A stretch of 64,000 bases of DNA from Marsupella aquatica (Eukaryota; Plantae; Marchantiophyta), in the NCBI GenBank assembly GCA_973895155.1, contig OZ316896.1, positions 10,303,525-10,367,524 of the forward strand. The letters run 5' to 3'. The number at the start of each line of letters is the position of its first letter. The stretch's first letter is position 1. Shown in pieces: positions 1 to 64,000 of this stretch. A program made the translations under genes and the position numbers. The notes under the pieces are model-generated. The model had not been told where the DNA came from. It made no database searches and saw nothing but the letters and a program-made list of their open reading frames with translations.

Positions 1-832
1 TGAGAGTGAGTGGTTAATTATATAACCAGTGTAGCCTGAGAACCCAGATTAAGTGATTGAGCTACACTCAGGTTTAACAAAGTACACTAGAGGTCCAACC
101 TTCAAACCTATGAGAAATCTCAGGTTTTGCAAACTACACTGTTCCTCGTAATTGATGATATGTAACAATTAGCATTACTAACATCTCGACTAACATTAAT
201 TTTGGTTAATTAAAATGATCTTGAGTCCAAAGTAACACTTATTGTTTTGGTTGTTCAGAATAGCTTTTTTCCACTTTTGTTCAATTGCTAGAAAAAAATG
301 GGTGATTTTGTGTATTCTTGTGTAATTTTCAAAGCCAATTTTTTCCTCTATTTTCCCACTCTTGAGACCACAGTAACACCAATTCATGGGTAGAGCCCTA
401 AATGTCTGCTCTCAAATTAGTGAGTAACACTACTTATGGTGAATAGTGTACAAGTTTTCACAATTTCACAGCTTTTGAAGGAGCTATACTATGAGTCAGG
501 TGGGACAGATTTGAAACCAAAAGTAGGAACAACAAACCTGCAAAGTATGACAGGAAATGTAGAACTCTCTCTCTTCTCTGCTCATTCAACCTAATTGTTT
601 GCTCTGGTCTTGCTTGCTGATCTTGTTCTTGATCTAGAACACCTGTCCAAAAGTTTAATGTTGCAATGGAACAGACTTCCAGCAAGGAGGATGCAAGCAA
701 TGCAACAATAGCCAGGGAGTCTTAAAGCTTCAATAGTCAACGAAGGGTGGCTTTTGGCCATAAACAAATGACCATAGCTTTTTCATAAGGATGTGTAAAA
801 GTTTTGTCTCAAGCGTCTTTTTTCCTCCCTTT

Positions 833-1176
833 TGTTGAGCATAGACGACATTCGTAACGGCAAGCCCATGAACCATCCAACGCACAATAGTCGACACAGA
901 GAGATACGTGGTTCACCTCCACATGAGACTACGTCCACAGGAACACACAAGAGCTTTACTGCACTCTAGGCCGACCGGCCATACCAAACATCCACAGCAC
1001 AAGCTCTCCCTATCTCTCAACTAGCTCCGTAACAATGAGCCTAAGTTCCACCAGGGTTTGGCATCAGCCCTGGCTATATGCACACCAGCACTACCACTAA
1101 CATTAGCTAAGTCCTAACCCGAGTTAGATTAACTGTGGTTAGCTCATGAGTCACAAGACTAGAGCAAAATCTAACA
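833..1176 (-). repeat. 3' LTR of the copia element
   Basis: tgttgagcatag...aaaatctaaca. Matches 22302-22645 with about 15 substitutions counted by eye, mostly transitions. Adjacent aactccccct (1177-1186) is the reverse complement of a polypurine tract. Confidence 0.95.
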
Positions 1177-1399
1177 AACTCCCCCTTGACTCTTGTCTTG
1201 GGGATTGGACTAAATGCAACCAAGGCATATGGAATCCTCAGCGGGAAGTTCTAGACAATCACCAAACCAGGTCTCCCCCTAAAAACCACAAGGGTTAACT
1301 AAGGGTTAACTAGAACTAAGCCGTAGCCTAACAGGAATGAATAATCCATATATAAATAGTCACACATTGCTAAATAACTCTACTTGTATTACAACTGCA

Positions 1400-3590
1400 A
1401 ACTTGCAAAGTAGCTCGGTGTCTTGAGAAACTCTCCAAAGGAATCACTTTGGTAAAAGCATTAGCGGGATTGAGCTTTCCATCAATCTTGACTAGCTCAA
1501 AAGTTTTTATCAGACACTGCTTGTCTGATAAAATGGTACCTGATATCAATGTGCTTCACCCTGCTATCCATCACCTGGTTAGCAGCCAAGTGAAGAGCAC
1601 TCTGACTATCACAGTTTAGAGTCATTTTTCCATGCTCTAAACCCATCTCCGCGATCAACTTGTCCAACCAAATTGCTTCCTTTGCTGCTTCTGCTGCTGC
1701 AACATACTCTGCTTCTGTAGTAGACTAAGATATGCACTTCTGCAAGGTAGATTTCCAACTGATACATCCTCCTCCAAGAGTAAATACAAACCCAGTTGTA
1801 GAACTCCTTGTATCCAGACAGCCTCCATAGTCAAAATCTACATAGCCAACTAACGTTCTATTTGATCTGTTATCAAATAGTAATCCATAGTCCTGTGTTC
1901 CCTTCAGATACCTGAGAATCCACTTCACAGCTTCCCAATGTACCTTCCCTGGATTTGACATAATTCTACTAACCTTGCCCAACACTAGGGCCAAGTCAGG
2001 CCTAGTACAAGTCATCAAATACATCAGACTGCCTACTATCTTCTCATAAGGAATCTTAGCCATCAGACCTTTCTCCATAGCATCCGTAGGAGAGAAAGCC
2101 GATGATAACTTGAAATGTGAAGCTAAAGGAATACTCACTGGCTTACAGTTCTCCATGTTGAATCATGCAAGTACTTTTCTTGCATACTGGCCTTGACTCA
2201 AGCACAATTGTCCAATCTCAGAGTTCCTAAAAATCTCCATCCCTAAGATCCTCTTGGCCTTACCAAGATCCTTCATCCTGAATTAAGCACTCAATTTTGC
2301 CTTGAGACTGTCAACCTCAGATTGATCTTTAGCCACAATTAGCATGTCATCCACATAGATCACCAGGATGATGAAACCAAATACATCATTCTTGACTGAT
2401 TTTGTATACACACAAGGATCATACACCATCCTTGTAAAACCTTGAGCAAGCATGAAATCATCAAATCGCTTGTTCCACTATCTAGGAGACTGCTTCAATC
2501 CATACAAGGACTTGAGCAATCTGCAAACTAAGTTCTCTTGTCCCTTCTTCATAAAGCCTAGTGGTTGTCTCATGAAGATCAACTCTTCCAAGTTGCCATA
2601 GAGAAAAATAATAACAACATCCATCTGATCCATCACCAGACCGAAAAACACAACAAGCTGACACAAGATCCGTATTGTGCAATACTTAGCCACCGGTGAA
2701 AAGACCTCATTGTAGTCCACTCCCTGGGCCCTCACTCTTACTATATAAAGTGAACCCCCCTGAGAACAGACACCCCCCATGTACCCCTTCTTAATATTTT
2801 TGTTCACAAAAAAAATCCCCTTGTTAATGTAAAAATATTAACTTTTCCTATTAAATTTTATCCTTTTGTAAATTATAATATAGTTTTTCAAGGAATTGAA
2901 AACATCCTTGAATTTTTAAAATTGCAAATATCATACTGAAATAGATAAGACTTTATTTTGCATAGGGGACTTGTATGTTACGCCCTTTGTTTAGGGTACA
3001 TATTTTATATAGTTAAACAAAATTAGTACCAGAGAATTATAGTTCTTCCTGTAGTATACAGACAAGCATGGCTGCACTATCCTCTCAGTGTTCCTAAAGC
3101 CCACGAAACCAAACTTGCCTTAGGACGACAAATAATTAAATGTCTGATTTACTATATGAACATGTGTGCAAGTGAAGTGATGACATGTGTGCCAACCATA
3201 TAGTGACGCGTGTACTTGGCATTTTGGGTACCCTTGCATAAGATTAATGTGACATGTATTTGATAAGAGCCTTATTACTAATATTGTGCTGAATATATAT
3301 ACAAGGATGTTGCCTACTTTAAAAACTATTATAAAAATTAGTTTGCATTACATTAAAAATACCCTTGCGATGTTCGCACGTCCTCCCTGTATTAGTAACG
3401 CTTAGGGCCCAGGGAGTCCACTCCTTTCTCTTGAGTGAACCCCTTGGCAACAAGCCTTGCCTTGTAGATCTTATCTCCACCCTCTGAAGGACTGTCCTTC
3501 AACTTGTAAATCCACTTGCTGTCCACCACTTGCTGATCTCTTGGAAGCTCCACCAGCTCCCATGTCTTGTTGTCACTTAAAGATTGCAAC
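1400..3590 (-). pseudogene. Copia reverse transcriptase / RNase H (stops; interrupted by MITE 2722-3414)
   Basis: Motifs KARLVAKGFTQ, KSLYGLKQSPR, IYVDDML (~2341-2360), TRPDLA, GYVDFDYGG, ISWKSTLQ. Premature stops present. Left boundary approximate. Confidence 0.93.
2722..3414. mobile_element. Non-autonomous TIR element (MITE), copy 1, 693 bp
   Basis: 11-bp TIR CCCTGGGCCCT; 8-bp TSD AGTCCACT (2714-2721, 3415-3422); AT-rich interior; interrupts RT. Confidence 0.92.
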
Positions 3591-3595
3591 TCCCT

Positions 3596-5282
3596 CTACA
3601 TTGTTGCATTCCACTCATGTTTATGCTCTGAAGCACAAGCCTCACTGTACGAAGAAGGTTCTCCTTCTTCCAAGATCAAAGCCATGTCATCATCATCAGG
3701 TGCAATGTCAATATCATCTAGCTTAGATGAGTCTGCCCATTGACCATACCTGGTAGGAGCTCTAGTAGAACGACTGGAAGTTCTTCTACTAGATGACTTA
3801 GGCTGATCTGCTGCTGCTATTGGTTGAATTTGAGGTACCCCAGCAACAATCCGCTCCTCTTGTTCCATCACGAGAACCAGCTCCAAGCCCGGAGCTTCTC
3901 CATCTCTCCTATCATGAACAACATCATGACTAATCTCCCCCTCAACACCGTCTGGGATGGGAGATTTTCCCTTGTCAGTATGGGAGTCCTGAGAACTCTC
4001 CCCCTCCTTTGATGATCTGGACTCATTAAAAGACACATCTCTACTGACAATTAGTTTACAAGTTACTGGATCCCATAACCTATAACCCTTCACACCTTTC
4101 TGATAGCCAAGGAAAATGCACTTCTTCGACTTGGACTCCAGCTTGGATCGAAGCTAGGAAGGTGTAAGCACATAAGCATCACATCCAAAAATCCTCAGAT
4201 GTGAGTAATCTGCTAGACATCCGTACCTCATTTCAAATGGCGTCTTGAATCCAATAGAACTAGATGGAGAAAAATTTACCAAATAAGCTGCAGTGTTGAC
4301 AGCTTCAGCCCAAAACTCATGTGGTAAGCATGATTGACTCAACATACTCCTCGAGCGGTCCAATAGTGTTCGGTTGAGTCTCTAAGAAACATCATTCTGC
4401 TGAGGAGTATAACTTGTTGTGAGATGGCGGGTAATGCCCTGTGTTAGATATTGCTCTAGTCTTGTGACTCATGAGCTAACCACAGTTAGTCTAACTCGCA
4501 TTAGGACTTAGCTAATGTTAGCGGTAGTGCTATTGTGCATATAGCCAGGGCTGATGCCAGACCCTGGAGGAACTTAGGCTCATTGTTACGGAGCTAGTTG
4601 AGAGATTGGGAGAGCTTGTGCTGTGGATGCTTGGTATGGCCGGTCGGCCTAGAGTGCAGTAAAGCTCTTGTGTGTTCCCGTGGACGTAGCCTCATGTGGA
4701 GGTGAACCACGTATCTCTCTGTATCGACTCTTGTGCGTTGGATGGTTCATGGGCTTGCCGTTACGAATGTCGTCTATGCTCAACACCCTGCTCCTTACAA
4801 TACGTTCCAAATTCCCCGGAACAATATTCACCGCCATTATCTGATTGAATATATCTCACCTTATTACCAGTCTGATTCTCAACTTGGGCTTTCCACTCCT
4901 TAAAAGTGGTAAAGACATCAGACTTATTGTGTAGAAAGTATATCCACACATACTTTGAGTAATCGTCTATGAACGTGACATAGTATAACCGTCCAGAATG
5001 TGAGGGAGTAGGGGCTGGACCCCACACATCACTATGTACATACTCAAGTACCTCCTTGCTAGTGTGAACTCCAACTCCAAAGGGTTTCCTGTGCTGCTTC
5101 CCAAACACACAATGCTCACAAAATTCCAACTTACAAGATTGCAAATTAGAAAGTAATCCTTTCTTCTGAAGAATAACCAAACTTTTTTCACTCATGTGGC
5201 CCAAACGGAAGTGCCACAGCCGGGCCGTTTCCTCATGAGATAAGGTTACATTGGCTTCATCACAAACTACACTGCCCTCCAA
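3596..5282 (-). pseudogene. Copia integrase with GAG-pre-integrase region (interrupted by solo LTR 4442-4785)
   Basis: LWHFRLGHMSE, CEHCVFGKQHR, VHSDVWGP, SDNGGEY, FWAEAVNTAAYL, KGYRLWDP. Confidence 0.93.
4442..4785 (+). mobile_element. Solo LTR of the same copia family, opposite orientation
   Basis: Reverse complement of the host LTR; 5-bp TSD CCCTG (4437-4441, 4786-4790); removal restores integrase ...YCKEQG-ITRHLTTSYTPQQN. Confidence 0.95.
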
Positions 5283-5285
5283 AAC

Positions 5286-5975
5286 CCCTGGGCCCTAAGC
5301 GTTACTAATACAGGGAGGACGTGCGAACATCGCAAGGGTATTTTTAATGTAATGCAAACTAATTTTTATAATAGTTTTTAAAGTAGGCAACATCCCTGTA
5401 TATATATTCAGCACAATATTAGTAATAAGGCTCTTATCAAATACATGTCAGATTAATCTTATGCAAGGGTACCCAAAATGCCAAGTACACACGTCACTAT
5501 ATGGTTGGCACACATGTCATCACTTTACTTGCGCACATGTTCATATAGTAAATCAGATATTTAATTATTTGTCGTCATAAGGCAAGTTTGGTTTCGTGGG
5601 CTTTAGGAACACTGAGAGGATAGTGCAGCCATGCTTGTCTGTATACTACAGGAAGAACTATAATTCTCTGGTACTAATTTTGTTTAACTATATAAAATAT
5701 GTACCCTAAACAAAGGTGTAACATACAAGTCCCCTATGCAAAATAAAGTCTTATCTATTTCAGTATGATATTTGCAATTTTAAAAATTCAAGGATGTTTT
5801 CAATTCCTTGAAAAACTATATTATAATTTACAAAAGGATAAAATTTAATAGGAAGTTAATATTTTTACATTAACAAGGGGATTTTTTTTGTGAACAAAAA
5901 TATTAAGAAGGGGTACATGGGGGGTGTCTTTTCTCAGGGGGGTTCACTTTATATAGTAAGAGTGAGGGCCCAGGG
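5286..5975. mobile_element. Same MITE family, copy 2, inverted relative to copy 1, 690 bp
   Basis: Near-identical reverse complement of 2722-3414; 8-bp TSD TCCAAAAC (5278-5285, 5976-5983). Confidence 0.92.
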
Positions 5976-5983
5976 TCCAAAAC

Positions 5984-6944
5984 GTATAGATTGCTATGTC
6001 TCTTTCCCGACCTTCAATACAACTTTAGTACCAGTTGAAACCTGAAGGACACCATTAGCAGAACTCCACTGATGGCCATTTTCTTCTAAAACTCCAAGTG
6101 AAATGAGATTTTTCATCATGCTGGGAATATATCTCACATTCCTCAATGTTCTTACAGCACCATCAAACATCTGAAATCTAACAGATCCAAGTCCAACCAC
6201 TTGACATGGGATTCTATTTCCCATCAACACTGAACCGTTGGAATTTGTATAAGAACTGAAAAAATCTCTCCTAGAGCAAATATGAAAAGTACATGCACTA
6301 TCTAGAATCCAGTCATCACTACCTGGATTTGACACTACGTTGAGAGCATAACCTTGACATCACAATATGTCATCATCATCGAGTAAATCTACCTCATGCG
6401 AGCTCAATGCCGCGTTAGCAGAGGCAGTAGGGACCTTTACTCGACAATCCCTTTTCATGTGGCCAGGCTTACCACAATTCCAACATGCAAGAGGCTTCCT
6501 CTCTTGCAATTTCCCTCTGGATTTAGATCTCCCCCGTGATGTAGATCTAAACCTGTTCTGCCCATTCGTGCGCTGCGCTGCTCTTCCCCTATTCACATTG
6601 AGCGTAGTGCCAGAAGAATATGATGTCTATGATTGACCCAGCTTCTTTTGAGCATCATCAGACAGTAATGAGCTCACCACCTCATAATACGAAATGGACT
6701 TCAGATCTCTATACAAGAGCACCTATTTCAAGCCCTGATATGACGGGGGTAAGGAGCTTAGCAGAAGCAAGGCCTTATCCTCATCTTCAACTTCTTTTCC
6801 CAGGTTTGACAGATCCACCGCTAGACTGTCAAACTCATCCAGGTGATCCTACATCTTGCTCCCTTCCTTGAGCCTAAGGCTCATCAAGAGAGACTTCTTG
6901 TATAGTCGGTCTGACGCATCTTCCCGGTAGTACTTCTCTCTTAA
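5984..6944 (-). pseudogene. Copia gag C-terminal part, zinc knuckle and aspartic protease
   Basis: Zinc knuckle CWNCGKPGHMKRDC; protease WILDSACTFHIC. Confidence 0.9.
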
Positions 6945-7574
6945 AACACGATTTCAGACCGAACGAGAACTATTTCCTCTAAACGAGAAGTGTATTTTCA
7001 TTTTCCGCCGAATCTCGCGAAATTGGCAGTTTTTTTCATCAAAAACGCGTTTTTGGGGAAATAATGTAATTCGTATCGGAGTTTGGATTGAAACAGCAAA
7101 TTTAATAATGATCAAAACCAATGAAATTTATGCTAACAAACATTCATATTATCAAGGAACAATTAGATCCGAAAAACTTTCTCCTCGACCTCATATTCAC
7201 GCTCTCCGAAGATATATGAAAGGTCTTATCTATAAGTCCATATCCACGTTTCGAGCCAAGTGCGATAACTGTATCGGACTCCGGATTTGAGCCACGAAAG
7301 CTTTGACCCAATCTCAGGTTTCTCAATTTTTGGATATTTACCAAAAATATTTTATATCACAGTCGATAAGAATTACTGCACGGTTCGTCAAACTTACCTT
7401 GCAGTTACCTCCGCAATTGACCAGTTACCTCCGCAAGTGACCATAGTCAACATGCCATTTTTTCAACAGCAATGCGCAGTCCGATAAAATTATCGTGAAA
7501 ACTACGGGCGACAAAAATACTAGTCGACAATACTAAGATCCTTCGGTTCATCGGTTAAATTTCAAAATTCCTAT

Positions 7575-7780
7575 CCATATGAAGAAAACTCTTCGCAATA
7601 CCAACATCAGATAAATTTATCGCTTCAATTTCAAAATTGCAACTTCCATATGAAGGAACCACTTTTGCAATACCAACATCAGATAAATTTATTGCTTCAA
7701 TTTCAAATTGCAACTTCCATATGAAGGAACCACTTTTGCAATACCAACATCAGATAAATTTATCGCTTCAATTTCAAAAC
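7575..7780. repeat. Three tandem ~72-bp subterminal repeats, each with GATAAATTTATCG
   Basis: ccatatgaagg...caataccaacatcagataaatttatcgcttcaatttcaaa repeated three times. Confidence 0.9.
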
Positions 7781-8064
7781 TATATAATTTTGCCACAATG
7801 CACGTGTGAGAATGAAATTGGAAATCCAAGAAATATACCCTTTTCTGCTATTTTGTCGTTTAGGGTGACAGCCAATCAAAAGTGGACACGTGGGCCAACC
7901 CCTCAACAGACACTATAAAAGGGCCACCGCCGATAAGTTTTTGGCGTCATTATCGAGAGTAGAGTTTTGGGAGTTGTGTTCTTGGAGCAACATTCTGTCC
8001 GTTGAGCCTTTTGTTTTCCCTGATTGCGGGAGGAATGCAAAGCCCCATAGTGTCTCGGATAGCC

Positions 8065-11000
8065 ATGTCTCAATCAGACACAGATTCACCTTCCAGTTCA
8101 GTTGAATCCTCTCCTAATCTTGTCGCTCGCTGTTTGCCAAGTCGCATACTTAAAGCTCTACCTCTCTCACAGCAAATAGTGCCCAAAATCTGACTCAGAT
8201 TTTGATGCAAGTTCTGGTTCTGAGCCCAGTGCTTACTATGTGTCGCCTAGTAAACCTGAGAAGCATCGTCACTTGAGCATTCCATCGCCAAGAAATGAGA
8301 AACTTTCAATCCCAGGTTTAGGTCCGAGACGTCGCTTCAGGCCATCCATCCCGGGTTATGGAGAGGGTATCCGGCGACCGATACGCGTATCGCAGTCGGC
8401 ATTCAAGTCGCCACATTCAACACAAGTTCAATGACCGATCTTTCAGTCTCTGGGTGAGGATCGGGACACAGAAAGACAAAGACCGATACAACGATCGGTC
8501 TTTGCATTGCCTGGACTGGATGTGCGAGCAAGCGAGGGAATTGGACTGCGAAGTCCAGACTCAGCCCTTTCTCGAATGGTCCGTGGGAATCATGGTGAAC
8601 AAGTGCTCAATTTTCCAGCAGCTCGCGGAGTCGTTGGGACTGCACGTGCGAATCCAGAATCTCCAAGTTCTCAAGGGCGGACTGTCATTGGTTCCAAGCT
8701 CCAAGTATCGAGGAGAGGTCTTAGTGGCGTTCGGGTTATGTATAGAGAGCCACGGAGTCCAATTGTGTTTTCAGATGAGTCGAGTGCATCGGAGGACGAA
8801 GATGAGGAAGGAGATAGAGAATCCGATATAATAGCACAAGTTGTGTCTGAATGTTTAGAAGGAGCTGTCGAAGAGAATAGCTATAGTCGTCTATTCAGTG
8901 CCCCTCTAAATGCGTCAAGGAGATCTATAGAGGATGGTAGCTTAGCAGAGAGTGATGCATCTATTCGCGAGGCACCTGAAGGACCCAAAAATGCAATGTT
9001 ATGAACGGATTTCAGGTTGTAGAGAAGTCAAATGAGCCTAGTAAAAAAGATAGGGACCGAATTACTAGGAAAGACAATGTGATAAATGACAAATTGAATA
9101 GAAACAAAATGAGAGAAATTCATAAGTATTCGTGTTGTGATAATTACTGTCTGCGGAATTTGGATCTGCTAACCGTGATGAAACAACGCACTTATTACTA
9201 TGGGCTATCCTACCCAGAGAAGAACGTCCTTCCAAGAGGATGTGTGAAGGGTGGGCATGCTGGTGCAAGTGGTTACTCAGTTAGCGGTAGATCCTTTTGT
9301 CGGAGTAGTTTTAAGAAATTATTTTCACTAGGAAATAATCGTCTCCAAAAAATCTCGCAGAACATGTTTTCTCGGATACAGATCGGTACAGTTTGTCAAG
9401 AAAAATCACCCGCACATCTTGGTCTCGTCTAATGGCTGGATGATTTTTTTCCAGAAATGTCGAGAGTCTCCCCAACAAGGATATCTTTCATTTACCTGAC
9501 AATTGGACAAAAACATAAGTTTTTGATGCCTTCCAGTCCGAAACTCTAATGCGCCAAGAACAAGGCATGACATATTCGTGGTTTCTTCGCATTTGGAACA
9601 AGGAGTTTCCTCGCGTGCGCATCCCCAAAAGGAGCCGTTTCTCCACCTGCGCCCCGTGTACTGAATTCAAAGCACTCCGTGACAAGGCAACACTCGAAGC
9701 AGAAAAGAGTAAGTTTCTAAACCTGTGTGTTACTCCCGATAATTTTATCGGGTTGAGTATTCATGTGCTTCTTCTTTGGCCATGTGAGTGAATATATCGT
9801 TTGAACAGTTTGAATACTGAACCTGATAAATTTATCGCTGTCACAGTTTTTCATTACGGTCGTGTGTTTGAATACTGAACCTGATAAATTTATCGTTGTC
9901 AGGGTTTATCATTACGGTCTTGTGTTTGAATACTGAACCCGATAAATTTATCGTTGTCAGGGTTCAACATTACGGTTATCATGTTTTGTCCTAAACATTT
10001 TTATTATTGTAGGAAAATTCTCAACATTGCTAAACGAGCATCGGAAGGCACAAGCAGTCGAGAGGGAGAAGTTAGCAAAGCACCGGAGCAAATGTTACAA
10101 GAGCCCGGAGAAATATTTAGGCATCTGTATTGATGGAATGGATCAAAAGAAGACAGAGTTACCTCATTTTATTTGGTGTCCGAAGAATATGGATGAAAAG
10201 TATTTCATCCCCGTACACGTAGTGGGTTGTTTGATCTTCAACAAACAATTAAGTTCAAATGTTTTTTTGAACTATCCAAATATTCACAATGATAGCAACC
10301 TGACCATCCACGTTATCCAGCATATTCTGAATACCTGGGAAGGTCTGCTCCCTCCAGTGCTTTACCTCCAGCTTGATAACACAGCTCGGGAAAACAAGAA
10401 TAAATATCTTATGGCATATTTGAATATGTTGGTGGAGATAGGTGTTTTCCAGAAAATAAAGGTTGGTTTCCTATTGGTGAGGCACACCCATGATCAAATT
10501 GATCAAATGTTTAGCAAGTTTTCTTCAAAATTGAACAAGCGGAAAGCTTTCCGATTGGACACTCTTTCAGCAATCATAGAGGAATCCTACAATCCTACGG
10601 CAAAGATATTTTTCGTCGACGAGGTTGCCGATTTCAAGAAATTTGTGTCAGACAAGGATCAAGCAAATGACAAGGATATGGATGGTCAGGTTCTACGTAC
10701 TCTCCACGACATAAGTGCTCAAAAACAATTTTGGATTACTAGAGTACTTGAAGATGGAAGTGCTCGGTCCGTATTCCATGCCAAACATCTTTCAACGACA
10801 ATCGATTGGGGGGAGACGGTGGATTTTGTTCGGTACATTCCATCATCTGGAATGTGGGTCGCACCACAAATAGCATTGAAGTCGGCCACGGGAGCGACAG
10901 GAGACAATGAAGAGCAAGAGAATGATGCTGAGGAACAAGATGAGCGAGCAACTCAAAGTTATTTGTCAACTCTTCAAAAATATCGAAGAGCAATTGAAGA

Positions 11001-11621
11001 TGGATTCAATTACTTTGATGACGCAGATCGTCTATGGTGGGGTCGTTTTTTGATAAACAAAAAGAAGTGATTCAGCACCACCTGAAACCTGCACAATGGA
11101 GTTTTGATTGGAGTTGGCCCAAGGTAAACGTATAGAGAGAACTTCCGAGTAATCCTACGGAAGCAGCAATGGAACCTAGCTTGGTTGATAAAGTAGCGGG
11201 TGTGAGGACAGTCATGTATTCCGGAAGTCGAAGAAAAGTCACGGAAATTGGAGACTTCAAGGATCTAGAGGTGAATACTAAATTTGCAATGATATGTGTA
11301 GCAGCCCATCAGGATCCCAAGGGAAGACCATTCTGGATGGCAAAAGTGACTGAGATTCTCACAAGAATTAATGACATCCCGGAGCGGATTAAAATCACTT
11401 GGTATGTAATGGATTCGGAGGAAGAGTCTGCAATTGAAGGCAGATATTATCTGGAGAAAGAGGCTTCGTCTAGCAAAGTACTGGAGGATGAATTGTCCCT
11501 ATCAGAAACTACCGTTTATGCGTATAACTTTGCGTTATTGGCAAATAGTACTCTCCCTATACAAACAAGACGAATCATTCAAAATGCAATGGAGACTGTA
11601 GTCGTTGATAATCGAAGCTAG
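8065..11621 (+). pseudogene. Sola-like/DUF7869-type DDD/E transposase of element 1, disrupted
   Basis: SCCDNYCL, FSTCAPCTEF, ICIDGMDQKK, LYLQLDNTARENKNKY, VRHTHDQIDQMFS. In-frame GT-AG intron 9709-10012. Stop at 9430 and frameshifts near 9000, 9450 and 11050. Start position approximate. Confidence 0.8.
9808..9978. repeat. Three tandem ~58-bp repeats in the transposase intron, each with the element-1 palindrome
   Basis: tttgaatactgaacctgataaatttatcgttgtc...cattacggt repeated three times. Confidence 0.9.
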
Positions 11622-11948
11622 TTTCAGGTTTAAGTTATAATGGTTATCGTTCCCATGAATATGTACAGTGGTTATCGTTCTGGGACTATGTACTCCGCAG
11701 CTATAATGATGTTTTTTTTAAAAATAATTTCAATTATAAACCAGTTAGAGAATACAATGCTGTCCGATAAGATTATCAACAACTCCATTCCCCCAGCAGG
11801 AACACCGCGACAGTCCGATATATGCAAAGTCCGATAAATTTATCGCATTAATAAATGTGACAAAGGTTCTTCCTCATGGAATACAGAATCCGATAAATTT
11901 ATCGACAACTTCATTGGTGATTGACATTATCCTAACGAGCACACGCAA

Positions 11949-14900
11949 CTAATCTAATAACATGTCGTTGAGATCATCCTCATTTGGTGTTCTGGGAGGC
12001 TCTTCCTCAGTTTCTTCTTGTTCCTCTTCGGTCTCCTTCATGACCTCAACTACGTAAGTCGATGTCCCGAGAACACCCAATTGGCCTGCAATTGGTGGTT
12101 GAATCTCATGACCTTCAATGTCGTGCCCTTCAATCTGGGATTCTTCATATAAATTCCAGTTTGACTCCAAAATCATGATCCGGGATTTTACAAAATCAAT
12201 CTGCGCAGAACTCTTATCAACAGCACAACCCTGGCGAGAATTGAGGAGCATAGCAGCTAATATCGATCCGGTTCCACAACAAAGATCAATAACCCAATCC
12301 TCTTTCTCAGAGAAATGGGAAACAAACCAAGCCCCCAAACCAACAGGCTTCTGATATGGGTTCACAACAAATCCCAACGGATCAACGGACTTCTTGGTTA
12401 CACATGGAACCTTGATGATATTGACGCGAGACTCATCCGGTTGGAAATTGTACATGTTCATGTTCCGAATGCCTTCCTCGCTATAGAAACCTATCGACCA
12501 GTTCTCAAAACCCCACGCCAATCGAGCTCCAACGGGACGCTCATGAATGTTAGTCTTCTCCCAGATTCCAGCCTCGACCCCACAGTTGCATACACTCTCC
12601 AGTGCAGACATCACCATATGCGTTTGTTGTAGTGAAGGGATCACAACAAACCTCCACTGCTTAGCGGTCGTCATCTTTGAGAAACTTGTCAACATGTCTA
12701 AAATATCCTTTTCTGTGAAGGCCACTTCATCAAACTCCGAACCAGGAGCATTAAAACCATACGGAATATCCGCAACCGCAAGGGTGTAAGCCCTTGGCTG
12801 AACAAAAGAATCCAAAATTCGAACATCACCAACATGGAGATAGTAGGGAAAAGAATCCCCGTCTGCATTTTTCCATGTTTGTTCAAACGCTTCTGCTCTG
12901 CCCTCGCCTAAGGACCTCAGCCTATTGTACTTATCGATTGCAGCAAGCACAAAATTCTTAAACACATAAGGGATTTCAGCTGAGGGAACAATAACCTCCC
13001 CCGCAGAATTATAAGTGACAGCCGGAATCACTTTGCTTTTCCTTTTTGAATTAATCTTCAGCTGTAAGAATGTCAGACACATCTACAGTTAGAATAGCGT
13101 GAGATGAATGCTAAAGCCGATAAAAATCTCGCGATGGAGCACGCTAGCCAATAGATGGAATCGCTTAGAAACCAACAAAGGAATTCTAAAGCCGATAAAA
13201 ATCTCGCGATAGAGCATGCTGTGAGAGGAATGCTTACCGCGTCACTCAATTTCTCCGCCCATATGCCAAGGACCAAGACATCTGTTTTGTTGGGAAACAT
13301 TTCTCTGCATGTTGCCCAATCTGGCTGACCAGATATCTGCAAAAATAGTTTCTTCACCTTGGCAAGATTTTTTAACTTCTCACCTTCCTTGTGCATTTGA
13401 TCCAAAGTGATCACCTTCCCGATAACCCTATTCAAGAGACGCTTGACATGCTCCTTATTTGACAGTCCTTGGAGACCTCGAAATGAATTTAAGTTGAGGT
13501 CACCAGCAAGTTTATTCATTTTAATCTCCCTTACCGTCAAAGGTTTTACCTTTCCCTTTGCGTTTGTCATTGCCACAATTTTTTTGGGTTGTCCTAAGAC
13601 AATACCTTTCTCCCACATCTGGAAAATCTTCTCCTGAAGATCCCAAATTTCACCTGTTCGGAAAGCAATTTGGAAAGCCGGATCATGTTTGGCCATGGAG
13701 TCACGAACTCCTGGCGTGTACTCCATCATGCATTCTTGACAACATGCTTCGCGGACATCTTTAGTCGAGCCCACACCCATTTCAAGGAAAATATTGTGAC
13801 AAGCGTGAACTTGGTCAATTTTAGTCATGTTCTTCCGATACTCCTGGTCATAGTTATGCTGGAAGCCTAACTTTCGGACCTTGGATCTCGTAAGCCCAGC
13901 GTAAACCCAAGCTTCCAGCTCACCATATATTTGCTTTCCGTACATTTTAAACAACTCGGACTTTGCCCGAGCAGCATGATTCCCTCCAATAATTCTATAC
14001 TTCCATACCCTTGACTTCAGGATGTCCCAATCTGCGGTTGTGGGACAATCCTTCGGATCCACACACAGCACGAACGGGGCACTAAAGTTGGTGGGGTTTT
14101 TCATGAGAAGTATCTTGATATTTTCCACATGCAATCTATCCACTGGTCTAATCAAAGTTGACAAATCCCCCTCCTCATCAAATATGAGATTGTCGACATG
14201 CAGAAGCACAGTTGTCCTTTGCACCCTTCGTTGCATCAGAAGACTGAGCTCTGCCTTGATCGCGTCCGTCTCATACATCGAAAGAGCCGTCTCCTCCTCC
14301 TGATCAGCCTACAAAAGCGTTGCAAATTCAATTAAGGAAAGAAACTGCAAGATTTTTATCGGAGTTCGCATTTGTTCAACATAACTCCACAATCCGCAAT
14401 TCAGGAAATAAACAGCGAGATTTTTATCGGATTTCGTATTTGTTAAACAGTACAACGATGTAGTACTTACCAATGGCGCCGCAGGAACCGCGACTGGAAC
14501 TGATGGAATTGACAGAGCTCTATCTACTTCTACAGCCACCGTCTCAGTCCTGCCAGTCCTCTTCCTCTTTGTGCTAAGTCCAGAACCAGATGGCCCGGAT
14601 CCCTCGGATCCTTTACTTTTGCTTGGTTTAACGTATGGTCCTCGACGGTTGCCCCGGCCTCTCCCACTACCGCCAGTTTCCTGGCTCTTCTTCCCACCGT
14701 CAGAGGTTCCCGCGGCATCTCCCCTGCCGCTACCTCTCCCTTTCCCTTTTCCACTTCCCGAAACCCGACCAGAAGTTGTAGGTTCGTCCACATCAATATG
14801 TGTAGAGGATTGCAATGGTTCTTTCCGCCCCGACATTTCATCGACATTAGAACCACCGCTGCCACTTGAACCTGGTTTCTTGAAAACAATTTTGCGGACA

Positions 14901-15439
14901 GGTTTGAACTCTTCACCCACAAGTCTCTTGTACTCTGCGTTCACCCTTGGAAGCATGATGGCATCACAATCTTGCACATACTGGCCGATCCAAGCCGAAC
15001 CCATAACATTCATCTCTCTTGCTGCCCGAACGTCGGCAACAAGGGGATCTTCTGGATAACTGTCCATCGATTTCTCATCAAAGTTATCAAGAGTAACAAT
15101 GAGAGATGTGAAACCCTTGCGCCCACACATTGTCAAGAAACTAAGGCCCTCTGTCAACACTTTTCCCTCCCCGTGGCCAACCATGAACTCGACGACGACA
15201 ACAGCAATGACAGGGCCATACGAAACATTAACCTTCGCCAATTTTTGCAACTGGACCCAAAGGATTGGGGTAGCACAGTCTTCAAAACCCGTGGACTGTA
15301 ATCTAGCGTCACGGAAGTACCATGACTTCTTGATACACTTGACCTCTTCACAAATGTCTTCACTTGTCCAAATTGCATTGGTGAGGCTTGTCATGAGACT
15401 TTCTGCCTCAACAGATCCACTCTTTCCACTAGCAACCAT
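11949..15439 (-). CDS. Three-exon ParB/Srx-fold + beta-class N6A/N4C DNA methyltransferase fusion, ~1050 aa (exons 15439-14471, 14308-13238, 13061-11949)
   Basis: Both introns (14470-14309, 13237-13062) are GT..AG, phase 0 and join the ORFs in frame. ParB-like RPVDRLHV...YRIIGGNHAARA. MTase motif IV ADIPYG precedes YQKP and motif I VIDLCCGTGS, the beta permutation. Acidic tail. Confidence 0.82.
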
Positions 15440-15621
15440 GGAAAAGTCTGCAAATAAACAAATTCCAATGCAAAGAGCGATAAAATTATCGCCGCCAATC
15501 TCACAGCACATGTGGACACGACATCTCATCACACAAGGACAAAGAGACCGATAAAATTATCGCAAAAGTGAGCCTTCTTTAAATTGACGACCGAGTGTAC
15601 AGGTCGAAGAATCAGCTACGG

Positions 15622-15664
15622 AACCCTAAATCCAAAACCTTAACCCCTAAACCTAAACCCTAAT
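15622..15664 (-). promoter_or_regulatory. Telobox-like (AAACCCTA-type) cluster upstream of the ParB-MTase gene
   Basis: aaccctaaa...aacccctaaacctaaaccctaa, upstream of a probable 5'-UTR intron (~15449-15600). Confidence 0.45.
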
Positions 15665-15713
15665 CATAGTTGAACCTCACCAGAGCGAAGCGTTCGATCC
15701 GCTTCTTGGGCCA

Positions 15714-16373
15714 TTAGGGAATATGAGTGACGCGATGATCATAAGCCCACATCCAATGGAAATCAACTTCACCAGTCTCAGGATTCACTACTGCTACTGA
15801 ATACCGGCGTGACGGAATGTCACAACAAGCATTTGTGCAGCATGGACAGATCTCACCATTGGCAAGGACGTTCGTCCACAGGCAACTTACATAGATCAAG
15901 TTAAAGAGCCCACAGACCGGCTGGGGGGGGAGTTGTTGAATCTTGTATGAATATAGTTTCCCACCAGTGTCAATAAAAAACTCGATGGCAAGAGGATTGT
16001 CCAGCTCGTCAATCACATCCTGAATCTCATCGAATGCTCTACGTCTGTTGTCAGCATAGAATTCTGGCTCATAAGCAAGATTGCCCTTCACAACATGACA
16101 GCAGTGGAGTATAAAACGTCTTACTGCACCGGTTTTCAGAAAGAGTAGGATAACTCTTCTAGAAAATCCAACATATCTATCCCACTGAATATAAATTTCT
16201 CCCCCTACCTGATCTACGTAGAAGTGAAATGCGTTATGGTAAAACGGTTTTACTACCAACCTGCATATCTTTAAAATTAGTGACTCATCCAGCCTCCTTA
16301 GCTGGTCCAGCATGGCTCCATTCCCCCATTCTGGAGGATTCGGGTAGGGTACAAAAATGCGTCGCTCGAGCAT
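15714..16373 (-). CDS. Hypothetical cargo protein of element 1 (219 aa, Cys-rich C-terminus)
   Basis: Open 660-nt ATG ORF inside the element, co-oriented with neighbouring cargo genes; no recognised family. Confidence 0.55.
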   Translation of the reverse strand: MLERRIFVPYPNPPEWGNGAMLDQLRRLDESLILKICRLVVKPFYHNAFHFYVDQVGGEIYIQWDRYVGFSRRVILLFLKTGAVRRFILHCCHVVKGNLAYEPEFYADNRRRAFDEIQDVIDELDNPLAIEFFIDTGGKLYSYKIQQLPPQPVCGLFNLIYVSCLWTNVLANGEICPCCTNACCDIPSRRYSVAVVNPETGEVDFHWMWAYDHRVTHIP

Positions 16374-16665
16374 GGCCTGATCACCGAATAGAAATCAGGA
16401 ATAAATTTTGGAGAACATACTAATTACAATTCTACAAGTTTCATCCAACTTTACAGTACCTTGTATAACGGGCTGTGAAGCCAATGCACTTGTCAGCTAA
16501 TCGTCCGAAGAGGCGTTAACAAATACACTCTGGACCACACAACCCGAAGTCAGGGGAGGGAGAGTCAATTATATTCAAAGTGTTTCTTTACAAGCACCCA
16601 AAATCGACTAGAGGAATGAGGAGTGCGATAAATTTATTGGATGTTCGCAGCAATGCCTCATCCAC

Positions 16666-17214
16666 TCAGACTCGTCCATGCCATGCAAGAATTGTTCGCT
16701 TCCCGCTTTCTCCAAGATTTATCCAAACTCTACGAAACTGATCTAACTGCTCATACGAAAAGCACCCAAGCATATCTATGGGAGGGAGGAAATGAGTTTC
16801 CTCTCGGAAGACCCTAGCAATATGTAGGTTTGAGAGAAGGTCGGCATTAGGAATGCTTGCGAGCATTTTGTTTATGTCATTGATCTCACGGACTGCATAT
16901 TTCAATAGCGCCCAAAATCGTGTACCAACAACAAGATGGTTCCATTTCTTGGAGGTGGCTCCAAGACAAATGATTGTTCTCATTCGAGTCAGTCGTTCTT
17001 CTGGTAGAAGTTTTAGGTCAAGGCCAAGGTGTTCATCTTGTGTGCAAGACAAGGCTAGGAGGGGCCAAATGTGAGATTCAACAAGTTGATCGGGAAGTCC
17101 ATTCAACAAACTTCCGCATTCCACACCGGGCACTTTTCCTCGAATATATTTCCTACGCTCGTGGGCTGAAACGGATCCCATCTTTGCAACGATTAGATTC
17201 ACCGATGCAGCCAT
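16666..17214 (-). CDS. F-box-like cargo protein (182 aa)
   Basis: LLNGLPDQLVESHIWPLL...LGATSKKWNHLV; homologous to the three ORFs at 60.8-62.6 kb. Confidence 0.7.
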   Translation of the reverse strand: MAASVNLIVAKMGSVSAHERRKYIRGKVPGVECGSLLNGLPDQLVESHIWPLLALSCTQDEHLGLDLKLLPEERLTRMRTIICLGATSKKWNHLVVGTRFWALLKYAVREINDINKMLASIPNADLLSNLHIARVFREETHFLPPIDMLGCFSYEQLDQFRRVWINLGESGKRTILAWHGRV

Positions 17215-17408
17215 GAAGCAGAGCTACCAAAACCACCAATAAAAATACCTTCAATCACCAGGTGTAACTGAACACATCCACAGTACCAACCCTGCACGAC
17301 AGCTTAACGATTAGGACTCGTGACGTATTATATTCGCTGCGCAAGGGTAGGACTTGTTTATTTAAATATGTCCTTCCAAGATGCGCCTCAATGAAAAGTT
17401 CGAAACAC

Positions 17409-17738
17409 TCATCGTGAAAGGTTCACCCAAGGGTCTTCGTTCCAAATCTTACAATAGAAGTGAGCCTGTTTGTGGTACTTGTTGTCAAGACGACGACAAC
17501 AATAGTTACAAGAAAACTCCAAAGAATGTAAACACGCCGTTAACATCAACCTCAAACGAATTGGAACTCCTGCATCATTCATTCCGCAGAATTCAATGCG
17601 GAGAGGATTCTGCTTATCTCCAGGATCAGTACCACCCATCCACAATGCTCCTATACCGATGGGGAGAACTTTGAGTCGCACGAGTCTCTTGTACAACCGG
17701 CGTGCACGTTTGACACAATTTTCAAGGAAGACAGCCAT
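17409..17738 (-). CDS. Possible small cargo ORF (109 aa)
   Basis: ATG ORF co-oriented with the other cargo genes; no homology recognised. Confidence 0.3.
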   Translation of the reverse strand: MAVFLENCVKRARRLYKRLVRLKVLPIGIGALWMGGTDPGDKQNPLRIEFCGMNDAGVPIRLRLMLTACLHSLEFSCNYCCRRLDNKYHKQAHFYCKIWNEDPWVNLSR

Positions 17739-18651
17739 TTGTCACAATACCTGTTGTCCACGGAGTGCAATCGACCTTCCATTGTGCCTCCTAAACTCGG
17801 CAACACTACGACATCAGAGATGAAGATGAGTCTCCAAATAAAACAAAGGAAAATGATTCTCACAGGAAGATGCGATAAGTTTATCGCACTCCGCATTCGA
17901 ATTGAAAATATGACTTCCTCAAACACCTAAGCCCTGAATTCAATCTTTCACAAAAATGACAACTCCGATAAATTTATCGGATTCTCAATTGCTCCTCTTT
18001 CCATCAAAGGAATGAAGACTCCGATAAATTTATCGGAATGAAGGCAACACCTCTCTAAACACTGGATCAAATGATTGCAACAGAGGAATGCAAAATGCGA
18101 TAAATTTATCGCAGTCCGCTCGGATCTGGACATTTTACACTAAATGACTAGTTAGTCTTACATGGAGAACTTGAACAGGAATAGCTGTTCCGATAAATTT
18201 ATCGGGTTTTTGGTAGAAAGAGTCAAATCGCTTGGGAGGAATGTAAGACTTGATGGGAGTTTGGTATTCGCTCTCAATCAGGAGATATTTGCTCTGGCGA
18301 AAGCAAACATTTTATGGGCAGCCCGCTCCTCTTTATATAGGAGACGCTCTAAACCATGGTTAATTTCCCCTTAACCATGGTTAATTTTCTCCTTTACCTG
18401 GGTTAGTGCGTGGTCGTTCCTGGATTACGCGGTTCGGACCAAGTTACTCGCAGTTCGGACTTTTTCACTAACGGAATGTAAAACCCGATGCACGTATCGC
18501 TCCCTGCATTCCCGCGGCGATGCAATGGAGGAAAGTGGCATTTCGGAGAGTTTTTTCCAATTTTATCGGTCATTGCATTGCCTTAGAAAAAAAACGGGAT
18601 CGGGCTAAATGAGAACTCTGACACACTTTTCGGTCGGTCCGAAATCGTGTT

Positions 18652-19135
18652 TTAAAGCCTTGAACAGTGACGCGCAATCCGCATAATCATCCAACTGCTT
18701 GATGATATGCGGCTTGAGATATAGCATCACTGCATTGACAGCAATTACCTGCTCCTGTCTCCACTGTCTCACATAAATCTCCTCCTCTCCATCATACTGC
18801 TCTCGCGAAGAGAGCAGATAAGCTAAGCCCATGTCCCGTAGAACACCCTTCACTTGCTTCTCCCACAGCAAGTAATCAGTACGACCATCGTACTTCTCCA
18901 CCTCAAACTTCACTCCTCCAAATCTAGCCATCTCCCTCTTCTTCCCTACTACCGATAGCTCTGGTAGTAGTACAACTTCCTCCAATGCACGCCTCACCGG
19001 TGATCGTACCGGTGATACAAGTTCCTCCTCAAATGGTAACAGCTCCTCCTCAGACTCTCCGTCTGACCGTTGCGATCCTGAAGCTCCACCGACGCCAATT
19101 CTTCCAGTATCCTCCGAGTCACTCATATGAAACAA
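18652..19135 (-). pseudogene. Copia gag N-terminal part
   Basis: KFEVEKYDGRTDYLLWEKQVKGVL. Removing 6945-18651 plus one TTAA rejoins the frame as ...SLFKALREKYYREDASDRLYKK. Confidence 0.9.
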
Positions 19136-20764
19136 TCACGAAAAAACGTCTTTTTTTGAAACTTCTCACAAAACTCAAAACTCAACACCACCGCGTAGCC
19201 CACGAAGCTAGGAGTCCAATACTGAAAGCCGGAATCAAAATTGAAATTCGACGGAAAAGTTATTCAAATTTTGGTCAGGGTGGGTAAAACCTTGGGAAAC
19301 TCCCCCATTTTGACCACCTCGGAGAATAACCAAAATACCTAGTACAACCTGTCGTCGGAATTGCAATGTGATCGGTGCGCCGCGTTGCTAACTCCAGTGG
19401 CAATGTCCTCGCCAAAAAAGAACCAAAAAAGTTATCATTCGGGGGACAAAATCTTTGTCGGACGGTCAAAAAACAGCTGTCTGTTTTTCAGGAATATTCC
19501 CGCACAATCCAACAGGTCTCATAGGGGGCCGTTCCCCCTGTCGGAGCGGTGAAAATGGAGGGCCACCGGGCCCGGGACAGCCAATAGAAGAACCGGGAGG
19601 AAAAAGTTAAAAAATTGGCCTAAAAGGGGGGTAAAAGCCCCTTAGCAAAACAAATACGCCAAAACGCGCATCCGCGTTGTCGGCGAAATCTTTAGTTCTT
19701 AGGAAGCACTGAGCTCTTGTTTTTCCTATCTTGGAAGAAACCTTTCCAAAATACATCTTTTCTCACCTCACATTACCCTTGCGATCCCCTTTGTCGATCA
19801 ATTTCTCTCACCGTTATACTCTAAAATATCTCTCACAGCCTTTATCCCACTCTACGATGAGCGGCTTCCTCACACTAAGCCTCAAATCGGCCTATCCTCT
19901 TTCCACATAACTTACTTCCCAAGTCAAGTCATAGATTGCAATTTCCAACGAATCCTACAACTAGATAAGTCAATTATAGAAAACAAAGACTATGATCTTA
20001 ACATTTACCATAGATGATATAATCACAGGCTCTAGCATCCTAAGCATAACATTGTATCTTTTATCTCCATATTTTCTAACTAAAACATCTTTACAATCAA
20101 CCTTCTTACGACATACCACTCTAATGTCAATAGATGAAGGAAAATCAGACACATTATTAGGAAGCCTATTCAAATCTAACTCCGGTACATTTATGGATTG
20201 TCTATTAAAATCCATCTAATATAAAATAAAAATAGTTACATTCTATTCATTTCCATAAACAACAATCGGGTATACAAATGGTGCATCGCTATTCATAACT
20301 ATTTCCATTAACTCAAACCCAAAATGATAAAGAAGATGCATTCTCATGGTATGTTTGCTAAAACAATGAATTCTAATTAAAAAAGGATTGACAAATGACA
20401 CAGCAGGTGGGGGATAAACTCTAGGTACTCCATTTATCATATTATTCATTACAAGCACACTAAATTGATCTCAAGACTAATAAACATAAAACATAAAATA
20501 GTTCTAAGGCTAACAATCAAGTTAGTACCCAAGCATGGAGGTAAATAATAAACAAGACATGTGCACAAGAGGGGAATAGTTTCTTACATTGTTGCGAGTC
20601 CAACACGATAGATCAAACAATGCGAATGAGGAGAGTGTGCTCCTCTTCACTTTATTTATAGTGCCATTTTGTGTTTTCCAAGAGGGCATGGATCGATGCC
20701 TTGACCCTTGGATGGAAGCCAAGTGGCAAGCATCAAGCACCTATAAGTGTGCTAGTACTATTCA

Positions 20765-21008
20765 TAGTTGGTGGAACTACTGTGCGTAGTTGGTGGAATT
20801 ATTACGCATAATTGGTAGAACTACTATGCGTAATTGGTGCAACTACTATGCGTAGTTGGTGAAACTACTATGCATAATTGGTGCAACTACTATGCATAGT
20901 TGGTGAAACTACTATGCGTAATTGGTGCAACTACTATGCGTAGTTGGTGGAATTACTATGCATCTAGTTTGTAAAACTACTATGCGTAAATGGTGGAACT
21001 ACTGTGTA
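20765..21008. repeat. 22-bp tandem minisatellite, ~11 copies
   Basis: Unit tagttggtggaactactatgcg with variants. Confidence 0.9.
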
Positions 21009-22287
21009 CCATTGTAGAATGTACACACTACATATATAATGTAACATATATGCTCTAATAGTACTACTATGAAGCTTTTAAGTAAAACCCTCTTCACATA
21101 AACTCAAATAACACAATATGGATTCTAGCCTTCTAAAAGGAATCCCCATGACAGCGTCGCGCAACGCGAGGCGGATCAGGGGGAATACAGGGCGTCGAGG
21201 TAGGGGTCGAGAGTATGGCAGGGGCGTATCGGGCCGCATATAGGCGGCGCACAACAACGAAGGGCCGGGGTTTAAACAAAGTCGTGAGGTGACTTCGCGA
21301 TTGTCTGAGGGCAGTCGCCGGTTGCAACGTGCGTAAAGGGGTGGGGTGAGCGCGGGGCCGGCTCGCGAAGGGTTGGTCGGGGGTGAAAGGCCGGCGCGGG
21401 GAGAACAAAATTCAGGCCGGGGCGCGCACCGGTCGGCGCTGCGGGAAGCAGCCGGCCGCGGCTGCGATCAAGTGAATGCTGGAGGGAGGGGGCCAGTCAA
21501 GGGGGTTCAAGGGTAGAGGTCGGGAGGTTATGAGGTGTGTATACACACCTCGTGTGTGTATACACACACCAACAACCCCCACTAAACCAGAAAAAATAGC
21601 CCTTAAAAAAATGGTTGTGTTACAAACCTTCTCACTCCCGCATTAGACAAGCAAAGTGAACACCGCGACGGGAAAAGTTGCCAAATTTCACCGGCACATT
21701 TTGCAGCTCCAGTAGAGGAAAAACTTTCCGTCACGTCGCCTTCACTCCGCGTCAAGCGCCAATCCCGGGCTCAAAATGACCGCCTCGCCGCGATCAAACC
21801 GTTGAGCCGTAGCACTTTGCGTTTCTTCCACCAAGTCGGACGTCACGAAGAGAAACCCGGTTCAGATGAGAACAAGCTCCATAGCTTGTGAAAAAATCTG
21901 AGCGACTCCTTCACTCATCATGACACACTCGGTAATAACTCGGCAGCAACTCAGCTACCGAAATGACCAGCTCGCTTCAACCTTCAACTGGAGCTATAAT
22001 GTGCGATCCCTCCCACACCGCACGGCTCACACCGTTGAAAAACGTGATCTCTGGTCTCTCTCCCGAAAAGCCGTCGAACACGAATAAAACCTGAACGATG
22101 CAAACTTCAGTTCCTTCGCACCACGGATACCGATCAGCGAGTTCTAACCACCATTAGAATGCCCTCTCACTAACCTATCCGCATAGCCACACACATTCGA
22201 GTTTCATGCGATGAAACTCCAAATGTACCATCGACAATGAACGCTGGAAAAACCTATCACAAAAAGACCTCGTCACCTCCCAGGCAT

Positions 22288-22299
22288 GCTCTGATACCA
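22288..22299 (-). promoter_or_regulatory. Primer binding site (tRNA-iMet)
   Basis: gctctgatacca reads TGGTATCAGAGC on the minus strand, 2 nt inside the 5' LTR. Confidence 0.93.
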
Positions 22300-22301
22300 C
22301 T

Positions 22302-22645
22302 TGTTGAGCATAGACGACATTCGTAACGACAAGCCCATGAACCATCCAACGTACAATAGTCGACACAGAGAGATACGTGGCTCACCTCCACATGAGGCTA
22401 CGTCCACGGGAACACACAAGAGCTTTACTGCACTCTAGGCCGACCGACCATACCAAGCATCCACAACACAAGCTCTCCCTATCTCTCAACTAGTTCCGTA
22501 ACAATGAGCCTAAGTTCCACCAAGGTCTGGCATCAGCCCTGGCTATATGCACACCAGCACTACCACTAACATTAGCTAAGTCCTAACCCGAGTTAGACTA
22601 ACTGTGGTTAATTCATGAGTCACAAGACTAGAGCAATATCTAACA
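22302..22645 (-). repeat. 5' LTR of the copia element
   Basis: Direct repeat of 833-1176, adjacent to the PBS. Confidence 0.95.
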
Positions 22646-23386
22646 CCTTTTTGCACTATCCTCTACAGTGACTTATCGTGGCATATGACCAACCTTTATA
22701 GAGTATGTTAGGAACTATGAATATGGTAGTCCATCAAATTTCAAGCTTTGAGACCCTCTAATGAAACGGCGAGCAAGGTGGAAACGAAACTTAAGGCCAA
22801 AAACTACAACTCCAAAATTCAAAAGTTTACCCCAATGCAGTTCTGTTTGTTTCCTACATGGAACAATACTCAAGTATGTGGAGCTCTGTCCAGCATGGAC
22901 AAGTTTCTGAAGTTTCTTTGCAATATTGTGAATCAATATGTTTATGAGTGACGCATTTTGGGCAAAACTTAATTGCTTGCCCAAAATGTATTTAAATTTC
23001 TTATTGAAGATTCCCAAGACAAGGAATTGAACCAGTGGTTTGCAAAAGTATATCATTTGCACACGGAAGCAAATGGCCTTGAAGAAGTAGTCAAATTAAG
23101 GGGGGTCCACGCCAGTCTCTACAGATTAGGTTCCCTTCTCTACAGATTAGGTTCCCTCATGGCGTTGGTACGTACGTTTATAGATGTCCAGGAAATTGCT
23201 AGATGCTGATAATTAAATCAACAGTTGCACTGGAGGGTTGTTTGGGTCTCCGTAGGTGTAGTAGGAGACAAGCTTATTGTTTTTGAATTGAAGCGTGGCT
23301 AAGCCATAGCCAAAATGGAGATTGCTAAGGAAATCAAGGAACAAAATAATTATGATCGATAGACCCAAGGTACGTAACCATGGAAT

Positions 23387-26300
23387 TTCATGATTAAATT
23401 CTAACTTTGGATTTCCGGCCAACTTATTTTTCCCCTGACAAATTAATATTTGAAAAGAATTGGCCACTTTAGGCTAAAATTGACCAAAATTCATACAGAG
23501 CTACTTACTCTATTAAACCACACCTGCTGGATCATATATATAAAGGCCTCCAATACATCTCATTCTATCTTGTGGTGAATAGATCCAGGGAGATCTGATA
23601 ATCACAAATGGGTCACTCATTGTAGGGGGCAAGGAACAGTACACATGATGACCCCTAAATTTTCTATATCCAACTGCCTCACCCAACAACAACCTGGTTC
23701 ATAACATCCATTTTGGGGACTCCTCATTTTGCTAGCAAACTCACTAGCCGTTTTGAGTCATAAAAAACACAAAATATATACAAGGCAACGGAAAGCAAAA
23801 GAAAATTTAAAACATCTAGTGTCTCGCTAACAAAATTCATGTTTGCTAGCACTATACACTACCTCACGATCACAAATTAACTTATCGCACTGCCAAAAAG
23901 ACAGGAGGGAGCGCCAAACCGGGAGACATGGTTCCAAAGGCAAAAAAACCCAATAAAGGGGGGAAGCAAAAGACCCAAGAACACCAAAGAGGCCCAAGAA
24001 GTCAATGAGTAACCTAGCAAATAAAATCAAAAGACAAAGGAGAAAACAACAAACAAACAACCCTACTGGCTGTAAACTGAAAAGCCTGGGAGAACTAGAT
24101 AAAAAATATTCCTAGGCACACCAGGTAATATCTCAATACATCTGAAAAACTGTGTAAGTTTTACACACTATTGTTTTTCCAGTTATTTGTTAAGTGTGGT
24201 GGGAAAATGTTAAATCGCCCTCAGATCCATTAGCACAAATTTTTGGGACGCTTGGGATGAGATACGAGTAGTCGCAGTGAAAGTGAACTTGCGAGCCCTG
24301 GCATTTGCTCCAGTTGACCGTTCACTCATTGGGTCTGTGGTACTTGGGCCACAGTTCCTCCAATATCTTCGGTTTCTTCCTTTGACCTTCCCTTCCTTTC
24401 TTCACGACAATCTACTTTGGTTGTAAAGATTATATAGCGATACAGGAGTAACAATTGTAATTTGCCTACGCCCACGATCTGTAGTGTGCAGGTTTCCCTG
24501 GCTCCTGGAATGGTACTCATTGTTGTGAACTTGCCAATCTTCCTTTTTCGGAAGCGCAGAGCTCATTTACTCAGTTGACTACCTTGTCGTTGCTATCCCT
24601 CGATCCGTCGAAGAACCGACAGCTATAATACGATGTCCAAGGTGCTGAATATTACGAGCACTGATCTACCGAGCCCGATCAACCCTCCAGTGCCACTGCA
24701 TGTTAATTCATCATCATCCAGCGATTTTCTGGATTTCAACCATGAACACAAGGAGACTGACTCTGCATTATATCACATTCTTTCTAGATTCTAACCATGT
24801 CTGGAACCCTTCATTGAAGAACTTCACGGCCATCTGATTCGCTGTACAAATCATTTACTTGTGCCAAGAACGTACCGGTTCAATACCTTGCCTTGACCAG
24901 TACATATCTTTAATAAGGAATTAGTAAACTGTCCAATATATTGCAGTTCTCTGTTTTTTATCCGACCCAAAATGTAGGGAAGGATTAAGAAGGTTATTTG
25001 CAGATGATTTCCATCTGTGTCATTAAAGCTAGCTTTCTACGTACACAAGGAGGTTCCCTTCCGCCCTAAGTTACAGGGGCACACACGAGTTTTGCCCACC
25101 ATGTACGTGGCACTAGTCTACATATTAGTCACAATGGGTGAGTTATCGATCTATGCTGGACCTCAGAGCTCCACATACTCGAGCTTTGTTCCATGGCGGG
25201 TTCATCTCCCGAGCCAGTGTCGATGTCGAGATGACTTCTGATCACATGGTAAATTCCAAGAGTACCCGAAAGGATCACACTGTATTACTTGGAGAAAACT
25301 AAGGAAAGGTAGAAGGGTTTGCTAGGCGCCCAACACATTTTGATCTGGATGCAGTTGACAACCAGCTGCACTGGAGTGATTCGTCCCCAATCCAGTGTAA
25401 TCCCGCCCTAAAGAAGTTCTATGTCCTCTAACCCGCCAAACAATTCCATGGTCTCATCTTCAGTATCGGTAGCCTCTGCCGTTTGATGTTGCTGCTGCTC
25501 TTGCTAGCTGACGATGTGTTGCGTTGGCGTCCACAATATCCTCACGTTGTATTTCTGGCAATTGTAACGGCATGCTGAAGTCACGATACTCCAGCTCAGT
25601 GAAGCCGGGGGAGAAGCACCTTCCTTTCGGCACCAGAGCGTTGTATCTACAGATTAGCATCTGCAGGCCTTCGATACATGAGTTTAGAACCGAAACTTTG
25701 TCAGCCTTGCGATTAAAAGGGGTGGGCAAACCCGTTAACTCCAAATGGACAGCTTTCAAGCCCTCCTTGATTCGCTTTCGACGTTTCTGTTCTGCAATTC
25801 TATGGGCTTCAGCAGTCCGACTTCTTTTGCCGGTGCTGGTTTGTTCTTGACTGGGTTCTGGAAGCCCATCCTTGCTCTCTCCATCGTGTGACCCCGCAGC
25901 ATCGGGGACCTGCTCGTGTTGCATCGTTTTGCCCTTCAAAGCCAGACGACGTGACATACTCCCGTCGTCGCTGGTCTGCATCCAGAACGGCTTCGTTGGT
26001 GTTCGAGCTCCAAGATGCTCCAACTGACAGTGCGCAAATTGTGCCAGACGAAAACAATTGATTCAGTATTGCATGCGCAATGTGTATTCAATTTTCGCCA
26101 AAGGAAAGGAAACATGAAGGCCACGAACAGTCGAGTCCCGCAGAGAAGGAGAACGAGGGCGCAGATACAAACATCCCAGGCGCGTTACCCTCGCAGTGAG
26201 TGGCAAGTTAAATAGTGAAATAGACCGCACGCGAGACTTGGAACTCCCGTTCTACTTCGATCGCTTCTGCTCTCCTGCAGCTAGCGGTCTGGTCGGGCTG

Positions 26301-27397
26301 GCTCCCCTCCCGTGAGAATTTTCTTCTGTCCTCTTGGATCGGCAGAGAGATGAGCTCTTCGCTACTGAAAACTTATGAAGCACCGAGAGTTCCTTGTTGT
26401 TGATGTTGTATCTAGTGTAGGAGCTCAAGGGTGTCGTTGGTACTTATATCTGCATGGTAAAAGAATGGTACTCCAGTTCGGTGAAGTCTCGGAAGCACCA
26501 GCTTTCATGCATCAGACTGATATTTGAACAATCAGCAACGCAGTCCCCTTATGTAGTGCAAATTTGTGCTTTTCGCGCTCCCGAGCTATTGTTGAACGAA
26601 CGGGTGCCAGTAGGCCAAGCGTATAATTGCTAATTTTGACCAGTGGCCCCGTCAGCCTAGTACTCTTGCTAATGTTAAAAGTGGGTCCATGCCCCCTGAC
26701 TCTAGTACTCTTGCTAGTTTTAACATATAGCCCGAACTTATACATGGTATATATGGAGTGGTCTGATGAGGCAACGGTGAGCTAGCGGACAGATTTGGAA
26801 ACTGGGACCAACAAAGCTGCAACACCAACGAATCCATTCTTGAGACCCCTGACGAGGGCAGGATGGGTCCTCCTACTTCGACTCAACGAACCAACTCAAG
26901 ATCTAAGAATTGCAACGCTAGTTGAGTAAGCTAGAAGCTATGTTTGTGCGACGTACGTACTCGCAGGTTTGTTGAGCAACTTGTGTCCCTGCGCAGATTC
27001 AGCATCTCTTGTGGAGGTAATTTTGTCTATTCTCTTCATCCCCATTGGACATCTGAAGTGAGATGATCTGCATCTTTCTGGCGCTACGTACTTCTCGGGA
27101 CACACAATTTTACTCTACACTGTATCTGATTTAGGAAAAATGCGTAGTTGCCAGGTACTCTTTGTAGGGGGGCCCCGCTCGTTACTCTACCTTAAGCTCG
27201 TTCTTGTCTTTTTGACATATTTTCGTTCTAGAGTTCTCGACATTCGTTCTTGGCTTTTCGACATTCTTTGCACGCCTTGCATTCAGTTGCACTAATCCTG
27301 ACAGCGGTCTTGTTCCCAAGACATAACTCGGAGTTGCTTGAGTGTATCCCATTTTGTTTAAAGAAACGTGAGTATCGCGTCCAGGAAAACAACAGGA
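23387..27397 (+). repeat. Segmental duplication unit A, direct repeat of 31624-36890
   Basis: Colinear, near-identical sequence including the bHLH ORF; the second copy has an extra insertion at 32299-33469. Confidence 0.92.
25409..26023 (-). pseudogene. bHLH gene fragment, copy 1 (divergent PIF/subfamily VII-like; C-terminal frameshift relative to copy 2)
   Basis: KRSRTAEAHRIAEQKRRKRIKEGLKAVHLELTGLPTPFNRKADKVSVLNSCIEGLQML. The ORF begins at TTG after a probable AG splice acceptor. Confidence 0.7.
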
Positions 27398-28460
27398 TCC
27401 TCTCTCTGGTCCAATTGTATCTGGCCCTTTTGTATATGGTTTAAGTTTGACGTCCTCCCTGACATGCGAAACTACCCGGTGAGTAACGTTAAATTAAATT
27501 TAATGAACATGTATGCATACTGATGAAAAGTCAGTGTCTAACCTTCAGGGAGTTCCATGTTGCAGCAACTTAGTTGCTTGTAGTCGATGCCTGGGCCTTA
27601 TTCCGACGTCTCCTGTACAAACCCATGAGTGTTTATTGTGACGGATCCATCTCTAGAAACAACCCTGGGGGCGCTTGGCATGGGATTCACAGATACAAAT
27701 ACGCGCAATAAAAGGGAGAGCGGCTAATTGTGTTTTAATTTGGAGTGGGACAAATGATCTCTGGGTAAGTGAAATCAGCCCAGTTAACGTCCCTTTGTCT
27801 TGAGACACAAGCCATAGGGTCGTCTTTTGTGGACTGCAGTATCCTTGGCCTGAATATCTTGTGGTGTGCTCAATGCAGGCGTCGGACTCGCTACGGAGTC
27901 TCACCCACGGTATGATATGTGTCCCAAGCTAGGTGCTCAGTGGTACTCGATCATTCTAAGGATCGCAAACCAGATCGCAACTGCTTCTTCTGGGAAGCAT
28001 CCGATTTGTTTGAGGTTCTTGAGGTTATCTTCCATTTTCTATTTGCCCTTTGAATCACGAAGACACGGACATTCTGCTGGAGTCGTGTGGTCTGGAGAAC
28101 AGCTTCGTTGCTGTTGAAGCTTTCGTTTCCAGGTTTCCAAATCTGTCCGCGCGCTCAGACCATTTGCACACCATAGAAGAGTAGGGGGTACGTTATCGAG
28201 GTTTCTGGGCTGGTGTTAAAAATAGCAAGAGTACTAGCTAACGGGCCATGGACCCGCTTCTAGAACTAGCAAGAGTACTAGGCTGACCGGCATGGGGATC
28301 CTTTGTGGCTGCTGTTAAAATTAGCAACAAACTAGTGACAGGGCCATGGGGCCTGAGTGCCCGTTCTCTGAACGAAAGCTCATCAGCTAGAACATCACAA
28401 ATACTCACTTGGAACTGGCCCATTCAAATTACAAGGCCGATTAGCGGGTCTGCATTGCTC

Positions 28461-31395
28461 ATTTCTAAATATCGAGGTATGATGCATGAAAGGTGGTGGT
28501 TCCGAGACTGTGCTTCCGAAACTTTACCGAACAGGAACTTCACTTTCACTTTGTGGTTTTATCGTAGACGATCATAGTTGAGAACTTCGTGAGTGCGAAT
28601 GTCCGGACTGTACGAGTTTGGGGCAGAGCCATGGATCATTACAAAACAGTAGAATTTTGTGGGTAGAGACATAACCCTAGATGATGTTTTTTGCCTCGAA
28701 AAACTCACTATAATGAACAGCGTACATTCGGGGGAAGCTCTAGATTCCGAGGGCCTGAACATTGGAGGAGTGTAGTTAAGTCATCTTCCAGGAATAGTCC
28801 TCCGATCCTCATTTGATCATCTTTCCAGAAGGTCACAGTTCCTAATTGGCTTCTTGCCACAGCTTTACTTCACTGCGCAGCAGGGGCCAAAGAACATTGA
28901 GTCAATTCAAATTAATCAGTTCCAAAATCACCTGGCTCGTAGTCTCAGCTCTCTCGCAAACTTCTTACAAGCAACGAATCTGAGTAGAGTTTTGGAATGT
29001 GAAAATTAAACAATAAATCGTGCTAATCCCATGGTTCACGGCTATGATGGAAGAATAGTCAAATTGATAAGACCTCGTTCCATCTACAGAAGAATAGTCA
29101 AATTGGAACCACCTCGTTCCATCTACCCTGTTCCAAAAATAGAGTGAGTATATAATTGGTGTGACACCAAAATTAAAGTGATTCACACTAAATTGCGTGA
29201 ACATTTTTCTTCAACCTGAATCACACAAATTAAATATATTAAGTCACACACTTTACTTTACAGTATTGAGAGTGTGCTTGAGTCTCACTTTTATGCCTCG
29301 ATTCTAAGTGTTGCTTGACTCTCATTATTATTTTTGGGCATGCTTGATCGAGTCTCACGTACTTTTATGCATCGATTAATTCTAATATTCACGCCCGTGA
29401 GACCAAAAGTGTGAATTCATGTAATTACAGTGACACCTGAAGTAATGTGAGTGACATGATTTTATGTGCTCAAGATGTAAAGTTTGAAGGGCTACGCAAG
29501 TAGTGTAACTAACACTAATTATGGTGTACAGTGTAGCTCCTTACATACTACTTGCATACCCAAGTCAGTGTCCTTGAAGCTTGACTGAGAGCTGAGCAGA
29601 AAGGGAGCATATATTCAGACACTTTTCATCCACCAAATACAGAATGAAAACAGTGCAAGGAAGCTTCGTTGTCAGGTGAGTGAAGAAGACTCCACGTGCT
29701 TTCAATTGATCTCATTGCAGCAACACACCAGAAAACACACAGGAATAAAATTCTTGGGAAAGCAAGCCCTCAATAGAAATAGCTCGTCCATCTGAGGAAT
29801 TCTGTGCCAACCAGGATGGTCATGACGTGTGACCGATTTGTCAATAATGTCATCCTCAACGAGAAAGTAAGCTTGTACACGTGCGCAAGGACGAACGTTT
29901 TCCTTCTCAGTCATTCAGTCACTCAAGTCTCCACCTTCTCAAAGCGGGTTCCAGTAAACAAGAAGGTACTCTCAAGACTAGTTACTCTGACAATCTATCA
30001 ATCAGGCCATCTTCCAAGGACCAAGTAATAGGCGGTCGAAAGTGAATGAATATGCGTTGAACGGGGCGTTGAATACATCTTCCGGGTTGGAAGATCATCT
30101 AAGCAACTATGGTTAGAAATTTGAGATGGCATAAGGTTGTGTAACATACCCACTCATGCACCAGCCGAGTGGGTATTCGGTAAGCTCGTCTTCGTCAACG
30201 AAGCAAGCTAGACGGTCGACCACTCACAATCCTCTGTTCAGCTTGCCAGGATGACAATGAAGACCAGCCTTGTTAATTGTAGCCGTTGGCATTTTCTGTC
30301 GAAATGGACTATTGCCACGTAGTTCACAAACAGAAACTGATACTAAACTATCGAGAATAGAAGATACATTCCGAACAATTGTCCTCCGATGCATTCACTC
30401 TGGCGAATGCGGCAGCTTGCTTGACAAGGGGAAATCTAGCCTCAGGGCACATTGTAGTGGAGCTTCCGTCCACAGCAAGCAATGGAAGAGCGACTTGGAG
30501 TAGAATTACAGTAAGATAAGCGATCCACAGGCTCGGTAAAAGAGAGTAGCATTCAAACGAGTGCAAATCAAACGCAGGGAAATGCGGTGGGCGGATCTAT
30601 CACCGTTTCCACCCATAGTGTTGACTCTTAGGTTTTATGAAATGGATGCGGGTCGTTGACCTTGGATTCCTTTTTCAGCTGCTTGTAGACATCTAAGGAT
30701 TTTCCTTCATCTGCCATACTCCAATCTTGATCTTTCTGGGGCGTCGCACTGGCAGTGCCATTAGTCTCTGCGAGAAAAGGAAGCAGCAAATGAATTCAAT
30801 ATTATGTACTTGTATTCGCAGCACCAGTTTATTGCCTCTCAGGCAGGCTACTCCAAATCCATTCCTGAGCAAGTCTTGCAAAATGCCCTCAGAGAGTCAG
30901 AGCTCAAGCTCGATCGGACCTCTAGAATCATCATATGTCTACCGTGTCTAAGTGCAACCGTGTCTAAGTGCAAGCCAGGGAAGGCATCCAAGCCTGCAGT
31001 TATCCCCGGTATGCACTTCATCGTATGGTGCATGTTGCAACTCCATATGTGCTGGTTGCACTGTCCAATAAGTACATATGAAATGGCTTATGCACTTACA
31101 CATATGTCCTGTCAGGTCATACTTATGAATTTGTCATACCCCGAATACTCATAGTGCACAATTCAATAATTGGATAAGTGCATGAAACTATAATGTGTAG
31201 GTGTCTACTGCACTTATCAATAAATGCTTCTAGCATGTGTGTTGCCATAATTGATTAATGCATCTATACTTTTATCAGGGAATTGTCCTTATATATTTGT
31301 CTTTTAGTGTAGGGGGGGGGGGGGGGGGGCCGGAGGGGCAACTTCGACTTACAAATGGTACATTTTTTGGTGTATTTACAAAGGAATTTGCTGTA
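28461..31395 (+). repeat. Segmental duplication unit B, direct repeat of 46321-49248
   Basis: Colinear, near-identical sequence including a poly-G tract; similarity ends at ...aaggaatttgctgta. Confidence 0.92.
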
Positions 31396-32298
31396 TTATT
31401 GAGGGGAGTACACAACCACCCTGCAGTTATCCATGGAATGCAGCTATACACCCTGCACTCATCAACAGTAGACTGTATTCTTCTCCACATCCCCTTAACC
31501 TACAGTTTGGAAAAAACTTTTTAAGTCATGAGCTACATAATGACCTTTCATGGTTTATTGTGTACCATCAAATCCCTGGCTTTTAGTATCTCTGTTACTT
31601 ACAAAGACAGATCCGTTTCGACATTCATGATTAAATTCTGACTTTGGATTTCCAGCCAACTTCTTTTTCCCCTGACAAATTAATATTTGAAAAGAATTGG
31701 CCACTTTAGGCTAAAATTGACCAAAATTCATACAGAGCTACTTACTCTATTAAACCACACCTGCTGGATCATATATATAAAGGCCTTGAATACAGCTCAT
31801 TCTATCTTGTGGTGAATGGATCCAGGGAGATCTGATAATCACAAATGGGTCACTCATTGTAGGGGGCAAGGAACAGTCAACTTGATGACCCCTAAATTTT
31901 CTATATCCAACTGCCTCACCCAACAACAACCTGGTTCATAACATCCATTTTGGGGACTCCTCGTTTTGCTAGCAAACTCACTAGCCGTTTTGAGTCATAA
32001 AAAAACACAAAATATATACAAGGCAACGGAAAGCAAAAGAAATTTAAAACATCTAGTGTCTCACTAACAAAATTCATGTTTGCTAGCACTATACAATACC
32101 TCACGATCACAAATTAACTTATCGCACTGCCAAAAAGATAGGAGGGAGCGCCAAACCGGGAGACATGGTTCCAAAGGCGAAAAAACCCAATAAAGGGGGG
32201 AAGCAAAAGACCCAATGAGACCAAAGAGGCCAAGAAGTCAAGGAGTAACCTAGCAAATAAAATCAAAAGACAAATTAAGGAGAAAACAACAAACAAAC

Positions 32299-33469
32299 TG
32301 TTGAAAGTTCGGGGACCTATACTGTCCACCAAATCGACCACGTATATTCTACTACTGCTAGACTCATTTGTTGGCCGTCACCGCTATGTAATTAATCTGT
32401 TAGCAACGGTTCTCATTTCCCGGTTTGAGCTGTCGGACAACTTGTCGTGTTGTCGGACACGACAACTTGTCATTTGTCGCCCGAAAATGACCCTATTTGT
32501 CGCATATTCCTTTTTATGCCCCGGTCCGGCCCCGGCCCGACCCGGCCCAATCCCTTCCCGGCCCGGCCCATTCCCTCCCCGACTCTTCCCGGCCCCTTCC
32601 ATTCCCGGCTCGGTCCGGCACCGGGTCAGCCCGGTCTCTTCCCGGCCCGGCCCCGCACCCGGCCCGGCCTCACAAACACTAGGTGAGGGCGGGCCGAGTG
32701 CGGGGCCGGGCCGGGAAGGGGCAGGGCCGGGCCGGGAATGGGAGGGCTGGGCTGGGAATGGGCAGGGGCAGGGCCGGGAAGGGAAGGGGCCGGGAAGGGG
32801 AGGGGTAGGGCCGGGCCGGGAAGGGGGAGGGGAAGGGAAGAGGCCGGGAAGGGGGAGCGGGAGGGCCGGGCCGGGAAGGGGGAGGGGAAGGGAAGAGGCC
32901 GGGAAGGGGAGGGGAAGGGGGAGGGAAGGGGCGGGGCCGGGGAGGGAAGGGACCGGGCCGGGAAGGGGAAGGGACCGGGTGGGATGCGGGGCCGGGCCGG
33001 GAAGGGACCGGGCCGGGGGTAGAGACCGGGCCGGGACCGGGGCGGGGAGTTCGGTCCGGGGCGAGATTTTCCCGTTGGCTTTAAGGGCTGGGAGGAAAGT
33101 AGCCGGGCAGGGAATTACCGGCCGGGAGCCGGACCGGGGACCGGGGTGGACCGGGTGACAACTTGTCGGTTGTCAAGTCCAAAGGCCTCTATTTGTCGGA
33201 CAAGTCCAAACCGGGTCTCATTTAGTGTTACGGTTCAATGACTTATTTATTGTTGCCTACGTACTTAGTGTTCTAGGTGAAGTCACACTTAGTTCTTACC
33301 TTCCGCTACCCACTTTCTGATCTGCCTGTCATGCCGGATGTATCTCAATCTACGGCTCTCCTCTCTGAGCTGGCTCTCCTCTCTGAGCTGTTCACCGGCC
33401 TGACTCCTCTCTCTGTATTTTACCCCTTGATTACGAGCGTTAATCAAGCATTATCAGAAAATTTCCACA
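32299..33469. mobile_element. Probable solo LTR (different family) containing a nested fold-back element
   Basis: Absent from the paralogous site at ~24058; ends tgttgaaa...tttccaca; flanks caaac/caaaa (4 of 5 match). Confidence 0.65.
32390..33250. mobile_element. GC-rich fold-back (MITE/Mutator-like) element
   Basis: Degenerate inverted ends (cccggtttgagctgtcggacaa / ttgtcggacaagtccaaaccggg); C-rich CCCGG left arm and G-rich CCGGG right arm. Boundaries and TSD not resolved. Confidence 0.55.
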
Positions 33470-34826
33470 CAAAAAACCCTACTGGGCTGTAATCTGAAAA
33501 GCCTGGGAGGCCTAGATAAATAATATTCCTAGGCACACCAGGGAATATCTCAATACATCTGAAAAACTGTGTAAGTTTTACACACTATTGTTTTTCCAGT
33601 TATTTGTTAAGTGTGGTGGGAAAATGTTAAATCGCCCTCAGATCCATTAGCACAAATTTTTGGGACGCTTGGGATGAGATCCGAGTAGTCTCAAAGTGAA
33701 CTTGCGAGCCCTGGCATTTGCTCCAGTTGACCGTTCACTCATTGGGTCTGTGGTACTTGGGCCACAGTTCCTCCAATATCTTCGGTTTCTTCCTTTGACC
33801 TTCCCTTCCTTTCTTCACGACAATCTACTGTGGTTATAGAGATTATACAGGGATACAGGAGTAACAACTGTAATTTGCCTAAGCCCACGATCTGTAGTGT
33901 GCAGGTTTCCCTGGCTCCTGGAATGGTACTCCTTGTTGTGACTTGCCAATCTTCCTTTTTCGGAAGCGCAGAGCTCATTTACTCAGTTGACTACCTTGTC
34001 GTTGCTATCCCTCGATCCGTCGAAGAACCGACAGCTATAATACGATGTCCAAGGTGCTGAATATTACGAGCACTGATCTACCGAGCCCGATCAACCCTCC
34101 AGTGCCACTGCATGTTAATTCATCATCATCCAGCGATTTTCTGGATTTCAACCATGAACACAAGGAGACTGAATCTGCATTATATCACATTCTTTCTAGA
34201 TTCTAACCATGTCTGGAACCCTTCATTGAAGAACTTCACGGCCATCTGATTTGATGTACAGATCATTTACTTCTGCCAAGAACGTACCGGTTCAATACCT
34301 TGCCTTGACCAGTACATATCTTTAATAAGAAATTAGTAAACTGTCCAATATATTGCAGTTCTCTGTGTTTTATCCGACCCAAAATGTAGGGAAGGATTAA
34401 GAAGCTAGGTTATTTGCAGATGATTTCCATCTGTGTCATAAAAGCTAGCTTTCTACGTACACAAGGAGGTTCCCTTCCGCCCTAAGTTACAGGGGCACTG
34501 TACACGAGTTTTGCCCACCATGTACGTGGCACTAGTCTACATATTAGTCACAATGGGTGAGTTGTCGATCTATGCTGGACCTCAGAGCTCCACATACTCA
34601 AGCTTTGTTCCATGGCGGGTTCATCTCCCGAGCCAGTGTCGATGTCGAGATGACTTCTGATCACATGGTATATTCCAAGAGTACCCGAAAGGATCACACT
34701 GTATTACTTGGAGAAAACTAAGGAAAGGTAGAAGGGTTTGCTAGGCGCCCAACACATTTTGATCTGGATGCAGTTGACAACCAGCTGCACTGGAGTGATT
34801 CGTCCCCAATCCAGTGTAATCCCGCC

Positions 34827-35438
34827 CTAAAGAAGTTCTATGTCCTCCAACCCGCCAAACAATTCCATGGTCTCATCTTCAGTATCGTTAGCCTCTGCCG
34901 TTTGATGTTGCTGTTGCTCTTGCTGACGATGTGTTGCGTTGGCGTCCACAATATCCTCACGTTGTATTTCTGGCAATTGCAACGGCATGCTGAAGTCACG
35001 ATACTCCAGCTCAGTGAAGCCGGGGGAGAAGCACCTTCCTTTCGGCACCAGAGCGTTGTATCTACAGATTAGCATCTGCAGGCCTTCGATACATGAGTTT
35101 AGAACCGAAACTTTGTCAGCCTTGCGATTAAAAGGGGTGGGAAAACCCGTTAACTCGAAATGGACAGCGTTCAAGCCCTCCTTGATTCGCTTTCGACGAA
35201 TCTGTTCTGCAATTCTATGGGCTTCAGCAGTCCGACTTCTTTTGCCGGTGCTGGTTTGTTCTTGACTGGGTTCTGGAAGCCCATCCTTGCTCTCTCCATC
35301 GTGTGACCCCACAGCATCGGGGACCTGCTCGTGTTGCATCGTTTTGCCCTTCAAAGCCAGACGACGTGACATACTCCCGTCGTCGCTGGTCTGCATCCAG
35401 AACGGCTTCGTTAGTGTTCGAGCTCCAAGATGCTCCAA
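34827..35438 (-). CDS. bHLH coding exon, copy 2 (open frame, 203 codons)
   Basis: Same bHLH motif followed by a Q/E-rich acidic C-terminus; true start codon or upstream exon not identified. Confidence 0.65.
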   Translation of the reverse strand: MEHLGARTLTKPFWMQTSDDGSMSRRLALKGKTMQHEQVPDAVGSHDGESKDGLPEPSQEQTSTGKRSRTAEAHRIAEQIRRKRIKEGLNAVHFELTGFPTPFNRKADKVSVLNSCIEGLQMLICRYNALVPKGRCFSPGFTELEYRDFSMPLQLPEIQREDIVDANATHRQQEQQQHQTAEANDTEDETMELFGGLEDIELL

Positions 35439-38400
35439 CTGACAATGCGCAAATTGTGCTAGACGAAAACAATTGATTCAGTATTGCATGCGCAATGTGT
35501 ATTCAATTTTCGCCAAAGGAAAGGAAACATGAAGGCCACGAACAGTCGAGTCCCGCAGAGAAGGAGAACGAGGGCGCAGATACAAACATCCCAGGCGCGT
35601 TACCCTCGCAGTGATTGGCAAGTTAAATAGTGAAATAGACCGCACGCGAGACTTGGAACTCCCGTTCTACTTCGATCGCTTCTCCTCTCCTGCAGCTAGC
35701 GGTCTGGTCGGGCTGGCTCCCCTCCCGTCAGAATTTTCTTCTGTCCTCTAGGATCGGCAGAGAGATCAGCTCTTCGCTCTGCGCTACTGAAAACTTATGA
35801 AGCACCGAGAGTTCATTGTTGTTGATGTTGTATCTAGTGTAGGAGCTCAAGGGTGTCGTTGGTACTTATATCTGCATGGTAAAGGAATGGTACTCCAGTT
35901 CGGTGAAGTCTCGGAAGCACCAGCTTTCATGCATCAGACTGATATTTGAACAATCAGCAACGCAGTCCCCTTATGTAGTGCAAATTTGTGCTTTTCGCGC
36001 TCCCGAGCTATTGTTGAACGAACGGGTGCCAGTAGGCCACGCGTATAATTGCTAATTTTGACCAGTGGCCCCGTCAGCCTAGTACTCTTGCTAATGTTGA
36101 AAGGGGGTCCATGCCCCCTGACTCTAGTACTCTTGCTAATTTTAACACCAAGAACCCTCGATTAATGTATAGCCCGAACTTATACATGGTATATATGGAG
36201 TGGTCTGATGAGGCAACGGTGAGCGGACAGATTTGGAAACTGGGACCAACAAAGCTGCAACACCAACGAATCTATTCTTGAGACGCCTGACTACGGCAGG
36301 ATGGGTCCTGAGCTCCTACTTGACTCAACGAACCAGCTCAAGATCTAAGAATTGCAACGCTAGTTGCGTAAGCTAGAAGCTAGCTAACTTTGTGCGAACC
36401 GCATTGGAACGCTAATTGTGTCAGCAAGAAGCTAACTTTGTGCAACGTAGTCGCAGATTTGTTGAGCAACTTGTGTCGCTGCGCAGATTCAGCATCTCTT
36501 GTGGAGGTAATTAATCACTATTATCTTCATTCTAATTGGACATCTGAAGACTGCAATGATATATCTGTATGTTTCTGGCGCTACGTGCTTCTCGGGACGC
36601 ACAATTGACTCTACACATCTGATTTAGGAAATATGCGTAGTTGCCAGGTACTCTCTGTAGGTGACCCCCGCTCTTTACTCTACCTTAAGCTCGTTCTTGT
36701 CTTTGGGACATATATTCGTTCTAGAGTTCTCGACATTCGTTCTCAGCTTGTCGACATTCTTTGCACGCCTTGCATTCAGTTGCACTAATCCTGACAGAGG
36801 TCTTGTTCCCAAGACATAACTCGGAGTTGCTCGAGTGTATCCCATTTTGTATAAACAAACGTGAGTATCGCGTCCAGGAAAACAACAGGAACTTCTGTAA
36901 ACGTAGATTTAGTTTCTACTGTAGCCGCCCCTGCTGATCGAAGTCTCATTGATTTGTAATTGTATTGTTCGAGCAGTTTGTGGCTTGTTTTGCGGAAATA
37001 TTGTCGTTTGTTTCAATCAAATTGGCCAGATCTGCTGAGCTTAGAACCAGTTTGAGCGAAGGTTTGCATCTTGTCTGCACGTCGCACGTTGGTACTATTC
37101 GATAGAACAGCTGATGAATGCGCAGCGTTGTAAAAAGTTTAGTAAATGGCTAGATTTAATGGACGCTGGCCTTAGAATCCTAGAATGAAGATCATTGTGG
37201 GACTTTGGGGGAACTTTTGTGTGGATCAGAAGTAGCGGAGGAAGCTATGCTCGCTGAAACTCGAAAATTCTTGTGACCTTCCCAATCTGAAGAAGAGAAG
37301 GATGAAGAAGGGTATGATTAGCTACAGAGCTGTGCAATCACACAGTTATACTAATAGGAGTAATTCTAAATCACTCTGTGAAATGGAAATAGGTGGGCAA
37401 TTAATCCTTAAAATGATTGCGGAGCAAACGGTGAGTGGAGTACGTGTCTCTTTACCTTTTATTACTGGATGAATATATGGAGTGCCGGGGAAAAACATGG
37501 AGCTCTAGAGCAAACAATTCACGAAGTATGCTCTAGCTAGAAACACTAGAAACATAGCCAGGGGTGGAACAACACACCACCTCGACGTCTCGTTCCTTAG
37601 GGTGTATGCCTTGCACTTCCGCGAAAGTCTCTCAGGGGGACATTCGACCAAGGCGAAGTGGCTCTTTGGTTTCTTCCAAACTTGAAACCGCGATTTCCCG
37701 AGTCTTACTACTGCATCCTTCTCTGTTAAAACTGGATTCTCCTCCATTAGAAGGTTGATGAGTTCTGGCTTACCCAAGCCCTTTCCATGGCGCACATGTG
37801 GAAATTTAGCCCCATTACTTAAAATTTGTGCTGGAGATCAGCAATATCTTTACTGGTGGTACTTTCACATTTAATAAAGATTCTGAAATAATTTATTATT
37901 CTCATGCAACTTAAGGGCGTCCCAATCGTAATATCAATTGAGTAGATCCATACCTCGTAACTTCTTGCATCATTGAATAGCCTCGCCGCTTTTTCCATGG
38001 CAGCTATGATTAATTCCATGTCAGGCCTAGTTTCGAGAAAGAAGGGACTGAATGTGAATCTACTGTAGGAATGGAGTATAAACCAAGTGGGCATCCAGCT
38101 TCAATTGCGAAGCTCCAGTTTGCAAACTCTTCCATGTACTCTAAGTCTATAGTGAGCTTGCATCGTGCAGAATTGAATCACGGTAGAATTTGAGACCGTC
38201 AGATGCTCGAAGAACATTTATCAGGTCGATCAGATCTGCACCCGCAACTTTAGATATCTCCGGAACACTGTTGAGACTCCCGTCCTTTTTACAGGTGGAA
38301 AATACCCGGGTGACATTTCAACCATCACTCTTATGACATATACAACCGATAGCAAAGTCTAGTTTAAACATTCCAATACTGCTTCAAAGAGTACCTCAGC

Positions 38401-39355
38401 ACGATGGATTGCAACCAAGTGGTGGGATCTCATAAATGTTGTCACCAGATTCTTGAGATATCAGGAACTAATCTAAAAGCGTCCAAGTGTGTCAACAAAA
38501 AGTCCCGTCTGGGGTCGATCTACATAGCTATATATTTCTAGGACCGCTTTTTTTTCCCTTAGTTCTTTATGGCACTGAATTTAACTAGTACTTGGCCCAC
38601 CTCATATACCCACCAACTCTGCCACGCAGCTGGGTCCCGAGTCCCAACCAGTTTCTGGACTTGATCAACTGTCACTCAATTGGAAGGGGGCCCATAGGGG
38701 AGGCATACCACTGTTTTGCCACGTACTTTTATCAAGGCTATCAAGTGGCCAAACACTCGAAAAAATGAATGAAGGGCTAAATAAATATCAGAGTAAAGGG
38801 GGTGAGAAGAGTGAGGACCGATCATGACCACTCAGGAGCCATAAAGAGTGTCACCCAAAATATGGACGGATGGCCTCTCAATTGGGGTGGTATAGAAACT
38901 TGTCTAAAATTAATCAAGCGGGGCTAAAACTATCTGAGTGAGAGTGCGTGAGAAGATAGAAGATCAACGCTACAGTCAAAACACATCAGTATCTGAGAAC
39001 AAAGTCAGGGGCCCACTGAAAGCAAACTAGGATCGTCATTCTCAATTCAAAGCATTGTGCGCGGTTGCCTTCTTGTGAAGGCAAGGTACTTTGCCCAAAA
39101 TGCCTGATTCAAGGGCCTAAGTTACATCCAACCCCGTCCACTGCACATTTCACAACTGATCCTTGTATAGATCTCATCAACAGAGCGTAATTTCAAGTCA
39201 CTTCGAATCCAGCTTCAAGTGAAGACAAGGACAAGTTGGACTCAATCAGCCCATATATGCTTTTCTCATTTCTTTCTCAAACAGTCTGCCAAAGTCCATA
39301 TTAACCATTTTGAATTTAAATTTTAGTCTAGCTTTGCCCCTTGTTTCCTGGATAT

Positions 39356-40416
39356 AAACGTACCAACACCATGAGGGAACCTAATCTGTAGAGACTGGCG
39401 TGGACACCCCTTGATTTGACGACTTCTTCAAGGCCATTTGCTTCCGTGTGCAAATGATAAACTTTTGCAAACCACTGGTTCAATTCCTTGCCTTGGGAAT
39501 CTTCAATAAGAAATTTAAATACGGTCCAATCCCAGTTCTCTGTGTTTTATCCTACCTTGAATGTAGCTAATGATTAAGGGGGGTTATTTCTAACTGATTT
39601 CCATATCTGTCATAAATGCTTTGTACCAAAAGAGGTTCCCTCCCTCCTCAAGTTGCCAGGGCGAGTAAGTTTGCCCAAAATGCGTCACTCATAAACATAT
39701 TGATGCACAATACAGCAAAGAAACTACAGCAACTTGTCCATGCTGGACCTCAGAGCTCCACATACGCGAGCTTTGTTCCACATAGGAAACAAACAGAACT
39801 GCATCGGGGAAAACTTTTGAATTTGGAATTGTAACATTTTCAGCCTAGTTAAGTTTTCTGTTTCCACCTTGCTCGCGGTTTCATTAGAGGGTCTCAAAGC
39901 TTGAAATTTGATGGACCTTTAGTTAGTGGTAGTCAGGTTAAGGAGGACAAGTTAGGAACTACCATATTCATAAGCCTTAACTTACTCTATAAAGATTGGT
40001 CATATGCCACCATAAGTCACGGATAGTGAAAAACGGGAGGAAAAAAGACACTTGAGAAAAAACTTTTACAGAACCTTATGAAAAAGCTATGGTCAGTTGT
40101 TTATGGCCAAAAGCCACCGTTCATTTACGATTGAAGTTTTGAGATGCCCTGGCTATTGTTGCCTTGCTTGCATTCTCCTTGCTGGAAATTGGTTCCTTTG
40201 CAACATTAACCTTTTTGGACAGAATTCAAAGACCCTTCACAAGGTAAGGGTATAATCAAGACTGAGCTTAACTTTATCTAAACAAAAACAGTTGTCCTAG
40301 ATCAAGAAAGTGATCAGCAAGCAAGACCAGAGCAAACAAACAGGTTCATCAGAGAAGAGAGAAAACATGTCCTGTCACACTTTGTAGGTACACTGGTTAT
40401 AACCACTCACTCTCAC
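39356..40416 (-). repeat. Inverted paralog of the copia flanks (1-830 + 22646-23180), containing the empty insertion site
   Basis: Reverse complement of 40021-40050 reads tgtcttttttcctcccgtttttcactatcc, joining the left and right copia flanks with no element. Confidence 0.85.
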
Positions 40417-42409
40417 TCCTATCTTTGGGTGACAGTTGTCATCTCCTTTGGTTGTTAAATTCTTGCCTGACTAGTTTGCTTACAAGCCCGCTGTAGTATA
40501 CCTCTAATTTGGTCTCATCTAAGTAAGTCCTGAAAAACAAAAACCCTATACCCTAGAGTTTCCTGTAGCTCCTGTCTCTAGTTGTCTTCCCCACCTCTAA
40601 AACATCCCACAGATGACCACCATATCCTCTTGAATGACTTTTGTTTGACTCAAAATGAATTTCATTACTATACTGTAGCTTATAGTAACTGGATAATTAT
40701 TAAACATTTGACTGAACTTGGGTACCAGCCAGATTGTGTCAGATTGAAGTATTTTTTGATTTGTATGCTATAGATGCAGGAGTCAGTTTTACAGGCTACA
40801 CCTCACATGTGATCCAATAGTCAGATATTTTTGTTAGCAATAGTAGGTGTGTTTGGGTAGGCAGTAGATGGGCAGCAAACAGTCTGCCTGCCATTGATAA
40901 AGTAACCCACTCCTGGGGACTCATCGCCCTAAATGTTTATACCTCCAAGGTTGTGAGTTTGAGTATTGGGGCTTGCACATACCTTCCTGCCATTTGAATT
41001 CAAGCCCTTTACTTGAGCAAATAAATCAAAAACTGCGTTGGCCTAATGCCAGCTCGTGCTGGGCCAGTGGGCTTGCATTTGAGTTCACTAAGTGCCTTTG
41101 ATCAAATGCACACGGGTGCAGAAGCGACAGGGCCACAGGGGGCAAACGTGATGTAACCTGACCCTCAGTGATGGGGTGCACTCAGTGATGGGGTGCACCA
41201 TGACACCGGGTTCCATGGACTAATTTGTGGGAGTGCTGGTCCCAGCTACAAGAGCATGGTTCCATTTCGTGCAATGGCACAATTTACTAGAAAACAAAGT
41301 GGCCGGAAACCCAAAGTTAAAGTCATGACATGGTTTACCTAAGTTGTCATATATTGCTGGTCTCAATTCAACTCGAGCCAATTGCTCATCATTAGGAACG
41401 GGAATGATCCATTTTACTGGATTAATTGAAGAGCCAAATTCATTAAGCTCGATATTGATCATGAAACTAAAGCTTGTTTCGTTTGTTTCTGTTTGAGAAA
41501 TTCAAAGTGGGCAAGCCGAAAACTTTCTGTGGAACATGACAACCCGTCGATTGCAGCGGAAAGCTAGTGGAACATAGAATAATTTAAAGTTCCAGACAAT
41601 TCTCAGTCGAGCTGAAGTGGTTTTTCCCAGACCGTTGCCTGCACTCGAAAGCCAGGCTTCCGCACTGCAGTCCCGTCGAGAATCCCATGGAATACCATAT
41701 GAGGTGCATGGCCGCTTGCCACGGCTTTGGGAGATGATATTCGTGGTTAATTTACGTAAGGTTTCTTGTACTGACAGGAAAAGGTTGAGCCGCTAGCTGC
41801 TACGTACTTAAGCCCCGATTAGAATTTCAGCATCGCTGATTACAACGTACTCTCTCGATCGCGAAGGTGAGTACGAGTCAGATTTCTTTGATGTGTAATG
41901 TTCTGCTGTCTACCAGCCATGGTGTTAGTCAGTATCGAACGACAGGGACGCGTACCTCCTGCAAGCCTAGCTACAGGGAGAATCAGTATCTAACGACAGG
42001 GACACCGCCTGGAAGCTTGCAACGAGTATAACGACATTCGGGATTACCCGGCTGATGACAACTCTCTAATGCAGGCGTGACGAGTGCCTGGTGACTAGGT
42101 CGGTGACCAGATCAGGAAATTCAAGAGTGAACTAGGCACTGCCTCGTGTGCTTCGGTCTCCAACCAATTTCCGTGGCTTGTTTCCTGTCCTCTTCTCATC
42201 CTCTGGCTGATTCCCTACCTTTGGACCAGCGACAGTAAAATCTTGTTGGGACTAGTCAGGCTCGATGTTTACATGTCAGGCCGGACATTACTTACAGATA
42301 TTCGTGGTCAGATTCAAGTTGATCAGCACGAACAGCGAAGACAGCGAAGAATCTATTCAATCTACGAGTCAGCGCCTACCAGGATCTGGAGTGTGACAAG
42401 CGCGCGGGA

Positions 42410-44128
42410 TATTACCTCCACAAGAGATGCTGAATCTGCGCAGCGACACAAGTTGCTCAACAAACCTGCGAGTACGTAGCTCAAAGTTAGCTTAGGTTAC
42501 GCAACTAGCGTTGCAATTCTTAGATCTTGAGTTGGTTTGTTGAGTCGAAGTAGGAGGACCCATCGTGCCGTGGTCAGGGGTCTCAAGATTAGATTCGTTG
42601 GTGTTGCAGCGTTGTTGGTCCCAGTTTCCAAATCTTTCCGCTCACCGTTGCCGCATCAGACCACTCCATATATACCATCATGTATATGTTGGGGCTATAT
42701 TTTAATCGAGGTTTCTTGGAGTTAAAATTAGCAAGAGTACTAGTCTAGGCGACATGGACCCGCTTTTAAATTAGCAAGAGTACTAGGCTGACGGGGCATC
42801 GGTGCCCGATGTGGTTGGTGTTAAGATTATTAAGAGTACTAGCTGGCTGGGGGGGCATTGGGCCACTGGTCAAGGTTAGCAATTATACGCGTGGCGGAAT
42901 GTCACCCCTCGTGAGCGAGAAAAGCACAAATTTTCATTATATAAGGGGACTGCATTGCTCATTGTTCAAATATCAGTATGATGCATGAAAGGTGGTGCTT
43001 CCGAGACTTCACCGAACTGGAGTACCATTCGTTTACCATGCAGATATAAGCACCTACGACACCCTTGAGCTCTACACTATACAACAACAACAAGGAACTC
43101 TCGGTGCTTCATAAGTTTGCAGTAGCGCAGAGCGAAGAGCTCATCTCTCTGTCCGATCCAAGAGTACAGAAGGAAATTCTGACGGGATGGCAGTCAGTCC
43201 GACCAGCCAGCTAGCTGCAGGAGAGGAGAAGCGATCGACGTAGAACGGGAGTGCCAAGTCTCGCGTGTGGTCTATTTCACTATTTAACTTCCCACTTGCT
43301 GCGAGGGTAACGCGCCACATGTGTATGTTTGAATCCGAGCCGCGCCCTCGTTCTCCCTCTCTGCGCGACACGACTGTTCGTGGCCTCCGTGTTTCCTTTC
43401 CTTTGGCGAAAATTGAATACACATTGCGCATGCAATACTGAATCAATTGTTTTCGTCTAGCACCCTTTGCGCACTGTCAGTTGGAGCATCTTCGAGCTCG
43501 AACACCAACGAACCCGTTCTCGATGCAGACGAGCGACGACGGGAGTATGTGTCCTCTGGTTTTGAAGGGCAAAACGATGCAAGACGAGCAGGTCCCCGAT
43601 GCTGCGGGGTCACACGATGGGGAGAGCAAGGATGGGCTTCCAGAACCCGTTCCAGAATAACCCAGCACCGGCAAAAGAAGTCGGACTGCTGATGCCCATA
43701 GGGTTTGCTGAACAGAATCGTCGAAAGCGAATCAACGAGTGCTTGAACACTGTTCATTTGGAGTTAACGGGTTTGCCCACCCATTCCAATCATAAGGCTG
43801 ACAAGGTTTCGGTATTAGACTCATGTATCGAAAGCCTGCATCTAATCTGTATATACAATGCTCTGGTCCGTAACGGGAGGTGCTTCTCCCCCGATTTCAC
43901 TGAGCAGGAGTATCGTGACTTCAGCATGCCGTTGCAGTTGCCAGAAGTACAACTTGAGGATGTTGTGGACGCCAACCCAAGACATCGTCAGCATGCAAGA
44001 GCAGCAGCAACATCAAACGGCAGAGGCTAACGATAGCGAAGATGAGGCCATTAAATTGTTTGGTGGGTTAGAAGACATAGAAGTTCTTTAGGACGGGATT
44101 ACACTGGATTGGGGACGAATCACTCCAA
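42410..44128 (+). repeat. Inverted copy of the bHLH unit
   Basis: Reverse complement of ~25375-27020 and of 44920-46320. Confidence 0.85.
43480..44091 (+). pseudogene. bHLH copy 3, inverted, frameshifted
   Basis: AEQNRRKRINECLNTVHLELTGLPTHSNHKADKVSVLDSCIESL; frameshifts relative to copy 2. Confidence 0.7.
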
Positions 44129-44334
44129 TACCTTCGGTTTCTTTCTTTGACTTTCCCTTCCTTTTTTCACGACAACTAGTTATAAAGATTAGGGATACAG
44201 GAGGAAGAATTGTAATTTGCCTAAGTCCACGATCTGTAGTTTGCAGGTCTCCCTTGGCAGTGAAGGGCTCCTAGTTCAATGGTACTCCCACGATCTGTAG
44301 TTTGCAGGTCTCCCTTGGCAGTGAAGGGCTCCTG

Positions 44335-47300
44335 CAATGGTACTCCTTGTTGTGAACTTGCCAATCTCCTGGCGTGCGGAAGCGAGTTCCTGTACGCAGT
44401 TTACTACCTTCTCGTTGCTATCCCTCGGTCAAAGAACCGACACCTATAATACGATGTCCAAAGTCCTGAATATTACGAGCACTGCATCTACCGAGCCCGA
44501 TCAACCGAAATGTAGCGAACGATTAAGAAGTTTATTTATAGATGATTTCCATCTCTGGAATAAAATGCTAGCATTGTACACAAGGAGGTTCCCTCGCGCC
44601 CTAAGTTACAGGGGCACACACGAGTTTTGCCCACCATGTGGCACTAATGTACATATTAGTCACAATTATATTGCGAAGAGTCTACAGTGGGTGAGTTGTC
44701 TGTGCTGGACCTGCGAGCTCCACATACTCGAGCTTTGTTACATGGCGGGTTCATCTCCCGAGCCAGTGTCGATGTCGAGATGACTTCTGATCACATGGCA
44801 AATTCCAGGAGTACCCGGAAGGATTATACATTACTTGGAGAAAACTAAGATAAGGTAAAAGGGTTTGCTAGGCGACCAACACATTTCGATCTGGATGCAG
44901 TTGACAACCAGCCGCACTAGAGTGATTCGTTCACAATCCAGTGCAGTCCCGTCCTAACGAATTTCTATGTCCTCTAATCCACCAAACAATTCATTGGTCT
45001 CATCTTCGGTATCGTTAGCCTCTGCCGTTTGATGTTGCTGTTGCTTGCTCTTGCTGACGATGTGTTGCGTTGGCGTCCACAACATCCTCACATTGTGTTT
45101 CTGGGAACGGCATGCTGAAGTCACGATATTCGATCCAGCCCAGTGAAGCCGGGAGAGAAGCACCTCCCTTTCGGCACCAGAGCGTTGTATCTACACACTA
45201 GCATCTGCAGGCATTCGATACATGAGTCTAGAACCGAAACTTTGTCAGGCTTGTGATTAAAAGGGGTGGGCAAACCCGTTAACTCCAAACGGACAGCGTT
45301 CAAGCACTCTTTGATTCGCTTTCGACGATTTTGTTCTGCAACCCTATGGGCTTCGATCAGCAGTCCGACTTCTTGCCGGTGCTGGGTTGTTCTTGACTGG
45401 GTTCTGGAAGCCCATCCTTGCTCTCCCCATCGTGTGACCCCGCGGCATCGGGGACCTGCTCGTGTTGCATCGTTTTGCCCTTCAAAGCCAGACGACGTGA
45501 CATACTCCCGTCGTCGCTGGTCTGCATCCAGAACGGCACAGTGCGCAAATTGTGCTAGACGATATCAATTGATTCAGTATTGCATGCGCAATGTGTATTT
45601 TTCGCCAAACGAAAGGAAACATGAAGGCCACGAACAGTCGAGTCCCGCAGAGAGTGAGAACGAGGGCGCAGATACAAACATCCCAGGCGCGTTACCCTCG
45701 CAGTGAGTGGCAAGTTAAATAGTGAAATAGACCGCACGCGAGACTTGGTACTCCCGTTCTACTTCGATCGCTTCTTCTCTCCTGCAGCTAGCGGGCTGGT
45801 CGGGCTGGCTCCCCTCCCGTCAGAATTTCCTTCTGTCCTCTTGGATCGGCAGAGAGATGAGCTCTTCGCTCTGCGCTACTGAAAACTTATGAAGCACCGA
45901 GAGTTCCTTGTTGTTGATGTTGTATAGTGTAGGAGCTCAAGGGTGTCGTTGGTACTTATATCTGCATCGTAAAAGAATGGTTCTCCAGTTCGGTGAAGTC
46001 TCGGAAGCACCACCTTTCATGCATCAGACTGATATTTGAACAATCAGCAACGCAGTCCCCTTATGTAGTGCAAATTTGTGCTTTTCTCGCTCCCGAGCTA
46101 TTGTTGAAAGAACGGGTGCCAGTAGGCCACGCGTATAATTGCTAATTTTGACCAGTGGCCCCGTCAGCCTAGTACTCTTGCTAATGTTAAAAGGGGGTCC
46201 ATGCCCCCTGACTCTAGTACTCTTGCTAATTTTAACACCAACAACCCTCGATTAATATATAGCCCGAACTTATACATGGTATATATGGAGTGGTCTGATG
46301 AGGCAACGGTGAGCGGACAGATTTCTAAATATCGAGGTATGATGCATGAAAGGTGGTGGTTCCGAGACTGTGCTTCCAAAACTTTACCGAACAGGAACTT
46401 CACTTTCACTTTGTGGTTTTATCGTAGACGATCATAGTTGAGAACTTCGTGAGTGCGAATGTCCGGACTGTACGAGTTTGGGGCAGAGCCATGGGATCAT
46501 TACAAAACAGGAGAATTTTGCGGGTAGAGACATAACCCTAGCTAGATGATGTTTTTTGCCTCGAAAAACTCATTATAATGAACAGCGTACATTCGAGGGA
46601 AGCTCTAGATTCCGCGGGCCTGAACATTGGAGGAGTGTAGTTAAGTCATCTTCCAGGAATAGTCCTCCTCATTTGATCATCTTTCCAGAAGGTCACAGTT
46701 CCTAATTGGCTTCTTGCCACAGCTTTACTTCACTGCGCAGCAGGGGCCAAACAACATTGAGTCAATTCAAATTAATCAGCTCCAAAATCACCTGGCTCGT
46801 AGTCTCAGCTCTCTCGCAAACTTCGTACAAGCAACGAATCTGAGTAGAGTTTTGGAATGTGAAAATTAAACAATAAATCGTGCTAATCCCATGGTTCACG
46901 GCTATGATGGAAGAATAGTCAAATTGATAAGACCTCGTTCCATCTACAGAAGAATAGTCAAATTGGAACCACCTCGTTCCATCTACCCTGTTCCAAAAAT
47001 AGTGTGAGTATATAATTGGTGTGACACCAAAATTAAAGTGATTCACACTAAATTGCGTGAACATTTTTCTTCAACCTGAATCACACTAATTAAATATATT
47101 AAGTCACACACTTTACTTTACAGTATTGAGAGTGTGCTTGAGTCTCACTTTTATGCCTCGATTCTAAGTGTTGCTTGACTCTCATTATTATTTTTTGGGC
47201 ATGCTTGAGTCTCACTTTTATGCATCGATTAATTCTAAGTGTGCACTATACACGCCCGTGAGACCAAAAGTGTGAATTCATGTAATTACAGTGACACCTG

Positions 47301-49248
47301 AAGTAATGTGAGTGACATGATTTTATGTGCTCAAGATGTAAAGTTTGAAGGGCTACGCAAGTAGTGTAAACTAACGCTAATTATGGTGTACAGTGTAGCT
47401 CCTTACATACTACTTGCATACCCAAGTCAGTGTCCTTGAAGCTTGACTGAGAGCTGAGCAGAAAGGGAGCATATATTCAGACACTTTTCATCCACCAAAT
47501 ACAGAATGAAAACAGTGCAAGGAAGCTTCGTTGTCAGGTGAGTGAAGAAGACTCCACGTGCTTTCAATTGATCTCATTGCAGCAACACACCCGAAAACAC
47601 ACAGGAATAAAATTCTTGGGAAAGCAAGCCCTCAATAGGAATAGCTCGTCCATCTGAGGAATTCTGTGCCAACCAGGATGTTCATGACGTGTGACCGATT
47701 TGTCAATAATGTCATCCTCAACGAGAAAGTAAGCTTGTACACGTGCGCAAGGACGAACGTTTTCCTTCTCAGTCATTCAGTCACTCAAGTCTCCACCTTC
47801 TCAAAGCGGGTTCCAGTAAACAAGAAGGTACTCTCAAGACTAGTTACTCTGACAATCTATCAATCAGGCCATCTTCCAAGGACCAAGTAATAGGCGGTCG
47901 AAAGTGAATGAATATGCATTGAACGGGGCGTTGAATACATCTTCCGGGTTGGAAGATCATCTAAGCAACTATGGTTAGAAATTTGAGATGGCATAAGGTT
48001 GTGTAACATACCCACTCATGCACCAGCCGAGTGGGTATTCGGTAAGCTCGTCTTCGTCAACGAAGCAAGCTAGACGGTCGACCACTGACAACCCTCTGTT
48101 CAGCTTGCCAGGATGACAATGAAGACCAGCCTTGTTAATTGTAGCCGTTGGCATTTTCTGTCGAAATGGACTATTGCCACGTAGTTCACAAACAGAAACT
48201 GATACTAAACTATCGAGAATAGAAGATACATTCCGAACAATTGTCCTCCGATGCATCCACTCTGGCGAATGCGGCAGCTTGCTTGACAAGGGGAAATCTA
48301 GCCTCAGGGCACATTGTAGTGGAGCTTCCGTCCACAGCAAGCAATGGAAGAGCGACTTGGAGTAGAATTACAGTAAGATAAGCGATCCACGTACAGGCTC
48401 GGTAAAAGAGAGTAGCATTCAAAAGAGTGCAAATCAAACGCAGGGAAATGCGGTGGGCGGATCTATCACCGTTTCCACCCATAGTGTTGACTCTTAGGTT
48501 TTATGAAATGGATGCGGGTCGTTGACCTTGGATTCCTTTTTCAGCTGCTTGTAGACATCTAAGGATTTTCCTTCATCTGCCATACTCCAATCTTGATCTT
48601 TCTGGGGCGTCGCACTGGCAGTGCCATTAGTCTCTGCGAGAAAAGGAAGCAGCAAATGAATTCAATATTATGTACTTGTATTCGCAGGACCAGTTTATTG
48701 CCTATCAGGCAGGCTACTCCAAATCCATTCCTGAGCAAGTCTTGCAAAATGCCCTCAGAGAGTCAGAGCTCAAGCACTCGATCGGACCTCATCATATGTC
48801 TACCGTGTCTAAGTGCAACCGTGTCTAAGTGCAAGCCCGGGAAGACACCCAAGCCTGCAGTTATCCCCGGTATGCACTGCATCATATGGTGCATGTTGCA
48901 ACTCCATATGTGCTGGTTGCACTTTCCAATAATTACATATGAAATGGCTTATGCACTTACACATATGTCATGTCAGGTCATACTTATGAATTTGTCATAC
49001 CCCGAATACTCATAGTGCACAATTCAATAATTGGATAAGTGCATGAAACTATAATGTGTAGGTGTCTACTGCACTTATCAATAAATGCTTCTAGCATGTG
49101 TGTTGCGATAATTAATTAATGCATCTATACTTTTATCAGGGAAATGTCCTTATATATTTGTCTTTTAGTGTAGAGGGGGGGGGGGGGGCGCAACTTGGAC
49201 TTACAAACGGTGCATTTTTTTGGTGTATTTACAAAGGAATTTGCTGTA
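44335..49248 (+). repeat. Third direct copy of part of unit A joined to unit B
   Basis: 44335-46324 matches ~24520-26795; 46321-49248 matches 28461-31395. Confidence 0.88.
44954..45548 (-). pseudogene. bHLH copy 4, frameshifted
   Basis: Fragments in three frames, homologous to copy 2. Confidence 0.7.
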
Positions 49249-49255
49249 AACAATT

Positions 49256-49639
49256 TTGGGCAAGAAGGAGTTAGGGCAAGAGATGAGTGTTGAACATGGC
49301 AATGTAAGGCACGTTCACATGCCCCATGAAACGGACTCTCCACATATTGCACGTGACCATTGCTCTCCAAGTGCAAGAGAAGTGATTGGAGGAGAAGAAG
49401 AAGCGGGAGAAGAAGTCCCTACTACAAAGAAATGTGTTTATTGTAGACATGTCAAAACATTGCACGCTTTTGATAATGGTCGGGTAGCTTGTAAACAATG
49501 TTTGGCCAAGAAGAGAGACCAATACAAGAAGAAGAAGCAACATATGGGAGAGAAGGATCTTGTGCAAAATTTATCAACTCTATTTGAGAGTGAATTACTT
49601 TTGCCACAATGCAAGGAACCCCAATTTAAGGAATACTGA
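49256..49639 (+). CDS. Small zinc-finger protein or exon (CxxC...CxxC followed by a basic helix)
   Basis: KKCVYCRHVKTLHAFDNGRVACKQCLAKKRDQYKKKK. Confidence 0.5.
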   Translation: MGKKELGQEMSVEHGNVRHVHMPHETDSPHIARDHCSPSAREVIGGEEEAGEEVPTTKKCVYCRHVKTLHAFDNGRVACKQCLAKKRDQYKKKKQHMGEKDLVQNLSTLFESELLLPQCKEPQFKEY

Positions 49640-49834
49640 AGTATTAGATTAATTCCAATTTTATCTAAATATTATTAGTTAATGAATGATCAACCTCTTT
49701 AACATTTGGTGGGATAGTCAAAAACTTCAAATGTTTTGTTGCAAGATCTTTATAACAATGCATCACTAAATGACATGAAGTACCTCTTGATCCATGCACA
49801 AATCCTTAATTAAACTATCATTCATTGTTTCAAT

Positions 49835-50410
49835 TGTCTATTTAATTATTATAGGATTGAATACAAAAAAGATTGACACGCACCAGGGTGCGTGACCTAC
49901 AATCATAGTAAGTACCACCCTTTAATTAATTAGTTTCTTTACAACAATTAATAGGATCGTTGTATATTACAATGTCTACTGGACATTCATTTGAATGTCA
50001 ATAATATCATGCCTTAATATCACCAAACTAAGGGCCCACTAACTAATATTATATCGTAAATAAACTAACCAACTAACTAACTTGTCTATTTAATTACTAT
50101 AGGGTTGAATACAAAAAAGATTGACACGCACCAGGGTGCGTGACCTACAATTATAGTATCACCCTTTAATTAGTTAGTTTCTATTGCTTTGACTCAATCA
50201 GGCATGGAACCATATAAAATCAGAAATCATTGAAAGTTGAGTTCACTTGAGGGTGTAACTATAATTATTATTTATTAATAGGATTGTTGTATATTACAAT
50301 GTCTACTGGACATTCATTTGAATGTCAATAATATCATGCCTTAATATCACCAAACTAAGGCCCCACTAACTAATATTATATCTTAAATAAACTAACCAAC
50401 TAACTAACTT
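49835..50410. repeat. AT-rich tandem duplication (~250-330 bp units)
   Basis: Blocks gattgacacgcaccagggtgcgtgacctacaat and tacaatgtctactggacattc each occur twice. Confidence 0.8.
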
Positions 50411-50702
50411 AGACGATAAGACTTGTCTAAACTTGAGTTCTCTGGCTACTACTATTCTGAGTTGCCTTTTAAACTGTATGCTAAACTACATGCTTCATTA
50501 CTGTCTAGGATTTGTCACTTGCTATGCATGTCAAGAGATAGTCTCTTGCCTTGACAGCAACATTCTTTGGAATTCCTACCAGCCCTGTCATTGGTCTTTT
50601 GCGTGCTTTGAAACACCACAAGGCAGAGGAAACATCTATTGTCTCAGCTTCCTTGTATATTGGAGATGGATCACGTTCCCATTTCTTATCCCAAGAATCT
50701 GC

Positions 50703-53700
50703 TCACCGCTCTCTTGGCTGCCAGTCTGATTGACCACGTTGCTTCTTTGCCATAAATGGTCTAAACCACTCAATGCCACATACATGAGTAAGAAGGTTTT
50801 GTTCATTCACTGGTCCTTCTACCACATCTGTAACAACTAACCCCATATGGACGGGATAAACATCCAGGTCTGAGTCGTCCGGCCGTACCAACACATAACA
50901 GCCCTTCACAACATCAACCCTAGGGTTAAAACTCTCAGGAGGTTTATCTTTTGCTGGTCCCACATAATCCACTGTTGCCTCCAACTCACATGCCACATTT
51001 TGATATTCTGGTGGAACGTGCTCTCTCCATATTGATAAAGGCCAAAACCCGTATTCCAAGTTGTGTGCACCTTCAGGTTCATGTTGCACCTGCTCACCCT
51101 GTAGAGTATCTACAATGTCATTCCAATAATTGATGAGAGTTGTCCAACGTCGCTTTGGTTCTTCCTCTTTTGTTCGCTTTAGAATAAACTCAAAGAATGA
51201 CACATGCTTCTTCAACCCTGTCAGCACTTCAGGAAGCATTTTCAACTCCATCATTGGTAGCCGTTTGGGCACCCCAATTGGGATGTGAGGAATTTTGTCA
51301 TCTTTCCATGACCACATTTCAATACCTTCCTTGGGTAACCATCCCTGATCAGTTGACTTCATTTTGTATTGGAAGCATGGCATACTATCATGACGAACAT
51401 AGAACCTAAACAACCTGGGTTTTAAATGCCCCACCAATGCCTCAGGGCCCTTCAACATGAATGGAGCTAAGTAGTTTTTGAAATCTGGGACCTCCTGTAG
51501 AAAATGTGGGACTGCATTGGGTGTCCTTGCTCTCATGAACAAGGACATTAACTCAGGCAATGAGTATGTGGGGTTATGCATCATAGACTCTGAAAAATGC
51601 CCGAACATACCGTCAACGTCCTCATGAGTATGCCCAACCACCATAAAACCAAGATGAACCTCTTCAAACACCTCCCTTGCCGTCAACAATGACAAATAAG
51701 CCATCATATATCTGTTCTTGTTGTCTGAGGCATAATTATCCAGTTGTAGCTTCAATACTCGTGGAAGGGGCCTGAACTTTGGTGCCTCAGGTGCTGCATC
51801 ACAATGTAACAATCTCAGAATGCTTTTAAACAAAACCCTAGTCAGACCCTAAACCCCAATTTAGGGTTTAGGGTTTAAACCCTATTAATGAAACCTTGGC
51901 TAGGAGGAGCAACAACTACACAAAGTAGAGTGTCAGTGTGTGTGAGCTTATATTATTAAATAATAATAAATTAAAGGATTGTGAGTAAAGTACCTAGGCT
52001 TGAGATGTAGGCAATGTCATCCTCAAATGCTCTAAGGACGCTTGCCTCCAAGATATCTGCTCTCCCAAAAAGGAGGTCTTTAAAAAGACTTGTCGAGTCT
52101 GGCCCCTCCACAAGTGATTTGATCATTGGATTTGGGTTTTCCAACATCCTTAGTATTGAATCAATTGACCCAATAGTGATGTTGACATCACCTGGCCACA
52201 CTCCAACATGATATTGGGCTATGGCCTTGGGACCATGACCATGAGTAAGGATACCAGTGACAGTAATTGGGAACTTTTGGGCACCATCCACATGCTTAGG
52301 ATTGAAGGGCATTCTTGGGAGAGCTGTCTTTGAATGATCCATCTTATCATGAATAAGGCATAACACTTCCTTTGGACGATGGATGGACTCATATCTCCAG
52401 GTATGATAGCACATTCTTTGTTGTGTGTGGTCTTGGTGATGTTCCTCCTCGTCACGCCTTAGGCCCTCTAACTCTTCCTTAGCTCCTGTAAGGTTTGCTT
52501 TCCGTTGAAGCAACTCACTACAAGTTGTACACTTTGAAAAGTTGTTGCCCTTTTTGTGACGTGAGAACTCCCTGAAATACATCTGATGTAGATGACTCAA
52601 GGTGGGTTGGGAAATTGGAGGAAGACCAGCCTCCTGGATGACAACATTAACCCTGTTTCTAATATTCTCCCAAGTAAGATTTGTTGGCAATTCCCTCAAA
52701 ACCATCCTTGTATTATCTGCCATGGTTCTCAACTTGGCTGGATGATGATCAGCTGCCTCCTCAATAATCTCTTTCATTGACATGAACGCTTGAGATACTT
52801 TCTCGGACATACGCCTTTTTCCAGCATTACCATGGGTACCTATGTTCATTCCAGCCATCACAGTCTTCTTCAAGGCATAAAATTGAGTCTTTCCTCTTGA
52901 ATGAATGATTCTCCATGCCTCCAAGCACAATACTTTGCCCTCCACTGCTAGAATCCTTTCTCCAGTACCCAAGTGTATTGTATTTTTAATAGCCTTGATT
53001 TCCTCCTCCTTGCGCTCCGCAAAAGATTTTGACCACCACTTTTGCCTAATTGCCATAGCCAAGTTGCGGTCCAAATATTGGCAACAATGTTCACTACAAC
53101 AGTCCTTAGTGTTTATCAACAACACATCTTGACCTGCCAAAGATGTGTCTCTTCTAGATGTCTGGGAAGATGGACTCTTTCTTTTCCTACTTTTATGGAC
53201 GTAGGACCGCTTGCCACTTGTTGGAGATGTGTTCCCTCCCACAGCTTGCCTGATGTTGTGGAAAGACAACAAGTTGCCATCCTTGGCAATGAGTTGGTCC
53301 ATCGACCAAGCTTTTAAGCAATCTCTATGCTTCAGATGATCTATGGTAGCTCCCTCGACAAAATCGTTGATCAGAATTCCCACATGTGTATTCCCAAGGG
53401 TGACATCCCCAAGCTTGACTATAGGATCTAGAACATGTATAGTTGCCACTGCAAATATCAACTTGTTCTCATCCACCACCTTTACAGGCATGCCCATCCA
53501 CAAGGCCTTTGGTAAAACTACTTCCACACCAGACCGACTCTCATTATGGTTGTTCCCATCAGAATTTTGATTGACTGGATCTTGATCATCACCAACAGTG
53601 CCAAACACATCCTCCGATTCCATGGGAGCTTGAAAAAGCTGATTCCTTTCCCATACAAGGTAACCCCCAATCATGTCCTTCAAAAGTTCGCCATCTTCGC

Positions 53701-53902
53701 ATAGAATGGTCTCGTCAAAAACTTCCTCCAATAGAAGAAGAACTCTGTCCGCCCCAAGAGGAACATTGTGACAAACCCTGGAAGGATCAAGACTTATCAC
53801 GCAACCTTTTCCAACCTGTTTCTCACGTATGCCTATAATTACTTGTCCGCCTTCCCTGATCCAGACTGTCGATGTCACCATAATAATTATGATCCTGCAC
53901 AT
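50703..53902 (-). CDS. Sola-like/DUF7869-type transposase of element 2 (exons ~53893-51994 and 51793-50703)
   Basis: DCCSEHCC, FSKCTTCSEL, LIHDKMDHSK, LKLQLDNYASDNKNRY, VGHTHEDVDGMF. Phase-1 GT-AG intron 51993-51794 joins in frame (ISSL-A-PEAPKF). No stops in either exon; 5' exon not identified. Confidence 0.82.
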
Positions 53903-54280
53903 CAGAGAATATCACTGTAAGTGTATAGTCCTGTCACGTCCGTCAATTTCACTGCACTGTCCTGTCACGTCGGTCAATAAGCAGAATGTAGTCAATGCAC
54001 TGCGCTGCACGCGACTGGTCGCGTGACCCTAGAGGTACCACACATACCGGCAACAGACTATGCATGGTCCGTCAGTCATGTCAAATGAATGAGAATGACC
54101 ACAATCGATTACGATCAATCATTTCACATCCACTCAGAACAAATGAGTGGACAGTCAATAACTACTGAGGACAGTAGTCCTAATAAGCGCCAGTAAAACA
54201 TCCGTGAACTGCATTGTCCTGTCACAACCGTCAATAAGTAGGCAAAATATAGTCAATGCACTGCCATGCACGCAACTAGT

Positions 54281-54576
54281 CGCGTGACCTTAGTCAGAGG
54301 GTGTAGGGATAACAGGGTCTACGACGTAGAAGCTAGAAGGCTAGGCCCAAACTCTAGCTCGTAATTGGTACTTCATAAGTAAGATACGATTGCGCGTGAG
54401 ACAGGAAGATACAATTACGGATCTAAAGGCATGTCGCGTGACCTTAGTCAGAGGGTACAGTGTCTACGACGTAGAAGCTAGAAGGCTAGGCCCAAACTCT
54501 AGCTCGTAATTGGTACTTCATAAGTAAGATACGATTGCGCGCGAGACAGGAAGATAAATTACAGATCTAAAGGCAT
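54281..54576. repeat. Tandem duplication of ~145-150 bp
   Basis: cgcgtgaccttagtcagaggg...gatctaaaggcat twice. Confidence 0.85.
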
Positions 54577-55050
54577 CACACATACCGGTAAAGATAATGC
54601 ATGGTCCGTCAGTCATTTCAAGTGTGAGAACGACTACAATCGATTACGAACAATCATTTCAACTCCACTTAGGAAAAATGAGTGGACAGTACCAGTTTAC
54701 AAATGAGTGGACACTGGACAGTCAGTAACTATTGACCTTCATAAGAAATCTCAGTACTTCACTAGCAATCAGTATTCCCGGGGCAGTCGCCAAACGTGAA
54801 ATTATAGTCATAATTAGAGGACAACTGAAATTCCCGCCAATTCTAATACACGCCAGTCAAACGCGCACCCTCTTCTAGAAACCACTATGTACAATGACTA
54901 GTGGAGACTAAACAGTATAAAGCATTGAGATGATCTCTATTGCTCATTCCCCCACGCATTCCACTTTCTGGCTACTGGATAATCTATTCGCACATCAACT
55001 CTCTCATTTCCAATTCTTAGTCTCGGTCAGCATCTCTTGTTTGAAGGGCG

Positions 55051-55593
55051 ATGACTACTCCGCTGAGCTCGAAGAATGAGGATGTTTCGACGGACGATTC
55101 AGAAGGTTTGACGTATCGAATTCGTGGTACTCCTTACAGAATGTGTCAGCGATGTAATATAATGTTTATGGTGACTAAATCGGGTCAAATGTTTTGTGAG
55201 AGACGACATTGTTCGCCACATTTGTCGATGGAAGATCAGATGGAGACCAATCCGACAGAGATGACTACAAAGATGGCATCAGGGGAGAAGTTAAAGGGCA
55301 AAGCCCTCGTGGAATCCGTTTCGAGGGGGGAGAAGTTGAAGGCCAGAGCATGCGTCGAATCCATTTCGGGGGAAGCAGCACCAGACGCTAAGACAGTCAA
55401 GAAGGAGGCCAAGAAAGTGGACGCACCAAAGAAAAGGCAATTAGAGATGAACAAAGATTCTGATTTGTATTACAGAAAGAGCAAGCCGAGAAAATCTATG
55501 GACGTTAGGACTTGGGCAAAGGAAGAATTTCTGGATTCAAGGGAATCCACACCAGACACCGATGAGTGGATGCCTTCATCTTGGAATGACTGA
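55051..55593 (+). CDS. Hypothetical zinc-ribbon protein (180 aa)
   Basis: RMCQRCNIMF...FCERRHC; internal GEKLK..VES duplication; tataaa at ~54917. Confidence 0.6.
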   Translation: MTTPLSSKNEDVSTDDSEGLTYRIRGTPYRMCQRCNIMFMVTKSGQMFCERRHCSPHLSMEDQMETNPTEMTTKMASGEKLKGKALVESVSRGEKLKARACVESISGEAAPDAKTVKKEAKKVDAPKKRQLEMNKDSDLYYRKSKPRKSMDVRTWAKEEFLDSRESTPDTDEWMPSSWND

Positions 55594-55796
55594 CTCGATC
55601 GAAGTCAACAATATTTTGAGTAGTCGAAGATTAGAACTACAGATTCAAGAGTAGTTCAAGTTAGAACTTGTTATAGATACTGTGTAGCTTAAATTCCTGG
55701 ATAGTGCTAGTGGATATGGATTCCACATCCGAAGTCCTTCGGGATCGATGTAACCATTTTTGCAATCAAGGAAAAATCGAGATTCCTCTGACTGAC

Positions 55797-56745
55797 AATT
55801 TGCTAGGCTGTCGACTACAATAAACAATATCAAAAAGACCTGAGATAAATTGGTTCACGCGACTGTGCGCGTCATGAACTACATGTGTAACCAAAAACAG
55901 GTCATCCTACTAACAAGTTGAGATCAGGCAGATCTGAGAAATAAAGGGCGATTACGTCTAAGAGTGCAGAGCTTTCGCTAACCTCTAAAACATTAACGCG
56001 ACCGGGCGCGTGATGAAACGAAGACCTCGGTTTTAAAATATATTTCTGGCCAATTCGCTGGGCAGTCGACTACAATAAACAATATCAAGATAAATTGGTT
56101 CACGCGACTGTGCACGTGACGAACTACATGTGTAACCCAAAAAACAGGTCATCCTACTAACAAGTTGAGATCAGAAAGATCTGAGAAATAAAGGGCGATT
56201 ACGTCTAAGAGTGCAGAGCTCTCGCTGACCTCAAAACCATTAACGCGACCGGTCGCGTGAATCAGAACTCGGTTTCAAAATAGATTTCTGGCCAATTCTC
56301 TAGGCTTTCGACTACAATAAACATTATCAAAAGACACGAGATAAATTGGTTCACGCGACTGTGCGCGTGACGAACTACATGTGTAACCAAAAAACAGGTC
56401 ATCCTACTAACAAGTTGAGATCAGAAAGATCTCTGAAATAAAGGGCGATTACGTCTAAGAGTGCAGAAATTTTGCTGACCTCTAAAACATTAACGCAACC
56501 GTGCGCGTGATGAAACGAAGACGTTGGTTTTAAAATAGATTTCTGGCCAATTCGCTAGGCTATCGACTACAATAAACAATATCAAAAGACATGAGATAAA
56601 TTGGTTCACGCGACTGTGCGCGTGACGAACTGCATGTGTAACCAAAAAATAGGTCATCCTACTAACAAGTTGAGATCAGGAAGATCTGAAAAATGGACCT
56701 CGATTACGTTACGTTTTGCTAGGCCGTCGACTACAATAAACAATA
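55797..56745. repeat. ~245-255-bp tandem array (~3.7 copies), two element-2 palindromes per unit
   Basis: Units start near 55797, 56052, 56294 and 56549; contain cacgcgactgtgcgcgtg and acgcgaccggtcgcgtg. Confidence 0.9.
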
Positions 56746-58179
56746 GCAAAACGTACGGACAACTATACGCGTACGCCATACAATTATAGACTAGAGAATT
56801 CATTCGGATCCTCTACTAGTACTTCTGATACATTGCTTCTATATTGGACTTGAAACACGGATTGATCAAACTCGAAGTGAGAAATTGGACCATAACTTCA
56901 TTGACTCAATTCATGCATTGAATGCGTGATTTAAGGCAACTACTCTCCTCATTTATTGTGGAATTAATGTTGATTGATACTTACAAGTTATTCAGTTGCG
57001 TGTGGTCTCAGCAATGTTGGTGGCAACCCTCCGATGTTGGCGGAAACCCTCCTCCCAGCCAAGCCTCTTCCTTCCAGCGTACCCTCCTCGTCCCAGCCAA
57101 CTAAGCCTCCTCCTTCGAACTCCAATTTCCTTGAGTATCGGGATCGAATCCCACCACCAGAGAATGACAACTTGTTGATCGTATCAAGATCAAAATCCTC
57201 GACCAGACTGTGATTTCAGAATAGCCGCTCTTTGTTGGTCCGCTAGAATGCTTCGATGAATGAGGCAGACTATGGAGGTTCTAAATGTTTGTCGTCTCGC
57301 TTCGTCGCAACTCTCCCGCTTGATCGGATGTGCTCTCCCCAAGATTGAAGGTGATACAACAAGAACTGCGCCAGCGTTGCTTGAATGAGCTCCGCCTCCG
57401 ACTGGAATAGTCGAATGATCCAATCTGCTCCACCTCAAATGTGCCTTGGATCAGCCTCCGCTGAGAGCCCAGCTAGTATCCTGGTAAGGAGAAACTGAAA
57501 ATGAAGAATGATCCGTGAGCAATGAGATCAGTCTATTGACTCCATGGAGGATGTGTTCATCTGGACTCGATTTTGATTTTGAAAATTGGTTGAGTCTCCA
57601 GTCGTGAGAATCATTGTACAGGATTGATTTTGAATATCGGTTCTCCCCGACCGTGAGAATCGTTTTACGTTGTTTAGAGTAAGGGTTTGAATTGGCAAGA
57701 TAGAGAGTGGAGTACGGATCCGGATCCAACGGTCTCCACTACCAAAATGGAATGATTTTGAAGTTTGCCTCCACTACGTGATGGAACGATCGTGAGAAAG
57801 TTGTCGTTCGTTCACATTTTGGATTTGAATTGGCAGATATAGTGAAGATACGGATCCGGATCCGGATCCGGGGGTCCCCACTAACAATCTTTCGCAGTTG
57901 CATAATTACCGGTTTAAATTTCAAATTGGCCATCAAATAGAAATCTCCTTTAGTACGGAAAATCAAAAGGAATGCGGTAATCTTTTTTTCACGATTGCAT
58001 AGTTTGTTCAGTCGATGGTGGAGTGTACGGAGATCATCTGGAACCTTCCTGTCGCTAGGTTGTTATTAGGGTTATGCTAAAACAATACCCTAATTAGTCC
58101 TTCCTTAGTGTCGGCGCCCACGGTCTCGAGTTCATTGTTCATTGTTGTTGTTTCTCGCTCCCTAGACTTTTGCATGCCT

Positions 58180-58441
58180 GCTCTTGTCGCTCTCGCTCTC
58201 GTCACTCTCGCTCTCGCTCTCGTCGCTCTCGCTCTCGCTCTCGTCACTCTCGCTCTCGCTCTCGTCGCTCTCGCTCTCGCTCTCGTCGCTCTCGTCGCTC
58301 TCGCTCTCGCTCTCGTCGCTCTCGCTCTCGTCGCTCTCTCTCTCGTCGCTCTCGCTCTCGTCGCTCTCTCTCTCGTCGCTCTCGCTCTCGTCGCTCTCGC
58401 TCTCGCTCTCGCTCTCGCTCTCGTCGCTCTCGCTCTCGCTC
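58180..58441. repeat. (CTCGCT)n/(CTCGTCGCT)n microsatellite
   Basis: Direct reading of the sequence. Confidence 0.95.
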
Positions 58442-59474
58442 CTGCCCTGGATTTCATTTTTGTCGTTGTAGCTCGTTCGTTGTGGTCAGGTGCTTGTCGG
58501 CACGTTGCAGCTCTTAGTAGTTGTCGATCGTTTCGACCAGGAGCTCGTTGGTGCATTGCAACTCGCATTTACAGCTCGTATTCACTTCTAGTTTGCTAGT
58601 TCGTTGCAGCTAGCTTTTTGGGAGTGCTTGTATCAGCTCGTGTCAGCCAATTTTAAGCTCATATCATCTCGATCAACGTGTTTCAGCATTCAGGTTTGTT
58701 TCACCTCTTTGAATCTTCAGGTTTAGTGCGCTTTTATTCATGCTCAGTTTGCCTATCCATAGCTTTGATTGTACTTCTGAAAGAGTCTTTTTAACTCGAC
58801 ATAATGAGCTCCTTAGCATTAAGCACATGTTATTCAATTGGTGGCAGCAAAGCTCTATGTATAGAAGTATAGAAGCTGTGTTGTTGTTGCTTAGCATATT
58901 AATATCTTTAATCTTATATTTACTTTCTGGAATGCCGCAGCAACGTGTTCAAGTGCTTGGACGTCAATCTCTCAGACGATTACATTAATTTTTCAGAATT
59001 CAGGTGTAATTTCTACATTTTTTGCTGGTGTTGATTGTGGTTTGCTAAAATTTCTCTTGATTGTTAAGCACAATTTTCATAATGCGGTTTGTTTGTAAAC
59101 TCAAATATGTGTGAATCATACAAACTCACTAATTAAAATACAACCTGAATCGTCTTAAGTAAGTCATTACAAACTTGCACGCTGTGAATTTAATCATATA
59201 AACTCTCATGTTATGTGAATCTCATTACACTGAATCCTTTAATTGACAAATACAACCAGTAGACTACTAAATTGAATCATCTTAGCTAGATCATTCTCTA
59301 AACTTCTAATATATAATAGTTTCACAATGACAGAGCTCAAACATCTGAATTATTGTAAAGTTCATGAATGAATACAAATGAATGATTATGCTTCCTCGGA
59401 TTTCCTTGTCCGTACGGGTCAGTAATCACAATTGTATCACTGTATTATCCTATTGTCCAAAAGTTGTTTCAGCT

Positions 59475-60712
59475 GTTGACGCGACCAGTCGCGTGAAAAT
59501 ACTATGAGGTTCCTTTTAGGACCAGTTGACGCGACCAGTCGTGTGTGAGAAGGAAACTGGATAGATTTACTGAGCGCGTACCATATCCAAATCTCCACAG
59601 AAGGTTTAGTGGATATAGTTGTTTAGGTTCAGTTGACGTGACCAGTCGCGTCTGACGTAGATCTCTCATTGACTCGCTCTGTTAGAGGAGGTAAGGTTCC
59701 TTTTAGGACCAGTTGACGCGACCAGTCGCGTGTGAGAAGGAAACTGGATAGATTTACTGAGCGCGTACCATATCCAAATCTCCACAAGGAAGGTTCAGTG
59801 GATATAGTTGTTTAGGTTCAGTTGACGCGACCAATCGCTTCTGAGGTTGCTCTCTCATTGACTAGTTCTGTTAGAGGAGATAAGGTTCCTTTTAGGACCA
59901 GTTGACGCGACCAATCGCATGTGAGAAGGAAACTGGATAGATTTACTGAGCGCGTACCATATCCAAATCTCCACAAGGAAGGTTCAATGGATATAGTTGT
60001 TTTGGTTCAGTTGACGCGACCAGTCGCGTCTGAGGTTGCTCTCTCATTGACTGGTTCTGTTAGAGGAGTTAAGGTTCCTTTTAGGACCAGTTGATGCGAC
60101 CAGTCGCGTGTGAGAAGGAAACTGGATAGATTTACTGAGCGCGTACCATATCCAAATCTCCACAAGGAAGGTTCAGTGGATATAGTTGTTTAGGTTCAGT
60201 TGACGCGACCAGTCGCGTCTGAGGTTGCTCTCTCATTGACTGGTTCTGTTAGAGGAGGTAAGGTTCCTTTTAGGACCAGTTGACGCGACCAGTCGCGTGT
60301 GAGAAGGAAACTGGATAGATTTACTGAGTGCGTAAAATATCCAAATCTCCACAGAAGGTTCAGTGGATATAGTTGTTTACGTTCAATTGACGCGACCAGT
60401 CGCGTCTGAGGTAGCTCTCTCATTGACTGGTTCTGTTAGAGGAGGTAGGGTTCCGTTTAGGACCAGTTGACGTGACTAGTCGCGTCTGACGTAGATCTCT
60501 CATTGACTGGCTCTATTAGAGGAGGTAAGGTTCCTTTTAGGACCAGTTGACGTTACCAGTTGCGTGTCAGAAGGAAACAGGATAGATTTACTGAGCGCGA
60601 ACCATATCCAAATCTCCACAAGGAAGGTTCAATGAATATAGTTGTTCAGGTTCAGTTGACGCGACCAGTCGCGTCTGAGGTTGCTCTCTCATTGACTGGT
60701 TCTGTTAGAGGA
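59475..60712. repeat. ~188-bp tandem array (~6 copies), two element-2 palindromes per unit
   Basis: Units aggttccttttaggaccagttgacgcgaccagtcgcgtgtgagaagg... at 59507, 59693, 59883, 60072, 60261 and 60528. Confidence 0.93.
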
Positions 60713-60847
60713 CGAAGAAACATTTATGATTTCACATTGTGACCCGAAAAAATCAGTCTCAAAGAATTGTTTATGCATTCTGATTTGTAGACGCGACCAG
60801 TCGCGTGAAAATAATCTCTGGGATATATCATTTGGCTGAAAAGAGTC

Positions 60848-61399
60848 ATGGGCGAACCTGGTCTGGAGAGCTTCAGATATCTATGCCCAATATTTGACGT
60901 TTTGGACAGAAGCCAAGATGGTCTACTTGCGGGATATTATGTATTTGTTGAAACACTACTACCTGGACTTCCAGATTTCATTGTCACGGAATTGATATGG
61001 CCTCGGATCCAGGAGACTTTTAATTCCTCGACTAATGCAGGAAATTTCTCAATAAAGGAATTGGATGAGTTTGTAGGACTATCTTCGGTGTGTCGCAGAT
61101 GGCGCCACCTTGTTGGGAATACCTATCTTCTGGGTGTAATCAAGTTGAGTTTATTAGATTTGGCTTTCCCAAGAAATCCTACTAAACCGATCGGAAATGA
61201 GTCTTTCTCATCGACAGTTCAAAGTTTCTTCCAGAAATACCCAAGAATTAAATTCATGGGGTCAATGTCCAGAGATCTTAGGGAACTCTTCACGAAGACT
61301 TACGATGCTCTTCACCCTCTTGAAAAATGGAAATTTACAGTCAGATGCCACGAAGTTGGATACCTTGAGGGTGACATCTACGCTTTTAAGGAATTCTAG
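60848..61399 (+). CDS. F-box-like cargo protein 1 (183 aa)
   Basis: LLPGLPDFIVTELIWPRI...LSSVCRRWRHLV. Confidence 0.72.
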   Translation: MGEPGLESFRYLCPIFDVLDRSQDGLLAGYYVFVETLLPGLPDFIVTELIWPRIQETFNSSTNAGNFSIKELDEFVGLSSVCRRWRHLVGNTYLLGVIKLSLLDLAFPRNPTKPIGNESFSSTVQSFFQKYPRIKFMGSMSRDLRELFTKTYDALHPLEKWKFTVRCHEVGYLEGDIYAFKEF

Positions 61400-61464
61400 T
61401 TAACTTACGTGACGAAGCGCGTCGTATGTCTTCTAACAATGTTTTGTGATATGATAAAAGCAGG

Positions 61465-62052
61465 ATGAGCCAACTTTTGAATGAGGCTCGAGATTTCCTT
61501 TCATCTCATGAAAAGAAACAGAAAACAATATGGGATACGCTGGATGAAACCTCCTCTAGTCTCATTGGAGGAATACCAGATGTTTTGGTCATTTCAAACA
61601 TTTGGCCAATACTCTACGAACACTTTATTTCAATTGAAAGATTGCGTGGATATCGACACCTCGATAACGATTTGGTTATCGATAGGGTCTGAGACCTTAT
61701 TCGGCTTGGAGCTTGTAGCAAGAAGTGGAACTTTTTAGTTACAAATACAAGGTTATGGGCTATCCTCAAACAAGCAAACCGGATTGTCGATGTTGCAAAT
61801 GATGCTCTTTACGACATACCCAAAACTGAGGAGTTGGAGTTTGACTCAGTCTGTCGAGTTATTCGACAGGATATTTCTATGCTTCCAGAAATATCTGTTC
61901 TTGGGACTACTACTTTTGACGAAATTGCATTGTTTACAAACAAATATAGGAATTTAGATGAGGAAGAACGAGATGTCCTAATCGAAAGGTTTGGTAGATT
62001 TTCTCAGAATCTCGGTGGTCCCAGTTCTTATTGGATAGGTTCTTGTTCTTAA
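61465..62052 (+). pseudogene. F-box-like cargo protein 2, one in-frame TGA at 61690
   Basis: LIGGIPDVLVISNIWPIL...RV*DLIRLGACSKKWNFLVTNTRLWAILK, continuing in frame to 62052. Confidence 0.72.
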
Positions 62053-62065
62053 TCTTTTCCATATT

Positions 62066-62596
62066 ATGCTGCAGTCCTTTGACATGAATCAAAAATCTCA
62101 TCGTCAAATGATGATGGAGCGCATTGCACGTGCAAAGGTTATGAACCGAAACATGATATGGAGTCAAGCTGAAGACCTGATACCCGGTCTTCCGGATGAT
62201 ATTGTCGAGAAATATATTTGGCCATTAGTCAAAGAGTTTTTCCACTATCTTGGGAATTTGTCAGATATTGCGATTAAAAATCGGGTCATGGACTTGATCG
62301 CCATTCAAACAGTCAGTAAGAAGTGGTGCCACATAGTTACTTATAGTAGTACATGGGCGACGGTCACCTTGGTAGCTTACGACTTCACTGATAGACCAGG
62401 ATATGAATCGCTTCGAAGGCATTTGACTTCACGGAGTGTAGCATTAAGATTTACAGAATCCATCAGAACTCTCCCGCCGCTGGACATTCTGGGTGGATTT
62501 GAAGGATCTGAACTTGACACGTTTAGGAACCTTTGGTTTTGGTTAGATGAAGATGAGCGAGAAGATTGGGTCAGGATAAATGTTCCTAAAATGTAA
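62066..62596 (+). CDS. F-box-like cargo protein 3 (176 aa)
   Basis: LIPGLPDDIVEKYIWPLV...QTVSKKWCHIV...LPPLDILGGF. Confidence 0.72.
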   Translation: MLQSFDMNQKSHRQMMMERIARAKVMNRNMIWSQAEDLIPGLPDDIVEKYIWPLVKEFFHYLGNLSDIAIKNRVMDLIAIQTVSKKWCHIVTYSSTWATVTLVAYDFTDRPGYESLRRHLTSRSVALRFTESIRTLPPLDILGGFEGSELDTFRNLWFWLDEDEREDWVRINVPKM

Positions 62597-62671
62597 TTCG
62601 GCAAGACGCGACCATGCGCGTGTTAGTATTTTATAATAAACATTTAACTTTCAATATTTGTCTGTTTCAGA

Positions 62672-63910
62672 ATGGATCCTACCGGAACCTCAAAGCGGAA
62701 AAAAGACTCGTCTAAAGCTGCTTCTCGAAAGAAAGCCAAGACAAAAATGACTCCCGCGGAGACATCCATACTTGCATATCGAGGAAAGTCAATCAGAGAG
62801 AGAACAACGGAGACAAAGAGTATCCATCTCTTTGAATCGACTGAGATATCCGATTTTGGAATAGTCGTTCGCAATGGGGCTGTCCGTCTTGTGGTGGCAA
62901 GAAATGATAAAGCTACAGTTTTGGAGAGATCAAAAATTCTTGGGTGTTTCTTTGAGAAGAACATGAAAGTTAAAGAGTGTACAGAGGGATTGGTTCTGCT
63001 AGTCAGCGACGACCAGCAGGAAGACAAAATAAGCATTTGTTTGGATCGAACGCAATATGTAACCTTTAATCAGCCCAGAATCGATGATCTTCTAGGTGCA
63101 AGGCATGCCTTGGAAAAGGTTACTAGTGTGGGATATCCTTTCGATCCAGAGGCATCAACGGGAGATTTGATTTGTCAATACATTATTGACGTACTTGAGT
63201 TCCAGAGAGTTCCTTTCAACCAGGGATTTCGCTTGGGAAAGGCCCCGCCAGTGAGCAAGGTTGAAGTATACTTGGCTGAGAATCTTCCGAAAGTAATTAC
63301 CTCAGCGAATGTCGGGGCTCTGTTCGATTCTTTCCTCAAAGAATATAGTGCTGTGAATATATTTAATAGCAAGTCATTTTTTGTTGAGACATCACGTTGT
63401 CATCTTGCACCGGACCACATCAAGTGCCGAGAGTGGAATCAGGATTACACAGATAGGCTAAAGAATTCACTCCTCTCTCATTCGGCTATAAAGTTCGAGA
63501 AGCAATGTTGCTTTTTAGTCCCTGTGAAGTGGGTTCAGTCGGAGGCCGACAGAGATCCCGACTACAATGGGACGCCCTACGATTCATCGCCAAAGGAGGA
63601 GGACATTATGACCAGTCATTTCTGGATACTCGGAGGCCAGCACACAATAATGGCGTACAAATTGCTGAGAGAGGACGACAAAGTCAGCCAAGTTGTACGA
63701 GACGCTTGCGGTATTGTAGAAGCTGTAATGTTTTGGGCAACGCTCAACAACGACAATAATGTTCATTTGATGGGATTATCGAAAGCTCTGAACCACTGTC
63801 ATCAAACATCAATGGAAGAAGGATAGTTTCTCACCATTGTACGACAGTGTCGTAATATCTGGAACTCATTTGGGCGGCCTGGATCACATTATCGTCATCC
63901 AAATTGGAAG
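62672..63910 (+). CDS. ParB/Srx-fold gene of element 2 (in-frame TAG at 63824; continues past the window)
   Basis: CREWNQDYTDRLKNSLL...HFWILGGQHTIMAY...VEAVMFW parallels element 1 RPVDRLHVENIK...YRIIGGNHAARA...LEAWVYA. Frame stays open after the TAG up to a GT donor at 63911. Confidence 0.65.
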
Positions 63911-64000
63911 GTATATAAATAACCCTCTTCGATCACATTATCGTATAAACTTTTGTCACGCGAACGGTCGCGTCAAGCTTAGAATTGTCATGTTTCCATT

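Follow-up and report, generated by a model that had tools for sequence, protein, structure and literature searches.

The 64,000-nucleotide stretch analysed here (the window) contains an 11.7-kb mobile unit at 6945-18651, with the ends AACACG…CGTGTT, inserted in a copia gag gene (Table 1). At the left joint TTAA (from 6941) is followed by AACACGATTTC… (from 6945), and at the right joint …GAAATCGTGTT (to 18651) is followed by TTAA (to 18655); the terminal inverted repeats (TIRs) are short and imperfect, agreeing at 17 of the outermost 18 bases and at 26 of the outermost 32. When the element and one TTAA are excised in silico, the two halves of copia gag share one frame; further downstream the gag has four stops. 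The matching empty-site joint (6940 to 18652) is found in all four of the sequencing runs compared, in contigs from other copies of this high-copy copia, and read depth at 6945 jumps 22- to 52-fold across these four runs. The boundaries that the preliminary description had drawn from the TIRs, the TTAA flanks and the restored gag frame are thus confirmed. Further copies, traced via sequencing-run contigs, define the end independently: the 48 loose-ended contigs listed from two studies represent other insertion sites with unrelated flanks and stop at 6945 (27), 6944 (19) or 6942 (2), and 46 of them match at most one base of TTAA at the terminus. These sites set the end at 6945, so that the duplication is 4 bp and not TTAA-specific. 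Of the two duplications considered earlier, TTAA therefore stands for this copy, and the contigs ending at 6945 with varied flanks rule out both TA and a TTAA-specific target.

Table 1. Features of the element and its insertion site (window positions; single numbers are palindrome positions)
Feature	Position	Strand	Basis or remark
Left target-site duplication TTAA, 4 bp	6941..6944	.	Flank sequence, empty-site joint, loose-ended contigs
Left imperfect TIR (AACACG…)	6945..6976	+	Terminus set by depth jump and loose ends
Left arm: 5 palindromes and 71-bp triple repeat	6977..8035	.	Sequence
Left-arm palindromes	7263, 7482, 7609, 7681, 7752	.	At most 2 mismatches
DUF7869 (Sola1-like) DDD transposase gene, broken here, start inferred	8036..11621	+	Pfam match, tblastn; other copies differ at the breaks
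Inferred transposase intron with 4 palindromes, of which a 58-bp tandem repeat holds three	9710..10012	+	tblastn gap to P0204
Spacer separating the convergent genes, with 2 palindromes, or 3 if up to 3 mismatches are allowed	11622..11948	.	Sequence
ParB-methyltransferase exon 3: beta-class N4/N6 amino-methyltransferase domain, motif IV DIPY then QKP…DLCCGTG	11949..13061	-	Pfam, fold, alignment
ParB-methyltransferase exon 2: ParB-like domain, ParB/Srx N-terminal fold and helical region aligning to the Spo0J DNA-binding part	13238..14308	-	Structure comparison
ParB-methyltransferase exon 1: N-terminal domain without known family, low-complexity linker	14471..15439	-	Conserved at 32% in loci L001 and L004
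Region 5' of ParB-methyltransferase start: 2 palindromes, telobox-like run; possible 5'-UTR intron 15448-15680	15440..15713	.	Sequence
Orphan ORF A, 226 aa stop to stop	15714..16394	-	Stop codon private to this copy
F-box-like ORF, weak	16666..17223	-	Pfam E=0.076; 23-34% identity to three ORFs of the window's second element
Short ORF B, 110 aa, putative gene	17409..17741	-	No match in Pfam/PHROG
Right arm: 5 palindromes	17742..18619	.	Sequence
Right-arm palindromes	17873, 17966, 18022, 18098, 18191	.	Sequence
Right TIR (…CGTGTT)	18620..18651	-	Sequence
Right target-site duplication TTAA	18652..18655	.	Sequence

The transposase matches DUF7869 (Pfam, E=1.7e-48) and conserves the motifs IDGMDQ, QLDN..NKN and HTHD, which we take to be linked to Sola. 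This bears out the DN..NKN part of the motif set described earlier; its GHTH is the form seen in relatives, whereas this copy reads RHTH. Frame changes near 9440 and 11045 and a stop at 11133 break the gene, and the element, previously called complete, is complete in structure and not in its transposase. The transposase would move the whole unit, and the broken copy at 6945-18651 would need a sister copy to do so. No paper treating DUF7869 by name was found in the literature searched. Elements of the CACTA/EnSpm superfamily have CACT termini and a 2-3 bp duplication, an assignment rejected by the ends AACACG and the 4-bp duplication seen here. The RR…YY termini of Kolobok are present (AA…TT), though not diagnostic alone, and the TTAA-specific duplication of that superfamily (PMC9587614) is contradicted by the same 46 of 48 listed contigs. 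The 4-bp duplication agrees with Sola1 and is also given for the Ectocarpus element Sola1-1_Ec32 in the parts of PMC12477816 covered; further traits of that element recur here in the ParB plus N4/N6-methyltransferase gene opposite the transposase and in the AAC..GTT ends. The AWWT target preference of Sola1 (PMC3845634, in the part covered, citing Bao 2009) is not seen, the duplication being TTAA here and the other flanks varying. By the DUF7869 match, the motifs and their presumed Sola link, the transposase looks Sola1-like.

Convergent to the transposase lies a three-exon gene whose model has an open frame of 1050 aa. The third exon folds like CcrM, N4CMT and PvuII (Foldseek E 3e-13), with the catalytic motif IV before the SAM motif X-I, as in the beta class. 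In N4C/N6A methyltransferases the canonical motif IV is (D/N/S)PP(Y/F); here 88 of the 116 rows of the alignment retain DxPY (DIPY 46, DVPY 12, DAPY 10, DPPY 9, DFPY 6, DLPY 5), and the SAM-binding motifs are conserved too. The exon 2 model, which has a pLDDT of 62 and weak ParB matches at the sequence level, resembles Spo0J, PadC, Noc and KorB (Foldseek E 5e-4), with a VIA Z of 8.3 to PadC (rmsd 3.0, 100 aligned) and of 6.8 to Spo0J (rmsd 8.8, 142 aligned). In the predicted structure a ParB/Srx N-terminal fold precedes a helical DNA-binding part, the domain order of ParB. CTPase ParBs carry an arginine patch at the CTPase site; this patch is absent from the ParB box, which reads GGNH in the family (GGNHAARA in this copy versus GGNHGARA in 20 relatives). 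The ParB domain is predicted to form a homodimer with a score of 0.42, where the best control scored 0.00; the runs share at least 40% of their contacts, and pLDDT is 65 or more. Among solved microbial self-pairs 21 of 30 attain the mark applied, and none of 23 single chains does. Since only one of seven eukaryotic pairs without an older solved relative reached it, the pass may be a memory of ParB dimers by the predictor. Structure comparison thus upholds both halves of the ParB-methyltransferase previously proposed, and together with the DUF7869 match it sustains the earlier view of a Sola-type TIR transposon that holds several genes, a DNA-modification module among them. Across relatives pN is 0.28-0.35 versus a pS of 0.78-0.85 in the ParB and methyltransferase parts, which shows purifying selection. 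An Atlas search returned nothing usable for exon 1. Narrow pattern searches gave 57 matches in viral contigs and 32 in prokaryote genomes, none confirmed as a close relative, and tblastn against phages returned weak matches to the methylase alone (21-26% identity, E 0.06-0.4 among the matches listed).

ORF A has no Pfam, PHROG or Atlas match, and as a further coding exon of the ParB-methyltransferase it offers no in-frame GT-AG join in the ranges tried. The F-box-like gene described earlier is present as an ORF with similarity to others, and its F-box call is weak: E is 0.076 here and 0.015-0.021 in two paralogs of the window's second element, all below the Pfam cut-off, with an LPD…IWP…W pattern conserved among these ORFs. 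An ORF of the second element compared with ParB gives an HHalign probability of 0.4% and, with a wider profile, a weak 6.9 bits, compared with 2.5 for the best of 200 shuffles. A search of Rfam gave no matches.

Related run contigs span transposase and cargo end to end, which bears on the question raised earlier of whether family copies lack the cargo block. At six close loci, all from one metagenome and 60-90% alike, the methyltransferase is 55-59% identical to that of the window; the convergent transposase is reached at four, and the other two contigs end first. The cargo travels with a multi-copy family, and the internal genes form one unit, as the preliminary description held. Among named organisms, Chara, the fern Adiantum and Ginkgo have relatives, which suggests that the module is widespread outside flowering plants. 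The copy in the window has, judging from its substitutions, not escaped decay of the cytosine-methylation type: among the 40 listed of 1181 rows, 21 of 31 differences within the element have A/T here where other copies have G/C; of the 20 in coding frames, 17 change or stop the protein. The CpG observed/expected ratio is inconsistent as a sign of protection, being 0.85 in the element, 0.42 in the left copia and higher still (0.89) in the right copia piece.

The non-coding parts of the element are marked by a 14-bp palindrome, a feature absent from the preliminary description. It occurs 19 times in the element at up to two mismatches, never in its exons, and is absent from the remaining 52 kb of the window; the best palindrome count in eight shuffles was 2-3. 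Each of the six close metagenome loci has its own 14-bp inverted repeat bounded by CG, with motifs picked per locus after inspection and with sites within a locus arising by local duplication. Exons make up 54-76% of the DNA at the seven loci including this element, yet one of the 76 sites falls in a known exon and the other 75 outside; coding constraint by itself would also keep sites out of exons. The trinucleotide AAT lies exactly 11 bp outside the core (-11) at 66 of the 76 sites and 89 of the 152 arms, counted without choice of orientation, compared with a per-position background of about 0.02. Palindrome length, CG ends and outer AAT spacing are kept across the seven loci even though synonymous sites are saturated. 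Family-specific motifs in non-coding parts, a trait shared with VANC, are thus present at these loci. At four more distant, short loci (L007-L010) no such palindrome rises above the shuffle level.

We propose that the ParB-methyltransferase, as a predicted dimer, would bind the palindromes that fill the introns, spacers and arms of its element, and that the methylase would thereupon methylate the DNA of the element itself, likely as a counter to host silencing. To this whole reading we give a probability of about 0.5. Its parts differ in strength: binding of the palindrome by ParB is quite probable, an active methylase slightly more likely than not, and an anti-silencing purpose, by analogy with VANC, tentative. 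As the target of the methylase, a first guess would be an adenine of the outer AAT or one adjoining it. A stronger version, which we regard as doubtful, would have the ParB of each family read its parS-like palindrome and the fused methylase write 6mA (or 4mC) at the AAT one helical turn away, protecting or activating only that family among transposons of non-flowering streptophytes. The non-canonical DIPY of motif IV, the GGNH box and the decay of this copy speak against the proposed reading.

The same features lend themselves to other explanations. The ParB-methyltransferase might be a structural helper of transposition that coats and bridges the palindromes and so joins the ends of a long element, its methylase fold merely binding DNA. 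The predicted dimer, the short and imperfect TIRs, the non-canonical motif IV and the location of 10 of the 19 palindromes in the two arms are consistent with such a role; it is nevertheless unlikely, as the other nine lie well within the element, in spacers and the intron of the transposase, and as the SAM-binding and DxPY motifs are conserved, with pN far below pS across the methyltransferase domain. Palindromes upstream of the transposase, the ParB-methyltransferase, ORF A and the ORF B/F-box block recall instead a self-repressor acting like KorB at operators, which would damp the element's own genes to limit harm to the host, with methylation serving to repress. Exon 2 matches KorB and Noc, among others, in fold, and the Marchantia host 4mC enzyme indicates, in the part of the source covered, that amino-methylation can serve plant gene control. 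This too seems improbable, given that sites also occur at the convergent 3' ends and in introns, a pattern reported in the parts of PMC5735166 covered for the activator VANC21, whose binding sites within its own family lie in introns and in intergenic and terminal non-coding DNA. That the palindromes are transposase-binding or neutral repeats, and the ParB-methyltransferase a passenger with another target, accords with the many sites in local tandem duplications (58, 71 and 189 bp), yet we consider it very unlikely: the palindrome is absent from the TIR, and the conservation of length, ends and spacing described above argues against it.

Novelty of the transposon-borne DNA-modification module is not supported at the level implied earlier, the same gene pair having been published for Sola1-1_Ec32 (PMC12477816, in the parts covered). 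Our findings extend a gene pair known from seaweeds to what is probably a non-flowering land plant; no report of a land-plant ParB-methyltransferase transposon was found in the openly accessible papers and preprints searched. Two 2025 algal genome papers, on Ectocarpus and Bostrychia, propose that transposon ParB proteins bind and modify their own element, and the parts covered name no site sequence (PMC12477816; bioRxiv 10.1101/2025.02.11.637652). For the present element a candidate site can be written out; it varies from one sister family to the next and carries an outer AAT at a fixed distance, which makes binding, specificity and the methylated base directly testable. Should the proposed reading of self-binding and self-methylation hold, VANC would be joined in plants by a second, unrelated system with which transposons counter silencing, and amino-methylated bases in plant DNA would have a defined source; a family-specific ParB code would amount to sequence-programmed amino-methylation in land-plant nuclear DNA by a retargetable writer.

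Parallels can be drawn with several known systems. The bacterial pairs ParB/Spo0J-parS, KorB-operator and Noc-NBS share the fold, the predicted dimer and short multi-copy palindromic sites, and differ from the present case in its methylase fusion, spliced nuclear gene, GGNH box and the lack of any ParA partner seen. Like the methyltransferase here, Marchantia MpDN4MT1 and bdelloid N4CMT, the latter our third Foldseek match, are eukaryotic beta-class amino-methyltransferases of bacterial type; however, both are host genes, whereas the present one is transposon-borne with a ParB domain, and motif IV of MpDN4MT1 (in the part of the source covered) reads TSPPY as against DIPY. VANDAL elements are Mutator-like and belong to a different transposon group. 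The Arabidopsis VANDAL/VANC system is alike in its transposon-encoded accessory protein and in family-specific non-coding motifs spread by tandem duplication, but VANC causes loss of 5mC (PMC5735166, in the parts covered), while the protein encoded here has ParB and amino-methylase folds. In the red alga Bostrychia, the parts of bioRxiv 10.1101/2025.02.11.637652 covered describe Plavaka (EnSpm) elements with PAG2 and PAG3, in which a transposon ParB domain beside inverted-repeat arrays, a PF01555 methylase and a proposed self-binding again recur. They differ in transposase superfamily and in carrying two separate fusion genes, one of ParB with a 2OG oxygenase and one of the methylase with SET, and their repeats adjoin PAG3, whereas the palindromes here run through most non-coding parts. 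The closest likeness is to Sola1-1_Ec32 (PMC12477816, in the parts covered), which has a ParB-methyltransferase gene opposite the transposase (1104 aa versus 1050 aa here), termini AACCG-CGGTT versus AACACG-CGTGTT, and a 4-bp duplication biased to end in A, the base next to the end in 21 of the 48 listed contigs here. That element comes from a brown alga and spans 21.5 kb with 282-bp TIRs, in contrast to a plant element of 11.7 kb with TIRs of about 30 bp; compared by description only, the latter has in addition the F-box-like and orphan ORFs, and the dispersed palindrome is a feature for which those parts of the Ectocarpus paper describe no counterpart.

The element lies between two TTAA tetranucleotides, its terminal inverted repeats agree at 17/18 and 26/32 bases, and removing it with one TTAA rejoins the copia gag in frame, so that the bounds given in the preliminary description stand. 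The empty-site joint is present in contigs of all four sequencing runs, these contigs being other copies of the high-copy copia. By itself, the insertion site is compatible with a 0-, 2- or 4-bp duplication. When the four runs are mapped on the left end, depth rises at 6945 from 61-484 to 1729-10668, and, among the matches listed from runs of two studies (hence non-independent), contigs with loose ends and unrelated flanks terminate at 6945 in at least 27 cases, at 6944 in at least 19 and at 6942 in at least 2. Therefore, the element starts at 6945 and its duplication is 4 bp, with TTAA as no fixed target; of the earlier choice between TTAA and TA, only the length of four survives. This excludes the Kolobok rule of TTAA-specific duplication (PMC9587614, available text), which is broken by the varied targets. 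Related contigs cover transposase and cargo equally in all 30 bins and 4/4 runs, as expected if the cargo travels with the family; a few joints are internal deletions. Those from 7940 to 17857 and from 8458 to 9696, each in single runs, suggest internally deleted family derivatives. The copia is also interrupted by two inverted copies of a 693-bp sequence (2722-3414 and 5286-5975, 98% identical), possibly another small insertion; loose ends at 5976 mark a boundary.

Features of the two DUF7869 elements, with the number of palindromes (at most 2 mismatches) per region of the first
Feature	Position	Strand	Remark
Element	6945-18651		between two TTAA
ParB-MTase exon 1	15439-14471	minus	
ParB-MTase exon 2	14308-13238	minus	ParB-like
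ParB-MTase exon 3	13061-11949	minus	methylase
Left arm			5 palindromes
Transposase intron			4 palindromes
Convergent spacer			2 palindromes
5' of ParB-MTase			2 palindromes
ORF A to F-box spacer			1 palindrome
Right arm			5 palindromes
Exons			0 palindromes
Second-element transposase	50703-53911	minus	
Second-element F-box-like ORFs	60815-62596		three
Second-element ORF	62648-63826		weak ParB-like box

The transposase domain is DUF7869 (E=1.7e-48); its closest named relatives are hypothetical proteins from fern and liverwort (37-48% identity), and one further locus is 68% identical. Taken with the copia host and the GT-AG introns, these relatives suggest that the element belongs to a non-flowering land plant. 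The window copy carries frame changes near 9440 and 11045 and a stop at 11133, breaks at which other copies differ, and RHTH in place of the GHTH of its relatives. Thus, the transposon described as complete is so in its ends and gene set but not in its transposase. Among the differences listed between copies (40 of 1181 rows), the 20 in coding frames comprise 3 synonymous, 15 non-synonymous and 2 stops private to the window copy, a pattern consistent with neutral decay.

The ParB-methyltransferase (ParB-MTase) gene has GT-AG introns and an open model of 1050 aa, or 1048 aa with an alternative acceptor 6 bases on; a telobox-like run lies upstream of its start (15620-15665). Exon 2 is barely detectable at the sequence level, and its structure model (pLDDT 62) matches Spo0J, PadC, Noc and KorB. 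Its homodimer prediction reaches 0.42 versus 0.00 for the best control, with runs sharing at least 40% of contacts at pLDDT of at least 65, a dimer mark that 21 of 30 solved self-pairs reach and none of 23 single chains does; the pass may reflect memory of ParB dimers in the predictor. The GGNH-type ParB box lacks the arginine patch of the canonical form. Exon 3 has the fold of a beta-class amino-methylase, matching CcrM (E 3e-13), N4CMT and PvuII, and its motif IV is DIPY (DxPY in 88/116 aligned rows). The methylase family has 1249 representatives at E<=0.001, distant methylases included, and the ParB part is also present in 24 of the 175 proteins examined, most others being short. Named members among 20 looked up come from Chara braunii (4), Adiantum nelumboides (2) and Ginkgo (1). 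One Chara braunii protein, P0047 (1825 aa), contains ParB-like and methylase-like stretches twice each, which may reflect two fused gene models or a tandem duplication. Compared with the metagenome loci, ParB and MTase give pN of 0.28-0.35 and pS of 0.78-0.85, one compared ParB exon containing a stop.

A scan of the window for the palindrome CGATAAATTTATCG found 7 exact copies and 19 at up to 2 mismatches, every one within the element, against a best palindrome count of 2-3 in shuffled sequence. With 3 mismatches allowed, sites also appear in both ParB-MTase introns, and the gap between the F-box-like ORF and ORF B has none even then. Scanning metagenomes yielded 10 related loci, 6 close and 4 distant and short. 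The close loci have a common exon layout as far as their sequence reaches (to the convergent transposase in 4), and each has its own palindrome variant: CGATCCAAACATCG in L001, CGAGAC-NN-GTCTCG types in L003-L005 and mixed CGATAC/GTCTCG types in L002 and L006; none was found in the 4 distant short loci. Across the window element and the 6 close loci, 1 of 76 sites falls in a known exon, with motifs picked locus by locus and exon limits drawn via tblastn, and an AAT follows outward of the core at a distance of exactly 11 bp on 89/152 arms, at 66/76 sites.

The second DUF7869 element (49800-64000) runs off the window, within which its ends were not found. Its own palindrome, CGCGACCGGTCGCG, has 15 copies, partly within 189-bp and about 250-bp tandem arrays, with the outer AAT on 0/30 arms. 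It also holds a CTCGCT/CTCGTC microsatellite-like tract (58130-58460) and a telobox-like run in the transposase region (51845-51885). Because it carries three paralogs of the F-box-like ORF, that ORF is recurrent cargo; the F-box assignment made earlier stays under the Pfam cut-off. Domain searches gave no hits for ORF A or ORF B, nor did Atlas for ORF A. The ORF A stop codon (15714-15716) is private to the window copy; in other copies the frame is about 17 codons longer and crosses a position that may serve the ParB-MTase leader as a splice donor. Elsewhere in the window, bHLH-like ORFs (25460-26062, 34827-35477 and 43566-44030; the first with Pfam HLH E=1.5e-4) sit in 1.4-3.4-kb repeat blocks, which are 81-94% alike and occur in both direct and inverted order; these ORFs may belong to the cargo of a further mobile element. 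Also outside the element, a 22-bp unit is repeated in tandem about 10 times (20727-21000).

In the simplest reading, the palindromes would belong to a parS-like self-recognition system: the ParB dimer would read the variable core, and the constant AAT one turn away would be read through another contact with DNA, most likely that of the methylase. Since the site layout matches that of VANC21 sites, which occupy introns, intergenic and terminal DNA (in the available text of PMC5735166), the module may, by analogy, mark its own element against host silencing, to which we assign a probability of about one half. Against such marking stand the non-canonical motifs and the C-to-T-type decay of the window copy (21 of the 31 differences listed); CpG content is uninformative. 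Alternatively, the protein could help structurally to pair the element's ends, act as a self-repressor or be an unrelated passenger.

Among known systems, the Ectocarpus element Sola1-1_Ec32, which likewise joins a ParB with a methyltransferase and has AACCG-CGGTT termini, a TSD of 4 bp that tends to end in A and Sola1-1_PPa as best hit (available part of PMC12477816), fits the window element in termini and duplication, whereas the AWWT target preference of insect Sola1 (as cited in the available part of PMC3845634) is not seen in it. ParB adjoining inverted-repeat arrays has been published for Bostrychia (bioRxiv 10.1101/2025.02.11.637652, accessible portion), and a ParB-HTH-fused Dam family, of another methylase group, is described in chlorophytes and chytrids in the accessible text of Iyer 2015 (PMC4738411). 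No report of a land-plant ParB-MTase transposon was found in the literature, with Repbase, Dfam and subscription journals outside the scope. Relative to these systems, the probable land-plant setting is new, as are the palindrome code specific to each family, seen in seven loci, and the outer AAT at its fixed distance.

Follow-up and report, generated by a model that had tools for sequence, protein, structure and literature searches.

Two of the closest counterparts of the transposon described here are found in algae. Sola1-1_Ec32 of Ectocarpus carries an accessory gene for a 1,104-aa ParB-like/N4C-N6A methylase, and its authors propose that the accessory protein binds and modifies the element's own DNA (PMC12477816). 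Plavaka PAG3 of Bostrychia and other red algae also encodes a ParB-like protein, and tandemly arrayed inverted repeats are its proposed target (bioRxiv 10.1101/2025.02.11.637652). According to the available text of that paper, binding and modification of an element's own sequence are known for no transposon except VANDAL, and for ParB-carrying algal elements such activity has the status of a proposal. The idea of ParB as a self-binder is already in print, as a proposal, for red- and brown-algal transposons, so the hypothesis, which a preliminary description raised for the present DNA, is not new. Our literature search, which covered few subscription journals, returned no paper on Sola ParB-methylase elements that reports palindromes in introns and across the whole element; the supplements of the algal papers may show such repeats. 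PMC4738411 describes further fusions of ParB to methylases, which belong to another methylase group, and the available part of a preprint on 4mC in Marchantia makes no mention of ParB (10.1101/2021.02.12.428880).

The window, a stretch of 64,000 nucleotides from the liverwort Marsupella aquatica, contains an 11.7-kb DNA transposon, element 1 (6945 to 18651), which belongs to a multicopy family and sits within a copia gag region. Contigs in four of four runs join 6940 to 18652, giving the empty site. The family is high-copy in the sequencing runs, and the top 40 differences across element 1 are mostly places where this copy deviates from nearly all others. Sola-type DNA transposons have terminal inverted repeats and a 4-bp target duplication. 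Element 1 shares this feature of the Sola-type (DUF7869) group: TTAA flanks it at 6941 to 6944 and 18652 to 18655, a TA duplication being compatible as well, and TTAA plus inverted repeat at the left end (6941 to 6976, plus strand) is identical at 30 of 36 positions to the right end (18620 to 18655, minus strand). Coding DNA makes up 68% of the element. One contig linking 7940 to 17857 would represent a short derivative with both of the end clusters of sites described below; its 28-base side is unreliable.

The DUF7869 transposase gene (8036 to 11621, plus strand; PF25273, E = 1.7e-48; start codon presumed) contains frameshifts and stops in this copy; small indels behind 8188, 8993, 9443, and 11045 distinguish other members of the family from it. 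Judged by its sequence, it appears to be a transposase of the Sola type, though broken here: the acidic motifs GMDQ, QLDN, and HTH..DQ are present, and D43, D121, and D163 are nearly or fully invariant among 25 sequences. We take DUF7869 to be Sola, and the gene content of the Ectocarpus element agrees. Three further ORFs lie at 15714 to 17741 on the minus strand; one is weakly F-box-like (16666 to 17223), and related ORFs occur in element 2 of the same window (tblastn E = 2e-25).

Like Sola1-1_Ec32, element 1 pairs its transposase with an opposite-strand ParB-methylase of similar size. This gene, convergent with the transposase gene, has an uninterrupted 1,050-aa frame with both catalytic motifs recognizable. 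Its proposed identity as a ParB-methylase fusion (ParB-MTase) held up in the structural models, which pointed to the N-terminal and DNA-binding parts of a ParB/Noc fold and to a β-class amino-methylase. The closest named relatives of the protein are from Riccia, Ceratopteris, and Chara, and viral contigs contained no relative of the ParB exon or of the transposase. In Riccia sorocarpa, a genome rich in such elements, a transposase (R1sor_010795) and a ParB-methylase (R1sor_010796) carry neighboring locus tags. Exon 1 (14471 to 15439, minus strand) encodes a conserved domain of about 180 aa of unknown family and a low-complexity linker. The domain is 32% identical to its counterparts in three metagenome ParB loci (L001, L002, and L005); Pfam gave no match to this exon, and the atlas gave none at ≥0.9.

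Exon 2 (13238 to 14308, minus strand) is predicted to encode a ParB/Srx N-terminal fold and, with moderate support, a helical DNA-binding domain of the helix-turn-helix type after it. An AlphaFold model (pLDDT 88.8) gave 10 top Foldseek matches that were all Noc/ParB (E = 6e-6 to 2e-4). With VIA-align, the N-terminal fold matched PadC (Z 10.0, rmsd 2.9, 98 residues aligned) and the exon matched KorB, among the best structural matches (Z 8.5); the DNA-binding domain of KorB matched separately (Z 5.8, rmsd 3.7, 109 aligned). An alignment to Noc 7nfu covers both the N-terminal and the DNA-binding domains (TM to target 0.58). The HTH_ParB profile matched 2 of 72 homologues (best E = 3e-4). The ParB assignment stands on fold, since Pfam names no ParB family for element 1's own exon and a sequence-profile search with it against solved structures gave nothing significant. 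At the place of MGHGRTL in Bacillus subtilis Spo0J, homologues have LGHWRAL (E = 0.75, weak alone).

GERRxRA is the arginine-rich CTP motif of the ParB/Noc family (PMC7333895). Element 1 has GGNHAARA in its place, GGNH(A/G/S)A(R/C)A when homologues are included, and G109 and H111 are nearly invariant among 25 of these. The protein is predicted to form a homodimer, although the model may echo solved ParB dimers: its score was 0.41, against 0.00 for the best control, at a mark that 21 of 30 solved pairs but none of 23 single chains attain. Contact agreement between runs was 54% or higher and pLDDT 66 or higher, and the interface was N-terminal, including residues 109 to 112 and 157 to 161. No ParA family was found among the 11 scanned frames of element 1, so the locus lacks the partner that would mark a ParABS partition system.

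Exon 3 (11949 to 13061, minus strand) has DIPY, a catalytic motif of the D/N/S-P-P-Y type, followed by the SAM-binding DLCCGTGS. It matched M.RsrI and CcrM by profile and CcrM by fold (E = 8e-12); this motif order and fold identify it as a probable β-class N6A/N4C DNA methylase. Scores against N6A enzymes (CcrM, M.BceJIV) and N4C enzymes (N4CMT, PvuII) lay within about 2 orders of magnitude. An aspartate in the catalytic motif leans to 6mA, with exceptions.

At up to 2 mismatches, the palindrome CGATAAATTTATCG matched the window 19 times, always within 7263 to 18204, inside element 1; 100 shuffles gave a mean of 0.14 and a maximum of 1, which rules out a chance origin. The improved motif is CGATAA-NN-TTATCG, many copies of which are lengthened to 16 bp by C/G. 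With a free 2-nt spacer and ≤2 mismatches, it gave 25 sites in element 1. The earlier observation of about 20 palindromes is confirmed. The 18 positions previously listed as perfect or near-perfect were all recovered exactly, but the list had missed 7263, 7931, 8379, and 11765. Four degenerate sites it reported do exist, though three had been placed 1 or 2 bases off; they lie at 13118, 13193, and 14416 (3 mismatches each) and at 14348 (4 mismatches). Noncoding DNA holds 24 of the 25 sites; the exception, 8379 (2 mismatches), falls within the predicted transposase coding region, so the claim that the main exons are free of sites needs this one correction. The 38 kb of flanking DNA contained no match to CGATAA-NN-TTATCG, in line with the reported absence from copia and host sequence, and three weak matches to the free-spacer pattern (61668, 63881, and 63930) all lie within element 2.

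The sites are spread over the whole element. Six form a left cluster (7263 to 7944) at 7263, 7482, 7609, 7681, 7752, and 7931, three of them in a 71-bp tandem repeat. Four (9737, 9824, 9882, and 9940) lie in the predicted transposase intron (9709 to 10012, plus strand), three in a 58-bp tandem repeat, and three (11765, 11832, and 11891) in the spacer of the convergent genes (11622 to 11948). On the minus strand, predicted introns 2 (13062 to 13237) and 1 (14309 to 14470) of ParB-MTase hold the degenerate sites, two each, and a putative 5' UTR intron (15448 to 15680) has sites at 15478 and 15549. A site at 16626 separates two of the three further ORFs, and a right cluster (17873 to 18204) comprises 17873, 17966, 18022, 18098, and 18191, each with unrelated flanks. 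As had been claimed, all four predicted introns of element 1, each with GT..AG ends, contain sites. Homologous contigs have AG (L001, L002, L003, and L005) and GT (L001 to L003) at matching ParB exon boundaries. The distance to the nearest end of the element is at most 1.5 kb for 12 of the 25 sites (at most 1 kb for 11) and larger for the other 13. Among family contigs, none of 22 substitution places fell in three internal palindrome cores of the 11622 to 11948 spacer (P = 0.043), a test that rare variants below the 5% cutoff or near contig ends can escape.

Part of the copies sit in short tandem duplications with units of 58 to 75 bp. The 25 sites have 20 unrelated flanking contexts, which rules out a pure tandem-repeat origin. 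Derivation from the terminal inverted repeats is ruled out as well: these repeats lack the palindrome and are not repeated inside the element, where no additional copy was better than 5 mismatches in 18.

We looked for corresponding palindromes at related loci. Seven of eight ParB loci beyond the window have their own 14- to 16-bp palindrome, again outside exons. For the metagenome ParB loci, L001 to L007, the figure is six of seven (the exception, L004, spans 1.1 kb with almost no sequence outside exons), and 1 of 50 sites lies in exons, versus 27 expected; these patterns were picked locus by locus after inspection. In a blind test, L002, with an asymmetric site, was missed, and L005 and L007 showed only 3 copies versus shuffle maxima of 1 to 2. 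A 6(7)-2-6(7) geometry is common to the families, with a different word in each. Sister ParB proteins are 28 to 85% identical, each with a different predicted site; these include CGAGAC-NN-GTCTCG for L001, CGATCC-AA-ACATCG for L002, and TCATGA-NN-TCATGA for L006. Half-site and ParB distances are correlated across 7 loci (Spearman 0.83, permutation P = 0.008), a covariation confounded by shared descent and a co-inherited transposase. Only L003 among L001 to L007 shows any transposase, a tail. Speculatively, exon 2 positions 210 (P in element 1 and L002, H in L001 and L003, N in L006 and L007) and 274 might contribute to site specificity.

Prokaryote assemblies, examined for loci with a transposase alone as a control, yielded four loci, L008 to L011. 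In L010, a DUF7869 transposase accompanies a ParB gene, and ACTCAA-NN-TTGAGT recurs in two unrelated arrays of 42/43-bp units that have nothing but the palindrome in common; all 12 perfect matches in its 8-Mb assembly fall within those arrays. Its methylase looks degenerate (profile E = 0.09), and methylation may therefore not be essential. In L009, a transposase intron contains a palindrome array, and no ParB gene is visible on the 2.5-kb contig, which is too short to show one. Neither the transposase-only contig L008, whose repeats of 17 to 30 bp close to the gene ends are asymmetric, nor L011 has a palindrome; both contain little noncoding DNA.

Element 2 (50703 to 64000), which is cut by the window and whose ends are not defined, has a minus-strand DUF7869 transposase, F-box-like ORFs, and a distant ParB-like ORF (62648 to 63826) with GGQHT (hhalign E = 0.0016, probability 16%). 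Its own palindrome, ACGCGAC-NN-GTCGCGT, occurs in 27 copies from 54009 to 63958, most of them in arrays. The element 2 transposase intron has no copy of this motif, so sites in every intron are not a rule of the class.

These features set element 1 apart from the described systems in several respects. The available text on Sola1-1_Ec32 describes no binding site, whereas element 1 has a mapped, family-specific palindrome that differs between families. With PAG3 it shares ParB-like cargo and repeated inverted repeats as proposed target. As far as the accessible text on PAG3 goes, however, the Plavaka transposase is of the EnSpm/CACTA type, a superfamily unrelated to DUF7869; ParB is joined to a 2OG oxygenase rather than to the methylase, which has a gene of its own; and the arrays are adjacent to the gene, rather than spread over ends, introns, and spacers. 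The suggested likeness to VANC targets fits in layout: like the VANDAL/VANC system of Arabidopsis, element 1 has a family-specific short motif, tandem-amplified and enriched in intronic, intergenic, and terminal noncoding DNA. VANC motifs, however, are asymmetric words of 8 to 9 bp rather than palindromes, and VANC causes 5mC loss, whereas the element 1 protein combines a bacterial fold with a methylase domain (PMC5735166, as far as available). The combined N-terminal and DNA-binding fold, the 14- to 16-bp palindromic site, and specificity that diversifies between paralogues recall bacterial ParB/parS and Noc/NBS, and fold and site also RK2 KorB, in the available parts of PMC7383237 and PMC7333895. 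Unlike bacterial ParB, the protein has a fused methylase and an intron-containing eukaryotic gene, with no ParA gene seen and no evident segregation role.

In the interpretation we lean toward, the ParB-fold protein encoded by the element would bind the palindromes as a dimer and thereby tether its fused methylase to copies of this family alone. That the ParB domain binds the palindromes is probable; given such binding, self-methylation for antisilencing is fairly probable. Each helical DNA-binding domain of the dimer would read one 6- to 7-bp half-site, as in ParB/parS and Noc/NBS. Sites would pile up where coding permits (ends, introns, and spacers), partly through tandem duplication, and with sites wherever coding does not forbid them, no part of element 1 is more than about 1 kb from one. 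The tethered methylase would likely deposit 6mA or 4mC nearby. Its likeliest advantage would be to shield the family from host 5mC silencing so that copies can still be transcribed and mobilized, much as VANC shields VANDAL. The proposal that sites mark the whole element agrees with their element-wide, noncoding placement and their change from family to family along with the ParB gene. The case for the parS-like, CTP-driven loading and spreading once envisaged is weakened by the replacement of GERRxRA by GGNHAARA, which makes spreading doubtful. With the CTP motif changed in this way, the element may rely on numerous fixed sites where bacterial ParB slides over long distances.

The same protein might instead bind the palindromes for other ends, as a KorB-like self-repressor that spares the host or by bridging sites to fold the element or pair its ends, with methylation secondary. 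KorB is among the top structural matches, bacterial ParB spreading silences neighboring genes and bridges DNA (PMC7333895, available text), both likely promoters of element 1 are flanked by sites, and L010 combines large arrays with a methylase tail that looks degenerate. We nonetheless consider this unlikely: methylase motifs are retained in element 1 and many homologues, the intronic sites resemble VANC targets, and high copy number suits an activator at least equally well.

Quite unlikely, in our estimate, is that the transposase reads the palindromes, for end recognition or self-activation. Clusters at both ends, their retention in the unreliable 7940-17857 derivative, and the L009 array would suit such a role, and transposases and TnpA activate their own families in a sequence-specific manner (bioRxiv 10.64898/2026.08.24.746577). 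The accessible text of the same source, however, places transposase and TnpA binding at termini and gives TnpA an asymmetric motif, whereas the palindrome is absent from the nonrepeated terminal repeats of element 1; L008 has asymmetric repeats instead, and palindromes are paired with ParB in Plavaka, too. We find it very improbable that the palindromes are neutral by-products of tandem duplication or gene conversion, RNA hairpins, or host transcription factor sites. Some do sit in tandem units, and most palindrome copies within element 2 and L010 lie in arrays, but the 20 unrelated flanks, the two L010 arrays sharing only the palindrome, and the clean 38-kb flanks argue otherwise, and neither a host factor nor drift predicts family-specific words of constant geometry.

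Binding of the palindromes by ParB-MTase lends itself to study at this locus, where the ParB-methylase frame is uninterrupted, the site is sharply defined, and several sister proteins exist for comparison; since each of these proteins has a different predicted site, cognate and noncognate binding could be tested as a matrix. More tentatively, it is possible, if not quite probable, that eukaryotic DNA transposons in plant-like to animal-like hosts have co-opted the ParB/parS module of bacteria as a private address code, with one palindrome and one ParB per family, every noncoding gap studded, and their own copies marked with 6mA/4mC against host silencing; the module would then be an epigenetic writer encoded by transposons and programmable by sequence. 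If so, transposons would have a second, independent self-recognition strategy in the arms race with their hosts, eukaryotic DNA would have a source of 6mA/4mC, and retargetable DNA methylases would exist as a natural family.

We scanned the window for the palindromic 14-mer CGATAAATTTATCG and found 19 matches with at most two mismatches, all between 7263 and 18204; 0.14 were expected by chance, and the maximum in 100 shuffles was 1. The 18 clean positions in the preliminary description were all correct, and the four sites it had called degenerate lie at 13118, 13193, 14348 and 14416. Because the two central bases vary among sites, we write the site as CGATAA-NN-TTATCG. At up to two mismatches, this form occurred 25 times in element 1, the DUF7869 (Sola-type) transposon, and three times, weakly, in element 2, the second ParB-carrying element, but was absent from the 38 kb of flanking DNA in the window. 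Our gene models assign 68% of element 1 to coding DNA, where a single site of the 25 (8379) falls (binomial P = 2e-11, overstated since the sites are not independent). Thirteen sites lie more than 1.5 kb away from either end, the 25 occupy 20 unrelated flanking contexts, and the widest interval between neighbors is 1825 bp. Among family copies, the three cores in the spacer 11625-11950 (42 of 326 bp) were hit by none of 22 substitution places and none of five indel places (P = 0.043; 0.020 with indels), in a test from which variants below 5% and those near contig ends are hidden. This conservation gives modest support to constraint on the sites.

Element 1 itself (6945-18651) lies within a copia gag region, and its inverted ends are identical at 30 of 36 positions, including TTAA. 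It is a mobile multicopy family, because contigs joining 6940 to 18652 were present in all four public runs and many variant contigs cover it end to end. Its DUF7869 transposase (E = 1.7e-48) is broken in the window copy. On the opposite strand lies a stop-free frame of 1,050 amino acids with three predicted exons, and the exon 2 boundaries of the ParB-MTase show AG/GT at the same places in homologous contigs. Named protein relatives come from Chara, Riccia and Ceratopteris, which makes a non-seed plant the probable host, and in Riccia sorocarpa the transposase and ParB-methylase homologues have adjacent locus tags. A single contig in run X3, unreliable on its short side, joins 7940 to 17857, a possible nonautonomous derivative retaining both end clusters. 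F-box-like ORFs at 16666-17223 and 60815-62596, with weak Pfam matches, are related between the elements (tblastn E = 2e-25 to 1e-4) and are further shared cargo. Telobox-like AAACCCT(A) repeats occur at 15620-15660, in a putative untranslated-region intron of element 1, and at 51830-51885, in the element 2 transposase intron.

Exon 2 was predicted to fold with a pLDDT of 88.8, and its best ten Foldseek rows named only Noc or ParB proteins (E = 6e-6 to 2e-4), a relationship scarcely visible from sequence alone. An independent aligner matched it to PadC (Z = 10.0, rmsd 2.9, 98 aligned), to KorB (Z = 8.5, rmsd 12.1, 171 aligned) and to the KorB DNA-binding domain (Z = 5.8). It has GGNHAARA in place of the ParB CTP motif GERRxRA (PMC7333895). 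A two-copy model, with contact through the N-terminal domains, scored 0.41 versus 0.00 for the best of three controls (54% or more of contacts shared between runs, pLDDT 66 or higher). Of 30 solved pairs, 21 reach the mark for this score, and of 23 single chains none does; the model's score may come from ParB dimers that the predictor had already learned. Exon 3 is a beta-class amino-methylase, with CcrM nearest and N4C enzymes close behind. The atlas clusters nearest the ParB exon (13241-14308, minus strand) were DUF3723 proteins from fungi (166 of 256 features in common, score 0.95). DUF3723 proteins are Starship cargo. This proximity suggests a ParB-like nature for DUF3723 and the possibility of similar palindromes in Starships.

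Element 2 encodes a DUF7869 transposase, F-box-like ORFs related to those of element 1 and a distant ParB-like ORF. It carries 27 copies of another palindrome, ACGCGAC-NN-GTCGCGT, most in 189- and 255-bp arrays; 26 lie outside the coding intervals of our gene models and the other is probably intronic, with none in the transposase intron. Because perfect variants, ACGCACC-AG-GGTGCGT, occur at 49878 and 50126, left of these copies, element 2 may reach left to about 49,250 (49245-64000). Elsewhere in the window, a segment with an ORF containing HRIAEQKRRKRIKE, which we take to be bHLH-like, has four related copies, one inverted, embedded in larger duplications (25284-26712, 34703-36134, 42493-44127 and 44830-46224). 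In or beside copia sequence lie two oppositely oriented copies of an insertion of about 700 bp (2722-3414 and 5286-5975) and three of a 345-bp element (833-1176, 4441-4785 and 22302-22646).

We retrieved seven metagenome loci by ParB alignment, and six had a palindrome of their own: CGAGAC-NN-GTCTCG (L001 and L003), CGAGAC-GG-GTATCG (L005), the asymmetric CGATCC-AA-ACATCG (L002), TCATGA-NN-TCATGA (L006) and TCATGC-TA-GCATGA (L007). None was seen at L004, a 1.1-kb locus that is nearly all exon. One of 50 sites fell inside a homology-supported exon, versus 27 expected. Half-site distance correlated with ParB distance (Spearman 0.83, P = 0.008, seven loci), the patterns having been chosen locus by locus rather than blind. 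In a blind scan, the recovered motif copies numbered 19 in element 1, 17 in element 2, 12 in L001, 7 in L003 and 5 in L006, with 18 and 5 at two transposase loci from prokaryote assemblies, L010 and L009; the corresponding shuffle maxima were 2 to 4. L005 and L007 were marginal (three copies each), the asymmetric L002 motif was missed, and nothing clearly exceeded shuffles in four host segments. L010 (features of note at 2006-3143 and 12408-14801, G001:C41) is a stretch of eukaryote-like DNA, rich in introns, that sits in a bacterial assembly; it carries a Sola-type transposase and a divergent ParB gene whose methylase tail looks degenerate. Its palindrome, ACTCAA-NN-TTGAGT, lies in two unrelated arrays and has 12 perfect matches across the whole 8-Mb assembly, every one of them inside these arrays; a 385-bp higher-order repeat is present in the right-hand one.

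The palindromes might instead be read by the transposase, which is coinherited with ParB, so that covariation alone cannot separate the two. L009, a 2.5-kb contig on which an array lies within the transposase intron and ParB is absent, counts weakly against ParB as the reader, and transposases can activate their own families, although the binding of such self-activating transposases is terminal (10.64898/2026.08.24.746577). The strongest discriminator is that palindromes also pair with ParB alongside an unrelated transposase superfamily, in red-algal Plavaka elements whose inverted-repeat arrays adjoin ParB cargo (10.1101/2025.02.11.637652). The other two of the four transposase loci compared, L008 and L011, showed neither palindrome nor ParB. 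On L008, a DUF7869 contig whose only gene of the pair is the transposase, asymmetric 17- to 30-bp repeats on either side of that gene (356-385, 501-530 and 4070-4099) are candidate transposase sites.

The same gene pair occurs in Ectocarpus Sola1-1_Ec32, for which self-modification was proposed (PMC12477816); the accessible text of that paper and of the Plavaka study (10.1101/2025.02.11.637652) reports no test of the self-modification or target-array ideas. Our literature search found no description of element-wide, family-specific palindromes for Sola ParB-methylases. The palindrome feature of element 1 is real.

Beyond the observed sites, placement, fold and family-specific diversification, we propose that a ParB-fold dimer would read both half-sites, as in ParB and Noc, whose sites are 14- to 16-bp palindromes and whose specificity a few residues can switch (PMC7383237). 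Binding would keep the fused methylase on cognate copies, which it would likely mark. KorB-like repression or end-bridging is a real rival for the outcome of binding. The VANC motif likewise occupies introns and intergenic and terminal DNA and expands by tandem repeats (PMC5735166), and by analogy with VANC, the anti-silencing protein of Arabidopsis VANDAL transposons, the likeliest purpose of marking by the ParB-methylase would be anti-silencing.

Follow-up and report, generated by a model that had tools for sequence, protein, structure and literature searches.

A Sola1-like transposon of a probable land plant carries a probably spliced helper gene for a predicted ParB-fold amino-methyltransferase that may act on its own element

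The closest described system is Sola1-1_Ec32 of Ectocarpus (PMC12477816, Genome Biol 2025), for which the same ParB plus methyltransferase architecture has already been published and whose authors propose that the accessory protein binds and modifies its own element. As far as the available text of that paper extends, the likeness to the locus described here is considerable. Both are Sola1 or Sola1-like elements with a 4-bp target duplication, their termini share the first three bases (AACCG there, AACAC here), and the accessory gene lies on the strand opposite to the transposase. The accessory proteins, compared by description, measure 1104 aa there and 1050 aa here and combine a ParB-like domain with an N4C/N6A methyltransferase. 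The host is a brown alga in the one case and probably a land plant in the other, and an element of 21.5 kb with 282-bp TIRs contrasts with one of 11.7 kb with 22-bp TIRs. A catalytic motif, a selection test, co-divergence and a palindrome were not found for Sola1-1_Ec32 in the portions of the paper at hand.

Self-modification has likewise been proposed for the red-algal Plavaka genes PAG2 and PAG3 (bioRxiv 10.1101/2025.02.11.637652). According to the accessible part of this preprint, they are also transposon accessory genes, PAG2 with a PF01555 methylase and PAG3 with a ParB-like domain beside inverted-repeat arrays. However, the domains are placed on separate proteins, the methylase with SET and the ParB-like domain with a 2OG oxygenase, the transposase is of the EnSpm/Plavaka type, and the PAG3 arrays are tandem and adjoin one gene, whereas the sites described below occur throughout the element. 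A further parallel is VANC of the Arabidopsis VANDAL elements, an element-encoded factor whose motifs, in the available account (PMC5735166), are dense in non-coding element DNA and rare elsewhere. VANDALs are Mutator-like elements, the motif is non-palindromic and VANC induces loss of 5mC; binding has been demonstrated for VANC, while here it is inferred.

Bacterial-type beta-class amino-methyltransferases of eukaryotes, intron-bearing or host-expressed, are represented by MpDN4MT1a/b (bioRxiv 10.1101/2021.02.12.428880) and bdelloid N4CMT (PMC8885841). In contrast to the protein studied here they carry (T)SPPY, write 4mC and are host genes, and a ParB domain was not found in the available parts of the two reports. 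With the bacterial proteins CcrM, M.BceJIV, M.RsrI and ParB/Noc our protein shares predicted folds and motif order, at an identity of 11-19%; here, the domains are fused in one spliced eukaryotic gene, and both the ParB box II and the catalytic motif (DIPY) are altered.

The gene, which we call the helper gene, was found in the window (the whole stretch of DNA analysed, 64,000 nucleotides). It probably represents, in a land plant, a kind recently described from algae; its catalytic motifs are retained and its activity is putative. Among the literature searched there was no land-plant report of a helper gene with kept catalytic motifs; one may exist in Repbase entries or in supplements of preprints. 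ParB is not mentioned in the accessible parts of the papers on Replitrons and on plant TIR elements. The helper family combines stronger constraint than the transposase (in the subfamily measured), kept catalytic motifs and an exact candidate site, which makes the self-modification proposal directly testable.

The element, its helper gene and their relatives

The gene had been placed inside a plant transposon by the original prediction; its location in a DNA transposon is supported, as TIRs, target duplication and empty site were all seen. The element is 11.7 kb long and spans 6945-18651:

6941..6944: target duplication, left copy, TTAA
6945..6966, plus strand: left TIR, begins AACACG, identical to the right TIR at 20 of 22 positions
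8435..11621, plus strand: DUF7869 (Sola-like) transposase, Pfam PF25273 with E 1.7e-48, 5' end approximate, pointing towards the helper gene (convergent)
15714..16394, minus strand: cargo ORF, 226 codons stop to stop
16666..17223, minus strand: cargo ORF with weak likeness to F-box proteins; three relatives lie in the window's second element
18630..18651, minus strand: right TIR, 22 bp
18652..18655: target duplication, right copy, TTAA

The empty site, in which the joint 6940-18652 is uninterrupted copia sequence, is present in contigs of all four runs. The 4-bp duplication was read from one filled site with both flanks, and at the window site alone a TA duplication fits as well. The termini of related loci likewise start with AACAC and their flanks vary, a pattern that speaks for duplication of four bases of any sequence rather than for a TA-type or a strict TTAA-type duplication. 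The transposase has three Asp-bearing motifs and a probable intron at about 9710-10013. Sola elements are defined by a 4-bp duplication and a DDD enzyme in the part of a review available to us (PMC10741241). Judged by its ends, 4-bp duplication and transposase type, the element is Sola1-like. In runs X1 and X2, its long contigs are about 20x deeper than contigs that cover 343-705, which roughly indicates that many almost identical copies exist.

Three open reading frames on the minus strand join through two phase-0 GT-AG introns, as originally proposed, and the joined exons (3153 nt) encode 1050 aa with a single terminal stop:

14471..15439, minus strand: exon 1, 323 codons; conserved N-terminal domain at residues 10-190 or so, followed by a G/S/K/R linker of low complexity
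14309..14470, minus strand: intron 1, phase 0, GTAAGT..TAG; contains a 68-bp duplication with palindrome variants
13238..14308, minus strand: exon 2, 357 codons; predicted ParB/Srx-fold domain, then a helical region
about 14230-13829, minus strand: the predicted ParB/Srx-fold domain within exon 2, GGNH motif at 13987-13976
13062..13237, minus strand: intron 2, phase 0, GTAAGC..CAG; contains two palindrome variants
11949..13061, minus strand: exon 3, 370 aa and stop; predicted beta-class amino-methyltransferase, acidic tail

Comparison with metagenome loci makes splicing into a three-exon gene likely. Donor and acceptor of intron 2 occupy the same phase-0 position in all five close loci (L001-L005), and the acceptor of intron 1 is at the same position in the three that extend that far. 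Of ten close exon-2 homologous ORFs, nine reach the donor column; all nine have Val (a GTN codon) there, and similarity stops after this codon. The five close loci are 47-63% identical to the window gene in exon 2 and 55-58% in exon 3. Exon 1 is 31-32% identical to L001 and L003; it has no Pfam match, and its Atlas matches reach just 0.85, a low recognition.

A profile search for relatives of the helper protein yielded 237 proteins at E <=0.001, many with both domains. Among 30 of them looked up, those with named hosts come from Chara braunii, Ginkgo, Adiantum (a fern) and Riccia (a liverwort); further relatives are eukaryote-like sequences. A homologue search restricted to proteins of 649-2000 aa returned none, whereas full-length fusions did appear in the profile search. 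A FastTree phylogeny of 71 sequences, rooted at the midpoint, groups the window protein with Chara, Riccia and Ginkgo proteins (support 0.77). These neighbours point to a plant as the probable host, although none of the named proteins falls in the window protein's own subclade.

The transposase accompanies the helper gene in other loci too. A DUF7869 transposase lies beside it in 13 of 80 metagenome loci; some of these gene pairs are convergent like that of the window, and others have a divergent or tandem order. Where the flank exceeds 2.5 kb, it was found in 9 of 13 loci and not seen in four; above 3.5 kb, the count is 8 of 11. One locus (L057) has both TIRs (180-216 and 7737-7773), a stop-free transposase frame of 897 codons and the helper gene. 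Transposase and ParB distances are correlated across 10 elements (rho 0.87, p 0.0005), and still so for 7 elements after removal of the window and two near-duplicates (rho 0.81, p 0.018), which is partly expected because shared age alone also gives correlation. Within its Sola1-like transposon family, the helper gene is a second gene that is both old and conserved.

As judged from substitution rates, the helper gene is under purifying selection in the distant subfamily (L006-L080), which is just 30-40% identical to the window gene. The median dN/dS is 0.034 for the ParB domain (40 pairs, dS 0.03-1.5) and 0.058 for the methyltransferase domain (60 pairs, the highest reaching 0.66); with just 12 disjoint pairs the latter median is 0.065. 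Five transposase pairs have a median of 0.10. Pairs are non-independent, and the methyltransferase alignments run across introns. A ratio near 1 across copies would have spoken against the original prediction; the helper-gene values of about 0.03-0.07 in this subfamily are well below it. Stops occur in 7 of 43 ParB segments from distant loci. Between the window gene and the five close loci, saturation of synonymous sites (pS 0.75-0.86) leaves dN (0.31-0.48) as the sole measurable rate.

The gene had been regarded as horizontally derived. A bacterial or phage source is plausible from the predicted folds and would be old; a one-off capture by this element does not agree with our data. The best phage match in tblastn has E 9e-5 over 75 aa. 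A pattern scan, which sees close relatives only, returned one locus with 24% identity in viral sequences and no relative among 50 pattern matches in prokaryote genomes. Since these searches turned up no close prokaryotic or viral relative, any transfer would be ancient.

The ParB-like domain and the palindromes

By structure prediction (pLDDT 83), exon 2 encodes a ParB/Srx fold, in agreement with the original assignment. At E <=0.001, Foldseek returned 11 matches, each of them a ParB or a Noc, including Noc 7nfu (E 1.2e-5) and ParB 6sdk (E 3.1e-5). In VIA comparisons the model matches PadC (Z 10.8, rmsd 2.7, 99 aligned), KorB (Z 9.6) and sulfiredoxin (Z 8.3). The Noc alignment covers 287 columns (TM 0.38/0.56) and includes the DNA-binding part of Noc; the similarity of the helical region to the KorB DNA-binding domain is weak (Z 5.2, rmsd 4.0, 110 aligned). 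Pfam gave no ParB match for exon 2. ParB CTPase clamps have an arginine-rich box II, GERRxRA. This box is not kept: the window protein reads GGNHAARA in its place, and 10 of 10 close homologues read GGNHGARA. Clamp action on CTP stays putative because of this replacement.

The element is filled with a palindrome that is a likely candidate binding site of the helper protein, in the general form CGAT-N6/7-ATCG:

7263..18500: palindrome CGATR-N4-YATCG (consensus CGATAAATTTATCG), with 15 exact sites and 26 that deviate by one base

The 15 exact sites in the element compare with none in the remaining 52 kb (0.08 expected under a Markov model), and of 29 one-mismatch sites in the window 26 lie within the element, one of them inside annotated coding DNA. 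Palindromes are found at both element ends, in intergenic DNA and within introns of the transposase gene as well as the helper gene. Related sites with the six-base spacer number 20 in L001 and 5-11 in each of the other four close loci; in the distant loci there are 108 sites with one extra spacer base (N7 type), distributed over 29 loci.

The explanation that we favour, with modest confidence, is palindrome-guided self-methylation against silencing. The helper protein, a predicted ParB-fold DNA-binding module joined to a predicted beta-class amino-methyltransferase, would bind the CGAT-N6-ATCG palindromes across the non-coding DNA of the element and write a methyl mark, probably 6mA, onto its own element. 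The most likely purpose would be to keep element promoters and introns usable despite 5mC silencing by the host, in a VANC-like manner. If true, this would explain where genuine 6mA in non-flowering plants could come from; it would add a second type of sequence-specific anti-silencing after VANC and place a ParB-like loading system at work in a nucleus.

Only tentatively do we consider a stronger form, namely an old streptophyte Sola1 lineage with a working ParB/parS-like system, which would load on the palindromes, spread, write 6mA and block 5mC silencing. The palindrome spacer (6 or 7 bases) would then diverge along with the protein, and land plants would possess a DNA 6mA writer encoded by a transposon.

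The palindromes might instead be transposase sites, the ParB-methyltransferase acting on intermediates, other cargo genes or host DNA. Subterminal repeats are commonly bound by transposases, and the window contains another DUF7869 element, in which a palindrome of its own occurs together with just a weakly ParB-like ORF. In addition, sequence-specific activation by the transposase itself is described in the abstract of a 2026 preprint. However, the palindromes extend beyond the ends and fill the introns of both genes and the intergenic gaps, the exon 2 model aligns with Noc over the DNA-binding part, and ParB-family proteins bind inverted repeats according to the part available of bioRxiv 10.1101/2025.02.11.637652. 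We consider this reading unlikely as a whole, with the ParB module and the transposase both candidate binders of the sites.

The predicted methyltransferase domain

The exon 3 model (pLDDT 85, alignment of 41 sequences) has a beta-class amino-methyltransferase fold with motif IV before motif I, a circular permutation. Both the fold and this motif order had been proposed from sequence, and both are borne out: the predicted structure matches CcrM (6pbd, E 5.6e-14), and DIPY (residue 778, 12770-12759) lies upstream of the SAM-binding DLCCGTGS (residue 939, 12287-12264), with YQKP at residue 916 between them. Behind CcrM, the best Foldseek match, come M.BceJIV, M1.HpyAVI and M.RsrI, followed by bdelloid N4CMT and M.PvuII (E about 2e-10); the CcrM, RsrI, PvuII and MboIIA entries range from E 5.6e-14 to 1e-9. 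Pfam PF01555 is matched with E 3.2e-4 at a score of 21.2, below the gathering score of 26.7; 7 of 26 aligned relatives match it, the best with E 7.6e-18. In Atlas, exon 3 has a similarity of 0.96-0.97 to mostly phage PF01555 clusters. Sequence searches of PDB returned nothing better than E 0.15.

The eukaryotic methyltransferase clades of Iyer et al. 2016 (PMC4738411) were rejected as a home of the helper gene. In the sections of that paper available, the ParB-HTH fusion is group-2 Dam, and the permuted eukaryotic clades are MT-A70, one with an S motif and one from Naegleria.

The catalytic motifs have been kept in relatives. Among 100 aligned motif IV stretches, D-x-P-Y occurs in 70, DPPY in nine and S as first residue in three. 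DIPY in 73 of 73 distant loci was discounted, as it belonged to one of the two search patterns; motifs absent from these patterns are still kept, YQKP in 55 of 57 and DLFSGxG in 16 of 17. Methyl transfer by the helper protein stays putative because DIPY departs from the canonical DPPY.

This departure would suit a domain without methyl transfer, in a protein that, in the manner of VANC, binds DNA and counters silencing or provides a scaffold, and inactive methyltransferase domains carried by transposons are known from DIRS1 elements (PMC4738411, as available). We regard such a loss as improbable, since Asp and Tyr of motif IV, YQKP and motif I have been kept over deep lineages, DPPY itself is found in nine of the 100 stretches and the domain is under purifying selection in the distant subfamily.

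The mark written would probably be 6mA, to go by the motif. Asp as first residue of motif IV favours 6mA over 4mC under the DPPY/SPPY rule (PMC8885841, available portion), and in Foldseek the ten best matches with a stated base are all N6-adenine enzymes. The paper that gives the rule, within that portion, warns that the domain switches specificity. Such repeated switching between 6mA and 4mC would allow a 4mC-writing enzyme, whose target might be the CG in the CGAT half-sites, in competition with host 5mC; CG is present in every half-site, and N4CMT and M.PvuII stand close behind the 6mA enzymes in Foldseek. This is slightly less probable again than an inactive domain: eukaryotic 4mC enzymes have (T)SPPY, while D comes first in the helper family. 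The likeness to the Marchantia and bdelloid 4mC enzymes that was drawn originally is unlikely to hold on the same grounds; the motif alone, (T)SPPY versus DIPY, was the reason for rejecting orthology with MpDN4MT1 or N4CMT.

State of the window copy

Read in three frames, the transposase of this copy has six lesions, frameshifts near 8993, 9465 and 11045 and stops at 9430, 9516 and 11133. The helper gene has none of the six, a mildly unexpected outcome (p about 0.012 by length share). An intact gene beside a broken transposase had been pointed out originally, and the description stands, yet little weight can be put on the contrast. Three of the lesions are absent from sister copies, which read otherwise at 8993 in three of four runs, at 11045 in all four (part of the depth) and at 11133 in all four. 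Furthermore, the 40 differences listed, out of about 1,500, include seven coding changes of the helper gene private to this copy, six of which alter residues (E466K, R491H, T570M, H822P, A857V, T951M), some at conserved positions; H822P replaces a conserved His. The private changes are mostly C>T or G>A. Six nonsynonymous changes out of seven have p 0.44 if neutral and p 0.005 at a dN/dS of about 0.15, and since the private changes look neutral, the open frame of this copy is weak evidence for function. The copy was, besides, noticed because its helper gene is open. Both genes appear to be kept in the family, with the window copy itself probably decaying and its frame still open by chance.

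That selection has kept the helper gene of this very copy, by domestication or in a non-autonomous lineage retaining it, is very improbable: the lack of lesions, with about two stops expected at 1.3% divergence, is set against the private residue changes, the way in which the copy came to notice and the intactness of both element ends and the duplication inside the copia element.

A second DUF7869 element

Between positions 49,800 and 64,000, the window contains another DUF7869 element, which has the same plan as the first (the Sola1-like transposon at 6945–18651) and may extend beyond the window end. Its annotated features are:

50703–53911, minus strand: DUF7869 transposase
60815–62596: three F-box-like ORFs
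62648–63826: ORF with a GGQH motif, weakly alignable to the ParB family

The transposases of the two elements share 42% identity over the 101 residues compared. For the GGQH-containing ORF, hhalign gave a weak match to the ParB family (probability 9%, E 0.0036). The second element has a palindrome of its own, ACGC-N8-GCGT, with 20 sites versus 0.12 expected. F-box-like cargo ORFs are common to both elements (16666–17223 and 60815–62596; 23–34% identity), and none was found among the 80 related metagenome loci retrieved.

Relatives outside the window

One of these loci, L057, carries a two-gene element of 7.6 kb (180–7773) belonging to the same family as the first element. Both TIRs are present and the transposase frame contains no stops; the contig is a collapse of multiple copies, with mismatched flanks. 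In Chara braunii, the homologous gene model GBG86584.1 (1825 residues) comprises two tandem ParB-methyltransferase units, perhaps two adjacent genes that are fused.

Surrounding repeats

The first element is inserted into high-copy, partly inverted pieces of a copia-type LTR retrotransposon. Features on either side of this element are:

1–6940 and 18656–20000: copia-type LTR pieces
20721–21024: tandem array, 22-bp unit, about 11 units
25460–26062: bHLH ORF

Large repeats spaced by about 9.4, 10.1 and 17.9 kb occupy 24,500–49,100; one copy contains the bHLH ORF, and an inverted copy is located near 42.5–44.1 kb.
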